Assembly: GCA_951406725.2 (NCBI GenBank)
Contig: OX597827.1
Span: 65,844,001-65,908,000 of the forward strand
From: Octopus vulgaris
Taxonomy: Eukaryota
Direction of reading: 5' to 3'
Length of the DNA stretch: 64,000 nt
Shown: one piece after another, positions 1 to 64,000 of the stretch
Layout of the letters: every line of letters starts with the position of its first letter
Position numbering within the stretch: position 1 is the first letter of the stretch
Program-made: the position numbers and the translations under genes
The notes under the pieces: generated by a model
Seen by the model: only the letters and a program-made list of their open reading frames with translations
The model's database searches: none
What the model was told of the DNA's origin: nothing

Positions 1-99
1 GTCTTCTCACGCTGAAATTTTATGCTTATCTAAGTGGCGATATAGTTTCCTCATGTATTTGAATAATATTATACATTTACTCATGTATCTTTGTATATT

Positions 100-150
<51 letters not shown>

Positions 151-340
151 GTGTGTGTGTGTGTGTGTGTGTAGGCGTAATATATATGTATGCGTTAGTG
201 CATGTGGTTGTGATGGTGTTTTGAAGCAGTACATAATGAAAGATGAAAGCCTCTTTCAATACGACGTACACTGTTATGTCTCAGAGTAAAATGTAGTTTA
301 CAATATAACCTAGATTATAAGATTTACGTGCGTAGAAATG

Positions 341-398
<58 letters not shown>

Positions 399-596
399 CG
401 TGTGTGAGCGTGTGAATGGTTGTGTGTTTGTGTGTATGTATTAGTGTGTAAATATGTATACACACATATATGTGTAATTACATATTTATATATATATTTA
501 GTTATATATATAAATGTATATATATATGTATGTATGCATATATGTATATATATATATTTGATATATATTTATATATATATATTTAATGTATATTCA

Positions 597-643
<47 letters not shown>

Positions 644-1797
644 ATAGATATACATATAAAACAGAGAGAGACAGAGGCAGAGAGAAACAGTTTCTACGAT
701 CACTACAGATATTGTATAAATATGAGTGTGAGTGTTTGTGTGAGTGTGTGCGCGCGCCTGTGTATGTAATTTTTGTGAACATTCTATAAACCAAGCTGTG
801 GGATCTTAAATAACGGGTTTCATACCTAGGGAGATATATAGTTAAATACAATGTTTGTTAATAACTAACTGCACGCTATATAGTACATTTCTGTTTCGAC
901 AGTTATGCTCCTTTCAATACAACTTCTATTTCAACCATCTAAAGGTCGAAATCTAACAAGAGCGCTGTGTATTATGTTATAAAGAAGCACAAAATGATAC
1001 CGATTCCATCTGTAGCACCTTTTATATAGTGACACATTGCATTAGCACTTTATATCTTTATATATTTGCAATTTAGTTTCTCCGGGCTGATATAATAGGT
1101 ATTCTTTAATCATGTTCAGTCTGTGAATCCCAACGATATATTTCGAGCATGGTGTCCTAAACATTTCTTTAATTGAAGGAAATTGACTTTAATTATTTAG
1201 TGGGGACAGTTCTGATATTTTTATACTGATGAATTTTTTCCAGTAAATCTAAGGTTCAATCTTCTCACAGATCGTGTGATATTCTGGCCAAATAAATATT
1301 ATACAATGAGTATACATGAACATGAAAATGTTAGATATTTGTTTTTATGCTGTTGCTTATCAAGAAGGGAGTTCATCTAAAACAGAATGACAAACGTTTT
1401 TATTCTTATACATTCAGTCACATTACTCATACAATGATATGATTATTGTTATCGAATAATTTCTTCATATAAAAAATATGCTTCACAACTCTAGCATGTT
1501 TTACGACTTCCTTGTAGGCAACTGATCTATGTATTTCTTTAATGTGTTAATAAAAGAAGGTACTTCTCGTGCAAGGAGCAGTCAAGAGATCTATAAATAC
1601 GGCGTCACGAGTGTCACCAGCAATTTTTTATGCACATCAGTAGTGTACAGAGAACGTGTTTGCATTTTTTATATGATTCACAATGAAAGTGTATATAATA
1701 GCAATTCATTGCAAATGTTGTTTCTGATTATCTGATATGCGATATGTTGTGAATACACATTCAGAAAACACACATACAGACACACAAACACACACAG

Positions 1798-1828
<31 letters not shown>

Positions 1829-1971
1829 AAGAGAGAGAGAATATATAATGAGTTTCCGGCAACTGACGTAAAGAAATGTGTTTATAGTACGAGTGTTCGG
1901 TTTAGCTTGCCACTAAAACTCCAGTTCCACCAGCAACAGACTTGGTGTTGAGACCGCCTATCAGAAGAGGC

Positions 1972-2012
<41 letters not shown>

Positions 2013-2187
2013 TAAGAAAGTTTGTTTGGTAAAGCACGTGGGTGAATATATAAGAAAATAGTAAAGTGTGAAAAAACGACAGAAGGCTTAAATGTTAAAA
2101 GATATATATATTTGTGTCAAAATGTCTGGAGAATATTGGAAAAATTTTTTTTCCTTTCCTTAAAATGACATAATTTTTAAATTTTTA

Positions 2188-2227
2188 AAGAAATTACCGG
2201 TTTCGCGTGTAGCTTTTCAAATTTCTT
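2188..2227 (-). ncRNA. Minimal type-I hammerhead ribozyme, U3-A8 core variant (PLE 3' repeat)
   Basis: Minus strand: aagaaat-TTGAAAA-gc tacac gc-GAAA-ccgg-TA-atttctt, giving a 7-bp stem I, 2-bp stem II and palindromic stem III ACCGGT. Confidence 0.72.
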
Positions 2228-2362
2228 GTGACGTTATGTTTATATTGCATGGATTTATCGTTGTTTTTATTTCCAGGAGATTTCTAAATAAGGGGAGGTA
2301 GTGAGTGATTTTTCCGGTGTAGGGGAGATAATCGCTTAAAAAATTTTTTTCCCATTTCCTTA

Positions 2363-2738
2363 TTAATTTCTCTGTGTCAGTATGTTCGGATGGTTGAGTC
2401 TGGGTTTGTACTTTTCAATGAAGAATGTTTCCTTGTTCAGTCTCATTTGTGTTGATGATCCGAAAGCACATTGGTAAAATGGGAAGATTAAAAATTGTGG
2501 CAGTAGTTGCTTTGCGCATTTCTCAATGTGCTCACTAAAAGGTATCATTCTATATTCTGGGAATGCAATCTGTTGTCGATGCAGTGTGCATCTGCGCCTG
2601 AGTGATAGTCCCGTGGAACCCACGTAGTCTTGGTGGCAGCCCGAGCATTTAATAACATAAATTATGTTTTCAGAGGCACAAGTAAAGTTAGATTTGATCT
2701 TAAATTTCTGTCCTTCTTTAAAGAAGAATTCTGATCCT
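2363..2738 (-). pseudogene. PLE GIY-YIG endonuclease fragment (left arm)
   Basis: Translation FTCASENIIYVIKCSGCHQDYVGST..LRRRCTLH..RLNKETFFI..PRLN matches the GIY-YIG motif order (IY-YVG, R, H, E, N). The N-terminus of the listed ORF 2363..2830 is antisense read-through across the palindrome centre. Confidence 0.88.
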
Positions 2739-2739
2739 G

Positions 2740-3131
2740 GTCCTAACCTATTGGAAGGATCAGAATTCTTCTTTAAAGAAGGACAGAAATTTAAGATCAA
2801 ATCTAACTTTACTTGTGCCTCTGAAAACATAATTTATGTTATTAAATGCTCGGGCTGCCACCAAGACTACGTGGGTTCCACGGGACTATCACTCAGGCGC
2901 AGATGCACACTGCATCGACAACAGATTGCATTCCCAGAATATAGAATGATACCTTTTAGTGAGCACATTGAGAAATGCGCAAAGCAACTACTGCCACAAT
3001 TTTTAATCTTCCCATTTTACCAATGTGCTTTCGGATCATCAACACAAATGAGACTGAACAAGGAAACATTCTTCATTGAAAAGTACAAACCCAGACTCAA
3101 CCATCCGAACATACTGACACAGAGAAATTAA
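2740..3131 (+). pseudogene. PLE GIY-YIG endonuclease fragment (right arm)
   Basis: Same peptide as the left arm and as 22922..23374, 5'-truncated at PNLLEGSEF. Confidence 0.88.
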
Positions 3132-3264
3132 CAAGGAAATGGGAAAAAATTTTTTAAGCGATTATCTCCCTACACCGGAAAAATCACTCACTACCTCCCC
3201 TTATTTAGAAATCTCCTGGAAATAAAAACAACGATAAATCCATGCAATATAAACATAACGTCAC

Positions 3265-3304
3265 AAGAAATTTGAAAAGCTACACGCGAAACCGGTAATT
3301 TCTT
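3265..3304 (+). ncRNA. Minimal type-I hammerhead ribozyme, U3-A8 core variant (PLE 3' repeat)
   Basis: aagaaat-TTGAAAA-gc tacac gc-GAAA-ccgg-TA-atttctt; identical to the other three copies. Confidence 0.72.
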
Positions 3305-3468
3305 TAAAAATTTAAAAATTATGTCATTTTAAGGAAAGGAAAAAAAATTTTTCCAATATTCTCCAGACATTTTGACACAAATATATATATCTTTTAACAT
3401 TTAAGCCTTCTGTCGTTTTTTCACACTTTACTATTTTCTTATATATATATATATATATACATATATAT

Positions 3469-3605
3469 GGCCGTAGGCGTGGCTGCGTTGTAAGTCGCTT
3501 GCTTCCTAACCACATGACTCTACAAGTGCCCTCTAGTATAGCTTCGGGCCAACCAAAGCCATGTGAGTAGATTTGGTAGGTGGAAATTGAAAATATCTCG
3601 TCGAA
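3469..3605 (+). mobile_element. tRNA-derived SINE family A, degenerate 5' part
   Basis: ggccgtaggcgtggctgcgttgtaag...gccatgtgagtagatttggtagg matches the head of the full copies at 31877 and 39569. Confidence 0.7.
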
Positions 3606-3651
3606 TATATATATATATATATATATACATACACACTATCAATCGAATTAT

Positions 3652-3707
<56 letters not shown>

Positions 3708-4022
3708 TGTGTGTGCGTGTATGTATGTTTATATGGAAGGGTGTATGCGTTGTATCTTGCATGTTTCTAGCCCTGAAAAATAGCAGTTCCGTAAGAGATA
3801 ATGATGGAAGAAGTACTGAAATTCTACGCTAAAAAAGAAACCGCCAAAATGATGCTCAGGCATGTCCAGAGTCCAATGACTGGAACGAATAAAAAGTAAG
3901 TAAAATACGTATATAAATGTGTAGGTGACGGAGACAGAGATAGAGAGAGAGGAAATGTGAATGTGAGTCTCCGTCTTACGTATACATGTATGTATGCAGA
4001 CGTATCTCATTTCTTGCATTTA

Positions 4023-4085
<63 letters not shown>

Positions 4086-6332
4086 TATCAATCGAATTCT
4101 ACCAACGGATGGTCACATGTCACATCCAATTCGTGCATTCCTTTAGGTACTTACTTCTCCGTACTGCTTTATAGACGCCATATTTCATCCAAGACACACA
4201 TTTAGAATGATGTCCTTTAAACGATAATTAAATACATACATGATCGTACATATTCTAGGGCATCTCACAGAATCTATTTAATTGGTTGGACATGTTATGT
4301 TTATTTCCGATGGAATATTAATAGGACTCTAAATGCCATGCAGTAAAGCATCGGAATTTATCAAGCAGTAATGGTAATGTATTATGACATATATTCCGTG
4401 CTTGCTTAATTAGATCATTCATATATGCAAAACACTTTTGGCGAAGTGCTGTTGCGGCTGTAAAGATGTAAATTCGATAGATTCGTTTGCAAGCGGAAGA
4501 AGCAAACGATGTAAGTATTTGGGTAATAAACCGAATCATGTTGATTGGCAGTTGTAAAAATATAACACGAAACACAATAATTATCATAATTCTTCCAATG
4601 TTTGCCATACCAGCAGTCTTACATCATCATAAAGAATTATTATAATTCTTCCTCAGTTTGGCATAACAACAGCGTTGCATCAACTCCAGGATTCATCTGA
4701 CATTTTATTTTAATCACCATGAAAGGAAGGCAAATTTGATCTCGCACAATGAAAAGCCACAAAAGCTGTCGCAGAATAACAAAAATACTGTCAGGAGTAT
4801 TATTGAGCAGTCATTCAATGCAACGATATGGATAAGGTTTCCCTCATGTTGCCAGTAATGACAGCGAAATCCGGTTTTAAACACCTTAAGATAAATCGCT
4901 CTTTCCGTCATATATAATATCGAGTTTCCTGAAAAGGAAAGTGTTACACACTGCGCGAAATCTCTAGGTGTTTGATCGCCCAATGTTTTTTACATGGAGC
5001 GCTGCATCATGTAACAATATGCCTATTCAGTTATTTCTTAATCAGTATTTAAGACATTCGATTTAGACTCCATACTGTAGTGATGGAAGCAATTTAAAAA
5101 GAAATGAGTGGCTTTAAACTGTAGTGTTTTTTTCTTTTTCTATGCTTCGTTGGGCACATGTGTGTATGCGTGTTTGCGTGTGTGTGCATAAGCATTTGTG
5201 TGCACGCATGTTTCCGTAATATTCAAAACACACAGAACAACATAAACAAATGTGTCACCTGCCGGTTTTTACACTTAGTTCTTCTACTGCTTATTAGAAT
5301 GACGAGAATTCCCGAATATTTTGCCTGTCTATTTAAACATATAATCTGAAACATCATACATTTCTACGCTTCACGATAACCAAAATTATTGGCAACTACA
5401 ACTGCTTTCAAATATACTTACTGTTACAGGATTTAGCTACCATTGAAATTCGAACCCGAATGTTTACGTCCTACACCCAAAAAATGCGCGAGTAACAGCA
5501 TTACTATATTTAGTAAAACAGAACGATGATAATTGTTACGGTGAGCTGGCAGAAACGTTAGCACGCCGGGTGAAATGCTTAGCTGTATTTCGTCTGCCGT
5601 TACAACATTTCTGTGGTTGATATGTTCTTGTGTAACCAGAAGACTGGCCAAAGCATCTTACCTTGTGTACATTGTGAGAATGACTTGGAAGACCCTTAAT
5701 ACACATGTATCATATCCGGCCATTTCATGATCACTTTTAACATATTGCGTAATTCGCAGTTTTAAAAGAGCTCTCGGGACAAGAAAAAGTCAATATTAGC
5801 TGGGCGATTAATCGAGGCAAAACGGATAGAAGAGAGAATATTTATTAAATTTTAATGCAGGAAATAAGTGAACAGTGTGTGTCCAGAAAAGCATAACATC
5901 TTTTGCAATTTGCATGCCTAACACAGCTGACAGTTGTGATATACAGCTGAGATTTGCGCAAGATAAGCTGCTTCCAGGAATATGTTGATAACATTTGCGA
6001 TATAATGGCGTTCCCTCCAGATCTCAAGAATATGATGTGTCAGATAATGCAGTAACTGTCCTGACTAAAATTTTATCTTAAAATAAAACTCATAGGTTTT
6101 CTTCATGCAATATACAAACAAAAATTTGGTAAATTGAGGGGCGTTACAAATTAGCATTAACAATGCAATTTTCATAATCATTATATACTGTATACACTTC
6201 CAATAACAGCATTATATGTGCTTAATAGTTAGTTGGTGACAAAATAGATTTCAGCAGAAATTGTTCCACCTGTATGTGATGAATATAATTTCAAATTTCT
6301 GTACATACACACACACACATATATATATATAT

Positions 6333-6528
6333 AGGGAGAATTCACGAAAAAAAACAACAACAAAAGACGAAGACAGGTGGTGTACAAAACAAACACATGT
6401 ATCATTATAAAGCTCAGGAATAGAAAAAAGTCTTTTACGTTTCGAGCCTACGCTCTTCCACAGAAAGGAACACAGAAAGAAACAAGGAGAGAAAATAAGG
6501 TTTGTAGTGGCTACCGATCTATCATGGC

Positions 6529-6530
<2 letters not shown>
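6333..6530 (-). repeat. Small interspersed repeat in (TA)n with an HHR-like motif (6432-6467)
   Basis: Reverse-complement homologue of 8925-9090. Motif cttt-CTGTGGA-a-gagc gtag gctc-GAAA-cg-TA-aaag. Confidence 0.6.
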
Positions 6531-6564
<34 letters not shown>

Positions 6565-6567
<3 letters not shown>

Positions 6568-7382
6568 GGTTTGGTCAATAAGTACCCGGATTGGTGCTAT
6601 AAAATCTATGTAGAACACGTACGAATTTTATATTTAATCTCCTTCAGAGTAGTCCTTAATCCAGTGCTGTATTCATTGATGGAAGCATTCCTGGAACTCT
6701 GGGATAATTAGCAGCTGCATCGTCGCATTCGCTTTGATATCCTCGAAGGCCTGAAATCTTCCTTACAAGCGTGATTTGCGTTTTGAAAAGAGGAAAAATT
6801 TGCAAGGGGAGAAATCTAGAGAACACAGTGTCTGTCGAACCTGAGAAATGCTGTGCCTAACTAAAAATTACAGCACAAGCTGCGCTGAATGTGCAGTAAA
6901 GTAGTCAGCTGAACGTAGTTTTGGCACAAACTTGGCAGACGTGCGTCTCATACCGTAATCTTCAGTAGTAATGAATGGACAGAACTGAACCGTAACTAAT
7001 CTGCACATCTGATAACTCACAGATGGTGAGTCGACGATTTCCCCTCACAGATGCACACTCATCTGCGATATATTTCTCAGTACTCATTGTTCTCGTCTCA
7101 TGCACTCCGCTCCATACGCTTTCTGCAACTTTGCGTAGACCTTTCAGCGGGTATCGACAAGATTTTGGCCAAATGTGATGCAGATTCGTGGCCAATGCGA
7201 CGATCACACGCTTCACTCGTTCCCTCCAAGCAAGCACTGCTGTAAACATAGAAAATGAGCTAGAACGTTAAAACATAGTTGGCATGCACTGAACAGAGTT
7301 CAATCTGTGCCAAGTGGCTTAACTCTGCGTGCTTTTTTTTCTTTACTATGGCAACAGTCCGTGTACATTTGGTCCGACCACG
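6565..7382 (-). mobile_element. Decayed, internally deleted mariner-family DNA transposon
   Basis: Imperfect TIRs (cgaggtttggtcaataagtacccggattggtgctata / tatggcaacagtccgtgtacatttggtccgaccacg). Minus-strand remnants GNRRLTICELSDVQISYGSVLSI and GMRRTSAKFVPKL fit the mariner HTH and WVP-type linker. Confidence 0.75.
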
Positions 7383-8274
7383 CAAATATATTTATATGTA
7401 TGTGTGTGTATGTGTGTGTGTGCGTGTATATGTATGTGTGTGTGTGTGTGTGCGTGTGTGTGTGTATGTATGTATGTGTTATCTTGTAACCTTTCAAGAG
7501 GCTGAACGTCGCAGTAGGTATGTCACATTATACAGAAGCATAACATAAATATTTCAGATTTCGTGTTGTTTGACGCCTGGAGACTGAAGCTAATTCCGGG
7601 GAAATTCTTACATTTCCAACATATAATTCCTAACATATCACTGTATACGAAGATCCACGAGCAAAGTAAAGAAAAACTGAAATAAGAGGAAGTCAAACAT
7701 GAAAGTAATATCCAATTCCTCTATTTAATATCATAGTTCGTATTACAACAAAGAGATAGTATGCCGGATGAAAAGAAATTTATTGAAATAAGACAAACAA
7801 TTTTATATAAGTATTTGAATATTAGCAGGATAAAATATTATGAATTTTACAGAAGACATATATTATGAATTTCATAATACGAAGACGAATTTTATATAAT
7901 GTAAAACCGTTAAAACACGGAGTTTTGTTTCATGTAATAATATTTTATTGTAAACAAAATAAATATAGTAACAAATTAACAAAATGCTCGTATAATAATG
8001 ACGGAAAGTAATGAAAGATAAAGTATAAATATATAATTCTATAATGAATAATTTTATTGAAAACAGTAGCAAGAGGAGCAGCGACATATTATTGTATTTC
8101 GACGAATAAAATTAAATCTATTCGATACGCAAAAAATTGAAATGAAATATTAATTGGACGTTCGACAGTATATCATAAATGATGATCAGAATCTTAACGC
8201 CGGGTACAATCTAATGAAATGACCATAGTGATTCGGTCATGTGTATCTCGTTGGAGCATTCATTATGTAAACGT

Positions 8275-8341
<67 letters not shown>

Positions 8342-8345
<4 letters not shown>

Positions 8346-8920
8346 ATAAATATTAGGGAATAAATCCAAATTTACAGGGGAAAAATCAGATTTAGGATTA
8401 AATCCAATTTTATAGTAAAATATTATATAATATTAATTAGAGACAAAACCACTATTTTGTAAAACAAACAAGGAAAGACTTAATCAATATATAAAATTTT
8501 CATAAAAAGTAAAAAAAACCCACCACTACAATTGTTTCATGTCCTCAATGACAATCTTCAGGTGGATTTCCGATCTAAAATATCAATACATTAAAATATA
8601 ATTTTAAAATAATTTCAAAATAATAAAAAAATATAAATATATAATCTATATATAACCTATATATAGTCCATATATAATCAATATATAATCTAAAATCAAC
8701 CCTATCAACAATTAAATATAAAACAAAAAGATAAATAAACTATATATACACACATACGCATACACTTATAACTAAGTATATATAACCATATCTAAACACA
8801 TACACTAACTCACACACCTATATATATATATCCCTATACATACACATAAAAACGTCTAGGCAACGATACATAAATAAATAAATAAAATAGCCAAATACTT
8901 CAACACATTACTTATTCATA
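8342..8920 (-). repeat. AT-rich interspersed element next to (TA)n, probably derived from a PLE terminal repeat
   Basis: Contains an HHR at 8523-8565. Its left end (gggaataaatccaaatttacagggg..atttaggatt) recurs at ~40732-40780. Confidence 0.5.
8523..8565 (-). ncRNA. Minimal type-I hammerhead ribozyme, canonical core
   Basis: Minus strand: ccac-CTGAAGA-t tgtc attgag gaca t-GAAA-caattg-TA-gtgg; palindromic stem III ACAATTGT, GUA cleavage triplet. Confidence 0.8.
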
Positions 8921-8924
8921 CTCC

Positions 8925-9090
8925 CTCACACATTTTTTCTCCCCTTGTTTTTTCTCTGTCCCTTTCTGTAGAAGAGCGTAGGCTCGAAACATAAAAGACT
9001 TTTTTCTATCCCTGAGCGTTATACTAATATATCTGTTTGTTTTGTACAACACCTGTCTTCGTCTTTTGCTTTTTTCGTAAACTTTCCCTA
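8925..9090 (+). repeat. Second copy of the 6333-6530 repeat, with HHR-like motif at 8962-8997
   Basis: cttt-CTGTAGA-a-gagc gtag gctc-GAAA-ca-TA-aaag, followed by acacctgtcttcgtcttttg shared with the 6.4-kb copy. Confidence 0.6.
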
Positions 9091-9419
9091 TATATATATA
9101 TATATATATATATATTTCTACATATCTATTTTCTTTCCTCCACTTCTCTCTCTATTTTGTATCCCATTTAAATTAACTGTTACTTAACCATCCTCTCACA
9201 CCGTTTCCGATAAAAGGATATAATTAATAAATATCCTGGAAACAGCTATAAGACCTTCTATCTATAAATGTTCTATCTACACAGCATTGTTTGTTTTATC
9301 CCATTACACAAAAAAATCGTATATATGTATATGAGTGTGTGTGTGTATGTATATATGTGTGCATGTATATATGCACATATATTCCCATATATGCATGCAT
9401 GTACATATATATGTCTACA

Positions 9420-9488
<69 letters not shown>

Positions 9489-9509
9489 GCATATATATTT
9501 ATGCTTATT

Positions 9510-9700
9510 CTTTTATTTCTTTTACTTGCTTCAGTCATTTACTGCGACCATAATTTAGTCTAATAAATCGAACCGGGACTTATTCTGTTTAAGCCTAGTT
9601 CTCATTCTACCGGATGCTTTTCTCGAACCTCTAAGTTACGGGAACATAAACGCACCAAAATCGGTTCTCAAGCGATGGCGGGGACAAACACAGACACACA
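9510..9700 (-). mobile_element. SINE family A, 3' half
   Basis: cttttacttg..cagtcattt and ctaagttacggg..acataaac match the family A tail. Confidence 0.7.
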
Positions 9701-9716
9701 TGCATATACATATATA

Positions 9717-9900
9717 CGGTGTCTGATCATTAATTATCGGGTCTGTTGTCATAGTAACGAAGCTAAAGCAAGCACAGAGAAGCCTAGAACTCTGCTTTGC
9801 ATGCCAAATAAATCTTGACATTCTAGCTTATTTTCGCTGTTTGTAGCTGTGCTTGAAAGGAAGGTGTGTAGTGTGTAATCGTGAGTTCTGGAGATCATAC
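9717..9900 (+). mobile_element. Mariner terminal fragment (same family as 6565-7382)
   Basis: cggtgtctgatcattaattatcgggtctgttgtcatagtaacgaagctaaagcaagcacagag is the reverse complement of the 7320-7382 end. Confidence 0.6.
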
Positions 9901-10644
9901 TCTATTACTGCAATATGTCCCGCGGTACGCTGACATTATATATATTTTTTCGGAATGTACTTTGAATTCCTTCCACACTGGATCCTTGTCTGTAAAGTAG
10001 CACTGGTCGACCTAGTTCTCAAGTATATATATATTTTTTTCGTATTTAGCATATGGACTTCTATAGCTGAAAACTTCTATGACTGAAAACGGTTAATATT
10101 TTGATAATTAGTTTGAGACGTAATCAAATTTATTTTTCTAATTTGATAACAACTTTAGATACCAATATATAATTTCATATTATATGTAGTTATCTAAAGT
10201 TCCTCGATGTCTTGAGGGTGCAACAACGTCTCTGCAATTTCTAGCTGTTTGGCGATGTTTGTCACAATTATATTAATATGTTCCACGCATAGAAATAAGA
10301 CAACAATCTCGTGTCACGATTGGAAATAGGTCAATAATGACGTATCGCTATGTATGTTAGCTATAAGGTTATCTTTGAAACTGCATTCTTTACACGTGTA
10401 ATTTTAGGATCATATATATAGAAATCGATGTATTACTGTACGTGTGCGTCTCATCACAGACACACGCTCATTTATATGTATAAACGTGTATATATGCATG
10501 CACGAACAACTGGGTATCGCTATATCTATCGCACTCCTTCATTCTCTCTCACTAAATAAACATACTATCACACACACATATACATGTATAAGTGAATATG
10601 AATATACATACACACTCACATATACATATATATATATATATATG

Positions 10645-11220
10645 CTGCGATAGTCAAACTGTCGCCGTTTTATATTTCTTATTTCGAGCATGCACATTGT
10701 TTTTGATTTAGTCGACTACACAGTATAGTAGGGTCAGTTGGGCACCCTCCGCGAGAAAAATAGCACCATGACGAAGTTAACTTTGTCAGAAAATTGAAAA
10801 AATGACATGCTGTACTGCTTGGTATTCGCACTCGAAACTCCAATACTAACATTTAATAATTTTTTGCTGTCAACCTGAGGACTGTGCAGATGATTCTGAA
10901 AGAGTTGGATGGGTCTAATTATGATTGCACTGCTACGACAGATCCGAAAACTCTGATCGTATTGACAAGAAAAGAACTGAATTTATTTGTGAAATCCAGG
11001 CCATGTTTGACAACGATCCCTCCAAGTCAATCAGGTCCATCGTCAGGGACATGGGTGTGTGTGAGTTTCTTATCAGGCAGCTAGTGAATGATAACATTAG
11101 GTATTCCTCATTCAAAATGAGAAAGGGGCAATTTTATCACAAGGCTTGAAGAACAAGAGGAAAGACCATGGTACGAATGAGTTCAATGAACTCAAGCTTC
11201 CCCTCCAAACGAAAAACCTT
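10645..11220 (+). mobile_element. Decayed Tc1/mariner-superfamily transposase fragment (N-terminal HTH)
   Basis: MFDNDPSKSIRSIVRDMGVCEFLIRQLVNDNIRYSSFKMRKGQF fits the 'NP..SIR.IAR..GVS...IR.....DL...SYK' HTH pattern; frameshifted. Confidence 0.65.
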
Positions 11221-12200
11221 GCGAAACACTCCCGTACAGTTCTTTCGGATAAAGAAATATTACCCGTAAACTGCGAATATTTCTTTGGTTGCTTGTGAGG
11301 CATTTTTCCCTTTACGGATAAAGAAAAGCATCAAGTGCCGAAAATGAACATTATCTTCCATTTTAAAGAGTTACAGATTTAACATAGGTTATAGGAACGT
11401 AACCCTTCTTCCACGAAAATATAGCTTAAACTGTGCTCTAAATGGAGGTGAAGTCAAATCCTGTTTTATGGACTCAACCATGTTCTAAAATAATTCGAAA
11501 GTGAAGCTACTATAAATTGGCACGAACTTTCCGGACAACTCAATATATGTGCTCCTGTAGCGGTATAGCCGCCATGATTCCTTAATAAATTCATGTATTT
11601 AATTCCGAGCGGTAGGTTCATTTTCATTTACCGTGTCAAATAAAGCCTCATCCATTACTAATGAATAAGAGAGCATCTATTTGATTGCTCGAAAATAGTG
11701 AAACACTCGATAAATCGCCCTAAAGAAAAAGAAAAACTCAACTAAGTCGAAATGAAATATATCTGTTAAATATAAAGACAGAGTAAAACCAATATATCAC
11801 TGAAGTGAATCGAGCAGAGACATTGATTTAATTCTTCTCACGATCACGACGAATACATTGACCAGTCTGACACTGTGGCCTCGACCTAACAAGAGACAAT
11901 CTATGTAAAAATCATAACAGCCAGCCTTAAAAGCGGACATATTGAATAATGCAGTCTGGAAAACAATATATGCCCGGATGAACAAGGCATTGTCTAAGTG
12001 TCATTGACTCTTATCATAGTTAATGACCGCTGTGTTCGCTATAACGCAAAATATATGAAAGTAATTTCTTTTGTTCGTATTACAGAAAAACTTGCTTTTA
12101 AGCAAAAATATTGCTGGCCATCAAATAGATGTGACTATCATTCAATGTGTTTGTGTTCGTGTGTGTTCATACATGTGTATATATACATATACATGCATAC

Positions 12201-12294
<94 letters not shown>

Positions 12295-12355
12295 AAACCC
12301 ATATATATATATACTGATAAACGTATGTATCTCTTTATGTATATATCTATTTGCC

Positions 12356-12410
<55 letters not shown>

Positions 12411-12546
12411 TTATATGAATGTACGTATGTATATATCAAAGGTTGAACAGATATAACTCTGCTACGCCTAAACTTTTCTCTTTATTGTTTTCTGTCTGCT
12501 TAACCATTGATACATCCATATATTGCAACGCTCACCCTGTTTGTTT

Positions 12547-12583
<37 letters not shown>

Positions 12584-13228
12584 GGTGGTGCAATAAATAA
12601 ATTGTCGTCTAGATTACGTAAAATGTTTCGATTAAAGGCGGTGCTCCAGCGTGGCTGCAGTCATATGACTGAAAGAAATAAAAGAAATACAAGATTATTT
12701 GTGAGTGTATGTGTGTGTGTATGTGAGCCATTTTACGTACATACACACACATATGTCTATAAGTGTGAGTGAGCAAACGATACCAAGTGTTACTGCAACG
12801 TCACAACTACAGTTCTAGCCGTGTTGTTCATCCAGTCTTTACATAACTTAACACCGACAAAACTTTTTTTCCTCCCACGTAAAGTTTGCTGCCACTAATG
12901 TGTTAATACACCGTTAACAATGATTGAGCTAGAAATACTAAACAAAATCCTATATTATGTGTGTGTAGTACAAAATGTGATTAACTGATGCTATTAGACA
13001 CACTTTCCCTGTAATTTGGCGCCAAAGTAGCTACAAATCCCTGCCAACATCCTGTTCGAGCAAGTACAAAGAAAAGAACTTGTCTCGCTTATCACATAAT
13101 TGAGACCAGGCGATTTGATAAGATTTGCCAATAGACACCTAAGATCTAGAAACCAACTTGAATTTGGCTCAAATCCGTTACTTTTCCCTCGATATCTGAT
13201 GAGATATGATTATGCTCTTTTACTGTAT

Positions 13229-13575
13229 TACTCTTTTACTTGTTTCAGTCATTTGACTGTGGCCATGCTGGAGCACCGCCTATAGTCTAGCAAATCGAAC
13301 CCAGGACTTATTCTTTGTAAGCCTAGTACTTATTCTATCGGTCGTGAACACACGTAAATACGCGGACGTAAACACACCTGCATCGGTTGTCAAGCGATGT
13401 TGGGGGGGGGGGGGAACAAACACAGACACACAAGCATATATATACATGCACATATATACGACGGGTTTCTTTCAGTTTCCGTCTACCAAATCCACTCACA
13501 CGGCTTTGGTTGACTCGAGACTATAGTAGAAGACACTTGCTCAAGGTGCCACGCAGTGGGACTGAATCCGGAATC
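13229..13575 (-). mobile_element. SINE family A, 5'-truncated
   Basis: Reverse complement of the 31877-32288 body and tail. Confidence 0.8.
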
Positions 13576-13900
13576 CATAAAAATATGTGTATAAAACTGT
13601 AAAATGAGAGGAAATGGATTTTGAGCTTGAACAGGTCTCCATGTCGTATATCGTTATAATTATTACTAATACATATAGCCCACAAAATGTTACCGCCCAG
13701 TGAAGCAAACAGGGAATTACACATGGGAGGAATTAACTTTACAGTGTGAATGCCAACTAATTTTAGTAATAAACGTTAAAAACTGATCGATGCGGTCAAC
13801 CGTAACCTGCAATACAAACGAGAGCCTCCACCACATCCGCCCGGATGATATATCCCACCAAACTCACATGTAAATATATACATACATATATACATACATG

Positions 13901-13967
<67 letters not shown>

Positions 13968-13969
13968 TA

Positions 13970-14172
13970 TTACGGAGATGTACTTGCACAGCAAGTGGCC
14001 TGATCTGAGATCGTGTGCTGGAACGAAAACAATTGCAGCGTGGAAGGTGTTTCTAACCCATTTAAGAAACACACAAAAGCCGTTAGATTCACTTCAACAT
14101 TTGAATATAATTTGCCAAAATATTTTCGTCGCTTTGAAACCGCGACCTGTTTGCTGAAAAAATTGCGTGGTG
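13970..14172 (-). mobile_element. Single-arm, older copy of the 42873-43213 mini-element with a decayed G3-C8 HHR (14111-14160)
   Basis: ttacggagatgtacttgcacagcaagtg..aattgcagcgtggaaggtg aligns to 42873-43070. Stem II gtcgc/gcgac and GAAA-atat-TT are kept but the core has decayed to GCAAACA. Flanked by (TA)n. Confidence 0.75.
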
Positions 14173-14221
14173 TATATTTATATATATATATATATGGCAC
14201 CCATATACGCACACAGATATG

Positions 14222-14268
<47 letters not shown>

Positions 14269-14902
14269 GTATATACACGTAGCAAACAGCAGATTTTATT
14301 CTTGCATATAATATGCAATATTGTCGAACAAGGAAGATCACCTTCCCCTTAGTTACCTCCGCCTAAACACAAACATGCCAACAGAAATTGCTCTGTTTCT
14401 ATTGTGGCTTCAGAAATTATGTTTCTTATCATACAATGTATATTATGTCAACTAATTTCAGGTTATTTCTAGTATTTCATAGAAACAATAATTTCTTACA
14501 TATATTTGTGAATTACATTCTCTCAGTACAATACTTAACATATGATATTGCCGCACAATGTTTCCGATTTGATCTCAGATGAAACAAATATCAAGGTAGG
14601 AGACTTACAAGAGGGCAGCAATTTCGAACTGCCTCATTCACCAATCACATAAATTGGGCATGGAAAATGTGATTACACTAGTGGTGCCCCAGCATGTACC
14701 CAGCTTTAGGTTGAAACGTGTAAAAGTACATTACAATATAAGTATCTCAATTCTCCCTCAGCATATATATCGATACACACACACATATATATCATATCCT
14801 TATATATATATGCATATGTGCATGCATGCATATGTATGTATCAACTACTATCTCTCTACCTATGTATGTATGTATCTATCTGTCTCCCCTCTCTCTTTCT
14901 GC

Positions 14903-14970
<68 letters not shown>

Positions 14971-16195
14971 GTTGATTTCACACAACATAGTTTTCCTTTC
15001 ACCGTCTGTGTAAGATTATGTTAGCGCCTGTATTTGAAAAGGTTACCTACTGACATAGTACTTACTTGCTTCGCATTCAACAACGATTTCTGTGTACGTA
15101 TACAATACTCCAATAATGGAACATATCGATGAAACATATACAACACACACCTTCCAACCATGCAGCAACAAATTAGTCTAGCTGTCAATCTTATGTCAAA
15201 CCAACTAGATTCCAACTGTGATTTTTCACCTGTGTTTCCCATATGTCTGTATTAAAACCAATAAGACACGGAATCTCAAGAGATTAATCATTCTCTGAAG
15301 CAATACACATGGACAACGTTGTGGTAAATGTAATTCGTTGTTGAGTGAAAGTATATTGTACCAACGAAAAAACATAAAGATAAAAGTACTATTAGCTATC
15401 TCTGTTAGATTGGCATCCTAAATATCAGCATTAAATTTATGTACGGTCAATTCACTAAAGAGTATATTCTTAATAAAAACTAGACTGAAATTAAATTATC
15501 TTTGTCGTGTCACCCAGAAGGAATGGCTTTGTAAGTGATGTATTTTTTACGTGACTGCTTCTCTTTCCGTTTCGAAATTTGCGATCTTTATCTCACTCTA
15601 GAGATATTTCGACGTGTTACATGTTTAAAACTTCATTCTCTGTCTGCTATATAATGCAGAGAAAATTCCCACAGAACGCAATATCGGAATCCATAACTCA
15701 CATTCTTGAATAACAATATATTGATATTAGAAGAATAAGGAAGTTACTTTATTCGGAAAGAACAATTCTTGTTATTACAAGAAATGGAACTGTAATATAT
15801 TTCACAACACAACGTTCATTTCCTCATTTAGAACTAAGAAACTTAAAAATCTCCTGTGTAGTGTCTTGAACGTAGTGAAGTTTTTCCTTGACCCATTTTA
15901 CGAATATCGTGAAAACCGTCTCTATATGAGAGGTATTTACGACTGTAATCGTTCATTTAACATTCTTTGGAACCAATTAAAACCATCGCCAATTAGAAGA
16001 AAAAGTACTACATTTTATAGACTTGTTGAAATTAGTCTTAGCCTCGTCCTCCGCTTATTCGCTTAGAAAATATCCTACGCCAAATCAACTTATACAAATC
16101 GCAATTACCAACCTGATAGGTAATATATAATCATAACAACAGCAACAACAACGACAATAATAATGATAATAATAATAATAAAAATAATAATAATG

Positions 16196-16250
<55 letters not shown>

Positions 16251-18618
16251 GAATAATAATAATAGTAAGAAGAAGAAGAAGAATAAGAATAATAATGATG
16301 ATGATGATAACTTCTTAAATTGGCACAATATCACAATTTTATTAGGCAATTAAAATGAACCCCTGCATAACCGGTGCTTATTTTATTAGTTACTCCTACC
16401 TGAAATATAAATTAATCTCGACGTAAACAGGGCGAAAATACTAAATAATTGACGGCCTTTTGCCCGATACTTCTAATGAGAGTAAGACAACTATAGTGAC
16501 AAAGAAGATATTGTTAGCGATAATAAATATTCTTTTATTTGCTACAGTGGTATCACATTCACTTACAAATATGTCATATAAATTTACCGCAACCAATCAT
16601 GCAGCTACGTTGTGTTCGGCCTATATACTTCTAAGAGACATCAGTTGTTCCAACAATGGTATTACCTCTTTCTGAATTAAAGTGCGGTTCGAAAGTGGGA
16701 TTTCCTGATTGCAAGGCAAATTTCTTCATAATTTCGCCATGCCACGCCTACTCTTGGTCTCTAAATGTATATTAAACGAGGAGGCCAGGACAGAATACTA
16801 CATAAAAGACTTCCCACGTCGGAAATTGATTTGGACCACCGCGTATGGAGGATGAATGCTTTCTACGACAACCACATCGCACGCTGCGAGGTTGCTGTCA
16901 ACGTAAACCAATCTTCTGACAGGGTTCAAGAACTAGCCCTTACACACATATCTATTTTACCATGTGCACTCATCTTCCATTTCCCGCATGCCAAATAACA
17001 GCCGTTCGACAAGCTGTTGTTTGCAATGAAAATGTTACAAATGCCTGGTCACTAATTGTGTCCGTGAAGAACAATTTCGTTGAGCAGCGCACAATTTGAG
17101 TTGGAGATACTGACAGCACTTGCATGCCTGTGGAGCTTACAATGAAGCTGCCCTAAATCTCGCACAATTCAGAAAGAAAGGCAGAAACTCCGGATTTTCG
17201 GAGTAACAATGATACACATAAAGCTAAGCTTGTTCCCAGGTTTTAGGCTTTTAAAAATCGTCCATATCTTAAAACTCGTATGCATTGTCTTAAATAAACT
17301 GGCATGCCATATGTCCTAGTCAACTGAAAATGCTGTATACATCCTAGTTAAAGTGACTACTTATGTGTTCGAAAACTTATGCTGCAGCTGCCAAATGAGT
17401 CTAAAAAAACAGTGATCGCATTTTGATGAACCATTGTTTTTCAACATATTTAATATGATATTATGACTGGGCAGAATCCCAGTATTTTCTTTACAGCTGT
17501 GAACTTCGAAAACAAAAAAAAGCTGTTCCCCGACAAAAGCGCAGCTGTTTTTCAGCACTTAACACTATATAGGGTGAATATAACGCAAAGAACATTGGTC
17601 AAAAGAAAAGTATAAATACAATCCGATCTATGCCCACCGTAGCTGCTATAATACCGATGTCTCTTTTGATTTTATGTCTATCGCAAGGCTTTATGCGAAA
17701 GCTACAATAAAACTTATTATCATGAGTCGTGTACCTGAGCAAAAATCTCTAGTTCCATCGCGCTGTGTACTGGAACACCAATATATAGACGCATCATTGA
17801 GAAATAAACAATAGCCATTATGTTTCGATGATGAGGATTTCGCTTCTAAACCTCCTTCGTTCAATTAGACTGATTCCTTGCTATTTATCAAAAAGAATAA
17901 TTCTACATGCCCAAAGGGCAGCATATGTATGTCGCCGGCTTATCAGTATTCTCTTCAACAAATAGAAATCCAGTAAGGCTACTTACGATATTCCTCTTTC
18001 ATTTTCCACCATTTTCCAATTTGTTTAACAAGTTTAACAAAGAATTCAGCGGTGTTCTTCATGCTGTTGAAGCTCAGAATTTTTGTGTAAGTAGTTCAAC
18101 TGCTCTGTTTTATTTGTACTTTTTCAAATCTAAGTTTTATATATTTTAACATGTTGCTATAGTCGGCAGGGTCACCAGCGTTGCTGGTGTTACAGGTTCT
18201 GTTTGTTAGACTAGTGGTGGATATATTTCGCTGTTAACAATCTTTGTATCACGCTAGCTAACGCTCAGCATTCAGCTGCTAACACAATAACACAGTAAGT
18301 TTCAGATTTTGGAGTTTGTGTGTTAGAAAGAATTTGTATCTTCGTGCTGACGTGTGTGAAGAAGTTGCAGTGATCAAAAACAAAATTTTCGAAGCAAAAT
18401 ATTTTAGAAATTTTCAATTTCCACTCGACTGCCGTTTGGCTCATGAACAAAACAAGCAACTACAATAGTGTCATTGTTAAGTGTACACAACTGATTCCAG
18501 AAAACGACCGATACGTGACTTCTGGATGGTTAGCCACGAGTAACGATTATAACATTAGCAGCACTAGCACCAGCGACTAAAAGACCACAACAATAATAAT
18601 ATTAATAGGCAATTCCAA

Positions 18619-18710
<92 letters not shown>

Positions 18711-20042
18711 GGTTTAGGCTAATTTAGGCCAATCACACGCACACACACATGTTTCTGTAGTTTCTTTCGGAAGAGGTAATCTCTTGAAATTAAATTTGTA
18801 AAAGTTGAGTAGACGCTGGTTGTTTTGCTTCTAGATAGTTATATCCATTGACACTGACGGCGTAGAATGCTTTCCCTTTAAAGGAATATGCCGTAAATAT
18901 TTTTAAATGGAGGAGTAAATAATTAGGTCGTTTCTAAATTAAAAAATTCTGTTGGAAATAATGTAGTAAAAGTGTAGTCGCCTAGAAAATATCTACCTCG
19001 CATATTCTAGTATGAATCGGCTGTCTTATGAAATTGTGACTGAGATATTTGAAAATATGCACCCATTGTCAAACAGTGATATTTGAAATGTGGTTTCAGG
19101 TTATGATTTCACTGAAAAAAGACATTTTATTCAGACGACATATTATTCAGACTCATGGCAAATACGTTATTTTGTAACCCAACAAAAGTAACCCATGACA
19201 CGTGAGATTGATGCAATACTAGCCATGTCACTCGATGCATACAGGACCATCAACTTCCGAACGATAGGCAACCAAGCTATTCAGGACAGAATCTTCTACG
19301 AAGATACAAGATGTGCTAAAATATGCTTCACAAACGGTAACCATGCTTTCTGGGTATTCTATGAATTCTGACAGATGTCACTGTTTCACGCGCATACGAA
19401 CAATTGAACACTCACGGCATACCACCCCATCCACAGTGGAGTGGATGCTTTCTACAAGTAACCAAAATAAGGTGATCCTACCTCCGCAGATGGCACATTG
19501 TCAAGATATAATGATCTTGCAGAAATGAATATTGAAAATCTGGCAATGCTAACAATTTTTATTAGAAGTATTTATTCTAAGATATTAGGAGACACTCCTT
19601 ATAACTGTGTTACAATTCGAGCGTGTTTTTTATATTTATTATATTAATGTTTTGTTTTACTCCGCCATATACCACAAAATATATATCGTTCGGTATTTGA
19701 TTTGTCTAATCTAAACCAAGAATTATCAATCCATTATCCTGTCATTTCACATCATAATAAACATCAACTGTTTTGCTTCTTAAATATAAATTACGAGCAA
19801 AATTGCCAACTGAAATCTCATAGCGATTCTAAATAAATTTTATGCATTATCTGTAACTTGAAATATGTTACTACGTAATAATTATGTTAACAGAAGATTT
19901 CAACCATATCATTATCTTTTTTAACAAGTAAACACAATCATAAGGTAACTTACACACACTCACAAATATACGTATAATCTTAAATATACACACATATACG
20001 CTTATCCATCTCTCTCTCTCTCTGTCTGTCTCTCTCTCTCTC

Positions 20043-20097
<55 letters not shown>

Positions 20098-20653
20098 GAA
20101 ACTATTTTTAGGACAATGGTTAAAATTCCAATTTGCTTTATTTTTTAATTCTTTTTCTTAAATACATACATACATACATACATACATAATACACACATAC
20201 ATTATCTTTTTGGTTACTCGTTTGAATGTGTTTATATATTTTTACACTGTAAACTTTATATTCCTCAATCATTTTATGCTCGTGGAGAAATACACTGAAT
20301 ATCCTGTAAAACAAATATTTATAACTGGCGACGTGGTTTTAAAAGAAACAGCCGTATTTATATATGTATTGTTGTATTTATGTCTGACAAAATGGCTGAC
20401 CGTTAGAAAGGAGAGACACACAAATAAGAAAGAAGAAAGCAAAGGACCACTGATGAGGTCACAGAAGTGTGACAAAAGAACTCTGGCCGAAATAAGATTA
20501 AGATTAATATAAAAAATATATAAAGCTGAAGCAAATTAACACCAAATATATAGTGCTTGTGTTTTTCTTGGCTAAACTGGCAATATGAACATTCCTAAAT
20601 ACAACAATATCTCTTTCAACACACGATTTCTCATCAAGAATCTTGCAAAACAA

Positions 20654-20693
<40 letters not shown>

Positions 20694-20724
20694 AATTATG
20701 TATGTATGCATGTATGTATGTATA

Positions 20725-21439
20725 TTGGGTTGCTAACAAAGTTCCCGCCGTTTTTATTAAATTTTAAAGGACTAATAAATAATAACAACTAATTATTCAA
20801 CTTATTCCCATCGTTCAACATTACCTCGTTGATAAAAGTAACACGATTTCGACTCGAAAAAGTGACCAAACCAAGCTCTCAATTCTGCATCAGTATTGAA
20901 CGAATCTCCACGCATAGCATTTGAAAGAGATCGAAAGAGGTGAAAATACGTTGGTGCCAAATCAGGAAAGTGCGGCGGGTGTAGCAGCACTTCACAGCCA
21001 TGTGATTGAATAGATTCTATGGTCATATTGGTGATATGAGGGCGGGCATTGTCGTGCAGCAGAAGAACTCCATGCTGCTGATGAGGTATTTTTTTCTTGA
21101 ATAGCCGTGTTGAATTGTTCCATCTGTTGAACATAGAGTTCCACATTGACCGTTTGGTTCCGTTCAAGCAATTCGTAATGGATAATCCCTTCTCAGTCCC
21201 ACCATACGCACAACATCGTTTTACGCGGGTGAAAATCTTGTCTCACGCCCGGTGTTGCTTGTAAACCAAGGCTAAGTCATTCCTTACGCTGCTTCATATT
21301 GAGGCACAGGGACCATTTTCCGTCGCTATTCCAAAATGATTCAAAAATAGATATCTCGTAAAAAAATAGATTCTAAAATTTAAAAACGCAGTAAATTCCA
21401 AAATTTTAAGAAACGGCGGGAATTTAGTTGCCAAACCAA
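20725..21439 (-). mobile_element. Internally deleted mariner element with TIRs and TA target duplication
   Basis: 29-bp imperfect TIRs at 20725-20753 and 21411-21439, with TA on both sides. ORF 20802..21167 has LLLHDNARPH and HPPHFPDLAPTYFHLFRSL (mariner HDNARPH / YSPDLAP.D motifs). Confidence 0.88.
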
Positions 21440-21495
21440 TATATGTTTGTGTGTGTGAGTGTGTATATATATATGCTTGTGTGTGTGAGTGTCTG

Positions 21496-21552
<57 letters not shown>

Positions 21553-21845
21553 TTTGTGTTTGTGTGAGTGTGTGTTTACTTTGGTGGTGCACTTGTCAGG
21601 CAAATGATGTAATCTGACACTTGATGTTGAAACTACAACGACTAGAGTGAGGAGAAACATATTAAATATTCAAAAGCACAAACAAAAGATAACATCAGTT
21701 TTTATTTTGTGTCAAAAATTTCGTCGATCGGACTTCCATTTAGCTATTGACACGAATTGCTTGCAACTCAATACATACATTTATACATACATACATACAT
21801 GTATACACAAACATACATGCATACACAGATTGACAAACGCATACA

Positions 21846-21936
<91 letters not shown>

Positions 21937-21938
<2 letters not shown>

Positions 21939-22079
21939 GACGGGCTTCTTTCAGTTTCCGTCTACCAAATCCACTCACAACTATAGCAGAAGATACTTGC
22001 CCAAAATGCCACTCAGTGGGACTGAACCGGAACTATGTGGTTGGTAAAGAAGCTACTTACCACACAGCCATACTTGCAC

Positions 22080-22081
<2 letters not shown>
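21937..22081 (-). mobile_element. SINE family A, 5' half
   Basis: cttctttcagtttccgtctaccaaatccactcacaa..agctacttaccacacagcca. Confidence 0.75.
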
Positions 22082-22131
<50 letters not shown>

Positions 22132-22256
22132 ATATATATATATGTTTTGCATGCATATATATATATACACGCACATACGTACATACACACAAACAGACAC
22201 TTTCTCTCACATACATGCACACACACAGACACACTCACACATGTATATATACTGGA

Positions 22257-22295
<39 letters not shown>

Positions 22296-22297
22296 TA

Positions 22298-22450
22298 TGA
22301 TGGTCTTCCTTCAGTTTCCGTCTACCAAATCTACATACAAGGATTTGGTCAGCCTAAGGCTATACTAGTAGACACTTGCCGAAGGTGCCACGCAGTGGAA
22401 CTGAACCCGGAACCATTTGGTTGGTAAGCAAGCTACTTACCACACAGCCG
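22298..22450 (-). mobile_element. SINE family A, 5' half (followed by a family B fragment to ~22575)
   Basis: cagtttccgtctaccaaatc..gtgccacgcagtggaactgaacccggaaccat..cttaccacacagcc. Confidence 0.75.
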
Positions 22451-22573
22451 AATTCTGAGTTCAAATTCCGCCGTGGTCGATTTTTGCCATCTGGGGTCCA
22501 TAAAATACGCACCGATGGAACACTGGAATTGATGCAATCTACGACCCTACACTCCAAAATTTCAGGAATTGTG

Positions 22574-22613
<40 letters not shown>

Positions 22614-22746
22614 AAAATAGTAAAGTGTGAAAAAACGACAGAAGGCTTAAATGTTAAAAGATATATATATTTGTGTCAAAATGTCTGGAGAATATTGGAA
22701 AAATTTTTTTTCCTTTCCTTAAAATGACATAATTTTTAAATTTTTA

Positions 22747-22786
22747 AAGAAATTACCGGTTTCGCGTGTAGCTTTTCAAATTTCTT
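22747..22786 (-). ncRNA. Minimal type-I hammerhead ribozyme, U3-A8 core variant (PLE 3' repeat)
   Basis: Identical motif to 3265-3304, on the sense strand of the element. Confidence 0.72.
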
Positions 22787-22921
22787 GTGACGTTATGTTT
22801 ATATTGCATGGATTTATCGTTGTTTTTATTTCCAGGAGATTTCTAAATAAGGGGAGGTAGTGAGTGATTTTTCCGGTGTAGGGGAGATAATCGCTTAAAA
22901 ATTTTTTTTCCCATTTCCTTA

Positions 22922-24528
22922 TTAATTTCTCTGTGTCAGTATGTTCGGATGGTTGAGTCTGGGTTTGTACTTTTCAATGAAGAATGTTTCCTTGTTCAGT
23001 CTCATTTGTGTTGATGATCCGAAAGCACATTGGTAAAATGGGAAGATTAAAAATTGTGGCAGTAGTTGCTTTGCGCATTTCTCAATGTGCTCACTAAAAG
23101 GTATCATTCTATATTCTGGGAATGCAATCTGTTGTCGATGCAGTGTGCATCTGCGCCTGAGTGATAGTCCCGTGGAACCCACGTAGTCTTGGTGGCAGCC
23201 CGAGCATTTAATAACATAAATTATGTTTTCAGAGGCACAAGTAAAGTTAGATTTGATCTTAAATTTCTGTCCTTCTTTAAAGAAGAATTCTGATCCTTCC
23301 AATAGGTTAGGACATGTTGCACAGTTCGATCTACCACATTTTTTTACTTTTGCATCCGTAATTTTAGAAGACAATTTTGCCTTTGTGAGAATCTTTTTAA
23401 GTGATTTAGGCTGTTTGTAGCTTTTAATGATTTGGTGTATGTTTAGAATTTCCCTTAATTTTGGGTTTTTATGAAGTATTGGTAAATTCTGGGTGATGAT
23501 GGTGAAGGCTTCTTTGTTTCTGGGGTTGTATGTAGATATGTAAGGTAGTATTTTCGGGGAAGGTGTGTTGTTGTGTTGAACTTTTCTTAAAGTTTCTATG
23601 TTGATTTCTGTTGCACGTCTGATCCCATCCTCTATGAGTTGAGCTGGGTAATGTCTGTCAATTAGGGTGTTTTTTGAGTTCTTGCAGTCTAAAGTTCCTG
23701 GTATTTTGTTCTGACACTATTGTGCATATCCTTCTTGCAAGGTTGAAGGGTATGTTTGTTTTAGTGTGTCTTGGGTGGCATGAATTAAAAAGAAGGTATT
23801 GTTTGGCGTCTGTGGCTTTGTAAAAAATGTCTGTTTCTATTTTAAGGTTAATTTTTTTAATTAGTATATCCAAGAACGGAGCTCCTTTTGGTTGTATTCC
23901 ATTGTGAACTGTATATTTGGGTTTATGCTGTTCAATAGGTTTTTAAATTTTAGGAGTTTATCTATGTTTTCATTCCAGAGAATGAAACAATCGTCTAGGA
24001 ATCGTTTCCAATTCTCTTTTATGTATTGAGAGAGGGAGTTTCCAAAGATTGATAGAGATTCCTGGTAAATGATTATTTCCATGTATCCCATTGTTAAGTT
24101 CGCAATGACTGGTGCTGCCCTTGTACCCATAGCAATTCCGGATTTTTGACGGTAAAATGTATTGTCAAACATGAAGTGGTTATTGTGTAGGATGAATTCA
24201 ATTGATTTAGTAATGAATTCCTTACTGATCCTTTTTGGTATTTCTTCCGGAAATTGGTCTAACCAGAATTGTATTGCCTCCAGTCCATAATTATGAGGTA
24301 TACTGGTATACAAGTTGACTACATCAAATGAAACCAGGATTGTTTCTTCCTTGGTTTTTTTTGAAGGTGGTTTAACATATCTAAGTCATCTCTGATATGG
24401 CTATCGATATGTTTAAGGAAGGGTTTCAAGAGGATGTCCATAAGTAGACTTAGTCTGTGTGTTTCACAGGTTGGGCCAGCTACAATGGGTCGTAGTTTTA
24501 GGTCCCCCGGATTAGGTGTGTGTATGTA
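22922..24528 (-). pseudogene. PLE reverse transcriptase + GIY-YIG endonuclease ORF, 5'-truncated, three single-base frameshifts
   Basis: Motifs in order: LKLRPIVAG, LVSFDVVNLYTSIP, YRQKSGIAMGTRAAPVIANL, WKRFLDDCF, IQFTME, (LPF)LDI, DIFYKATD..QYL.FNSCHP, then GIY-YIG. Shifts at ~24363, ~23879 and ~23672. Confidence 0.93.
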
Positions 24529-24909
24529 TTGGAAGGATCAGAATTCTTCTTTAAAGAAGGACAGAAATTTAAGATCAAATCTAACTTTACTTGTGCCTCT
24601 GAAAACATAATTTATGTTATTAAATGCTCGGGCTGCCACCAAGACTACGTGGGTTCCACGGGACTATCACTCAGGCGCAGATGCACACTGCATCGACAAC
24701 AGATTGCATTCCCAGAATATAGAATGATACCTTTTAGTGAGCACATTGAGAAATGCGCAAAGCAACTACTGCCACAATTTTTAATCTTCCCATTTTACCA
24801 ATGTGCTTTCGGATCATCAACACAAATGAGACTGAACAAGGAAACATTCTTCATTGAAAAGTACAAACCCAGACTCAACCATCCGAACATACTGACACAG
24901 AGAAATTAA
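24527..24909 (+). pseudogene. GIY-YIG fragment in the inverted pseudo-LTR
   Basis: LEGSEFFFKEG...NHPNILTQRN identical to the minus-strand copy. Confidence 0.88.
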
Positions 24910-25044
24910 TAAGGAAATGGGAAAAAAATTTTTTAAGCGATTATCTCCCCTACACCGGAAAAATCACTCACTACCTCCCCTTATTTAGAAATCTCCTGGA
25001 AATAAAAACAACGATAAATCCATGCAATATAAACATAACGTCAC

Positions 25045-25084
25045 AAGAAATTTGAAAAGCTACACGCGAAACCGGTAATTTCTT
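25045..25084 (+). ncRNA. Minimal type-I hammerhead ribozyme, U3-A8 core variant (PLE 3' repeat)
   Basis: Stem I 25045-51/25078-84, core TTGAAAA 25052-58, GAAA 25068-71, predicted cleavage after A25077. Confidence 0.72.
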
Positions 25085-25280
25085 TAAAAATTTAAAAATT
25101 ATGTCATTTTAAGGAAAGGAAAAAAATTTTTCCAATATTCTCCAGACATTTTGACACAAATATATATATCTTTTAACATTTAAGCCTTCTGTCGTTTTTT
25201 CACACTTTACTATTTTCTTATATATTCACCCACGTGCTTTACCAAACAAACTTTCTTATCTATATATATATATATATATA

Positions 25281-25804
25281 AATTTAACAATTAAGGAATG
25301 GCCTTAATAGGCCATTCGTCCACTAGAAAGAGCAGCCATGACTCAAACCGCTAAGTAGTAGTAATTCAGAAATTAGGTGAAAATTTAAAAAGTTTACCCT
25401 AATTCATCTTTAGACGATGCATCGTTTCAGTGTTTTTAATGGTAAACTAGCTTAATTAAATTAACTTAAGTCAATCTACCATAGGTTACACTTCATCAGT
25501 AAAGAAACCAGGAGAGACGGATATACACGAGGCGTCTGTATCAATGCCCTCGGAATATCTGCCTTAAAATTTTCAAGACCATCGTATTCGCGCCAACTTA
25601 TCAGCAGTAAATATAAACTACCGATTCAATCTCAGAATTAGTCAGAAAATCATCAATTAATCAATTTAGGGTAGCAAAAAATTCAATAGAAATTTATCGC
25701 TACCAGCGTTCTAGTGGGAAAGAGAAAATAGTCAGAGACTAAATATATAAATTTATCGCTGGTAGCGATAAATTTCTATTGAATTTTTTGCTACCCTAAA
25801 TTGA

Positions 25805-25810
<6 letters not shown>
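25281..25810 (-). mobile_element. Retrozyme-like monomer (family B), diverged homologue of the 485-bp array unit, with a short terminal inversion
   Basis: Colinear with 54628-55110 (ttaacaattaaggaa.ggcc.taataggccattc..ccactagaaa; taatggtaaacta; acacgaggc; taaaattttcaa; agtggga). 54-bp inverted repeat 25655-25708/25757-25810. (TA)n on both sides. Confidence 0.85.
25407..25505 (-). ncRNA. Type-I hammerhead ribozyme with extended stem II (family B)
   Basis: Minus strand: tcttta-CTGATGA-agtgt[long hairpin]acact-GAAA-cgatgcatcg-TC-taaaga; canonical core and GUC triplet. Confidence 0.92.
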
Positions 25811-25869
<59 letters not shown>

Positions 25870-25919
25870 TATATATAAATATATATATATATGTGTGTGT
25901 GTGTATGTGTGTGTGTCTG

Positions 25920-26150
25920 CGTGTGTGTGTGTATGTTTGTGTGTCTATGTTTGTCCCCACCCAATATCGCTTGACAACCGATGCTGGTGTATTTACATCC
26001 TCGTAACTTAGCGGTTCGGCAAAGGTGGCCGGCAGAATAAGTACTAGGCTTACAGATAATAAGTCCTGGGGTCGATTTGCTCGACTAAAGACGGTGCTCC
26101 AGCATGGCCACTGTCAAAGGACTGAAACAAGCAAAAGAGTAAGAGAGTAA
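25920..26150 (+). mobile_element. SINE family A, 3' half
   Basis: atcgcttgacaaccgatgctggtgt..gtaacttagcggttcggc..ggtgctccagcatggcc..aaaagagt. Confidence 0.8.
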
Positions 26151-26257
26151 AAGGGAAAGGGCAAAATGTTGCTATATATTTTGTCCGTCGTGTTAATCTT
26201 TGTGCCAGATCGCCGCCTTTGTATCTTGTATCTCTGTATATTGTATCTATCAAATAA

Positions 26258-27192
26258 TGGCTTCAACGTTTGCTACAATGCTAAATCGATGACATCAATA
26301 CCAGTGTTCAACTGGTATCGACCACGAAGGAAGGATGAAAGGTAAAATCGATCTCGGCAGCGTTATTTGATTTCAGAAATCGCACACAGACGAAATACCG
26401 CGAATTATATTGGCGGACACTTTTTACGATTCTTATTTCTTTATAGCCCACAAGGAGCTAAACATAGCGGGGTCGAAAAAGGACAGACAAAGTGATCAAG
26501 TCGATTACATCGACGCCAGTCCGTAATTAGTACTTATTTAATCGACACCGAAGGATGAAAGGCTAAGTCGACCTCGGCAGAATTTGAACTCAAAACGTAG
26601 CGGCAGACGAAATACCTATTTCTTTACTACCCACAAGAGGCTAAACACAGAGATAACAACCAAGGACAGACAAATGGATTAAGTCGACTATATCGACCGC
26701 ATTGCGTAACTGGTACTTATTTAACCGACTCCGAAAGGATGAAAGCAAAGTCGACCTCGGCGGCGGCAGACGAAATACCTATTTCTTTTCTACCCACAAG
26801 GGGCTAAACACAGAGAGGACAAACAAGGACAGACAAACGGATTAAGTCGATTATATCGACCCCAGTGCGTAACTGGTACTTATTTAATCGACCCGGAAAG
26901 CATGAAAGGCTATGTCGACCTCGGCGGAATTTGAACTCAGAACGTAACGGCAGACGAAATACCTATTTCTTTATTACCCACAAGGGGCTAAACACAGAGC
27001 GGACAAACAAGGACAGGCATAGGTATTAAGTCGATTACATCGACCCCAGTGCGTAACTGGTACTTAATTCATCGATCCCGAAATGATGAAAGGCAAAGTC
27101 GACCTCGGCGGAATTTGAACTCACAACGTAACGCAGACGAAATACCGCTAAGTATTTCGCCCGGCGTGCTAATGTTTCTGTCAGTTCGCCGC
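26258..27192 (-). mobile_element. SINE family B with ~5 internal tandem units of ~140-190 bp
   Basis: Repeated gatgaaaggcaaagtcgacctcggcggaatttgaactcagaacgta.cggcagacgaaatacctatttcttta.tacccacaagggg; tRNA-like head at the right end. Confidence 0.85.
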
Positions 27193-27672
27193 TATTATAG
27201 CTATCAAATGATACCAGTGAAATACTTGTGTTTCACTTCGACGACAATAAATAAATTCACTGCTCTATCTCGGACGTACATATATCATTAATCGGCGTTA
27301 TATATATATAGCTCTACTATTACTACGGCAGCGCTCGCTGTAGCTATCATTATCGGAAGCTAAATCACATTCACCACCACTATCATTATTACATCCATTA
27401 TCAAGACACACAGCCATTATAAACTCCAATAAAACAAAACAACAGCAGCAGTATCACTATTAAAGTGTCTACTAACCATATTACCATTATGACAACCACC
27501 ATAGTTCATTGATAATAGCAGCGTTCGATAGAGTGCTTATGTGAACAGACCGAATTAATTCGTACGACGTTGATAATATATTTCGTACAAATGTAATTAA
27601 TGTTAATGCTGGATTGTTATACGGTTTATATATTTATTTGTTTATTTATTGTTTCGTTACGAACTTTTATTT

Positions 27673-27703
<31 letters not shown>

Positions 27704-27886
27704 TTTTATTTTATTTTATTTTATTTTATTTTTTGAAATTGTCTGAAACAAGAATTTCACAGTCAGTGATTCACAGACTAATAAATATTATTAACGTCAC
27801 ATACGGCAAATACTAGATATAACTATACAGACACGAACTAACAAAACATACACACATATGAGATCGCATACACACACAAATACAGG

Positions 27887-27929
<43 letters not shown>

Positions 27930-27981
27930 TAATAAATAAAACATATGCATACATACATACATATATGTACATACCTACATC

Positions 27982-28037
<56 letters not shown>

Positions 28038-28190
28038 TGGGCAAATAGACAAACAGAAGATGCATATCTATATTTCATGTATGTGTACAACTTTGAAACT
28101 TATGTCCGCGTTTGAGAAGACATATATGCATATACACATGCGTATAAACTTTACAGATTTTAAAGAGAGATATTTTTTATTTATACATAA

Positions 28191-28269
<79 letters not shown>

Positions 28270-28544
28270 TGTACATACATATATATAATTAAATAAATAT
28301 ATATATATTTATATACACACACATATTGCATATTGAGGAAAGCTCTAATGCAGAAGTTGCGGCATATGTTATTTGTAACTTTATCCTGTGACTATGAAAT
28401 TTCGTCAAATGCATTGTAAGTTCAAAAATGCTTTTAAAAGACATTAGGTAGTCGACACCTCGATAGCGCGTTGCCACTAATGTTACTCGCCATGTCTGTC
28501 TGCCCTCTTTTTTCTCTGTTTTTCCTGCTGAACGGAACGACACA

Positions 28545-28970
28545 TGAAATACCTAATTCTTTACTACCCACAACGGGCTAAACACAGAGTGGGACAAGCA
28601 AGGACAAACAAAGGGATTAAGCCGATTACATTGACCCTAGTGCATAACTGGTACTTATTTTATCGACCGCGAAAAGATGAAAGGCAAAGTCAACCTCGGC
28701 GGAATTTGAACTCAGAACGTAGCGGCAGACGAAATTCCTATTTCTTTACTACCCACAAGGAGCCAAACACAGAGGGGACAAACAAGGAGAGATAAACAGA
28801 TTAAGTCGATTATATCGACTTCAGTGCGTAACTGGTTCTTAATTCATCGACCCCGAAAGGATGAAAAGCAAAGTCGACCTCGGCGAAATTTGAACTGAGA
28901 ACATAGCGGCAGACGAAATAACGCTAAGCATTTCGCTCGGCGTGCTAAGGTTTCTGCCAGCTCGCCGGCT
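28545..28970 (-). mobile_element. SINE family B with two internal units
   Basis: Same unit as 26258-27192; head ..cggcgtgctaaggtttctgccagctcgcc. Confidence 0.8.
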
Positions 28971-29429
28971 TGATAATTACATCGATATTAATGATGTATT
29001 ATCATGTGTGGGTACTTCAAGCCACATCAAGGGCTTTGCGTTTTCATCCATTTTCTTTGTTTATTTGCAAAGTAAACTAATTGAAATACGTACAGCAGAA
29101 ATTTTATGGCTCCCTTAAGTGTTTTCCAGAAAATGTATTGTATTATTCTTGTGCTAATTAAAACTTTAATTGGAAGAACTCATTAACTTCTAAAATTTCG
29201 AATAAAGATCGAGAAAGTAAAATAAAATTATTAACGATGATATACGTGTCAGTCTAATGAATATTTAAGTAATAATTAACAACGGAACAGCATTAATATT
29301 ATGAAGGAATATTTTCCATGAAAAACCTGAGCCATAGAAGGACTAAATATAATAGGAAGTGTTCCCTCATGGTCGCTGCATTCGCGTTGTAGCAAGTGAA
29401 GGAATAACAGAATACTCTCTTCTCTATTA

Positions 29430-29650
29430 CACTTTTACTTGTTCCAGTCGTGTGACTGTGGCCATGCTGGAGCACCGCCTTCAGTCGAACAAAACGACCC
29501 TAGGACTTATTCTTTGTACGCCTAGTACGTATTCTCTCAGTTTCCTCTGCCGTACCGCTAAGTTACGGAGACGTAAACATTCTAGCGTCGGTTGTCAAGC
29601 GATGTTGAGGGGACAAACACAGACATACAAACATATACACTCACATACAT

Positions 29651-29683
<33 letters not shown>

Positions 29684-29695
29684 CATATGTATATT

Positions 29696-29726
<31 letters not shown>

Positions 29727-29836
29727 ATCACGTGATCGACCAGACCATCAGATGTTATTACACATCGCTGGTCACAATGCGTTCGCATTGTTTTTGCCTT
29801 CGAATGACGCCACCCCCTGGCTAAGCGAGCAGGCCA

Positions 29837-29867
<31 letters not shown>

Positions 29868-30066
29868 GTGTATGTATGTATTCATACATACATACATACA
29901 TCTACGACAGGCCTCATTCAGTTTCCATCTACCAAATCCACTCACAAGGCTTTGGTCTGCCCGAGGCTATAGTAGAAGACACTTGCCCATGGTACCATGC
30001 AGTGGGACCGAACCGGGAACCATGTGGTCGGTAAGCAAGCTACTTACCACACAGCCACTCTTACGC
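29430..30066 (-). mobile_element. SINE family A with a nested ~120-bp insert (29719-29838) in its central microsatellite
   Basis: Family A tail and head flank a segment that is the reverse complement of 34800-34912. Confidence 0.78.
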
Positions 30067-30764
30067 CAAGTTAATTTCAGAATGAGCACAAAATCAATCA
30101 TTACAATAGTTTGAAATTCTAAAGTTGTCGTAGCGGTCGTAAAACTGCCATTAGCAGTTGCGTGAGGTGAGTAATCGAGCGATTAGTGAATGAAGTCGTC
30201 GAGCGTACATATAATCCATTATCCGATATTGAATACATAAATCCAAGTAAACTTGCAGTTTAAGAAACTCGTTTTGCATCCATAGGATTTTGAGTTCAGC
30301 CCCACTGGGCGGCAACAGAAAACAAGTAATGAAAAAGAGGAAGAGATATAGAGATAGATAGAAACAGAGATAGAGAGGGATAGATAGAAACAGAGATAGA
30401 GAGAGATAGAGTGGGTGAATGAATGAGTGAGAGAAAGAGAGAGAGAGAGAGAGTGGTATATGATTTAAGAAACAAAAAGGACCTGTAGTCAACGGTGTAG
30501 TCCTCCTTTCTAGCAAAAATTGTTTTATCATCGGTAATACGGTAAGAAATTTTGATCTCAAATATCTTCATGGCCACACTTTTCCTTGTGTGTGATAAAG
30601 CAATATTTACGCTCGCGTGATCATTGAAGTTCAATAAGGATCACATATTTCCTTTAAGATCTAGTTTTCTATAAGCTACAAACGTAAGAAAGATGATGTA
30701 TCGGGTCTACCAGGGTGGTTCACGTATATTTTATCTATGCGAATATAATCTATGTGAATGTGTG

Positions 30765-31090
30765 TTGAAGGCGGGTGGCTTCTCGGTTAGGGTATTCGGC
30801 ACAAGATGGTAAGATTGTGAGTTCGATGCCCGCTGGCGCGTCGTATCATTGTATGAGAAACTTTATTTCAAGATGCGTCACTCTACTCAGCTGGCAAAAA
30901 CAAGTTACTCCCGCATTTCATAGGGGGCCAGCCTTTTCATATAATGTATTACACTTAAATCTCCCTGAGAACTACGCTAAGTGTACTCGCTTATGTGGGG
31001 TACTTAGATACCCGCAAGTTAATTTCAGGTGATGAATCTTCTGCCGATCGGATAGACTAGAACACACATCATCGTAACCGACAGCGTGTC
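30765..31090 (+). mobile_element. Older tRNA-derived SINE related to family C
   Basis: tRNA-like head ggtggcttctcggttaggg..gagttcgatgccc; tail ccctgagaactacgctaag..tcgtaaccgacagcgtg resembles 36270-36400. Confidence 0.65.
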
Positions 31091-31100
31091 GGTCTTTTAA

Positions 31101-31290
31101 AAGGCGGCGAGCTGGTAAAATACATAGCATGCCGGCAAAAATGGTTAGCGCCATTTCGTCCATCTTTTTGTTCTGAGTTCAAATTCCGTAGAATTCGACT
31201 TCACCTTCCATCACCATTCGGTATCGATAAAATGAGTACTAGCTGAGTATTGATGCTGGTGTAATCAACTTAGCCAACATTTGAAACCAA
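31101..31290 (+). mobile_element. SINE family B, degenerate
   Basis: aaggcggcgagctgg..ttctgagttcaaattcc. Confidence 0.7.
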
Positions 31291-31762
31291 TAGAGGTGAA
31301 TGCGTACCTCATACAGCAAGAATGTAAGGTGTGGGTTGATAGAGTGTCCCCTCATAGCAATCTGAGCGAGAACGCTCCGTGTTCACTTGGAGGTATGATT
31401 TTGGGCAGTACTTGTTTCAGGTGCACGTAATAAATTATATTCGTTTTATTTTCCACATGTACGATGGAGGGCATATTAGTTTTTCAGTTGAGAGACAGAA
31501 AGTCAAGCGTTTCAAAAGCGATGAATTTCTTTTTATTCTTGTCTCTGCGATGCATATAAGCTACTTGCAAGTGAGAATAAGAACATAAATTTGACTGAGA
31601 CAAACATACATATGTTCATACATACATGCAATCACCTTTATATGCATACACATACAGTTATAAATTCGATTTAAAATGAGTAAAATATACATTCATATAT
31701 ATATATATTACACACACACACACATATATATACATATATATGTATATATATATATATGTATA

Positions 31763-31844
<82 letters not shown>

Positions 31845-31876
31845 CATATATATATATATATATAGATAGATAGATA

Positions 31877-32288
31877 GGCGCAGGAGTGGCTGTGTGGTAA
31901 GTAGCTTGTTTAACAACCACATGGTTCCGGGTTCAGTCCCACTGTGGGCACCTTGGTCAAGTGTCTTCTACTATAGCCTCGGGCCGACCAAAGCCTTGTG
32001 AGTGGATTTGGTATATGGAAACTGAAAGAGGCCCGTCGTATATATGTATATATATATATAAAGGTGTGTGTGAGTTTGTGTGTCTGTGTTTGTCCCTCCA
32101 ACATCGCTTGAGAACCGATGGTGGTGTGTTTACGTCCCCGTAACTTAGCGGTTCGGCAAAAGAGACCGATAGAATAAGTACTAGGCTTACAAAGAATAAG
32201 TCCTGGTGTAGATTTGTTCGTCTAAAGGTGGTGCTCCTGCATGGCCGCAGTCAAATGACTGAAACAAGTAAAAGAGTAAAAGAGTAAA
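31877..32288 (+). mobile_element. Full-length tRNA-derived SINE family A
   Basis: A/B-box-like head (tggctgtgtggtaag; ggttcagtccc), CORE-like ggcaccttgg.caagtg block, central microsatellite and (AGTAAAAG)n tail. Confidence 0.88.
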
Positions 32289-33247
32289 ACTAGTAATATA
32301 TATACATACATACACATAATACATACATAAATCGCAATTTCTGTCTATCTGAGGCCGTGTGTATGAATTTGTGAGATTGTTACCTTAAGTCCTCCGAGAC
32401 TATCCAACTGATATCAATGAAACTTGGTATGTGCGTGGGGCTTATGCCCATGCGGTCACTTACGCTCTTTGAATTTCAAAAAAATTGACAATTTCTAATC
32501 AGCATCGATTTTTCAAAAATCAATACGACATTTCTCTGCAAATTCTCATATTAATGATATTTTCTGCCATAGCATTTCAACTTTCCAACTGATTTTGTTG
32601 ATATTTATACACAGATGTAATATGCGCCATAGATGGGGTGATACAAATAAACTTTTACTGAAGCCATTCAAGCAAAGCGTAAGATGATTCTTGATTTACT
32701 GATTAACGAAATGGTTTTAAATTGTTGTGTGGCAAAAATGCTCATTAATTATTTCGTATATATATGTATATATCTATATATGTATGTGTATAATCATATG
32801 TATATATAGATGTATATATGTAAATACATATGTAAAACAAAAGTAAAACAAAGCACTATGAGTTTAAAGTATAAATAAGCTTTACTATAGCCTTGAATGT
32901 TATCGACTCCTATTTCCAGTAAATATTGGTGCATTATTGTACCACTATCATATTTATACTTTAACCTGATAGTGCTTTGTTTTACTGGGAAGCAATACTA
33001 CTTACTGTATTGCACTATTCCATAATTTCTTCTTTGAAAATATTTTCACTGTTCTTGGTCTGATAATGGCTAGGCATTTCAGACGAGTATATACTGGCAT
33101 TGATGTAGTGACATATCAGACTTTGTCTAAGTGAATCCAGCCAATGAGAACTAATCAAATTTACGTTCATAAACGTAATTTGGGAAGTTCGAAACCTAGG
33201 TCCTAGATTATGTACAACTGGGTTGTACCTGAATTTTATGTTATCCA

Positions 33248-33314
<67 letters not shown>

Positions 33315-33630
33315 TATTATTGTTTGTTTCTACTGCAGCCATGCCTGGTTACTTAGGGCCGGCTTCCTTTTACTTCTGGTGACTTCAAAAATGTAACTGC
33401 AGGCGATTGTTGGCGATTCTTTACCTCATTCGTCTTTGACTTTCCTGTCTTACCTCTTTCCGGCGAGGAGCTATACTCGAAACTTAAATCTACTACTCTT
33501 TGTCCTTCTCTGTGCCTCTATTAATACATTGCTTGTCTACGTCCACATGTTCGTTTGTTTTTCTTTATCTCTATATATGCGCAAATGTATGCAGATACAT
33601 ATAACTATAAATTTACACATGCACATACAC

Positions 33631-33710
<80 letters not shown>

Positions 33711-33711
33711 G

Positions 33712-33842
33712 TCTTTCAATAACACTCACCAAGCTACGGTGGGCTCAAGGCTATAGCAGAAGACACTTGCCCAGGGATCATGCAGTGGAAGTGAACCCAG
33801 AATCACGTGGTTGGGAAGCAAGCTTCTTACCAGCACGCCACA
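33712..33842 (-). mobile_element. SINE family A head, degenerate
   Basis: ggctatagcagaagacacttgcccagg..gcagtggaagtgaacccagaatcacgtggttgg. Confidence 0.65.
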
Positions 33843-34543
33843 CGTTAACTTGCATATGCAAGAAATTGTGATTATCTACAAAGAGAAGTAACGCTACAAA
33901 TGAATAGAAGTGCAACGTCATATGTGGAGAAGTTTGGATTTATATGCATAGCTATCTGACTGCATATGCAGAGTGATATCACTGCATACACAGAGAAGAG
34001 TCACTTCACATGTCGAGAAATATAATTTTATATGCAGGAAAATCTCAGTCAAGCACAGAATAATAAATACACACAGCGAACATAGTATCTTCAAAAGTAG
34101 AGAAATGCGGTTTCCTCTGTAGTAACGATTTCAAAAATGCCGTCAGGTCAGATGACTACAATAGAAAAATATATACGTACATGTGATACTATAAAAGGAC
34201 ACTATTGTGTATTTTACAAAACCAGCGAGGAAAAACGCAATCAAAGCAACTCAAATGCATAAAAGATAATATTTTATTTCTGGATAATTTCGTTGTAGTA
34301 CAAAGTATTAATATGTGTATTCGTGACGTTTTCTGCGTTTCCTTTTCTCTTTTTCCTTGTGTCAGTCTATCGGTCCCTTCCTGCTTCTACTTGTTTCTAT
34401 AAATATGTGCACACACATTAACACACACGCACACACACACGCACACACACACAAGCGCACACAAATATATATATAGAGATAGATAGATAGATAGATCTCC
34501 ACACACATAATGTATACATGAATCCATATATGTGTGTGTATTG

Positions 34544-34599
<56 letters not shown>

Positions 34600-34619
34600 G
34601 TGTGTGTGTGTGTGTGTGT

Positions 34620-34907
34620 GGAGGCGTAATGGCCCAGTGGTTATGGCCCAGCGGTCGTAGGATCGCAGTTTCGATTCCCAGACCGGGCGTTGTGAATATT
34701 TATTGAGCAAAAAAGCACCTTAAAGTTCCACGAGGCTCGGGAAGGGGGTGACGATCCCTGCTGTAGTCTTTCGCCACAATTTTCTCTCATTCTTTCTTCT
34801 GTTGGCCTGGTCGCTTAGCCAGCGGGGTGGCGTCATTTGTAGGCTAAAACAATGCGAAGCGCATTGTGACCAGCGAGTAGCAACATCAGATAGCCTGGTC
34901 GGTCGCG

Positions 34908-34912
<5 letters not shown>
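34620..34912 (+). mobile_element. SINE family C head joined to an alternative 3' tail
   Basis: 34620-34795 matches 36021-36210; 34800-34912 instead matches the reverse complement of 29719-29838. Confidence 0.75.
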
Positions 34913-34948
<36 letters not shown>

Positions 34949-36019
34949 ATTTTAGTTTTATATATATTATATGCATATATATTTGAGTATGTATTTACGT
35001 ATATGTATATATATATATACATGTAAAAATACATGCACATATATATACATGTATGTATGTACGTATATATAGCATATATATATATATATATATAATATAT
35101 TTTTCTATATATTTATATACATACACCCCCACACACACACATATAAGATTGTGCGGCTCTATGTGTGTGTATGCTCGTATATATTTATATTATGGCGTGA
35201 AGTTCTCTATGGACGATTCACAAAAATATTCCAAATGAATTATGTTTTGCCTCTTAGTTTGAGAGATAAATGAAACAAAAAAAGAATAAACAGTAGTATT
35301 TGTTATCGAAACTCAAAGAAAAGCGCAGAGATTTTCACAAAATTAATCCGTATTCCCTGAGGGAAGTCTTTGTTATACTGAATGACAGCAACGTCTATTA
35401 TAAACAACAAAGATATTTGGAGAAAGAAAAATAGTTTTGGTTGGTAAAAATTTTCACAATTAAGAAATCAAATACGATAAACGAGCCAATGGGCACAGAT
35501 TTTCAATTAATTTCCGTTTGTGTGTGCGTGTGAGTGTGTGTGTGTGTGTTTTTGTTTGTGTGTGTGTGTACATCGCTTCGTGCCTAATGACGGAATTTAT
35601 TTAAATTTAGTCCAGAGGCTCACTAGAGTTTTTCTGTCTCTTATATTTTACTTCTAATTATACAAATTACTCATGGTAAAGAAAAAAAAACTTCAAATTT
35701 TTCACTGTAAAATGAAAATAAAAGCAAATCACCACTTTAGATGATACAAAGAACCTGATCAAAGTAAACAAGAAAACATGAGTAAGCTTTGAACGATCAT
35801 AAGGGTTCGTAGAGATTAATTTTGTGAAACCCAAGACCGTATCTATAGTCTTAAATGCAGCGATTAGAAACTTTTACTCTAAACAGAAATTTTCTTAAAT
35901 TAATTTGTTCAATTTATCATTTATTTTCTTTGAGTAAAATGCACCGCTGGATATTTCTTTTACACTTCTCACTAAAGATCAAACTTCGATGCTGTTCAAT
36001 GACGAGTTTTATTCGAATA

Positions 36020-36407
36020 GTGGAGTCGCAATGGCCCAGTGGTTAGGGCAACGGACTCGCGGTCGTAGGATCGTGGTTTCGATTCCCAGACCGGGCGTTG
36101 TGAGTGTTTATTGAGCGAAAACACCTAAAAGCTCCACGAGGCTCAGGCAGGGATGGTGGTGATCCCTGCTGTACTCTTTCACCACGACTTTCTCTCACTC
36201 TTACTTCCTCTTTCTGTTGTACCTGTATTTCAAAGGGCCGGCCTTGACACTCTCTGTGTCACGCTGAATATCCCCGAGAACTACGTTAAAGGTACACGTG
36301 TCTGTGGAGTGCTCAGCCACTTACTAGTTAATTTCACGAGCAGGCTGTTCCGTTGATCGGATCAACCGGAACCCTCGTCGTCGTAACCGACGGAGTGCTT
36401 CCATCCA
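36020..36407 (+). mobile_element. Full-length tRNA-derived SINE family C with 11-bp target-site duplication
   Basis: Head tggcccagtggttaggg..ggtttcgattccc; ttattcgaata is duplicated at 36009-36019 and 36408-36418. Confidence 0.9.
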
Positions 36408-37618
36408 TTATTCGAATATCATTAAATACATCACCACGTATCCTCAATTTCTGCAATTTTTTTCCCATTAATTATAACACTACTTAATAATTAATGACTA
36501 TTCCAATTTTTTTTAACCGAACGTTGTTTAAACCTAATCGATACCAGTTATCATAACCCTCTATTCTCTTGTCCTCAAATCTGATATTTTGAAAACAAGA
36601 CATCAGGTTTAAAAGAAAATTAAGACGTCTATTCTCTTTTCCTCAAAACTGGAAACTATGAAAACACATTGTATTCTGTAAAATGTGACAGCAATATGGA
36701 CAACAGGAATTTATTCTGTACAAACTCGTATTGTTGTTAAACATCCCAAATAATATGCATGTATAAAGTTATATGAAAGAAGGCATCGTATTGAAATTGC
36801 TGTCCATTTCGTGATCGTTTTAGTGTTTATTGATACATAATTAGTCCTATTGTGTTAGGGATCATAGTAATAAACGAAAGTGATAATGTCCTTTACGCGT
36901 ATTTCAAAGGACATGCATTATGCAAATCTTGTAGAGGTAGCTTTTAGTAGGAAAATGGAAAGCGTACATCAGCGGAAAGAGCTAAGCCGAAAGAAAATTA
37001 AGGTAAAAATATGTGGTCATTACTAACAACAGAGGCATGAGCGGTAACGGAAATAAATTCACTAAGCACATGTGTTACATAAACATTAAAAGCAATGACG
37101 TCAGCATCATCACCATCACCACCACTGTCCAAAACAGACAACAGCAAAAACAACAATAACATTTGCAACCACTACCTGAATATCGTCAACAGTTACAACA
37201 CTGAAACAATCACGTTATCGCCAACAACAACACAAAAAAAATAATGACATTGCTGTAAAGAACAACGGGAAAAGCAAATCACAATATGATTGCATAACCT
37301 ATAACACTAAAAACCTCAACACCAAAGACGTCAACATCATACAAAAAAAGAAAAAAATACATCAAGAAAACAAGAATAAAAATGAAAATCCAGAAAAATA
37401 CCAGTCAGGTGATCGATATAACTGCAAAAGTAACTTCTTCCTGGTCATTTAATCTAAAGGAAATAATAACCAAATCTCCCTTAAATCATAGTCTACTCTT
37501 AAAAAAATATATATAATGATTTGTAACGTCAAAATATCCTAGATTCAACGTAGTCGTTTAGTCACCTTCCCAGCAAATTTAAGGTAGGAGAAAGAATTAT
37601 TATTATTATTATTATTAT

Positions 37619-38172
37619 TGAGTGAGAGAGCAGTTCATGCCATCAAAGTGACACTGGGGTAAACTATACGAAGCCCAATATACCCATCATGACTACCCGT
37701 CTGATAAAGGTACACCAGGCACATGCATCACAACCATATGTGCGCGACATGGTGTTCTCATATCAAGATAAACAGCACATGACCTTGCAGGTGGGGCCCA
37801 GTTAGAATTTTCTTCAGGTTGAGTAGCCCATCCCGCTCAAAAGGTCTCTGAATAAGGGTTGTTTAAGGATGTTGAAAGAACCACCCATGTTTCCAGAGGT
37901 GAATTATTCAAACCCCAAAGAATCCATCTCAACACATGGCTATGATGCTCCCCCACTACTTCTGCTCATGATCAGAGATGCACATATCGTCAGCCACTAA
38001 GGGACATGCTCAACTGGTTAAGGTTAAACAACTGACAAGCAAATCTGTGGTATTGAGCAGAATATTTGTTGTAACCCATCTTTTATACCAAGACAAAACA
38101 ATGTACATGATAACACTTCCAATCAGTTAAGATCAGAAGCCATGAGAGCCACTGCCTGGTACTGCATCAGGG

Positions 38173-38174
<2 letters not shown>
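37619..38174. mobile_element. ~555-bp interspersed element embedded in (ATT)n
   Basis: Sharply bounded, higher-GC block with (ATT)n directly on both sides; no ORF. Family not determined. Confidence 0.6.
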
Positions 38175-38244
<70 letters not shown>

Positions 38245-38249
38245 CGTCA

Positions 38250-38296
<47 letters not shown>

Positions 38297-38902
38297 TATT
38301 ATTATTATTATTATTATTATCATCATCATCATTTCTCTTTTGTGTCACTCCATCACACGTTTCATTTATGTTGGTGGTGAAATTAGAGATAAACAACATT
38401 AAAAAAGTATCAGTGAAGTAGGGATCATGCTACGGTACCTCGATCTCAAAAATCAGCTCGCTTTTATCCTATCTAAATTTGGCGTAATCCCAGCAGATTT
38501 TGTAGATAAGATGAGTCGAATACATCGAATATATTTGATTAAATGGTATTTGCTTTACCAACTTCAGAAAGGATGAAATGCAAAGTCAATCTCTGTTTTA
38601 TTAGAGCCCAGTCCTTAAGAAGGAGCAGGAAGAAACCGGTAAGTGTTTCCTATTGCGCGGTAATAATTCTGCCAGTTGGCCACCTTAACCGACGCGTTAA
38701 TATTGGTTTCAAATCTTTGGCTCAAGGCCAAGTATTTCGCGGAAGCGATTACTCGATCATATCGACCCAACTGTTTCAGATTGTGCTTATATCGACGCTG
38801 AAAGGAAGGAAGGGAAGCCGACAACGGTGGCATTTAAACTTAGAGCCAACAAACAGAGTTTATGCGGCTAAGTACTTCGAACGGCGTGCTAGCCACAATG
38901 AC

Positions 38903-38903
38903 G

Positions 38904-38969
<66 letters not shown>

Positions 38970-38970
38970 T

Positions 38971-39001
<31 letters not shown>

Positions 39002-39058
39002 AAGAAGAAGAAGAAGAAGAAGAAGAAGAAGAAGAAGAAGAAGAAGAAAAAGAAGAAT
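38903..39058. repeat. Compound (TAA)n-(GAA)n microsatellite (another at 39982-40113)
   Basis: Direct reading. Confidence 0.95.
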
Positions 39059-39225
39059 TATGCGAAAGAATGACTCATACAGTGGTTTTAATTCAGAAAT
39101 AACCCCACACAGGAAAACGAAGTTAATGTTAGTACCAATTATTGTAGTGGCCTTGGGGATAGTATGAGAAGGTTTTTAAGAAAATATACAACGAAAAAAA
39201 AAATGAAAATCCGAATAGAGTACCC

Positions 39226-39302
<77 letters not shown>

Positions 39303-39568
39303 TCTTTCTCCTATAGGCACAAAACCTTAAATTTGGTGGGAAGGAAATTAAACGACTGCATTGAACCCCGAAAGGATGAAAGGGAAAATTGGACCCTATG
39401 GGCCCAATAGCAATGTAAAAGAAGGGAAGTAAGGAAAGCTGCCATGCATTTTCGCCGACTTGCTAACGATTCTGCCGCCTGGCTACTTTAGTGATAGCAA
39501 CGTCAACGACGACAACAAACTACAATAATGATAATAATGATAATAATAATAATAATAATAATAACATA

Positions 39569-39980
39569 GGCACAGGAGTGGCTGTGTGGTAAGTAGCTTG
39601 CTAACCAACCACATGGTTCCGGGTTCAGTCCCACTGCGTGGCATCTTGGGCAAGTGTCTTCTGCTATAGCCCCGGGCCGACCAATGCCTTGTGAGTGGAT
39701 TTGGTAGACGGAAACTGAAAGAAGCCTGTCGTATATATGTATATATATATATATATATGTGTTTGTTTGTGTGTCTGTGTTTGTTCCCCTAGCATTGCTT
39801 GACAACCGATGCTGGTGTGTTTACGTCCCCGTCACTTAGCGGTTCGGCAAAAAAGAGACCGATAGAATAAGTACTGGTCTTACAAAGAATAAGTCCCGGG
39901 GTCGAGTTGCTCGATTAAAGGCGGTGCTCCAGCATGGCCGCAGTCAAATGACTGAAACAAGTAAAAGAGAAAGAGAAAGA
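39569..39980 (+). mobile_element. Full-length SINE family A
   Basis: Colinear with 31877-32288. Confidence 0.88.
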
Positions 39981-39981
39981 G

Positions 39982-40079
<98 letters not shown>

Positions 40080-40187
40080 AAGAAGAAGAAGAAGAAGAAG
40101 AAGAAGAAGAAGAATCAATAGCTGAATGTAGAGCAACATCACGCAACATTAATCCTAGCAGCTAGAAATGACACCATAATAATCCGC

Positions 40188-40240
<53 letters not shown>

Positions 40241-40625
40241 TGGCAGACAATATCAGCAATATTTATGACAGGCTCGCTAGGGAAAAAGATCAGAATGAAA
40301 TAACTTCATTAGCAACAGCTACAATGTGCACGCGCTCAAATGTAATAAAATAACAGAATAATTAAATGCAACGTCATTATTAAAAAAAAATGTAAGAAAA
40401 TAAATGCGTAAAATATAAATGATAACATTATGTTGATAACATTATGTGCATTGCCCCGTTGCTATTCTTTTCTTTCTGACAATAAATATACTAACACGAA
40501 CATTGGAATAACAATGATGATGGGGTGTGGATGATAGGGTGAGGATGATGATGTATGATTGTCTTGTCAGTGAAAGTATTTGTTCTTCTCATGCTTCTGT
40601 TTATAACACACACACACTCACACAG

Positions 40626-40658
<33 letters not shown>

Positions 40659-40659
40659 C

Positions 40660-40730
<71 letters not shown>

Positions 40731-40863
40731 TTGGGGAGTAAATCCAAACTTACAGGGAAAAATTAAATTTAGGATTAACTTATATTAATTAATTATATTT
40801 CTATGTTTTGGTTTATGTTTTTCACTGTTTGATTTGCCTAATACTGGTTTTATCTCTAATTTA

Positions 40864-40946
<83 letters not shown>

Positions 40947-41139
40947 CATGTATATAGCTGTTTTAGACTTTAGCACAAGACTAGTGCTTTGAGGTGTAAT
41001 TGTTTGGTTCATTTCCACGGTCCCTGCACTTAAATAATATTCATTTTATCGGCCTCGCAACAAGGAAGGCCAGTTTGAAACTCACCAATATTGGAGAAAT
41101 ACCGATACACATAACAAAAATAACAACAACTAAATAATA

Positions 41140-41365
41140 CTCCTTTCTACTATAGGCACAAGGCCTGACATTTCGTGGCGGGAACAAATTTTTTTACGTT
41201 GGCCCCAGTGCGTAACTGGGACTTATTTAATCGACCCCGAAAAGATGAAAAGCAAAGCCGACTCGGTGGAACTTGAATTCGAAGGTAGAAAGAACCTCAA
41301 GACAGATAATATACCACAAAGCATTTCATCCGGTGTGCAAACGATTCTGCCAATTCACCGTTTTA
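41140..41365 (-). mobile_element. SINE family B, degenerate
   Basis: ccccagtgcgtaactgggacttatttaatcgaccccgaaaagatgaaaagcaaag. Confidence 0.65.
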
Positions 41366-41439
41366 AAAATAATGATTATAATGACGAAGAGAATATATCT
41401 GACATGCTAAACAGACCTGCACGTTGCTACAACACTTGC

Positions 41440-42845
41440 AGTAAAGCAATCAACCATCTCTTGTATATAGATTATCTAAAACTGTGTGCTTCAAATGACG
41501 AACAACCGGAAACATTACTACAGAAACTGCATGGATTTACCAAAGGAATAAACATGAAATTCGTCGCAGAAAAATGTGCCAAAGCAATTTTGAAAACAGG
41601 AAAACTAGTTAAGAATAACAATATCACACTAGATAAAGCAAATGAAATTAGAGAATTAGACCAAAGCCAGACATATAAGTACTTAGGAATCGATGAACTA
41701 GATATGGTACAACACAAATGAAAGAGAAGATAAGAAAGGAATATTACAGAAGAGTTAGATTAATGCTGAAAACAGAGCTCAAGGCTAAAACAGAATAATA
41801 TGTAACAATACTCTAGCCGTTCCAGTAATAAGTTACAGCTACAATATACTTAATTGAACTCTAAATGAACTAAAGAAACTAAACAGGAAAACAAGAAAAC
41901 CAATGACAGAGTTTAGAATGCACCACCCAAAGTCTGACATAAAAGTTATTTGTACAAAGAACTGAAGGTGGTATAGGCCTTATACATCCCAGGAACCTAT
42001 TATAAAAATAACCTCCATAGAATTACAGAAATATCTATTTCAGAAAAAAATGAAACTGATACAAACAGCCACAAAACATGAGCAAACAAAACAGCTTTCT
42101 GTCTTTAATGAAGCTGAAAAATACAAAAAATTGAGTCATAGTACATAACAACTCTGAAAATAAAGAGGAAACAGCAAAATATGTAAGACAACTGAAATTC
42201 AAACTAAAACTGGAACAGCAAAGTATCATGATAATATGATGGCAAGAAAACCCTTACATGACAAATATTGCGATAAGCTAAACTTAAAATAAATAAACAA
42301 AATAATATCCCAACAATGGTTGAGAAGCACAGGACTCAAAGCAGAGACTGAAGGGTTTTTAATTACTACATAAGGTATTAGCACACACACATACACTCGC
42401 ATATAGAAACAAATGATGAAGAAAATACAAGTAACAGTAGAATATGTGGGGATATGGAAGAAAGGATATTATCTCTGACTGTCCAGTCCTGGCTGAGAAA
42501 GGGTATATCCAAAAACATGACAGAGTTGGGACCTATATACACTGGAAGCTATGAAAACACTCTGAAATGACAACAGAGAAAAGAATATAAAGGCACACTC
42601 CAGAAAAGGTTTTAGAAAATTACAAAACAACCGTACTCTCAAATATGCCAATGCAAACAGATTGAGAAATCATGGCTAATAGACCGGATATAGTTGTCAG
42701 ATATGAGCTAGAAAAAGTTGCCTTCTAATCGATGCATCATCACCAACAGATTGCCATGCATCTCTGAGAGAAACGTAGAAACCTTCAAAATACAAAGATT
42801 TGGAATAAGAGGTAACTCAAATGTGGAGCCTAAAACGAGAAACAA
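41440..42845 (+). pseudogene. Decayed R4/Dong-type (restriction-like endonuclease) non-LTR retrotransposon, RT C-terminus to RLE
   Basis: INHLLYIDYLKL (YxDD region), MKF..EKCAK, TYKYLGI, KEKIRKEYYRRVRL, a zinc-knuckle remnant (RICG..CPVLA..KHDRVG) at ~42435-42530, ANRPDIVV at ~42675 and KYKDL; many stops and shifts. Confidence 0.8.
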
Positions 42846-43013
42846 ATATAATCATATATATATATATATATATTACGGAGATGTACTCGCATAGCAAGTA
42901 ATTTGATCTGAGATCGTGTGCTGAAACGAAAACAATTGCAGCGTGGAAGGTGTTTATAAGCCAGTTAAGAAACACACAAAAGCCGTTCGATTCACTTCAA
43001 CATTTAAGTTTAA

Positions 43014-43063
43014 TTTGTCAAAATATTTTCGTCGCTAAAATCCGCGACCTGTTCACTGACAAA
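43014..43063 (-). ncRNA. Minimal type-I hammerhead ribozyme, G3-C8 core variant
   Basis: Minus strand: tttgtca-GTGAACA-g-gtcgc ggatttta gcgac-GAAA-atat-TT-tgacaaa; 7-bp stem I, 5-bp stem II, palindromic AATATT. Confidence 0.75.
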
Positions 43064-43082
43064 AATCCGTGCTGCACGATAT

Positions 43083-43130
43083 TTGTCAGTGAACAGGTTG
43101 CGGATTTTAGCGACGAAAATATTTTGACAA
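43083..43130 (+). ncRNA. Minimal type-I hammerhead ribozyme, G3-C8 core variant (second arm)
   Basis: ttgtca-GTGAACA-g-gttgc ggatttta gcgac-GAAA-atat-TT-tgacaa; one U-G wobble in stem II. Confidence 0.72.
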
Positions 43131-43290
43131 CTTAAACTTAAATGTTGAAGTGAATCGAACGGCTTTTGTGTGTTTCTTAAATGGCTTATAAACACCTTCC
43201 ACGCTGCAATTGTATATATATATATATATATATGTGTGTGTATATGTGTATGTATGTATGTATGTATATATTATTATATATATCTATATG

Positions 43291-43329
<39 letters not shown>

Positions 43330-43377
43330 ATACACTCATGCATACATATATATTAAAAGATGAGGAATTATTTACAA

Positions 43378-43412
<35 letters not shown>

Positions 43413-43470
43413 CAACAACATCATCGAAAAATACCTTAGGAATGAGAACCCAGGTTCGAAATTTCTCCAA

Positions 43471-43516
43471 GACACCTGATGAAGGCTGGAGGGTGTATTA
43501 GCCGAAACTTCGTGTT
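43471..43516 (+). ncRNA. Minimal type-I hammerhead motif inside a small repeat (~43355-43572)
   Basis: gacac-CTGATGA-a-ggct ggagggtgtatt agcc-GAAA-ct-TC-gtgtt. Stem III is not palindromic, so this copy may be mutated. Confidence 0.68.
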
Positions 43517-43894
43517 AACAACAAACAATATGAGGACAAATATCCGTCGAATGTAAATAATGTAAATAATGAATAGAATCGTTGTTTTGCAAAACTGTCT
43601 GGTCATCCTTCATTGGTAGTATAGTATATTTTTGTGAAATATACGAATGAACCTTAGTGAGAATAGATAAAATTATTCATTAGCATTTCTTTAATTAGTA
43701 AATTATTAGGTCCATCATTTCCCATCGAAATTACATCAAACCGATCGAGATATCAATAATACTTAAATCACGTATTGATGTCTGGCATTATAATCAATTT
43801 GAATGCTGTTACCAGACATTGTTATCGTTTAAAGACAATCGATTCTACTACCTGAAGCGTTACGCCGCCTCCCACTTGCACTTCACATCATTGC

Positions 43895-44190
43895 AACCAC
43901 TGTCACCACCACGACGAGAGCGACGAACACCACCACAACCACCACCACCACCACCACCACCATCACCACCACCACCACCACCATCACCACTACCACCACC
44001 ACCACCACCACTACCAACACCACGACCACGACCACCACTATCACCATCACCGCCGCCATCACTACGAACACCGCCAACACCAATACCATTTACCGTCACT
44101 ACCCTCATGGTCATCTTGATCATGATGGTAGTCATCATAATCATCATCGTCATCTTCGTCGTCGTCATCATCATCATCATCATCATCTTT
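43895..44190. repeat. (CCA)n / (CAT)n low-complexity trinucleotide tract
   Basis: Direct reading; it explains the poly-P/G/V ORFs. Confidence 0.9.
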
Positions 44191-44699
44191 ATCCCCTGCT
44201 TCTCCCCCTGCGCTCCCACCTCCTTATCAGCATTATCATCATCTTCCTGCGCGTCATCAACAGTTTTGCCGCCATAGTCATTAACATTCGTCTCATTATC
44301 ATCAGTCTCACATCACGTAAGTTTCGAAACTATACGCTGAAAAGATGTGGTGGTGATGTTAGTGGTGGGTAGATACAGCGACTGAGGGAGAAGTAGAAAA
44401 ATAAATACAGCATACAGACATTGTTTCCTCCGGCTGTATATTCGCTAGGGCAGCCGTCTGGCTCTTGTTATTTTTATTAAAATCAAAACTGTCTTTCAAA
44501 GGCAGAGGTAGAATATTGCAGATTTTTGCACTGTCCATCATGCAGGGATATTTCAGTGAATCAGAAGTTCGATTCTGCACATACCTAAGTATGTTTTGCC
44601 ATATGCTCTGGTTCACCAATTACTTGTGAATAAAGACCAGTACAAGCAAATTTTGTAGAATTCCGTTGACTGGACTATGAGCGTAATATATAGATCCAT

Positions 44700-44925
44700 C
44701 CTACCCACAAGGGGCTATACACAGAGGGGGAAAACACGGACAAACAAACGGATTAAATCGATTATATCGGCCCCAGTGCGTAACCGGTATTTATTTAATC
44801 GACTCCGGAAGGATGAAAGGCAAAGTCGACCTCGGCGGAATTTGAATCTCAGAACGTAGCGGCAGACGAAATAACGCTAAGCATTTCGCCCGGCGTGCTA
44901 ACGTTTCTGCCAGCTCGCCGCCTTT
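44700..44925 (-). mobile_element. SINE family B, single unit
   Basis: ctacccacaaggggct..gcatttcgcccggcgtgctaacgtttctgccagctcgccgcctt. Confidence 0.85.
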
Positions 44926-46176
44926 TGCTTTTACAAGAATATTGATTAAAGAGTATTCGTAAATCCAGAATACTCAGTATCTTAAGAAGCTAAATCGAAA
45001 GTCAGAATGTCCTCTCAACAGAATAAATATCAATACATATGGTGAGATAAAGGTGCGAATTCGTCAATGAAGTACACCTAAGTTTTATTTTCTTGTCCTT
45101 CCTCCACATTTTAGGTATGATTTGTGAAGGTTGGCTAATATGTTTAGCATAATGTATGAATACATATAATGCTTTCTCGCACACTTTTCTCATCTCCAAA
45201 ACCGATTAAGGTTGTTTATATTTTCAATCTACGAAGAAACAGCTAAAGTAGTCCTGTTTATAAAGGACTATTTTAGTCAGATATAACACGCCTTGATACT
45301 GTAGGGACTGACATCCCTGTTGATAGACCAGTTATCTCTACAATAAATTGTTGACACTTACGTTATGTCAATTAGTAACTCCAGTTTTCTGCAGCTAATA
45401 TAAGGAAGTATATAAACAGGTTGGCTATTTTCATCAATGGGAGAGGGCAAACTGATGTAGACGCATCTGATGAGAATGCAATAACGTTCTAAACATCTTC
45501 ATAAATGTTTAATCAATCTACGGAGAGACTGCTAACAAACCACTTAGATATAATGTTTTACAAGTAACAGATTTATCATGCAATAATAATATCAGCAATG
45601 ATAGCAATAAGTATTATTGCTATTATTACATAATAAAACAGTATTACCTTTAATATATACAGCTTTACATACACCTACACATGTTTCAACCGCACCGATT
45701 AATAACCGTTCCTATATATATTTATGTGTGTGTATGTGTGTGTGTGTATGTGTGTGTGTGTATGTGTCTATGCCTCTGTGTGTGTATGTGTGTGTGTGAG
45801 AGAGAGAGAGAAAGAGATTTCTCCTGCCATACGTCCTCTTTCCATCGGGAGATGTAAAGAAAGATTTATACGCTAAAAGTTTTCACGTATGCAAAGCTCT
45901 TTCCGTTCCGTTTCCTACGCTTTCTGCTGTGTTTGCCAAACTTAACATATTTTCAATAAAACTATTTCATTTGAAATATTTCAAATGTGGAAACGTATTT
46001 TTTATGTTTTGATAAACTTTGTTAAAAATATCTAAAATATAAAAGTACACAAAAGGAAAATAGTTACCCTTGATGTTAAAAAATAAAATTTGTTTTAGTT
46101 CAGCAATATATGTATGTATATATAAATGTATATAAATATATATATATATAACCATATACATGCATATACATGTATA

Positions 46177-46240
<64 letters not shown>

Positions 46241-46442
46241 TACATATTTATTATAGTTATGTGTATGTAGGTGGGTTTGTGTGGGAGAATGTGAATGTTT
46301 GTGTAGCGGAATTTAAAACATTCCTCAGTATATACTGTTTTATATATATATAAAATATATGTGTGTGTCTGTCTGTATATATGTATGTATATATGCATGT
46401 ATGTATGCATGTGTGTACATATATATCTTTGTATACATATAC

Positions 46443-46566
<124 letters not shown>

Positions 46567-46616
46567 ATATGCATATGTATGCATGTGTGTACATATATAT
46601 CTTTGTATACATATAC

Positions 46617-46697
<81 letters not shown>

Positions 46698-49263
46698 CAT
46701 ATACATACATACATACTTACATAAATACCTATATATTTAAGCAAACTGTTTGATAATTTACCGCATGCCTTTACATCATGAGAATATTTCTGGCAAAATT
46801 CACATTTAGTCACCCCCAAACTTTGAGAGAGGAAATGATGTCGAAAATAAGTCAGTTCCTTGCATCGGATTTAGAAATCATTCATGGTATTCGTTTGAAT
46901 TTCAAGAAAAACTGGAAATGACATATCGACAGAGATTCAATATATAGACTACACCATTATATACAATATTCACTCACTCCCTCTCTCTCCCTTCCTGTGT
47001 ATATGTATGTATGCATCTATATATTTATATGTATGTATAAATATAGGTATGTTCAATCATGTTTATAATGCCATCATTTCGTCCACATTCCCTCACATTG
47101 CCATCTCTTCTGTTTTTGCTACAGCCTACGCATGTTATTTATATTTTGTCCATCATTAATTTATTATCACTTCCACTATTTTTGGTTTTACTTTACGTAA
47201 CGGGAGATTTTACGAGCTGAGGTCTAATCTGACCCTTGTTAACTTCGCAAGTTATCGCTTTGGCTTCAATCGAAACCAGAAATATTGGTGTCCAATTCTG
47301 ACACAAAGTTGACGACATCAAAGTTGACCACATCAGCATCAGTGCCAAGCTGGTATCCAGAAATGAAAACAGAAAATCGAAAACAGTAGGATTTGTACTC
47401 AACACTTAAAAACTGACGAAATGCCGCTAAGAAGTTTGCCCGGGGTAGTAGCGAATCTGCCAGCTCGCAGTCATAATACGAAAAGAAATATCAATATATC
47501 ACGATAAATCAGAATAATCTGGTTCTCAAACAATCTGTGCCCATCCTGATTATGCTAGAAATGCATTTCAATTTTCATTTCTGGATCTTTTTGTTACAGA
47601 ACATCCCATATGCTGCTTAGAATTGTTAAGCTATGATTTTATATGTCGTGTCCCAATTTCATCAGTATCACCTTTTATTTTCATAATCTGTGACAAAAGG
47701 ATAAATCAACTATATTTTAATTGATTTGGGAGAATAATCTCTCACTCTAATTAGTGATTCTGTTTATAATTGAGATGCCGTTTCGGAAAAGATTAAACAT
47801 TAATATTACGATTAGGAAGTTGACGTTTTGGACATCGGATAAAATGTTTACATTTTGATTACTAATCCTGCCGAATCCAATATTGCCTTTCATACTTTCG
47901 GGTCGATGAAATAGTCACAAATTGTGCAACTAGGTTGATATTATCGATTTACACTTGTAATTTTGTCGGCATTGCGCCTAAATTTCAAACGGTTATTGAA
48001 ATTTGAAATCGTTATAATTACCGGTATCTTAGAATCGGCAGAGAATTACTACGAATACTTTACAGCATTTTGTTTCTACCTACCTGTTCCAGGTTCAAAC
48101 TTAAAATCGATTGATGTATCATTTCATCTTACTTCGGTAACATGTTTCAGTGAAGTACTAGAATCGATACCCTAACAGCGCTCACTCAACCAGCGAGTAG
48201 TATGTTATTTTCAAATTTTAACATGGTTATAGTAATGGATTTCAACGTTACATTTCTTCATGACATTTTGGAAATTGTCTCAGAGCAGCAATTCTTGCTG
48301 AACATGCAATGTAAATTTCGTAAGAAGAAAGGAACAAATGGTTTAGTTTTGTTCCAAAGTAAGGCAACTATTTCAGTCTCAATCCTTTTGAACTACGACT
48401 GAAATAGTCTATCATGTTTAGAGTGTTACCATATTCCTGTTAAATCTGAAACTTTCTACTAAATTGTATTAAGTACAGTTACTTATTCGGATAATATTTA
48501 TATAACCTTCTCTGGGTTCTAATTTCATAAATCCAATGAGAATGCGTGCATACGAAAGTAAACGCTAAGATTAACAACCTTAATTTGCTTTCAAAGAATA
48601 TCGGCAAATGTAATAATAGTTTTAGTAAAAATACTAAAAGCTTTAAGTTTAGAAGAAGAAAAAACGAAATTTTAAATATAGAAATACGTTTCAGATGTTA
48701 CTTTTCCCAAGAAACTCTCCATAATTATTCGTGTTTCCGTTTAAGAAAGAAAGATTAAATCAGTCCCAAAATTTAATCCTAACATTTTAAAGAAATGCAA
48801 ATTATATAGGAATACATACCCAAATATTATGGAGTAATACGGAGAAAATTTTGGAAATCACGTGACGGCAACAACAAAACAGCTCTAGGTAAATATATGC
48901 ACGCATAACATAAAGACACATATTTAAGTACATACATAGATGTGTATGCGGATGTATTTACACAACTCTGTGTATATCGTCCGCAGATTTCCCTCTTTCT
49001 GCATTCATATTTATTGAGCTAAATATCTAAATCTCTATCCGGCCATGTGTATCGTTTTCTGTCGTTATTCTTTTTAACTCTTTACTAGTCAATCCTCTAA
49101 AATCTTCCTTTTCAAATACTTCAACATTATATATATATGTTCACAAGCTTATACATATATATATATGTGTATGTGGTTATGTCTGCGTGTGTGTATAGCG
49201 ATTTATCTTTCTCCTCTCTCTCTATTCATTTCTCTCCCTCTCTCTCTCTCTATATATATATAG

Positions 49264-49322
<59 letters not shown>

Positions 49323-49772
49323 CTCACACACAAGTAGGATAAATTTCTGTGATTTAAACAAATGTTAGCATAACCGGACTAAAAACTAAATCAATCGTCG
49401 TGTCAAGGACTTACATTATACGTTATTTCAGCAAATTAGACAATCCATGTAGATTACTGAGGATGCAGATGTTCGTTTATATAAAGTTCTATAAATAGTT
49501 TTCTCTGCATATATACAACACAAAATAATGGACATATTTGATAGCTTACCTATGTACATACGATAAAATCGTGGTATTTCCATGTTCGTTTCAATCTTAC
49601 AAGATATGATTACAGCATAAATAATAAATAATACAGGAGTATCTTTCTATCTTATATAAGTAGGAACTGAATTCACTCTGTATAAGCACTTAGGTGTATG
49701 TCTACCTTTCTATCTTTCTGTGCATTTTCTTACCTATAGTTATATGTATTAATATATCTATATATATATTTA

Positions 49773-49816
<44 letters not shown>

Positions 49817-49847
49817 TGCATATACACATATATGCATATACATATAT

Positions 49848-50170
<323 letters not shown>

Positions 50171-50494
50171 TATATATAAGTCTTTGCCTCTGTGTGACCG
50201 TGTTCATTGCCGTTGGCGATGGTAGAGGTGAACATTCATATTGTTTGAGTATGCGAAAGTAAGGGTTAACGTACCCATATATGGTAGTGTTTATTTACTT
50301 AGTTATATGAAACTATATTTACATATGGATGAATGATAATTTATTTGTCTATTTTTACCTCTCGCTCTATCTGTCCATCAATCTCTATCTCTTTGTATAT
50401 ATCTCTCTCTTTGTATATATATATATATATATATATTATACATATATGTATGTATATATATGTATATGAATATATATATATATATTGGTGTATG

Positions 50495-50525
<31 letters not shown>

Positions 50526-50760
50526 GTATATATATATACGTACACCAATACACAGACACATACACACACACACACACCTACGCTTAAACGCACGCACATG
50601 TATATATATACAAGTACCTACGTGATTTCCTTCAATGCTTTTGGAACAATCCATACGTACAATTTAAAATCTATGAATATCCCAAAGTATCGTATATATT
50701 CACTAACATCAATATAGTTATAGAAGTTTCTAACTGAATGCAGAACTGTCCAGTTAGAAA

Positions 50761-50825
<65 letters not shown>

Positions 50826-50886
50826 ATATATATATATATATAGATAGATAGATATATAACATATATATACATATGTATTCATATAT

Positions 50887-50945
<59 letters not shown>

Positions 50946-51029
50946 CATATGTATGTATACGTGTATATGTGTACGGCTATATATGCGTGTATGTCTATAA
51001 ATCTATGTAACTCTCCTTATACGTATATC

Positions 51030-51066
<37 letters not shown>

Positions 51067-51074
51067 CGTCTATA

Positions 51075-51143
<69 letters not shown>

Positions 51144-51195
51144 TTTGTGTGTGTCTATATGTGTATATATGTGTGTGTGTGTATGTGTGTATATG

Positions 51196-51226
<31 letters not shown>

Positions 51227-51268
51227 GTATATATACATATATACTTACGTGTATATATACGTGTAAAC

Positions 51269-51305
<37 letters not shown>

Positions 51306-51764
51306 CGCCTATGTGTGTGTGTGTGGGTACATATGCACATATATGTTTACATATATGTGTACACATATATATCTATATGTTTACATATACGCTTCCGCGT
51401 TTATTTACGTGTGTGTATGTATGTATGTATGTATACAGACACACAACAAATGATTGACAAACATTGCAGACTACAAAAAAATATTGGTTGAAAAAATTGG
51501 AATGGAACGATAGAATTCAAAAGTAAGACCAACGCTTCAAATATTTTGAACAAAAAATACTATAATATAAAGACAGAAATCGTTATCATATTGTAAACGT
51601 AATCCGAATTGACATAACTGATAACAGAATTGACATTTGCCTTATCTAGATATCTGACATATTGTCTGACTGACGGTCCGTCTTCATTTTATACTACTCC
51701 TTTGCGGTACATCCTTACATACATACATACAAAGAACGTGAGAAAGATGTTGATGTGTGTGTGG

Positions 51765-51798
<34 letters not shown>

Positions 51799-51950
51799 AG
51801 AGCGAAATTGATTGCTCTGTACGCAAACAATCAAAGATGTATTGTTCGCTAAATTCGCATGAATACGCAGAAAGCACAAAAGAGTACGTACACGCATAGT
51901 TTCCCATAAATATACACACACATACACTTACACACACACGCACGCACACG

Positions 51951-51993
<43 letters not shown>

Positions 51994-52476
51994 ACATATA
52001 TATATAAAGGACAGAAACGGGTTAAATGTACGTGTGTGTATTTATTAACGCATACAGATAAACAAATAAGCTAGATATGTTATGATAAGTCGTAGCTGTT
52101 GTATACTAGAATCACTACGCTTTGTGATTTCTGCATATTCTATATTCTATGGAGACACTATCAAAGCACATAGTCTTGCATGGATACGTGAACGAAAACT
52201 AACTCTCCCACAACAGGATTCACGTATTCACAGTAAGTGTACCTTATCCTACACCTCCTATATATATATATACAAATTTCCGATCTTAAAGACATATCCG
52301 TTCCGTATACAGAAAAAGAAAGAAAGACGTATCCCTCGAAACCATAATATTCTTATAGGGTATAGTGATTGTGTTATATTAGAGTAAATGACGTCATCAT
52401 CTCCATCGTCATCATCATAATCATCATCACTATCAACAGCAACAACAAAATCAACAACAACAGCAGTAACAGTAGA

Positions 52477-52670
52477 AGTGCAATGTCCCAGTGGTTAGGG
52501 CAGTGGATTCGTGGTCGTAAAACCGCGGTTTCGATTCCTGGACCGAGCATTGTGACTGTTTACTGAGCAAAAACATCTTAAGCTCCACGATGCCCGGCAG
52601 GGGTGGGGTGTGAAGCCCGCTGTACTCTTTCACCACAACTTTCTCTCACCCTTTCTTCCTACTTCTGCCA
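52477..52670 (+). mobile_element. SINE family C head
   Basis: gcaatgtcccagtggttagggcag..ggtttcgattcctggacc..gctccacga..tgtactctttcaccacaactttctctcac. Confidence 0.78.
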
Positions 52671-53212
52671 CAAAGCAGAGGAACCATGGGGTAACCCATT
52701 TTGGTGTGGTAAATTTCAGACCCTAGGCTAGATTGCGAATCCTCTGTACCCCCAGGATGGTTCAGCTCTCCGCCCGATAAAAGCCACCGTTCACGGAATG
52801 AGGATAACAACGTAGCTTTTTCGCCCGTACAAACGCCAGTCTATCGCGGGTGGATCTTCAAGTTTCCACACGCATTCTTAGTAGCTTAGAGTAGGCTCGA
52901 ATTCGAGATTATTCTTTCTGCTTTCCATACTGTTGCCCAAACTGTCAATATCACTTTGTAGGTGTCCTGAGAGCCAAAAGATCAGTAATCCAGGCTCACG
53001 ACGTTTAGAAGATTTTGAAGATAATTTATATTCTTAGAACATTGCTAAAAATAGTTTTGCCCACTGCACGTACATCATGGTTATTCGTTAGGGGTCACGA
53101 TCATACTGACTTGTAAAACGAAAGCTCAGCGGATATGAATATCGAATGTAAGATGTAGGGAAAATAAAATATTAAGGAATACGCTGTTGGAAATATGTAA
53201 AGTATTTATTTT

Positions 53213-53334
53213 AGACGTAGGAGTGGCTGTGTGGTAAGTAGCTTGCTTACCAACGACATGGTTCCGGGTTCAGTCTCACTGTGAATGGATTTGGTAGACG
53301 GAAACTTAAAGACGCGACGTCGTATACATGTATG

Positions 53335-53407
<73 letters not shown>

Positions 53408-53590
53408 TTCTGTCTGTGTTGGTCACCCCAATATCGCTTGACAACCGATGCTGGTGTGTTTACGTCCCCGTAAATTAGGGGTTTGGCAATAGAGACCGAT
53501 AGAATAGGTACTAGGCGTACAAAGAACAAGGCGGTGCTCCAGTATGGCCACAGTTAAATGACTAACACGAATATAAGAGTAAAAGAGTAC
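53213..53590 (+). mobile_element. SINE family A with internal deletions
   Basis: Colinear with 31877-32288 apart from two gaps. Confidence 0.82.
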
Positions 53591-53778
53591 ATATATTTTG
53601 TACTCTTTGTAAACGTTTCAAAGTACTGAACAGATTTATATATGGATGTAGAATTGCTTTTGTGTAAGGAAATAAGAGACCAAATGATTAAATGTTCATT
53701 AATAAAAATTTTTCTAAAATTTCTGCGCTCAGTGGTCGACAATGATAACAGTGATTCAATCATTTGTATAGTGTTTTA

Positions 53779-53947
53779 GAGGCGGCGAACTGGCAGAAAT
53801 GTTAGCACGCCGGGCGAAATGCGTAGCCGTATTTCGTCTGCCGTTACGTTCTTGGTTCAAATTCCGTTTGATGTAATCGACTTAATCCGTTTGTCTGTCC
53901 TTGTTTGTCCCCTCTGTGTTTAGCCCCTTGTGGGTAGTAAAGAAATA
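53779..53947 (+). mobile_element. SINE family B with internal deletion
   Basis: ggcggcgaactggcagaaatgttagcacgccgggcgaaatg..tttagccccttgtgggtagtaaagaaata. Confidence 0.8.
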
Positions 53948-54386
53948 CATTTGCATAGGGTTTTCACACCTACGTAAATCTGAGACACAAGCAACGACAT
54001 GCTGAACAAACAAGATTGAGATGCGTTTCAGTTTAATGACGCTCCAACCCAAATATGTACGTTTGTGCAAAATATATCTTTGGATCTGTCTAATCTGACT
54101 TAAGGAAACCCGATATATTTTTTTAATGGCAGGATTAAAATTTTGTACGAAGGAATTAAAATAGAGTTCTGCGAATGGAAGATGAAATTACCATTTACCT
54201 TGCTGCTGCCGCTACTACTACTGCAACTACTACAACTACTACTACTACTACTACTACTACTACTGAAGAGTTACCGCAGGTTCTCATGTTGCTGACGAGT
54301 CTGTTGTATAAATTCTGATTAAAATTTTCTGTGACAATCATAACCACCATGATATTCACGCGATTTCTGCATGATAAATAAATACA

Positions 54387-54497
<111 letters not shown>

Positions 54498-54516
54498 CCC
54501 CTTGTGGGTAGTAAAG

Positions 54517-54557
<41 letters not shown>

Positions 54558-54595
54558 CGAGGTCTCTTTCATTCTTTTGTCGTCTTACCAGTTTT

Positions 54596-54632
<37 letters not shown>

Positions 54633-54750
54633 CAATTAAGGAACGGCCATAATAGGCCATTCACCCACTAGAAATAACAGCCAAAGCTTCTACCGCAAAT
54701 AAAGATCAATTCCGTAAACAGGAGAAAATTAAAAAAACATTTACCCTGTA

Positions 54751-54857
54751 ATTTCTTGTACGGTATACCGTTTCATCTGCTGTTTAATGGTAAACTAACC
54801 TGATTAAATTAAATCAAGCCAATCTTCCATAAGCCCTCAGATTCTTCAGCAAGAAAT
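54751..54857 (-). ncRNA. Type-I hammerhead ribozyme, array left arm copy 1
   Basis: atttcttg-CTGAAGA-atctg[long hairpin]cagat-GAAA-cggtataccg-TA-caagaaat on the minus strand. Confidence 0.92.
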
Positions 54858-55233
54858 AGCTCAAGTCGGAACAGATATTTACACGAGGCATACCCAATCC
54901 TGCCAAGGCAATATCTGACCTAAAATTTTCAAATCGTCGCACTCGCGCCAAATTTATCGGCAGCAAATAAATCGTCGATTCCATTACGGAATTAACCAAA
55001 AAATTCATAATTAATCAATATAGGGTGGCAAGGAAAATTTTGTAGAATTTTTTTGCCACCAGCGGCCAGTGGGAAAAAATTAAATAGTCATAGACCATTT
55101 TAAGTTCAACATTAACAATTAAGGAACGGCCATAATAGGCCATTCACCCACTAGAAATAACAGCCAAAGCTTCTACCGCAAATAAAGATCAATTCCGTAA
55201 ACAGGAGAAAATTAAAAAAACATTTACCCTGTA

Positions 55234-55340
55234 ATTTCTTGTACGGTATACCGTTTCATCTGCTGTTTAATGGTAAACTAACCTGATTAAATTAAATCAA
55301 GCCAATCTTCCATAAGCCCTCAGATTCTTCAGCAAGAAAT
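55234..55340 (-). ncRNA. Type-I hammerhead ribozyme, array left arm copy 2
   Basis: Same motif as 54751-54857. Confidence 0.92.
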
Positions 55341-55717
55341 AGCTCAAGTCGGAACAGATATTTACACGAGGCATACCCAATCCTGCCAAGGCAATATCTG
55401 ACCTAAAATTTTCAAATCGTCGCACTCGCGCCAAATTTATCGGCAGCAAATAAATCGTCGATTCCATTACGGAATTAACCAAAAAATTCATAATTAATCA
55501 ATATAGGGTGGCAAGGAAAATTTTGTAGAATTTTTTTGCCACCAGCGGCCAGTGGGAAAAAATTAAATAGTCATAGACCATTTTTAAGTTCAACATTAAC
55601 AATTAAGGAACGGCCATAATAGGCCATTCACCCACTAGAAATAACAGCCAAAGCTTCTACCGCAAATAAAGATCAATTCCGTAAACAGGAGAAAATTAAA
55701 AAAACATTTACCCTGTA

Positions 55718-55824
55718 ATTTCTTGTACGGTATACCGTTTCATCTGCTGTTTAATGGTAAACTAACCTGATTAAATTAAATCAAGCCAATCTTCCATAAG
55801 CCCTCAGATTCTTCAGCAAGAAAT
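55718..55824 (-). ncRNA. Type-I hammerhead ribozyme, array left arm copy 3
   Basis: Same motif. A fourth copy (56215-56301) is cut by the inversion and lacks CTGAAGA. Confidence 0.92.
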
Positions 55825-56307
55825 AGCTCAAGTCGGAACAGATATTTACACGAGGCATACCCAATCCTGCCAAGGCAATATCTGACCTAAAATTTGACCT
55901 AAAATTTTCAAATCGTCGCACTCGCGCCAAATTTATCGGCAGCAAATAAATCGTCGATTCCATTACGGAATTAACCAAAAAATTCATAATTAATCAATAT
56001 AGGGTGGCAAGGAAAATTTTGTAGAATTTTTTTGCCACTAGCGGCCCAGTGGGAAAAAATTAAATAGTCATAGACCATTTTTAAGTTCAACATTAACAAT
56101 TAAGGAACGGCCTTAATAGGCCATTCACCCACTAGAAATAACAGCCAAAGCTTCTACCGCAAATAAAGATCAATTCCGTAAACAGGAGAAAATTAAAAAA
56201 ACATTTACCCTGTAATTTCTTGTACGGTATACCGTTTCATCTGCTGTTTAATGGTAAACTAACCTGATTAAATTAAATCAAGCCAATCTTCCATAAGCCC
56301 TTGAGCT

Positions 56308-56414
56308 ATTTCTTGCTGAAGAATCTGAGGGCTTATGGAAGATTGGCTTGATTTAATTTAATCAGGTTAGTTTACCATTAAACAGCAGATGAAACGGTAT
56401 ACCGTACAAGAAAT
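56308..56414 (+). ncRNA. Type-I hammerhead ribozyme, array right arm copy 1
   Basis: Stem I 56308-15/56407-14, CTGAAGA 56316-22, stem II atctg/cagat, GAAA 56391-94, stem III cggt/accg, predicted cleavage after A56406. Confidence 0.93.
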
Positions 56415-56791
56415 TACAGGGTAAATGTTTTTTTAATTTTCTCCTGTTTACGGAATTGATCTTTATTTGCGGTAGAAGCTTTGGCTGTTATTTCTAGTGG
56501 GTGAATGGCCTATTATGGCCGTTCCTTAATTGTTAATGTTGAACTTAAAAATGGTCTATGACTATTTAATTTTTCCCACTGGGCCGCTGGTGGCAAAAAA
56601 ATTCTACAAAATTTTCCTTGCCACCCTATATTGATTAATTATGAATTTTTTGGTTAATTCCGTAATGGAATCGACGATTTATTTGCTGCCGATAAATTTG
56701 GCGCGAGTGCGACGATTTGAAAATTTTAGGTCAGATATTGCCTTGGCAGGATTGGGTATGCCTCGTGTAAATATCTGTTCCGACTTGAGCT

Positions 56792-56898
56792 ATTTCTTGC
56801 TGAAGAATCTGAGGGCTTATGGAAGATTGGCTTGATTTAATTTAATCAGGTTAGTTTACCATTAAACAGCAGATGAAACGGTATACCGTACAAGAAAT
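56792..56898 (+). ncRNA. Type-I hammerhead ribozyme, array right arm copy 2
   Basis: Same motif; predicted cleavage after 56890. Confidence 0.93.
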
Positions 56899-57274
56899 TA
56901 CAGGGTAAATGTTTTTTTAATTTTCTCCTGTTTACGGAATTGATCTTTATTTGCGGTAGAAGCTTTGGCTGTTATTTCTAGTGGGTGAATGGCCTATTAT
57001 GGCCGTTCCTTAATTGTTAATGTTGAACTTAAAATGGTCTATGACTATTTAATTTTTTCCCACTGGGCCGCTGGTGGCAAAAAAATTCTACAAAATTTTC
57101 CTTGCCACCCTATATTGATTAATTATGAATTTTTGGTTAATTCCGTAATGGAATCGACGATTTATTTGCTGCCGATAAATTTGGCGCGAGTGCGACGATT
57201 TGAAAATTTTAGGTCAGATATTGCCTTGGCAGGATTGGGTATGCCTCGTGTAAATATCTGTTCCGACTTGAGCT

Positions 57275-57381
57275 ATTTCTTGCTGAAGAATCTGAGGGCT
57301 TATGGAAGATTGGCTTGATTTAATTTAATCAGGTTAGTTTACCATTAAACAGCAGATGAAACGGTATACCGTACAAGAAAT
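57275..57381 (+). ncRNA. Type-I hammerhead ribozyme, array right arm copy 3
   Basis: Same motif; predicted cleavage after 57373. Confidence 0.93.
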
Positions 57382-57757
57382 TACAGGGTAAATGTTTTTT
57401 AATTTTCTCCTGTTTACGGAATTGATCTTTATTTGCGGTAGAAGCTTTGGCTGTTATTTCTAGTGGGTGAATGGCCTATTATGGCCGTTCCTTAATTGTT
57501 AATGTTGAACTTAAAAATGGTCTATGACTATTTAATTTTTTCCCACTGGGCCGCTGGTGGCAAAAAAATTCTACAAAATTTTCCTGCCACCCTATATTGA
57601 TTAATTATGAATTTTTTGGTTAATTCCGTAATGGAATCGACGATTTATTTGCTGCCGATAAATTTGGCGCGAGTGCGACGATTTGAAAATTTTAGGTCAG
57701 ATATTGCCTTGGCAGGATTGGGTATGCCTCGTGTAAATATCTGTTCCGACTTGAGCT

Positions 57758-57864
57758 ATTTCTTGCTGAAGAATCTGAGGGCTTATGGAAGATTGGCTTG
57801 ATTTAATTTAATCAGGTTAGTTTACCAGTAAACAGCAGATGAAACGGTATACCGTACAAGAAAT
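57758..57864 (+). ncRNA. Type-I hammerhead ribozyme, array right arm copy 4
   Basis: Same motif with one substitution in the stem II extension; predicted cleavage after 57856. Confidence 0.93.
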
Positions 57865-58242
57865 TACAGGGTAAATGTTTTTTTAATTTTCTCCTGTTTA
57901 CGGAATTGATCTTTATTTGCGGTAGAAGCTTTGGCTGTTATTTCTAGTGGGTGAATGGCCTATTATGGCCGTTCCTTAATTGTTAATGTTGAACTTAAAA
58001 ATGGTCTATGACTATTTAATTTTTTCCCACTGGGCCGCTGGTGGCAAAAAAATTCTACAAAATTTTCCTTGCCACCCTATATTGATTAATTATGAATTTT
58101 TTGGTTAATTCCGTAATGGAATCGACGATTTATTTGCTGCCGATAAATTTGGCGCGAGTGCGACGATTTGAAAATTTTAGGTCAGATATTGCCTTGGCAG
58201 GATTGGGTATGCCTCGTGTAAATATCTGTTCCGACTTGAGCT

Positions 58243-58349
58243 ATTTCTTGCTGAAGAATCTGAGGGCTTATGGAAGATTGGCTTGATTTAATTTAATCAG
58301 GTTAGTTTACCATTAAACAGCAGATGAAACGGTATACCGTACAAGAAAT
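58243..58349 (+). ncRNA. Type-I hammerhead ribozyme, array right arm copy 5
   Basis: Same motif; predicted cleavage after 58341. Confidence 0.93.
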
Positions 58350-58727
58350 TACAGGGTAAATGTTTTTTTAATTTTCTCCTGTTTACGGAATTGATCTTTA
58401 TTTGCGGTAGAAGCTTTGGCTGTTATTTCTAGTGGGTGAATGGCCTATTATGGCCGTTCCTTAATTGTTAATGTTGAACTTAAAAATGGTCTATGACTAT
58501 TTAATTTTTTCCCACTGGGCCGCTGGTGGCAAAAAAATTCTACAAAATTTTCCTTGCCACCCTATATTGATTAATTATGAATTTTTTGGTTAATTCCGTA
58601 ATGGAATCGACGATTTATTTGCTGCCGATAAATTTGGCGCGAGTGCGACGATTTGAAAATTTTAGGTCAGATATTGCCTTGGCAGGATTGGGTATGCCTC
58701 GTGTAAATATCTGTTCCGACTTGAGCT

Positions 58728-58834
58728 ATTTCTTGCTGAAGAATCTGAGGGCTTATGGAAGATTGGCTTGATTTAATTTAATCAGGTTAGTTTACCATTA
58801 AACAGCAGATGAAACGGTATACCGTACAAGAAAT
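58728..58834 (+). ncRNA. Type-I hammerhead ribozyme, array right arm copy 6
   Basis: Same motif; predicted cleavage after 58826. Confidence 0.93.
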
Positions 58835-59052
58835 TACAGGGTAAATGTTTTTTTAATTTTCTCCTGTTTACGGAATTGATCTTTATTTGCGGTAGAAGCT
58901 TTGGCTGTTATTTCTAGTGGGTGAATGGCCTATTATGGCCGTTCCTTAATTGTTAATGTTGAACTTAAAAATGGTCTATGACTATTTAATTTTTTCCCAC
59001 TGGGCCGCTGGTGGCAAAAAAATTCTACAAAATTTTCCTTGCCACCCTATAT

Positions 59053-59090
<38 letters not shown>

Positions 59091-59159
59091 TTACATATGC
59101 GTGCGAGCATTCGTGTGCATACGTGCGTGCAAGTGTGTATCGGTCTCTCTTTCTATCCT

Positions 59160-59220
<61 letters not shown>

Positions 59221-59776
59221 GTGTATACGCATTATTATATGTATGCATGTATGTATGTTGTATGCAATGCAAGTACGTATTCATTTGTTAAATAAGTAAT
59301 ATGTTCATATCTCACCCACTATCAAAACGCCTTAGAATCATTTTGATTTATTAATCAGAAAAGTATATTTAGTTGTGTTACATTAGATTGAAATACATTA
59401 AAACAAGTCAGTGTCGACAAGGCGTCCATGTGGAAAAACATTTTCAATTTCAAAATGAATATCGAAATAAGGCTACATGTAAAATGTTTTACAATGTCAT
59501 GGTATATACTAAAGTAGTTCATAATTTCTCCAGGTAAACCCAGTTGTTGCAAAATATCATGTAAGGATTCGTTGAAAATATAAACAGGTTTTTGATTTCT
59601 TATAATGAAATGATACCTTGACATAATCTAAATATAGTATTATGAAGGAATTTATTTGGGAAACATAAATATGCTTATTAAATGCATCTATTAAATATTT
59701 CGGAATTTTTGACACGATCATACTCTCTTTGGTATTAAGAAATACATACATACATATACATACATGCATACATACA

Positions 59777-59808
<32 letters not shown>

Positions 59809-59829
59809 AACTCTTTTCTCCCTCTCACT

Positions 59830-60035
59830 CTCTTTTGTTTTAGACATTTGACTGTGGCCATGCTGGAGTACCGCCTTTAGTCGAGCAAATAAACCTCAGG
59901 ACATTCTTTGTAAGCCTAGTACTTATTCTATCAGTCTCTTTTACCGAACCGCTAAGTTACGGGGACATAAACACACCACCATCGGTTGTCAGTCGATGAT
60001 AGGGCGACAAACACTGATACACAAACATATACACA
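59830..60035 (-). mobile_element. SINE family A, 3' half
   Basis: catttgactgtggccatgctggag..gaaccgctaagttacgggga. Confidence 0.8.
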
Positions 60036-60046
60036 CACATACATAC

Positions 60047-60134
<88 letters not shown>

Positions 60135-61394
60135 GAAAATTATTTAGGAAAACACTTTAAAAAACAGAATCTATTTAATAATGGAGAGACAAAACACATC
60201 TCGTCAAATGAAATTCTGCAGTTGCTCAGAACGTTATGTATGAGCAGTAGGTGTGCCTTAATAAAAATACAGACGTAAGGTCATTTTTTATTCAAGATCT
60301 CTCTCGTCTAATATACCTCTAGATAATCTATGACAATTCAACATCTTTTCCAAGGAACTCGTTGGCCGTGGACATAATATATAGGGTATCAGAGTATTTT
60401 AAATCTGGCAACCCACCCAATGCTAACTCCTTCCAATGATTAACCCCGTGATCCACCGATTAATTCTGAGAACTCGATCGAAGCTGCTAATCATCGGGGT
60501 GAAGTCGGCAAAGGAACAACCTGAATGTTTTGTAAAGGTAATTCTAATGCCAGGAAAATACAAGACTATGTAGTATTTTAATAGCAATTGTGCAACGTTT
60601 TCGGAATCATCAGTTCTCTTATTTAATGGAAGTTCTTTTTTTTTTTGTAATTGAATATGAAATGAAGGTGAGAACCTTTAAGATCGATTCCCTTGACAGT
60701 AAACAGTGCATTTATAAAATATGATAACCTGTATCCCCACAACACGATATTTTCAAACGAATAATATTGCACACATATTGATTTATATATTGTATAAATC
60801 AATCAAAAGTAAACGATATCGCTAGTCAAAACATCAGTCCTCCAGGTACTCAACAGACAAGTTCCAAACATCCGTCTTTTCAGCCAGACATTGAATGTTA
60901 CCAATTTAATTAATAAAACACTACTCAGCCGTGCTTAATACCACTTTTGAATTTATTCAACTTCCATAATTTTAATATATCAAAGTGAAAATGTGACTAT
61001 TCCAACAAAATAGAATTTCTATCTGAATACTCATTATTCTACACAATAAAGTTTGTTTTCCTTCTAATTTCAGTATTATAATTAATAATTTTCACCGAGT
61101 CGGTTTTGCTTTCCATTACTCTCGAATCGGTAAACCAAGTTGCAATCAAGCCGGTCTTCGATTAAATCAGTAAAGAACCTTATTATATTTGCCGGATATT
61201 TTCTAACTTGCAAATCATTAGCAAATTGCTTTCCACACTAGCTTATATTAGACCAGATCTCCTTCATTTGTGCCCTTAGGGACATATTTCCGACACCGTA
61301 ACCGTTAAAAAGATTTCGTTGGACATGAAGACAATTAGTCACACAGTATAATGTAAGCATTTCGCTTCGTGTTGACAGCTTACTATTTAAAAAC

Positions 61395-61645
61395 TGGCCT
61401 GGCAGAGTCTTTAGCATGCTACGCAAAATGCTTAGCGGCATTTCGTCTGTCTTTATATACTGAGTTCAAATTCTGCAGGGGCTGACTTTGCCTTTCATTC
61501 TTTTACCGAGGTTGACTTTGCCTTTCATCCTTTCGAGGTCGATTACATAAATACCAGTTACGCAGTTGTGTCGATGTAATCCACTATGTATGTCCTCTTT
61601 GTTTATCCGCTTTGTTTTTAGCCCCCTGTGGGCAATAAAGAAATA
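61395..61645 (+). mobile_element. SINE family B, degenerate
   Basis: atgcttagcggcatttcgtctg..gactttgcctttcatcctttcg..ttagccccctgtgggcaataaagaaata. Confidence 0.75.
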
Positions 61646-62145
61646 TATTTAAAAATGTAATATGAACAAAAGTGTTTCTTTTGTTATTGAAGATATTTAT
61701 AATACTTTCAATATTTAATGTTGGATATACTTATGTATATGCATATTGCTTATGCCGTTATTGCCAAATAGCTTGCTAGATTTGTATAATTTAACAGTAT
61801 TCGCAACATTGCAAAGTAATTTTTAATCTATTTGACAAATGGGAGTTCAAAGAAAGCCGTGAAATATATAATGACATAGGAAATTGCATTTGATTCCGGA
61901 TCGTTTGATATTTAAGTTTAATACCATATGCATTAATGAATAGGGAAATTGTGTAGTTCCAATCTTTCAAACCTTTCTACATTGTTATTAACACTTTTTT
62001 TACATTTTGATAATTAACCACAGACTCGGCTCTGTTGTATTTTGCTTCCAAAAGATATGGTTTCGCCTTCAGTCTCGCTGCGTGGAACGTGGGACAAGTA
62101 ATACTTACTATAGCCCGGATACATATATATATATATATTATATAT

Positions 62146-62189
<44 letters not shown>

Positions 62190-62329
62190 TTGTGTGTACG
62201 TGTGTATGTGTGTTGTGAGACCATTGCATGTTTGCGCTCCCGAAATGTTGTGGTTTGGTATAAAAGAGATTGTGTGTTTGAGCGTGTATGTGTGTGTATA
62301 GGAATTGATTTTTACTGCAAAAGGAACAT

Positions 62330-62945
62330 ATACATATCTCATTTGTCCTCGCACACAATCCAAAGAACCACAATATTCTATAACCAGCCGAACGCCTTCT
62401 ACCAATTCTACACAAGTCCCTATGTCTCCGACAAACAATCAAGGAACAACAAAGAGTCAACAGCCGAATGCAACCACCAAGACTTAAGAAACTTCTGACC
62501 AAAGCAAGATTCACATCAGAGGAAGAAATTATGCAAGTTACCAAAAGTGAAACCGCCCAATGAGGGTCATGTGATTTAATAGAACTGGGAGCAGTCAAAA
62601 AATTCAAGAATGGAAAAGAATTAAAGGTGAATGCAAATATGAACTGCAAAAGCAAAAACCTGATATATTGTATCACATGCACACGATGCAACGAACAAAA
62701 GCGAAATTAACCAACCGTGTACATGTGCATAGACATCAAATAACACATCCATACTTAGATGCCTACCATGTAGCGATCATTTGCACACATTTGCACACAT
62801 TTGCACAAGGAAAATTTACAATTTTCTTTCTTCATAACATAAATGAAGGCAAAAGAAGAATATTTCATGAGATTTCTGAGTCAGAAGCTAAATCGGAAAC
62901 AGTCACCGACAATTTTACTGAAAACCACTTTCACTATATATAATA
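62330..62945 (+). pseudogene. Old, decayed Penelope-like 3' fragment (linker + GIY-YIG) from a different lineage
   Basis: Remnants VLAHNPKN..LLPIL, QPPRLKKLLTKARF, CDLIELG..KFKNGKELKVNANMNCKSKNLIYCITCTRCNE and LTNRVHVHRHQITHP align in order with the young PLE (STYNPRN..LPIL, QPKSLKKILTKAKL, CPNLLEG..FTCASENIIYVIKCSGC, LRRRCTLHRQQIAFP). Confidence 0.8.
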
Positions 62946-63148
62946 AGACGTGTTTAAAAACGTTAAGGATTGCAAGCTATTGCACATTTATAAAAGCAAT
63001 ACCTAAGCACATTTTATGAAACCCCTTTCCAAAGGTTAGAGTCTTTCAATTTTGTAAAATGGTTCTTTTGTCAATCTTAACTCTCTGAGAAAAAATTTTC
63101 TCTCCAAATATTATAGCTTTATCAAGGAATTTCCAAAACACTCTAAAG

Positions 63149-63210
<62 letters not shown>

Positions 63211-63219
63211 GTGTATACA

Positions 63220-63252
<33 letters not shown>

Positions 63253-63509
63253 ATATATATATATATATATGTGTGTATATATACAGTATATATCATAGAG
63301 GTTGAATCGAAAGGTGGTTACAGAGCTATAATCATAAGAGAATTGCGTAGTCATTTTTTTTTCATTTTTTCAAACGACAAGAAGCTACTTAATTTGTGTT
63401 TAGCATCTTAGTTATGTTAATCTGAGCTATATTTCCACTGCGGCATTATTACATTACCATCAATAACTTTTCTACACAAGAGACTGCGAGCCTATTTTCA
63501 GATAGAAAC

Positions 63510-63584
63510 TTAGTTGATCAAAGTGAAATTCCAGATTGTTCTCACGAACATATGTGTACACGCACATACATACATACATATATA

Positions 63585-63643
<59 letters not shown>

Positions 63644-63751
63644 GCATATATTTATATATATATGCATATATATATATATATATATATACGTATATATATA
63701 TATATGTGTGTATATACAGATATATACGTATGTAAATGTGTTTATATATAC

Positions 63752-63789
<38 letters not shown>

Positions 63790-63893
63790 ATATATATATA
63801 TATATGTATATGTATATATAAACACATTTACATACGTATATATCTGTATATACAGATATATACGTATGTAAATGTGTTTATATATACATATAC

Positions 63894-63947
<54 letters not shown>

Positions 63948-64000
63948 GTATATATAAACACATTTACATACGTATATAACTGTATATACACACATTTACA
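63510..64000. repeat. (TA)-rich compound microsatellite with a ~130-bp local duplication
   Basis: tatacagatatatacgtatgtaaatgtgttt..aaacacatttacatacgtata occurs twice (~63712 and ~63849). Confidence 0.8.

What the first reader, a model, noticed from the sequence alone, without database searches (positions are those of the whole stretch)
2188..25084. Penelope 3' repeat contains a hammerhead with a compensated U3-A8 core (4 identical copies)
Seen at 2188-2227(-), 3265-3304(+), 22747-22786(-) and 25045-25084(+): aagaaau-UUGAAAA-gc(uacac)gc-GAAA-ccgg-UA-auuucuu, ~135 nt after the ORF stop. CUGANGA is replaced by UUGAAAA, changing both partners of the C3-G8 tertiary pair. Established: the 3-8 pair tolerates compensatory swaps, and PLE minimal HHRs with palindromic stem III work as dimers. 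Inference: this is a functional variant that canonical-motif searches would miss.
Basis: partly seen in the sequence, partly recalled or inferred. Interest (0 to 1): 0.72.

Follow-up and report, generated by a model that had tools for sequence, protein, structure and literature searches.

The report
Known-variant hammerhead in Penelope-like retrotransposon
Four identical copies of a small hammerhead-shaped RNA motif sit at the ends of a young jumping gene; its swapped core pair is already published, but related jumping-gene families in this genome use two further swapped pairs, and a few broken copies begin right at the predicted cut, which likely means the RNA does sometimes cut itself in cells.

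Summary
The four 40-nt motifs are present and identical. They are two head-to-head insertions of one young Neptune-like Penelope-like element (PLE) family with at least 547 copies, not four independent cases. The reading as a minimal type I hammerhead with U3-A8 holds, but it is published: Cervera and De la Peña 2014 report U3-A8 in schistosome PLEs, including the same UUGAAAA core. The scan noted U3-A8 before on other DNA of this genome. Added here: (1) of 3123 genomic matches to this scaffold, 1934 are U3-A8, 901 A3-U8, 189 U3·G8 and 2 C3-G8; a sister scaffold has 97 G3-C8. A3-U8 and G3-C8 each follow their own endonuclease clade, and stem I covaries. (2) 10 of 26 break points near the motif fall at the predicted cut (p about 0.002, hand-classified), against 547 copies that read through it: tentative sign of occasional cleavage in vivo. 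Against: U3·G8 and extra-nucleotide subfamilies also spread, no cleavage was measured, and the window's copies are inverted, so they cannot pair in cis. Natural A3-U8/G3-C8 PLE cores were not found in my searches, but Lünse et al. 2017 was unavailable.

The parts
25045..25084 (+). Minimal type I hammerhead motif: stem I 25045-51/25078-84, core U3-A9 25052-58, 2-bp stem II 25059-67, GAAA, CCGG, U16.1, A17=25077; predicted cut 25077|25078
22747..22786 (-). Identical motif, A17 at 22754
3265..3304 (+). Identical motif, A17 at 3297
2188..2227 (-). Identical motif, A17 at 2195
22605..24529 (-). 5'-truncated PLE copy: frameshifted RT and GIY-YIG endonuclease (residues 277-811 of the 811-aa frame in L057), CxxxxCxxC linker, 3' UTR; ends 149 nt after the cut site at (TA)n
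24527..25267 (+). Inverted 5'-truncated copy: endonuclease end, 3' UTR, hammerhead and 42-nt tail; ends 191 nt after the cut site at (TA)n
2004..2738 (-). 5'-truncated arm of the second insertion, with tail (+191 end)
2740..3446 (+). Inverted arm of the second insertion, without tail (+149 end)

Best explanation
The motif is the minimal type I hammerhead of a young Neptune-like Penelope-like retrotransposon, with U3-A8 in place of the C3-G8 core pair, and it likely cuts after A17 only weakly, as a dimer or with protein help. Shown: its place in the pseudo-LTR, the covariation, and insertion ends 149 or 191 nt past the cut site. Inferred: a tandem transcript (3996-nt unit, L051) brings two motifs together through the ACCGGU palindrome; reverse transcription starts at the two downstream sites and nearly always reads through an uncut or re-ligated motif; on the few cut templates it runs off at nucleotide +1 and jumps to another template, which leaves copies that begin at the cut. 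The four window copies are truncated inverted products and are predicted to be inactive in cis.
For: RT and GIY-YIG matches upstream (RVT_1 above its cut-off, GIY-YIG below). 13 family representatives: 3-8 pairs in 13 of 13 (AU 5, UA 4, GC 3, CG 1), all 7 stem I pairs show two-sided changes, 89.5% of cells paired against 27-39% when slid. Genome table 1934 UA, 901 AU, 189 UG, 2 CG, 1 GC, 96 other, of 3123, reversed control 0; 97 G3-C8 on a sister scaffold. A3-U8 and G3-C8 map to separate endonuclease clades. Two-site dimer -14.1 kcal/mol against +3.1 for the active monomer fold. 10 of 26 break points in -4..+10 fall at -1/+1 (p 0.002); L123 and L131 jump from +1 to elsewhere in the unit. A published PLE hammerhead needs protein and tolerates G3-C8.
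Against: No cleavage was measured. 547 copies read through the intact site against 10 that start there. U3·G8 and extra-nucleotide subfamilies, and six checked copies with a broken palindrome, also exist. Stem II is only 2 bp. Break points were classed by hand; A/T microhomology blurs -1/+1/+2, and with three positions p is 0.013. Replication is weak: 6 of about 17 in sister subfamilies (p about 0.03) and 2 of 5 in an A3-U8 family (p 0.15). In Anolis, hammerhead mutants did not affect insertion in vitro and no RNA-seq reads ended at the site.
Confidence: 0.68

Rival explanations
1. The motif is a hammerhead by descent but no longer cuts in this family. It rides along, and the pile-up of copy starts at +1 comes from a transcription start site or from A/T microhomology.
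For: Copies overwhelmingly read through the site. Close subfamilies with U3·G8 or an extra nucleotide amplified to about 170 or more copies. Craig et al. note that lacking a canonical hammerhead does not hinder Naiad spread.
Against: Watson-Crick pairing was restored at least twice by double changes between families, which implies selection on the tertiary pair. The equally A/T-rich positions +4..+10 hold about one break each. Only 1 of 10 junctions has G at -1, the letter a copied cap would leave (cap copying is recalled knowledge).
Confidence: 0.22
2. The fold is kept for a structural role, such as binding the element's protein or positioning the two downstream reverse-transcription starts, with cleavage incidental.
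For: The two start sites lie a fixed 149 and 191 nt downstream. The Anolis hammerhead cuts only when protein is bound.
Against: In that system the minimal template for insertion began downstream of the hammerhead core and core mutants inserted normally. The 3-8 pair is needed for the catalytic conformation (established knowledge).
Confidence: 0.08
3. The resemblance to a hammerhead is chance.
For: Fold z-score -0.37; no Rfam hammerhead hit; the genome patterns were derived from this sequence, so copy number alone proves nothing.
Against: Stem I and the 3-8 pair, which the patterns left free, covary across families whose proteins are only 35-65% identical.
Confidence: 0.02

Closest known systems
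U3-A8 minimal hammerheads of Cercyon PLEs, Schistosoma mansoni (Cervera and De la Peña 2014, PMC4209133; read parts 1-2 of 4 of the text and part 2 of 3 of supplement 2)
   Same: Type I minimal hammerhead in the pseudo-LTR, U3-A8 core; the supplement row S. mansoni(4)* has the same UUGAAAA, and Saccoglossus(1)* has U3·G8; palindromic stem III; about 1,300 U3-A8 hits reported.
   Different: Here stem II is 2 bp, with no extra nucleotide between A9 and G10.1, stem I is 7 bp and stem III has a CCGG insert. No A3-U8 or G3-C8 row was seen in the supplement text I read.
PAc hammerhead of the Anolis Poseidon element (Frangieh et al. 2024, PMC11167929; read parts 1-2 of 4)
   Same: PLE hammerhead upstream of two reverse-transcription start sites that define the tail; 3-8 compensation tested in vitro.
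   Different: Natural core is C3-G8, single ORF, Penelope/Poseidon clade; no in vivo ends found at the cut.
Natural U3-A8 hammerheads (Perreault et al. 2011, PMC3088659; passages)
   Same: First natural U3-A8 covariation; insertions next to position 3 impair cleavage.
   Different: Those examples are not PLE motifs in the passages read.
Neptune/Nematis EN+ PLEs (Craig et al. 2021, PMC8557442; introduction and passages)
   Same: C-terminal GIY-YIG, CX2-5CxxC linker, inverted 5'-truncated copy, tail at one end, (TA)n targets, optional frameshifted ORF1.
   Different: No tree with reference elements was built, so Neptune versus Nematis is not settled.
Short PLE hammerheads that cleave as dimers (Lünse, Weinberg and Breaker, RNA Biol 14:1499; not held, seen only as cited in PMC6765202)
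   Same: Dimer cleavage of PLE hammerheads with a reduced stem III.
   Different: Unknown; its large variant set may already include A3-U8 and G3-C8.

Membership tests
Minimal type I PLE hammerhead | Core N3-UGA-N-N8-A ... GAAA ... UH with a 3-8 Watson-Crick pair | tested here: met
   U3-A8, GUA triplet; pair kept in 13 of 13 representatives
Minimal type I PLE hammerhead | Stem I closes the motif; stem II begins G10.1-C11.1 | tested here: met
   7-bp stem I with two-sided changes at all 7 pairs; G10.1-C11.1 was fixed by the search pattern, so it is not independent evidence
Minimal type I PLE hammerhead | Palindromic reduced stem III that allows a dimer | tested here: met
   ACCGGU; modelled dimer -14.1 kcal/mol, active monomer +3.1
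Minimal type I PLE hammerhead | Located in the pseudo-LTR; tandem copies on one strand exist | tested here: met
   135 nt after the ORF stop; same-strand pair 3996 nt apart in L051; not in the window itself
Minimal type I PLE hammerhead | Extra nucleotide between A9 and G10.1 (2014 consensus) | tested here: not met
   A9 is followed directly by G10.1; some published rows also lack it, so it is typical, not required
Minimal type I PLE hammerhead | Self-cleavage at N17 | not testable with these tools
   Only an indirect genomic footprint
EN+ Penelope-like element | RT followed by C-terminal GIY-YIG with two cysteines between GIY and YIG | tested here: met
   RVT_1 E 3.8e-7; GIY-YIG E 0.002-0.009, below cut-off; IIY-x3-C-x2-C-x3-YVG visible
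Neptune/Nematis clade | CX2-5CxxC linker before the endonuclease | tested here: met
   CGRSNCATC
Neptune/Nematis clade | RT phylogeny with reference elements | not tested
   No reference set was fetched

The most novel reading that the evidence does not exclude
One PLE radiation in this genome has almost abandoned the canonical C3-G8 core and cycled through all three other Watson-Crick pairs plus U3·G8, and its broken copies record cleavage in vivo: reverse transcription that starts 149 or 191 nt downstream runs off at the cut. That would be genomic evidence that PLE hammerheads cut in the germ line, and that full-length insertion needs an uncut tandem or re-ligated circular RNA while cutting aborts it.
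Probability: 0.35. Interest if true: 0.6.

Novelty: new member of a known kind. Interest (0 to 1): 0.33.

Why it matters
The U3-A8 swap itself is ordinary. Two side results are useful. A search tied to CUGANGA would find 2 of 3123 motifs on this scaffold, so PLE hammerhead counts from canonical descriptors can be far too low. And whether PLE hammerheads cut in vivo is open (no in vivo evidence in the 2014 paper, no reads at the site in the 2024 paper); mapping the 5' ends of truncated copies is a cheap genomic test, and here it gives a tentative positive.

Tried and rejected
Rfam scans gave no hammerhead family for the motif or for the canonical tandem repeat in L076. Monomer folding was not above shuffles. 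Sequencing runs: no RNA holder listed on record; the four runs laid were contigs only, which cannot show RNA ends; no difference at 25052 or 25057 was listed at the 10% threshold. The G/C-rich sequence joined to +1 in L127 matched no Rfam family. Six checked AGGTA rows first suspected as junctions were point variants. The hammerhead assigned to the divergent element in L032 lies 730 nt downstream and may belong to another repeat; the tree was rebuilt without it and kept the same clades. Four loci with under 75 aligned residues were dropped from the tree (29 of 33 kept, 28); the tree has no outgroup. The break-point test in an A3-U8 family was too small (5 breaks). Literature: 'hammerhead'+'A3-U8' gave 0 papers; variant-name searches gave only the 2014 paper, a metal-ion paper and one unrelated paper; octopus and cleavage-site searches gave nothing on point in the listings. 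Lünse et al., Arkhipova et al. 2017 and Przybilski and Hammann 2007 were not held; supplement file 1 of the 2014 paper was not searchable and its figures are text only.
Full report
Observation. The four stretches are identical and parse as stem I (7 bp), UUGAAAA, a 2-bp stem II with a 5-nt loop, GAAA, CCGG, UA, stem I. They lie in arms 99.3-99.9% alike that form two head-to-head insertions, 2004-3446 and 22605-25267, each flanked by (TA)n. Upstream frames match RVT_1 above its cut-off and GIY-YIG below it. The 40-mer folds no better than shuffles and Rfam has no hammerhead hit, as expected for a motif without a stable stem III.

The element. A DNA search of the own genome gave 1726 candidates, 40 scored, all 98-100% identical. 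Fetched copies show an upstream frame of about 450 aa overlapping an 811-aa RT-endonuclease frame (L057), a CxxxxCxxC linker, and a tandem unit of 3996 nt between two same-strand motifs in L051. The linker, tail, inverted truncated copy and (TA)n targets match the description of Neptune/Nematis PLEs in Craig et al.; no tree with references was built. The window's longest arm covers residues 277-811 with frameshifts.

Prior knowledge. Cervera and De la Peña describe U3-A8 in Schistosoma Cercyon PLEs as a variant their descriptor missed, with about 1,300 hits. Their supplement lists UUGAAAA in S. mansoni(4)* and UUGAAGA in Saccoglossus(1)*. Perreault et al. reported natural U3-A8 in 2011. Frangieh et al. 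tested C3G, G8C and the double mutant in an Anolis PLE hammerhead: singles are dead, the double is partly rescued, cutting needs the element's protein, insertion in vitro does not need cutting, and no RNA-seq reads end at the site. That any Watson-Crick pair at 3-8 works in vitro is recalled from Przybilski and Hammann 2007, of which I saw only the title.

Covariation in this genome. With positions 3, 7 and 8 free, the scaffold gives 3123 matches and 0 for the reversed control: U3-A8 1934, A3-U8 901, U3·G8 189, C3-G8 2, C3 or G3 with any 8: 45, including those 2 and one G3-C8, A3 with non-U: 45, and 9 U3-pyrimidine by subtraction. A sister scaffold gives 875 matches with A, G or U at 3, 97 of them G3-C8. 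These counts are copies, not events, and may include non-autonomous repeats. Among fetched loci, A3-U8 and G3-C8 motifs often lie about 170-310 nt after a same-strand endonuclease match of about 30-65% identity, while many short copies have none. In 13 hand-picked representatives (extra-nucleotide families left out, one canonical tandem repeat included), 3-8 pairs in 13 of 13 and all seven stem I pairs change on both sides. An unrooted protein tree groups A3-U8 (support 98-100) and G3-C8 (81-88) copies separately from U3-A8, so at least two double changes occurred; U3·G8 appears twice, both times with an extra nucleotide before position 3. Canonical C3-G8 with the same CCGG occurs mainly in 353-359-nt tandem repeats among the first 100 of 281 rows.

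Mechanism. ViennaRNA gives -14.1 kcal/mol for a two-site dimer through ACCGGU and +3.1 for the active monomer fold. Of 56 motif-bearing copies examined (some counted twice; L001-L030 were chosen for long ends), 14 end at about +149 after the cut, 39 at +185 to +200 and 3 run further; in 10 of 10 inverted pairs from the pattern-selected loci and the window, one arm ends at +149 and the other at +185 to +191. This matches the two start sites of the Anolis element, and means the template normally contains an uncut or re-ligated motif: 547 copies read through the site.

Footprint of cleavage. I searched for copies lacking A17 before nucleotide +1. All 5 of 5 were breaks at +1, none a point change. 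A window not centred on the site (-4..+10, 75 rows) held 26 break points by hand count, 10 at -1/+1; flanks were read for 25 loci, and 8 of the 26 were classed from short matches only. Against a uniform spread p is 0.002; it is 0.0009 without internal deletions and 0.013 if +2 is included. The upstream window -18..-5 held 5 clear and up to about 7 doubtful breaks among 24 rows. L123 runs from +191 to +1 and then joins unit position 1910; L131 joins an inverted internal piece; L127 joins foreign sequence. Sister subfamilies gave 6 of about 17 at the site (p about 0.03, no flanks read), an A3-U8 family 2 of 5 (p 0.15). This fits run-off on a cut RNA. A transcription start at +1 or microhomology bias is not excluded; only 1 of 10 junctions has G at -1.

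Against function. No cleavage data exist here. Subfamilies with U3·G8, an extra nucleotide or a broken palindrome amplified. The window's motifs are on opposite strands within each insertion, so a transcript would carry one sense and one antisense copy and would be predicted to form a long hairpin instead of a dimer.

Novelty and verdict. Natural A3-U8 or G3-C8 cores in PLE hammerheads were not found in searches, but the most relevant survey was not held. Earlier notes of this scan report U3-A8 several times in this genome, four core versions in a retrozyme family, and copies starting at a predicted cut in another element; these are unchecked notes, seen after my own counts and first break-point tests except. 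Verdict: real, a new member of a known kind, interest 0.33; the cleavage footprint is the part worth following.

Noticed in passing
window 43016-43063 (-) and 43083-43130 (+): Inverted pair of a different minimal hammerhead with a G3-C8 core (GUGAACA), 5-bp stem II, AAUAUU palindrome and 6-7-bp stem I, in a short repeat flanked by (TA)n.
   Followed up: partly
window 62336-62930 (+): Decayed PLE linker/endonuclease fragment, 32% identical to the main family; no hammerhead picked up by the window scan.
   Followed up: no
L074-L080 (G000:C1:20000779-20006041): 353-359-nt tandem repeats with a canonical C3-G8 hammerhead and the same ACCGGU palindrome, in a head-to-head array; retrozyme-like.
   Followed up: partly
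L051, about 1500 nt after the upstream cut site: ORF1/ORF2 overlap with a U-rich slippery-type heptamer; a -1 frameshift is likely, the downstream structure is not established.
   Followed up: partly
L139, L140, L142-L145: Six copies share one change that breaks the stem III palindrome, suggesting a small sub-lineage that spread without it.
   Followed up: partly
L127:1533-1700: A short copy starting at +1 is joined to an unusually G/C-rich sequence with no Rfam match; possible template switch to a cellular RNA.
   Followed up: partly
L032:5316-5363, L043: Another U3-A8 hammerhead with a 4-bp stem II in a repeated stretch of about 220 nt; its parent element is unresolved.
   Followed up: partly
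window 20802-21242 (-): Frame resembling a mariner-type transposase C-terminus (by eye; recalled resemblance, not tested).
   Followed up: no

Follow-up and report, generated by a model that had tools for sequence, protein, structure and literature searches.

A hammerhead retrozyme family of Octopus vulgaris with an insertion anatomy of the Penelope-like type

The retrozyme copy and its family

In a stretch of 64,000 nt of Octopus vulgaris DNA (contig OX597827.1), called here the window, a repeat with a hammerhead motif starts next to the end of a Penelope-like element (PLE), which raises the questions of what this repeat is, whether its ribozyme is under selection, and whether its position reflects a target shared with the PLE or an insertion together with it. 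The parts of the locus, and the sister array in the window, are listed below. Statements on cited papers refer to the parts of their text that were available.

25261–25280, no strand: (TA)10 tract of 20 nt, common to the PLE end and the retrozyme end
25281–25752, minus strand: complete retrozyme unit of subfamily B, ~472 nt (sequence comparison)
25296–25317, minus strand: 3′ hairpin directly before the short end, with a U-A pair where the array has a U-G wobble
25670–25704, minus strand: hairpin within the opening ~97 nt of the unit, the stretch that makes up the one-sided tail
about 25749–25775: palindromic junction between the retrozyme copy and the inverted piece
25757–25810, plus strand: inverted piece, unit positions 45–98, which ends at the family's long 3′ end (sequence comparison)
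25811–25892, no strand: (TA)n tract at the right end of the retrozyme insertion
54628–59056, no strand assigned: sister array of the young subfamily A1, 483–485-nt units with nine hammerhead cores

The copy at 25281–25752 is a genomic monomer of a retroelement that is non-autonomous and carries a hammerhead, that is, of a non-LTR retrozyme, and with its single hammerhead it is probably a product rather than a source of mobilisation. The initial annotation treated the whole of 25281–25810 as colinear with the array unit, which holds for 25281–25752 (71–74% identity over ~460 nt), while the rest is the inverted piece. The ~20 bp of (TA)n that it placed after the PLE end at 25260 measure 20 nt, and the two further hairpins that it described as kept were located at 25296–25317 and at 25670–25704; one pair of the latter is A-U here, G-C in the array and G-U in subfamily C. 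The 3′ end of the copy is the family's short end and lies within (TA)n. An open reading frame (ORF) scan found no ORF of at least 150 amino acids (aa) across the copy, the GC content was 27–32% in the parts of the locus that were measured, and there were no LTR features. The whole unit folded with a z-score of −5.4, and none of 100 shuffled sequences folded as well. Tandem ~163–184-nt units at 26330–27150 and 28546–28920 of the window belong to a different repeat, which is unrelated to the retrozyme by BLAST.

The size of the family was estimated by several searches of the 2.8-Gb genome. The 25281–25752 monomer as query returned 2,089 candidates, with the near-full-length matches among the 40 of these that were scored being 91–99% identical, while the array unit returned 1,217 candidates, and copies of 100% identity to it on 11 contigs. 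The 3′ hairpin pattern had 4,373 exact matches genome-wide, as against none for the reversed control, and the first 100 of them corresponded to 38 insertions in 66 Mb, from which a genome total of roughly 1,600 insertions can be extrapolated. The hammerhead pattern gave 291 matches compared with 7 in the control. The 441 hammerhead regions from the fetched loci, in which overlapping loci are counted repeatedly, comprised 118 distinct sequences in 35 clusters at 95%, and at least five subfamilies were distinguished among them: A1 (the young arrays), A2, B (which includes the 25281–25752 copy), C, and D (whose core is CCGAUGA). Hence, the earlier proposal of at least two subfamilies was borne out. 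Tandem repeats with one hammerhead per unit occur in the array and in subfamily B dimers and trimers, and the 25281–25752 locus is a monomer. The array has a head-to-head inversion at ~56300, a short end on its left and a long end on its right, both in (TA)n; one of its units contains a 12-bp duplication (55883–55907) close to the inversion point. Contigs of four sequencing runs under two organism labels, guessed to be RNA with none of the runs catalogued as such, covered the unit; no start, end, strand or circle was visible in these contigs, from which the TA junction was skipped.

The non-coding units, low GC and lack of LTR features place the family among the non-LTR retrozymes of metazoans, as defined by Cervera and de la Pena (2020; PMC7229834), who regard PLEs as a strong candidate mobiliser. 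The likeness extends to the tandem unit with one type I hammerhead, the range from monomers to multimers, the thousands of copies and the occurrence alongside PLEs with minimal hammerheads. The octopus family differs in its 470–490-nt unit, which is above the ~170–400 nt of those retrozymes, and in the ~55-nt internally looped hairpin that is added to stem II. The unit size is within the 51–972 bp of the retrozyme consensus sequences in a later study (10.64898/2026.07.22.740005). The words "inverted", "target site" and "microsatellite" are absent from the main text of PMC7229834, which describes no double 3′ ends, tail or (TA)n targeting.

The hammerhead and the covariation of its stems

The hammerhead was assigned on the minus strand as follows.

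25407–25505: type I hammerhead (sequence, covariation and constrained fold)
25505–25500 / 25412–25407: stem I, UCUUUA/UAAAGA
25499–25493: core CUGAUGA
25428–25425: core GAAA
between 25413 and 25412: expected cut at the GUC site, predicted from the motif
25434–25487: extension of stem II, a 5×5 internal loop followed by an AU-rich hairpin of 11+5 bp where loop 2 would be

The arrangement of CUGANGA, GAAA and NUH at a three-stem junction would class the motif, as judged from its sequence, as a type I hammerhead. The core and the GUC site of the initial annotation are present in the 25281–25752 copy; the array has a GUA triplet rather than GUC, and core position 7 is A in the array and U in this copy. 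The compensatory changes that it listed for stems I, II and III are also present, with two qualifications. In stem II, which has 5 bp in this copy (AGUGU/ACACU), pairing is kept relative to the AUCUG/CAGAU of the array, but the stem adjoins indels, and the changes need not all be point-for-point. In stem III, noted as CGAU/AUCG, 3 bp are kept, but the fourth "pair" can form only in a dimer; the stem consists of 3 bp and A15.1-U16.1, its tetraloop being palindromic (UGCA or UAUA, in this copy UGCA). The long stem II hairpin, reported before as retained, was found in all subfamilies, and in helices 3–5 of this extension 89–100% of cells are paired. A tertiary contact of this region with the bulge of stem I may exist. 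The stem III palindromes have self-pairing energies of −15 to −19 kcal/mol, as compared with 0 to −3 as hairpins, which agrees with the dimer mode described for the minimal hammerheads of PLEs (PMC4209133). The retrozyme hammerhead shares with these the type I topology, the palindromic stem III suited to dimers and the many compensatory changes, but it is not minimal, having the canonical C3:G8 and a real stem III, unlike that of the EN+ PLEs.

The 121-nt hammerhead region folded with a z-score of −4.3, and none of 200 shuffles folded as well. The lowest-energy fold of the 25281–25752 copy is an inactive alternative, which traps the core and is 2.4 kcal/mol below the hammerhead fold, while in the young array hammerhead the local gap between the two folds is 0. 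Rfam at the gathering threshold gave no match, and hence no hammerhead, in the whole window, and the seven weak matches over 24900–25900 did not include a hammerhead; the models were probably defeated by the long insert in stem II. The miRNA matches at 25668–25797 were rejected, as they reflect the inverted repeat and are far below the gathering scores.

The alignment used for covariation comprised 26 of the 35 cluster representatives and the 25281–25752 copy, with the nine others left out as truncated, chimeric or duplicate. The data showed that 93.5% of the 765 cells of 29 pairs could pair, compared with 84.9% in shuffled alignments (0 of 500 as high) and 29–45% when the structure was slid along the same 27-row alignment. 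Changes on both sides were found in 90 cells, as against 29 in shuffles. Two of five covariation measures did not exceed the shuffles, these being the number of double-change pairs (12 versus 10.7; 121/500) and of further pair types (34 versus 35.8). Positions C3, G5, A6, G8, A9, GAAA and U16.1 were invariant in 27 of 27 rows, some of which had been retrieved with the core pattern.

Kinship was taken into account with a tree of 24 rows, built from ~107 nt outside the ribozyme, in which 2 of 21 branches were strongly supported. On this tree nine of the ten core-flanking pairs change, typically two to four times per side, and intermediates with a wobble pair were found, as in stem III with G-C, G-U and A-U. 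The tree-aware test was run without the two rows with a deleted stem II and without the 25281–25752 copy, and its null was obtained by re-evolving the 3′ columns. In this test 231 of 240 cells stayed paired, while the null averaged 159 and did not exceed 198 (0 of 3,000); the removal of broken rows and the choice of structure from the data favour covariation in this comparison, and the margin is nonetheless wide. Thus, the covariation held in the larger alignment, and such repeated compensatory change across subfamilies argues for selection on an RNA fold. These data point to covariation that is real and to a ribozyme that would be under selection at the family level. To that extent the earlier conclusion of a functional ribozyme is supported, with the two measures that were not above shuffles counting against it.

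Strict selection is argued against by two groups of variants. Several spread subfamily B variants have a mismatched first stem II pair (A-C or A-A), and group D carries U4C, a change that lowers activity in vitro and still allows viroid infectivity (PMC3088659). Both kinds of variants provide natural tests of how much cleavage the retrozyme cycle needs. The spread subfamily with the U4C core was seen at L019, L176, L230, L237 and other loci. Together, the subfamilies amount to a covariation series provided by nature, wobble intermediates included, for a hammerhead whose stem II is unusually long.

Insertion anatomy of the retrozyme and of its PLE neighbour

The ends of 102 retrozyme insertions were compared, and 154 of 162 outward 3′ ends were located at two fixed positions: the short end, which lies ~130 nt beyond the cut site, and the long end, ~97 nt into the next unit. 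Sixty of the insertions had outward 3′ ends on both sides, in a head-to-head inversion, and the other 42 had one 5′-truncated end. The combination of a short with a long end was observed in 52 insertions, two long ends in one, and two short ends in none; the queries behind these locus sets were biased towards the short end or towards near-complete units. In a position-ordered subset, whose search pattern adjoins and favours the short end, 22 of 37 insertions were of the short-and-long type. Both the 25281–25810 locus and the array at 54628–59056 fit this plan. The target was also consistent, as 183 of 229 retrozyme ends lay within (TA)n, compared with 9.3% of random positions. The array subfamily has no internal TATATA at the short end, so that the end positions are not simply due to target microhomology. 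Hence, the insertions show the inverted 5′-truncated copy, the one-sided tail (~97 nt) and the microsatellite target of PLE-type insertions. This anatomy, which the initial annotation had missed, is a stronger link to PLEs than the adjacency of the two elements.

The neighbouring PLE follows the same plan on a larger scale, and consists of the parts given below.

22612 to ~24535, minus strand: 5′-truncated arm with reverse transcriptase (RT), thumb, CX4CxxC and GIY-YIG (RVT_1 match and translation)
~24527–25260, plus strand: inverted 3′ arm, head-to-head with the minus-strand arm
25045–25084, plus strand: minimal hammerhead (from the sequence), with a mirror copy near 22790–22830 on the minus strand
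25221–25260: tail of ~40 nt, on one side only

In its translation the RT is followed by a CX4CxxC linker and, at the C-terminus, by a GIY-YIG with CCHH-like residues; Pfam named RVT_1 but not the endonuclease, and the GIY-YIG and CCHH motifs were read by eye against a published description (10.1101/2021.04.23.441226). By the motif criteria of that paper the translated sequence assigns this PLE to the Neptune/Nematis type; the CX4CxxC and CCHH motifs ruled out assignment to the Hydra clade. The PLE hammerhead has a 7-bp stem I, a UUGAAAA core (U3:A8), a 2-bp stem II, GAAA, a palindromic CCGG and a GUA site. It lies in the 3′ UTR of the PLE, is unrelated in sequence to the retrozyme hammerhead and corresponds to a U3:A8 variant described before (PMC4209133); a similar one was seen in a second family (L171, L160). 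The full PLE unit is a ~4.0-kb tandem with one hammerhead, in which the one-sided tail is the beginning of the unit that follows. The PLE family is young, with 150 among the matches listed at 99–100%, several of them in 811-aa open frames. Another inverted insertion of this family lies at ~1800–3700 of the window. In long copies (L151 and L154; G000 C16 and C25) a 495-aa frame overlaps the 811-aa RT-endonuclease frame, which may reflect an intron or a frameshift. Frames of 776–847 aa occur in a second young PLE family (L251–L255); its 3′ UTR is long, (GT/AT)-rich and microsatellite-like, yet conserved between copies, so that the family spreads simple repeats.

The likeness of the retrozyme to EN+ PLEs of the Neptune/Nematis type (10.1101/2021.04.23.441226; PMC3846280) includes partial tandems, the head-to-head inverted truncated copy, the one-sided tail, the palindromic junction, the microsatellite targets and a hammerhead in the terminal repeat. 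The retrozyme differs from these elements in having no ORF, a unit of ~0.48 kb rather than ~4 kb, and a tail of ~97 nt rather than 30–40 nt. Comparison of the retrozyme with the adjacent PLE gave only short AT-rich matches, the best being a 27-nt low-complexity match on the opposite strand, and no homology was found to the second young family, so that pLTR homology to an autonomous PLE was not seen in the 3′ regions of the two families compared.

Mobilisation of the retrozyme and its adjacency to the PLE

The insertion anatomy points to mobilisation in trans by PLE enzymes, and an independent retrozyme moved in this way is what we consider the probable explanation. According to this model, tandem arrays would be transcribed, and the hammerhead, one per ~470–490-nt unit, with the structure and selection described above, would cut the multimer, probably as a dimer via the palindromic stem III. 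The unit RNAs would then circularise, as proposed from other retrozymes. The GIY-YIG endonuclease of a PLE would nick (TA)n, and its RT would prime at a fixed site ~130 nt downstream from the cut and copy part of the unit, or one or many rounds of it; the fixed 3′ ends, the variable 5′ truncation and the identical arrays are the observations on which this step is modelled. A second priming ~97 nt further on could build the inverted arm and the tail that are seen in the insertions. The model is supported by the presence in the genome of two PLE families that are young and have long open frames, and by the PLE hallmarks of inverted copy, one-sided tail and microsatellite bias (10.1101/2021.04.23.441226; PMC3846280). 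PLE action in trans on pLTR-flanked cargo has also been reported (PMC3846280). Arguments against it are that the unit is without homology to the 3′ regions of the two PLE families compared, that the tail exceeds the length reported for PLEs, and that some spread variants (an A-C or A-A mismatch in the first pair of stem II, or U4C) weaken the ribozyme.

Alternatively, the unit could be the terminal repeat (pLTR) of an unsampled autonomous PLE family, and its copies truncated PLE ends moved in cis. The unit does show the full PLE anatomy, 24 of 57 Xenopus retrozyme families are similar to known elements, which are nearly all PLE termini (10.64898/2026.07.22.740005), and about 20,000 endonuclease candidates suggest many PLE families, of which two were compared. 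However, the unit closes on itself in ~470–490 nt in arrays without an ORF, and a PLE ORF match running into the unit was found in none of 115 insertions, the nearest cases among which were inspected; this makes movement in cis unlikely. The unit may descend from a pLTR long ago, which would suit mobilisation in trans too.

The adjacency of the two elements, which had been ascribed to a shared target or to co-insertion, was examined from both sides. PLE ends, like retrozyme ends, sit in (TA)n, in agreement with the shared target. No retrozyme was found within 400 nt of any of 48 other distinct 3′ ends of the neighbouring PLE's family. When subfamilies A and B served as queries, 29 other PLE-tail loci were likewise free of one within 1.5 kb, and a subfamily C query found one retrozyme fragment ~1.45 kb from a PLE tail (L076). 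Of 115 other retrozyme insertions, one abuts the neighbouring PLE's family (L153, with the PLE 50–70 nt from a subfamily B insertion). A PLE-like tail beyond the flanking TA tract was found at 5 of 170 retrozyme sides compared with 5 of 550 background tract sides (p = 0.06), or 2 of 547 (p = 0.01) without three non-independent background matches that are far ends of the same neighbours. This comparison is under-powered; its background consists of the flanks of fetched loci and the window rather than random genomic tracts, and two of its three tail queries were derived from its own matches. The window's own background was 7 of 160, which includes the two ends of the neighbouring PLE and five sides of one other PLE insertion. 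The TA tracts that flank retrozymes were also longer (median 42 versus 34 nt). The five PLE-type neighbours of retrozymes come from different families, and the weak excess of such mixed neighbours is what shared hot spots would give. At most, hot tracts would be shared a few-fold, and about 97% of retrozyme ends are without a PLE-type neighbour.

These counts also bear on the idea of a joint entry of the retrozyme and the PLE, through a template jump or in a chimeric transcript. The 20-nt distance, the similar arrangement at L153 and the weak excess of PLE-type neighbours fit such an event, but the counts of 0/48 and 1/115 do not, the two elements are oriented with their 3′ ends towards one another on either side of the TA tract, both 3′ ends are complete in each of them, and the five neighbours are of different families. 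Moreover, the retrozyme copy has 6 differences in 460 positions from its nearest sampled kin and the PLE 6 in 2,594, so the retrozyme copy looks older, a weak indication by sequence because most of its six differences recur in other B copies. Entry together is therefore improbable, and co-insertion as an account of the adjacency did not hold up. We propose instead that the neighbouring PLE reached this TA tract in an insertion of its own, the adjacency at 25260/25281 being due to the (TA)n target common to both. This single case of adjacency matters little.

The tandem arrays and the inactive best fold of the 25281–25752 copy would also suit satellite DNA with a relic hammerhead, spread at the DNA level by extrachromosomal circles or unequal exchange, but the fixed 3′ ends with variable 5′ truncation, the strict polarity, the (TA)n targeting and the compensatory change repeated across subfamilies make this very unlikely. 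LINE insertions can be truncated and inverted, which is a point for a true retrozyme moved by a LINE-type element instead of a PLE, but twin-priming by LINEs gives an inverted arm with a variable outer end, while the retrozyme copies have no poly(A) or element-specific tail and, as in PLEs, both outward ends are fixed 3′ ends with the extension on one only. A LINE-type mover, which PMC7229834 leaves possible, thus also has very little probability.

Mobilisation in trans by PLE enzymes agrees with the dependence on PLEs that was argued from co-occurrence across 35 species and from Xenopus pLTR homology (10.64898/2026.07.22.740005). The dispersed monomers are likewise common to both studies; the octopus case differs in that it rests on insertion anatomy, with pLTR homology absent in two families. 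In that study cleavage was observed for one of nine elements assayed, which advises caution on predicted activity. In their available text, this paper and PMC7229834 argue PLE mobilisation only indirectly, and arguments on the autonomous mover of animal retrozymes continue to draw on co-occurrence and partial homology. The literature searched, with supplements outside the search and subscription papers mostly so, held no description of the octopus family or of its insertion anatomy in retrozymes. The retrozyme class is therefore known, while the family with its long stem II and its informative PLE-type scar is new. Tentatively, it can be offered as direct genomic evidence, not yet in print, for an animal retrozyme that is retrotransposed in trans by PLE enzymes without detectable common sequence, from a ~0.48-kb circular RNA with two fixed priming sites and a full PLE scar. 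If this is true, with both partners recently active, the retrozyme would be the smallest natural substrate for the study of PLE integration, and a route to what PLE proteins recognise, which would be structure rather than sequence. The building of tandem and inverted PLE insertions has been named an open problem (10.1101/2021.04.23.441226). Both questions can be tested in the octopus genome, since it holds a young retrozyme subfamily, young PLE families and insertion junctions whose number is of the order of a thousand.

Two other small elements in (TA)n (L215:1932–2434 and L007:492–1443) also showed an inversion and a one-sided tail, with no PLE ORF match. A motif like the minimal hammerhead is clear in L215, while in L007, which has a tandem unit of ~430 nt, stem I is doubtful. 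These elements may be other non-autonomous passengers of PLEs.

What the first reader, a model, noticed from the sequence alone, without database searches (positions are those of the whole stretch)
54628..59056. Tandem array in which every full ~485-bp unit carries a complete hammerhead ribozyme: candidate retrozyme / circular-RNA system
Seen in sequence: ~9 near-identical units, each with atttcttg-CUGAAGA-aucug...cagau-GAAA-cgguauaccg-UA-caagaaau, i.e. the full catalytic core, an 8-bp stem I, a palindromic stem III and a GUA site. Nine copies are intact. Stem II is extended by a 19-bp hairpin with 5 G-U pairs that only form on the HHR strand, which points to selection on RNA. Established: tandem type-I HHR repeats in animals (non-LTR retrozymes) self-cleave into monomers that circularise and are thought to be mobilised by Penelope-like elements. 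Inference: transcription through either arm would release 483-485-nt monomers or circles, larger than the ~170-400 nt I recall for described animal retrozymes, and the array would be a rolling-circle cDNA product. I know of no description of this family in cephalopods but cannot check that here.
Basis: partly seen in the sequence, partly recalled or inferred. Interest (0 to 1): 0.95.

Follow-up and report, generated by a model that had tools for sequence, protein, structure and literature searches.

The report
Hammerhead retrozyme copied by Penelope machinery
The array is one copy of a young, genome-wide family of self-cutting RNA repeats (a known kind of genomic parasite), and its insertion scars match those of Penelope-like jumping genes in the same genome, which gives direct genomic support for a mobilisation route that had mostly been proposed rather than shown.

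Summary
Observation confirmed: nine intact type-I hammerheads in 483-485-bp units (0 of 5000 shuffles), with compensatory changes among relatives. It is a non-LTR retrozyme, a known class; 485 bp lies within the published 51-972 bp range. The family is young and dispersed (1360 candidates, 40 scored). In 38 insertions, 64 of 64 arm ends abut (TA)n, 62 of 64 fall at two fixed sites 131 and 236 nt after the cut, 26 of 26 two-arm insertions are head-to-head, and 24 of 26 use each site once. Penelope-like elements with intact frames in this genome leave the same signature (12 of 13), which matches PLE two-site internal RT initiation (PMC11167929). Units in both arms share one haplotype. 5' ends pile up just after the cleavage site (19 of 64). 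The genome holds about 15,000 hammerhead motifs. Cleavage, circles and the exact PLE partner are not shown. The scan saw Penelope-type ends on a ribozyme-free tandem element in another genome, but not this family.

The parts
54628..56301 (-). Left arm, 3.46 units, hammerhead strand on -; its 3' end is at fixed end E1 (~131 nt after the cut site)
56300..59056 (+). Right arm, 5.70 units; its 3' end is at fixed end E2 (~229-236 nt after the cut site)
56300..56301 (.). Head-to-head junction of the two 5'-truncated arms, 2-nt overlap
54600..54629 (.). Left (TA)n target flank
59055..59089 (.). Right (TA)n target flank
58957..59056 (+). [quoted passage not shown]
   Evidence: by analogy to the PLE tail of PMC11167929
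56308..56414 (+). Type-I hammerhead 1 (cut after 56406)
56792..56898 (+). Type-I hammerhead 2 (cut after 56890)
57275..57381 (+). Type-I hammerhead 3 (cut after 57373)
57758..57864 (+). Type-I hammerhead 4 (cut after 57856); one substitution in the helix-II extension
58243..58349 (+). Type-I hammerhead 5 (cut after 58341)
58728..58834 (+). Type-I hammerhead 6 (cut after 58826)
55718..55824 (-). Type-I hammerhead 7 (cut after 55726)
55234..55340 (-). Type-I hammerhead 8 (cut after 55242)
54751..54857 (-). Type-I hammerhead 9 (cut after 54759)
25284..25810 (-). Insertion of the diverged sister family B (470-bp unit; 349 identities against the 484-bp unit): one unit on - with an intact hammerhead (cut after 25413) plus a 54-bp inverted arm, in (TA)n, same E1/E2 ends
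22612..25260 (.). Truncated Penelope-like element PLE-1 (RT + GIY-YIG fragments), two arms head-to-head in (TA)n, minimal U3-A8 hammerheads cut after 22754 (-) and 25077 (+); belongs to a candidate mobilising family
2011..3439 (.). Second truncated PLE-1 insertion, head-to-head, hammerheads cut after 2195 (-) and 3297 (+)

Best explanation
A young non-autonomous retrozyme family that is copied in trans by an active (TA)n-targeting Penelope-like element (PLE). Steps: (1) arrays are transcribed on the hammerhead strand (inferred; weak hint only). (2) The hammerheads cut multimers into ~484-nt monomers that are ligated into circles (inferred from the class; the 5'-end pile-up is an indirect footprint of the cut site). 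(3) A PLE RT-endonuclease nicks both strands of a (TA)n tract and primes reverse transcription at two fixed internal sites of the RNA, 131 and 236 nt after the cut, one site per strand. The fixed ends, the one-of-each rule and the target are shown; the enzyme's role is inferred from the identical PLE signature and from PMC11167929. (4) Each RT runs for 0.1-14 units on one haplotype, most likely round one circle. Homogeneity is shown, the circle is inferred. (5) The two cDNAs, often stopped near the cut/ligation site, are joined head-to-head, usually with a few bases of overlap or gap (junctions shown, repair inferred). Arrays are thus born as multimers rather than grown in place. PLE-type mobilisation ~0.9; circular template ~0.6.
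For: Dispersed and near-identical: 266 matches from 40 of 1360 candidates, on many chromosomes. Ends: 64 of 64 in (TA)n; 62 of 64 at E1 or E2; 26 of 26 two-arm insertions head-to-head; 24 of 26 E1+E2. Family B: 15 of 17 two-arm insertions E1+E2. PLE-1 loci: 13 of 15 two-arm head-to-head, 12 of 13 E1+E2, tail 40 nt. PLE-1 and PLE-3 have intact 811- and 784-aa frames at many places and hammerheads 142/183 and 57/96 nt upstream of their ends. PMC11167929: a PLE protein nicks and extends both strands and starts RT at two internal RNA sites that bound the tail. Variants: 72 variant-by-insertion cases fixed in all copies; 46 of 50 segregating cases are singletons; none shared between insertions; no arm discordance; insertion-private variants fixed across both arms in L049 (2) and L055 (1). 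Long arrays with zero substitutions exist (L031 9.4 units, L035 7.4). 5' ends within 40 nt after the cut: 19 of 64 (P 9e-7) vs 3 in the 41 nt before; 12 of 33 for arms of 2 or more units; family B 13 of 45. Compensatory changes in helices I, II and III.
Against: No cleavage, circle or strand-specific transcript was observed. L060 (16.8 units) is mosaic at two sites (9 of 16 and 11 of 16 copies, both arms), which one uniform circle does not explain. The 5'-end peak fits a partly cut linear multimer equally well. PMC11167929 found unprocessed RNA to be the main in vitro substrate and hammerhead cleavage dispensable for PAc. Only 1 of 9 Xenopus retrozyme dimers cleaved in vitro. No sequence shared with the ends of PLE-1 (51-182 of 200 shuffles scored as well) or PLE-3, so the partner is not identified, and the tail (105 nt) is longer than the 30-40 nt of PLEs. 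12 of 38 insertions showed one arm only at a 40-bp threshold; some have a tiny second arm in the flank. The sample is the 40 best-scoring candidates, biased to young copies.
Confidence: 0.68

Rival explanations
1. Same PLE-driven two-site priming, but the template is a long linear multimeric transcript of a source array, cut by only some of its hammerheads; circles are absent or a side product.
For: 5' ends pile up just after the cut site even after several full units (12 of 33), as expected for an RNA whose 5' end is a cleavage product. The L060 mosaic. The active fold is predicted to be rare (helix I pairing ~2%, 3.2 kcal/mol above the minimum), so uncut multimers are plausible. PAc uses unprocessed RNA in vitro.
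Against: Copying multimers can only keep or shorten arrays and should pass unit-specific variants from source to daughter; 0 of 50 segregating variants are shared between insertions, while private variants are fixed in all units of both arms. That needs a one-unit bottleneck followed by amplification at some step. Source arrays outside the 40 sampled could still be homogeneous.
Confidence: 0.22
2. Short PLE-type insertions (about one unit per arm) that later grew into satellites in place by unequal crossover, as proposed for vertebrate retrozymes in bioRxiv 10.64898/2026.07.22.740005.
For: Published model. Local homogenisation can also fix variants. The L060 mosaic could be gene conversion.
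Against: The longest arrays include copies without any substitution (L031, L035) and length does not rise with divergence (rho 0.11, P 0.5). The older family B is mostly 1-2 units per arm (loci cut at 1.5-kb flanks). Both inverted arms share private variants.
Confidence: 0.05
3. The units are only the hammerhead-bearing ends (pLTRs) of an autonomous PLE that was not sampled, as several similar findings in other genomes turned out to be.
For: Same ends and order (hammerhead, then two RT starts) as PLE pLTRs. 24 of 57 Xenopus families match repeats that are nearly all PLE ends. Only some of the genome's PLE families were examined.
Against: Units run head-to-tail for up to 14 copies with no coding sequence between. 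tblastn of the PLE-1 protein on 60 hammerhead-pattern loci gave one hit, a chance neighbour. PLE hits in the 39 array loci lie outside the arrays. No homology with PLE-1, -2 or -3 loci.
Confidence: 0.04
4. An inert satellite in which the hammerhead motif is chance or vestigial.
For: Rfam gives no hammerhead hit.
Against: 0 of 5000 shuffles; covarying helices; 11,599 vs 293 and 4,071 vs 332 genome-wide pattern matches against reversed controls; dispersed fixed-end insertions.
Confidence: 0.01

Closest known systems
Animal non-LTR retrozymes (Cervera and de la Pena 2020, PMC7229834; coral, mussel, axolotl)
   Same: Non-coding low-GC tandem repeats, a type-I hammerhead with palindromic helix III in each unit, thousands of copies, coexisting with PLEs; proposed circle-templated, PLE-driven insertion.
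   Different: Unit 484 bp vs ~170-400 there; helix II extended by a 68-nt insert; helix I is predicted to be sequestered in the circle whereas most metazoan circles are predicted to fold freely. The sections read describe no head-to-head arms, fixed ends or (TA)n targeting; the supplement could not be read. No expression data here.
Vertebrate non-LTR retrozymes as PLE pLTR derivatives (Li, Clavereau, Pollet 2026, bioRxiv 10.64898/2026.07.22.740005)
   Same: Tandem units with a hammerhead in each; size within 51-972 bp; PLEs present.
   Different: No similarity to the pLTRs of the PLE families examined; arrays look inserted as multimers rather than grown by unequal crossover; no mollusc among the 35 species sampled there.
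Endonuclease-bearing Penelope-like elements (Craig et al. 2021, PMC8557442; PAc biochemistry, PMC11167929; hammerheads in pLTRs, PMC4209133)
   Same: Tandem and inverted 5'-truncated arms, a tail at one end, microsatellite/(TA)n bias, a hammerhead upstream of two internal RT starts.
   Different: No ORF; tail 105 nt instead of 30-40; canonical C3-G8 core with long helix II rather than a minimal hammerhead; up to 14 units per arm.

Membership tests
Type-I hammerhead ribozyme | Conserved core and NUH site with helices I (open), II, III | tested here: met
   9 copies, 0 of 5000 shuffles
Type-I hammerhead ribozyme | Helices kept by compensatory change | tested here: met
   Two-pair change in helix II in 9 copies, G-C to A-U in helix I, palindromic helix III kept in families A, B, C; helix I of 5 bp or more, not required by the pattern, at 18 of 30 pattern loci, some of them overlapping
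Type-I hammerhead ribozyme | Match to an Rfam hammerhead model | tested here: not met
   the 68-nt insert is the likely cause (inference)
Type-I hammerhead ribozyme | Loop 1 - loop 2 tertiary contact | not tested
   Helix II lacks the short canonical loop; no 3D or biochemical test
Type-I hammerhead ribozyme | Self-cleavage | not testable with these tools
   Indirect only: 5' ends pile up after the cut site
Animal non-LTR retrozyme | Head-to-tail repeats of a few hundred bp with a type-I hammerhead in each unit | tested here: met
Animal non-LTR retrozyme | Non-coding, no LTR architecture | tested here: met
   Only two short stop-to-stop frames (109, 113 aa) overlap the array; no flanking LTRs or ORFs at the insertions; PBS/PPT not searched
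Animal non-LTR retrozyme | Dispersed multi-locus family | tested here: met
   1360 candidates, 40 scored, many contigs
Animal non-LTR retrozyme | Expressed as linear and circular monomers | not testable with these tools
   Only assembled contigs of runs guessed to be RNA
Animal non-LTR retrozyme | Coexisting autonomous PLEs | tested here: met
   PLE-1 and PLE-3 with intact frames
PLE pLTR derivative (Li et al. 2026) | Sequence similarity to the pLTR of a resident PLE | tested here: inconclusive
   None with PLE-1, PLE-2 or PLE-3 loci; other PLE families not examined
PLE-type insertion | Inverted 5'-truncated arm | tested here: met
   26 of 38 insertions two-arm, all head-to-head
PLE-type insertion | Two fixed 3' ends bounding a tail found at one end | tested here: met
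   62 of 64 ends; 24 of 26 one of each; tail 105 nt, longer than the 30-40 nt reported
PLE-type insertion | Microsatellite target bias | tested here: met
   64 of 64 ends at (TA)n
Autonomous PLE | RT and GIY-YIG ORF within the element | tested here: not met

The most novel reading that the evidence does not exclude
This genome hosts a large radiation (about 15,000 hammerheads, many families, units of 470-590 bp) of viroid-like circular RNA parasites with no pLTR ancestry among the active PLEs. They recruit the PLE RT by structural mimicry: two modules of hairpin plus short pyrimidine/AT motif that set the two RT starts. A PLE RT dimer copies one circle from both nicked strands at once, each RT rolling round it several times, which would explain the tandem-plus-inverted architecture of PLEs in general. 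The circle keeps its ribozyme off by an alternative hairpin, and transcripts of the inverted arrays are A-to-I edited.
Probability: 0.3. Interest if true: 0.8.

Novelty: new member of a known kind. Interest (0 to 1): 0.6.

Why it matters
How animal retrozymes move and how their arrays arise is open: one paper proposes PLE-driven copying of circles (PMC7229834), a 2026 preprint proposes pLTR fragments amplified in place. Here very young copies keep the full insertion scar, and it is the PLE two-site signature, on an RNA that shares no detectable sequence with the PLEs examined. With intact PLE frames in the same genome and a defined 484-nt RNA, the trans-mobilisation and rolling-circle models become testable in the published PAc-type assay. 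It also adds a large, apparently undescribed set of ribozymes: no retrozyme report for cephalopods turned up, and an octopus repeat annotation has 0 mentions of ribozyme, retrozyme or hammerhead in its main text (its supplements were not read).

Tried and rejected
Rfam: no hammerhead hit; nothing useful on the PLE-1 inter-ORF region. I first concluded that PLE-1 has no hammerhead (canonical core only); a relaxed scan corrected this. The PLE reference was cut wrongly (tail missing); redone, whose counts are used. The hammerhead beside a PLE ORF in L122 is a chance neighbour: 39 of 40 other matches start beyond it. No hammerhead found in five PLE-2 loci, whose far ends may lie outside the stretches. 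Two Pfam accessions were not in the genome-search library. RNA evidence: no RNA holder listed on record; 14 runs are only guessed to be RNA. Contigs of 4 runs cover the unit but cannot show strand, ends, circles or level; no joints, no start/stop pile-ups. The A>G cluster in two runs is kept as a hint only (no DNA of the same individual). The MAFFT alignment A1 misaligns the family-B core by 3 columns, so RNAalifold missed helices I and II; motif-anchored counts were used instead. Bacterial promoter and tRNA scans were uninformative. Target-site duplications cannot be read inside (TA)n. The supplement of PMC7229834 could not be read and bioRxiv supplements are closed; both may bear on whether a cephalopod family or inverted insertions were already listed.
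Full report
Observation. The stretch 54628-59056 is two tandem arms joined head-to-head: 3.46 units with the hammerhead strand on -, then 5.70 units on +, between (TA)n tracts. A descriptor found 9 complete type-I hammerheads there and a tenth, diverged one at 25413-25499; 0 of 5000 shuffled units gave a hit. The hammerhead strand is much more structured than its complement (z -7.7 vs -3.0). The helix-II hairpin has 18 bp with 5 G-U. Rfam does not detect the ribozyme. Among relatives the helices covary: a two-pair compensatory change in helix II in 9 copies, G-C to A-U in helix I, and a palindromic helix III of changing sequence.

A young dispersed family. The window lies at G000:C14:65844001-65908000 of a 2.8-Gb genome. 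One unit gave 1360 candidates, of which 40 were scored, yielding 266 matches; the 150 listed are 96-100% identical and lie on many contigs. The diverged family B gave 2194 candidates, 40 scored; its unit is 470 bp with 349 identities. Two hammerhead patterns gave 11,599 matches against 293 for the reversed control (55-85-nt helix II) and 4,071 against 332 (short helix II). The listings show several further tandem families with spacings of about 492, 545, 559, 568 and 593 bp. Some pattern matches will be decayed copies or belong to PLEs.

Insertion anatomy. I fetched 39 loci taken from the 150 listed rows and added the window. I dropped L058 (duplicate of L057), L069 (gap at its 5' end) and a second, diverged insertion in L060, leaving 38 insertions and 64 arms. 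Numbering from the base after the cut: 32 arms end at 126-136 (E1), 30 at 227-242 (E2), 2 elsewhere; 64 of 64 run into (TA)n; 26 insertions have two arms of 40 bp or more, all head-to-head; 24 of 26 have one E1 and one E2 end; either arm may be the longer (13 and 13); arms are 0.1-14.4 units. End positions are uncertain by a few bases because both sites are AT-rich. Family B: of 28 loci, 17 have two arms, 15 of them E1+E2. A short-helix family shows its own pair of ends near 197 and 290.

The same scar in PLEs. The window holds two truncated copies of a PLE (RT and GIY-YIG). This family, PLE-1, gave 22,107 candidates, 145 scored, many with an intact 811-aa frame. In 15 chosen loci, 13 have arms head-to-head and 12 of these have one end of each kind, 40 nt apart, nearly all in (TA)n. 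PLE-1 has the C-x4-C-x2-C linker that PMC8557442 gives for Neptune and Nematis (passages read); no tree was built. It carries a minimal hammerhead with a U3-A8 core, 142 and 183 nt upstream of its ends (0 of 5000 shuffles), a variant known from Schistosoma PLEs (PMC4209133, parts 1-2 of 4 read). A second family with intact 784-aa frames, PLE-3 (57% identical), has the same core and ends at 57 and 96 nt. PMC11167929 (parts 1-3 of 4 read) shows that a PLE protein nicks and extends both strands of AT-rich DNA and starts RT at two internal RNA sites that bound the genomic tail. The retrozyme ends are therefore best read as PLE RT start sites. The unit shares no detectable sequence with PLE-1 ends or with PLE-2 and PLE-3 loci, so the partner is not identified.

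Template. In 38 insertions (257 unit pieces; here L069 kept, and L058, L062 and the second L060 insertion dropped), 72 variant-by-insertion cases are fixed in all copies and 50 segregate, 46 of them in one copy only. None of the 50 recurs in another insertion and no variant separates the two arms. Private variants are fixed across both arms in L049 (two) and L055 (one); a fourth in L061 also occurs in the dropped L062. Long arrays with no substitution exist, and length does not track divergence. This points to one haplotype amplified at insertion, as rolling-circle RT on a monomer circle predicts. Against it: L060 is mosaic at two sites, and homogeneous source arrays outside my sample could give the same picture through linear multimers. 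5' ends fall within 40 nt after the cut in 19 of 64 arms (P 9e-7), against 3 in the 41 nt before it. The query began at the cut site, which could bias short arms, but the peak holds for arms of 2 or more units (12 of 33) and in family B, queried from another phase (13 of 45). This marks the cut site as a real stop in vivo, either an RNA 5' end or a pause at the ligation junction or ribozyme fold; it does not decide between circle and line. In the folded circle helix I is predicted to be mostly sequestered (about 2% paired; 3.2 kcal/mol to the active fold), a possible off-switch.

Expression. No run on record as RNA holds the stretch. Contigs of four runs guessed to be RNA, from four studies, cover it. 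Two show clustered A>G changes on the hammerhead strand (10 of 15 and 8 of 16 changed places); 182 of 185 genomic units carry none of the eight clustered changes and none carries more than two. This looks like A-to-I editing of fold-back transcripts, but without DNA of the same animals it is a hint only.

Comparison. The element meets every testable feature of animal non-LTR retrozymes (PMC7229834, parts 2-4 of 6 read; supplement unreadable). Its size is within the 51-972 bp of bioRxiv 10.64898/2026.07.22.740005 (parts 1-3 of 5 read). It works like a PLE at insertion but is not an autonomous PLE. No cephalopod retrozyme appeared in the search listings; PMC13282606 (part 1 of 3 and a term search) does not mention ribozymes. 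The library lacks most subscription papers. Earlier scan notes show no look-alike sequence; one notes Penelope-type ends on a ribozyme-free tandem element elsewhere, and three found similar units to be mere PLE ends, a rival tested above.

Verdict. Real, and a new member of a known class. The added value is the clear PLE insertion signature on a non-homologous ribozyme RNA, the evidence that arrays are born as single-haplotype multimers, and a ready test system. Interest 0.6.

Noticed in passing
window 25284-25810: One-unit insertion of retrozyme family B, directly beside a PLE-1 copy in a shared (TA)n tract, with the same two fixed ends as family A.
   Followed up: yes
window 22612-25260 and 2011-3439; L100-L114: PLE-1: very young Penelope-like family, ~4.0-kb tandem unit with two overlapping frames (495 and 811 aa stop to stop; the upstream one has no Pfam hit) and a U3-A8 hammerhead. 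PLE-3 also has two frames (446 and 784 aa). A two-frame layout differs from the single ORF given for canonical PLEs.
   Followed up: partly
L160:3497 (-), L069: A further PLE family with an A3-U8 hammerhead core, a third pairing at the 3-8 position.
   Followed up: partly
L131, L132, L129, L140, L165-L190: Otherwise dissimilar retrozyme families share a 13-nt motif about 45-55 nt upstream of E1, and both ends follow a hairpin and a short pyrimidine/AT motif (read by eye): candidate RT-recognition signal.
   Followed up: partly
L060:836-9167: 16.8-unit insertion mosaic at two sites in both arms; unexplained (two templates, gene conversion or assembly collapse).
   Followed up: partly
window 57220-57290 and 57321-57340: Clustered A>G (two runs) and T>C (mainly one run) changes in public contigs that are nearly absent from genomic copies: possible A-to-I editing on both strands.
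   Followed up: partly
L109:8474-8918: Head-to-head pair of hammerheads of yet another long-helix-II family next to a PLE-1 copy.
   Followed up: no
window 55883-55907: 12-bp tandem duplication in one unit of the left arm.
   Followed up: no
window 26434-27146 and 28546-28920: Short tandem clusters (periods 163-347 bp) of an abundant dispersed repeat; not examined.
   Followed up: no
window 62336-62698; 20802-21242 (-); 41134-41721 (+): Old PLE fragment (33% to PLE-1); a frame that looks like a mariner-type transposase remnant and one that looks like a LINE RT remnant (both by eye, recalled, not searched).
   Followed up: no
L057 and L058 (G000:C30): Identical insertion at two places 360 kb apart in opposite orientation: segmental duplication or assembly duplicate.
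   Followed up: no
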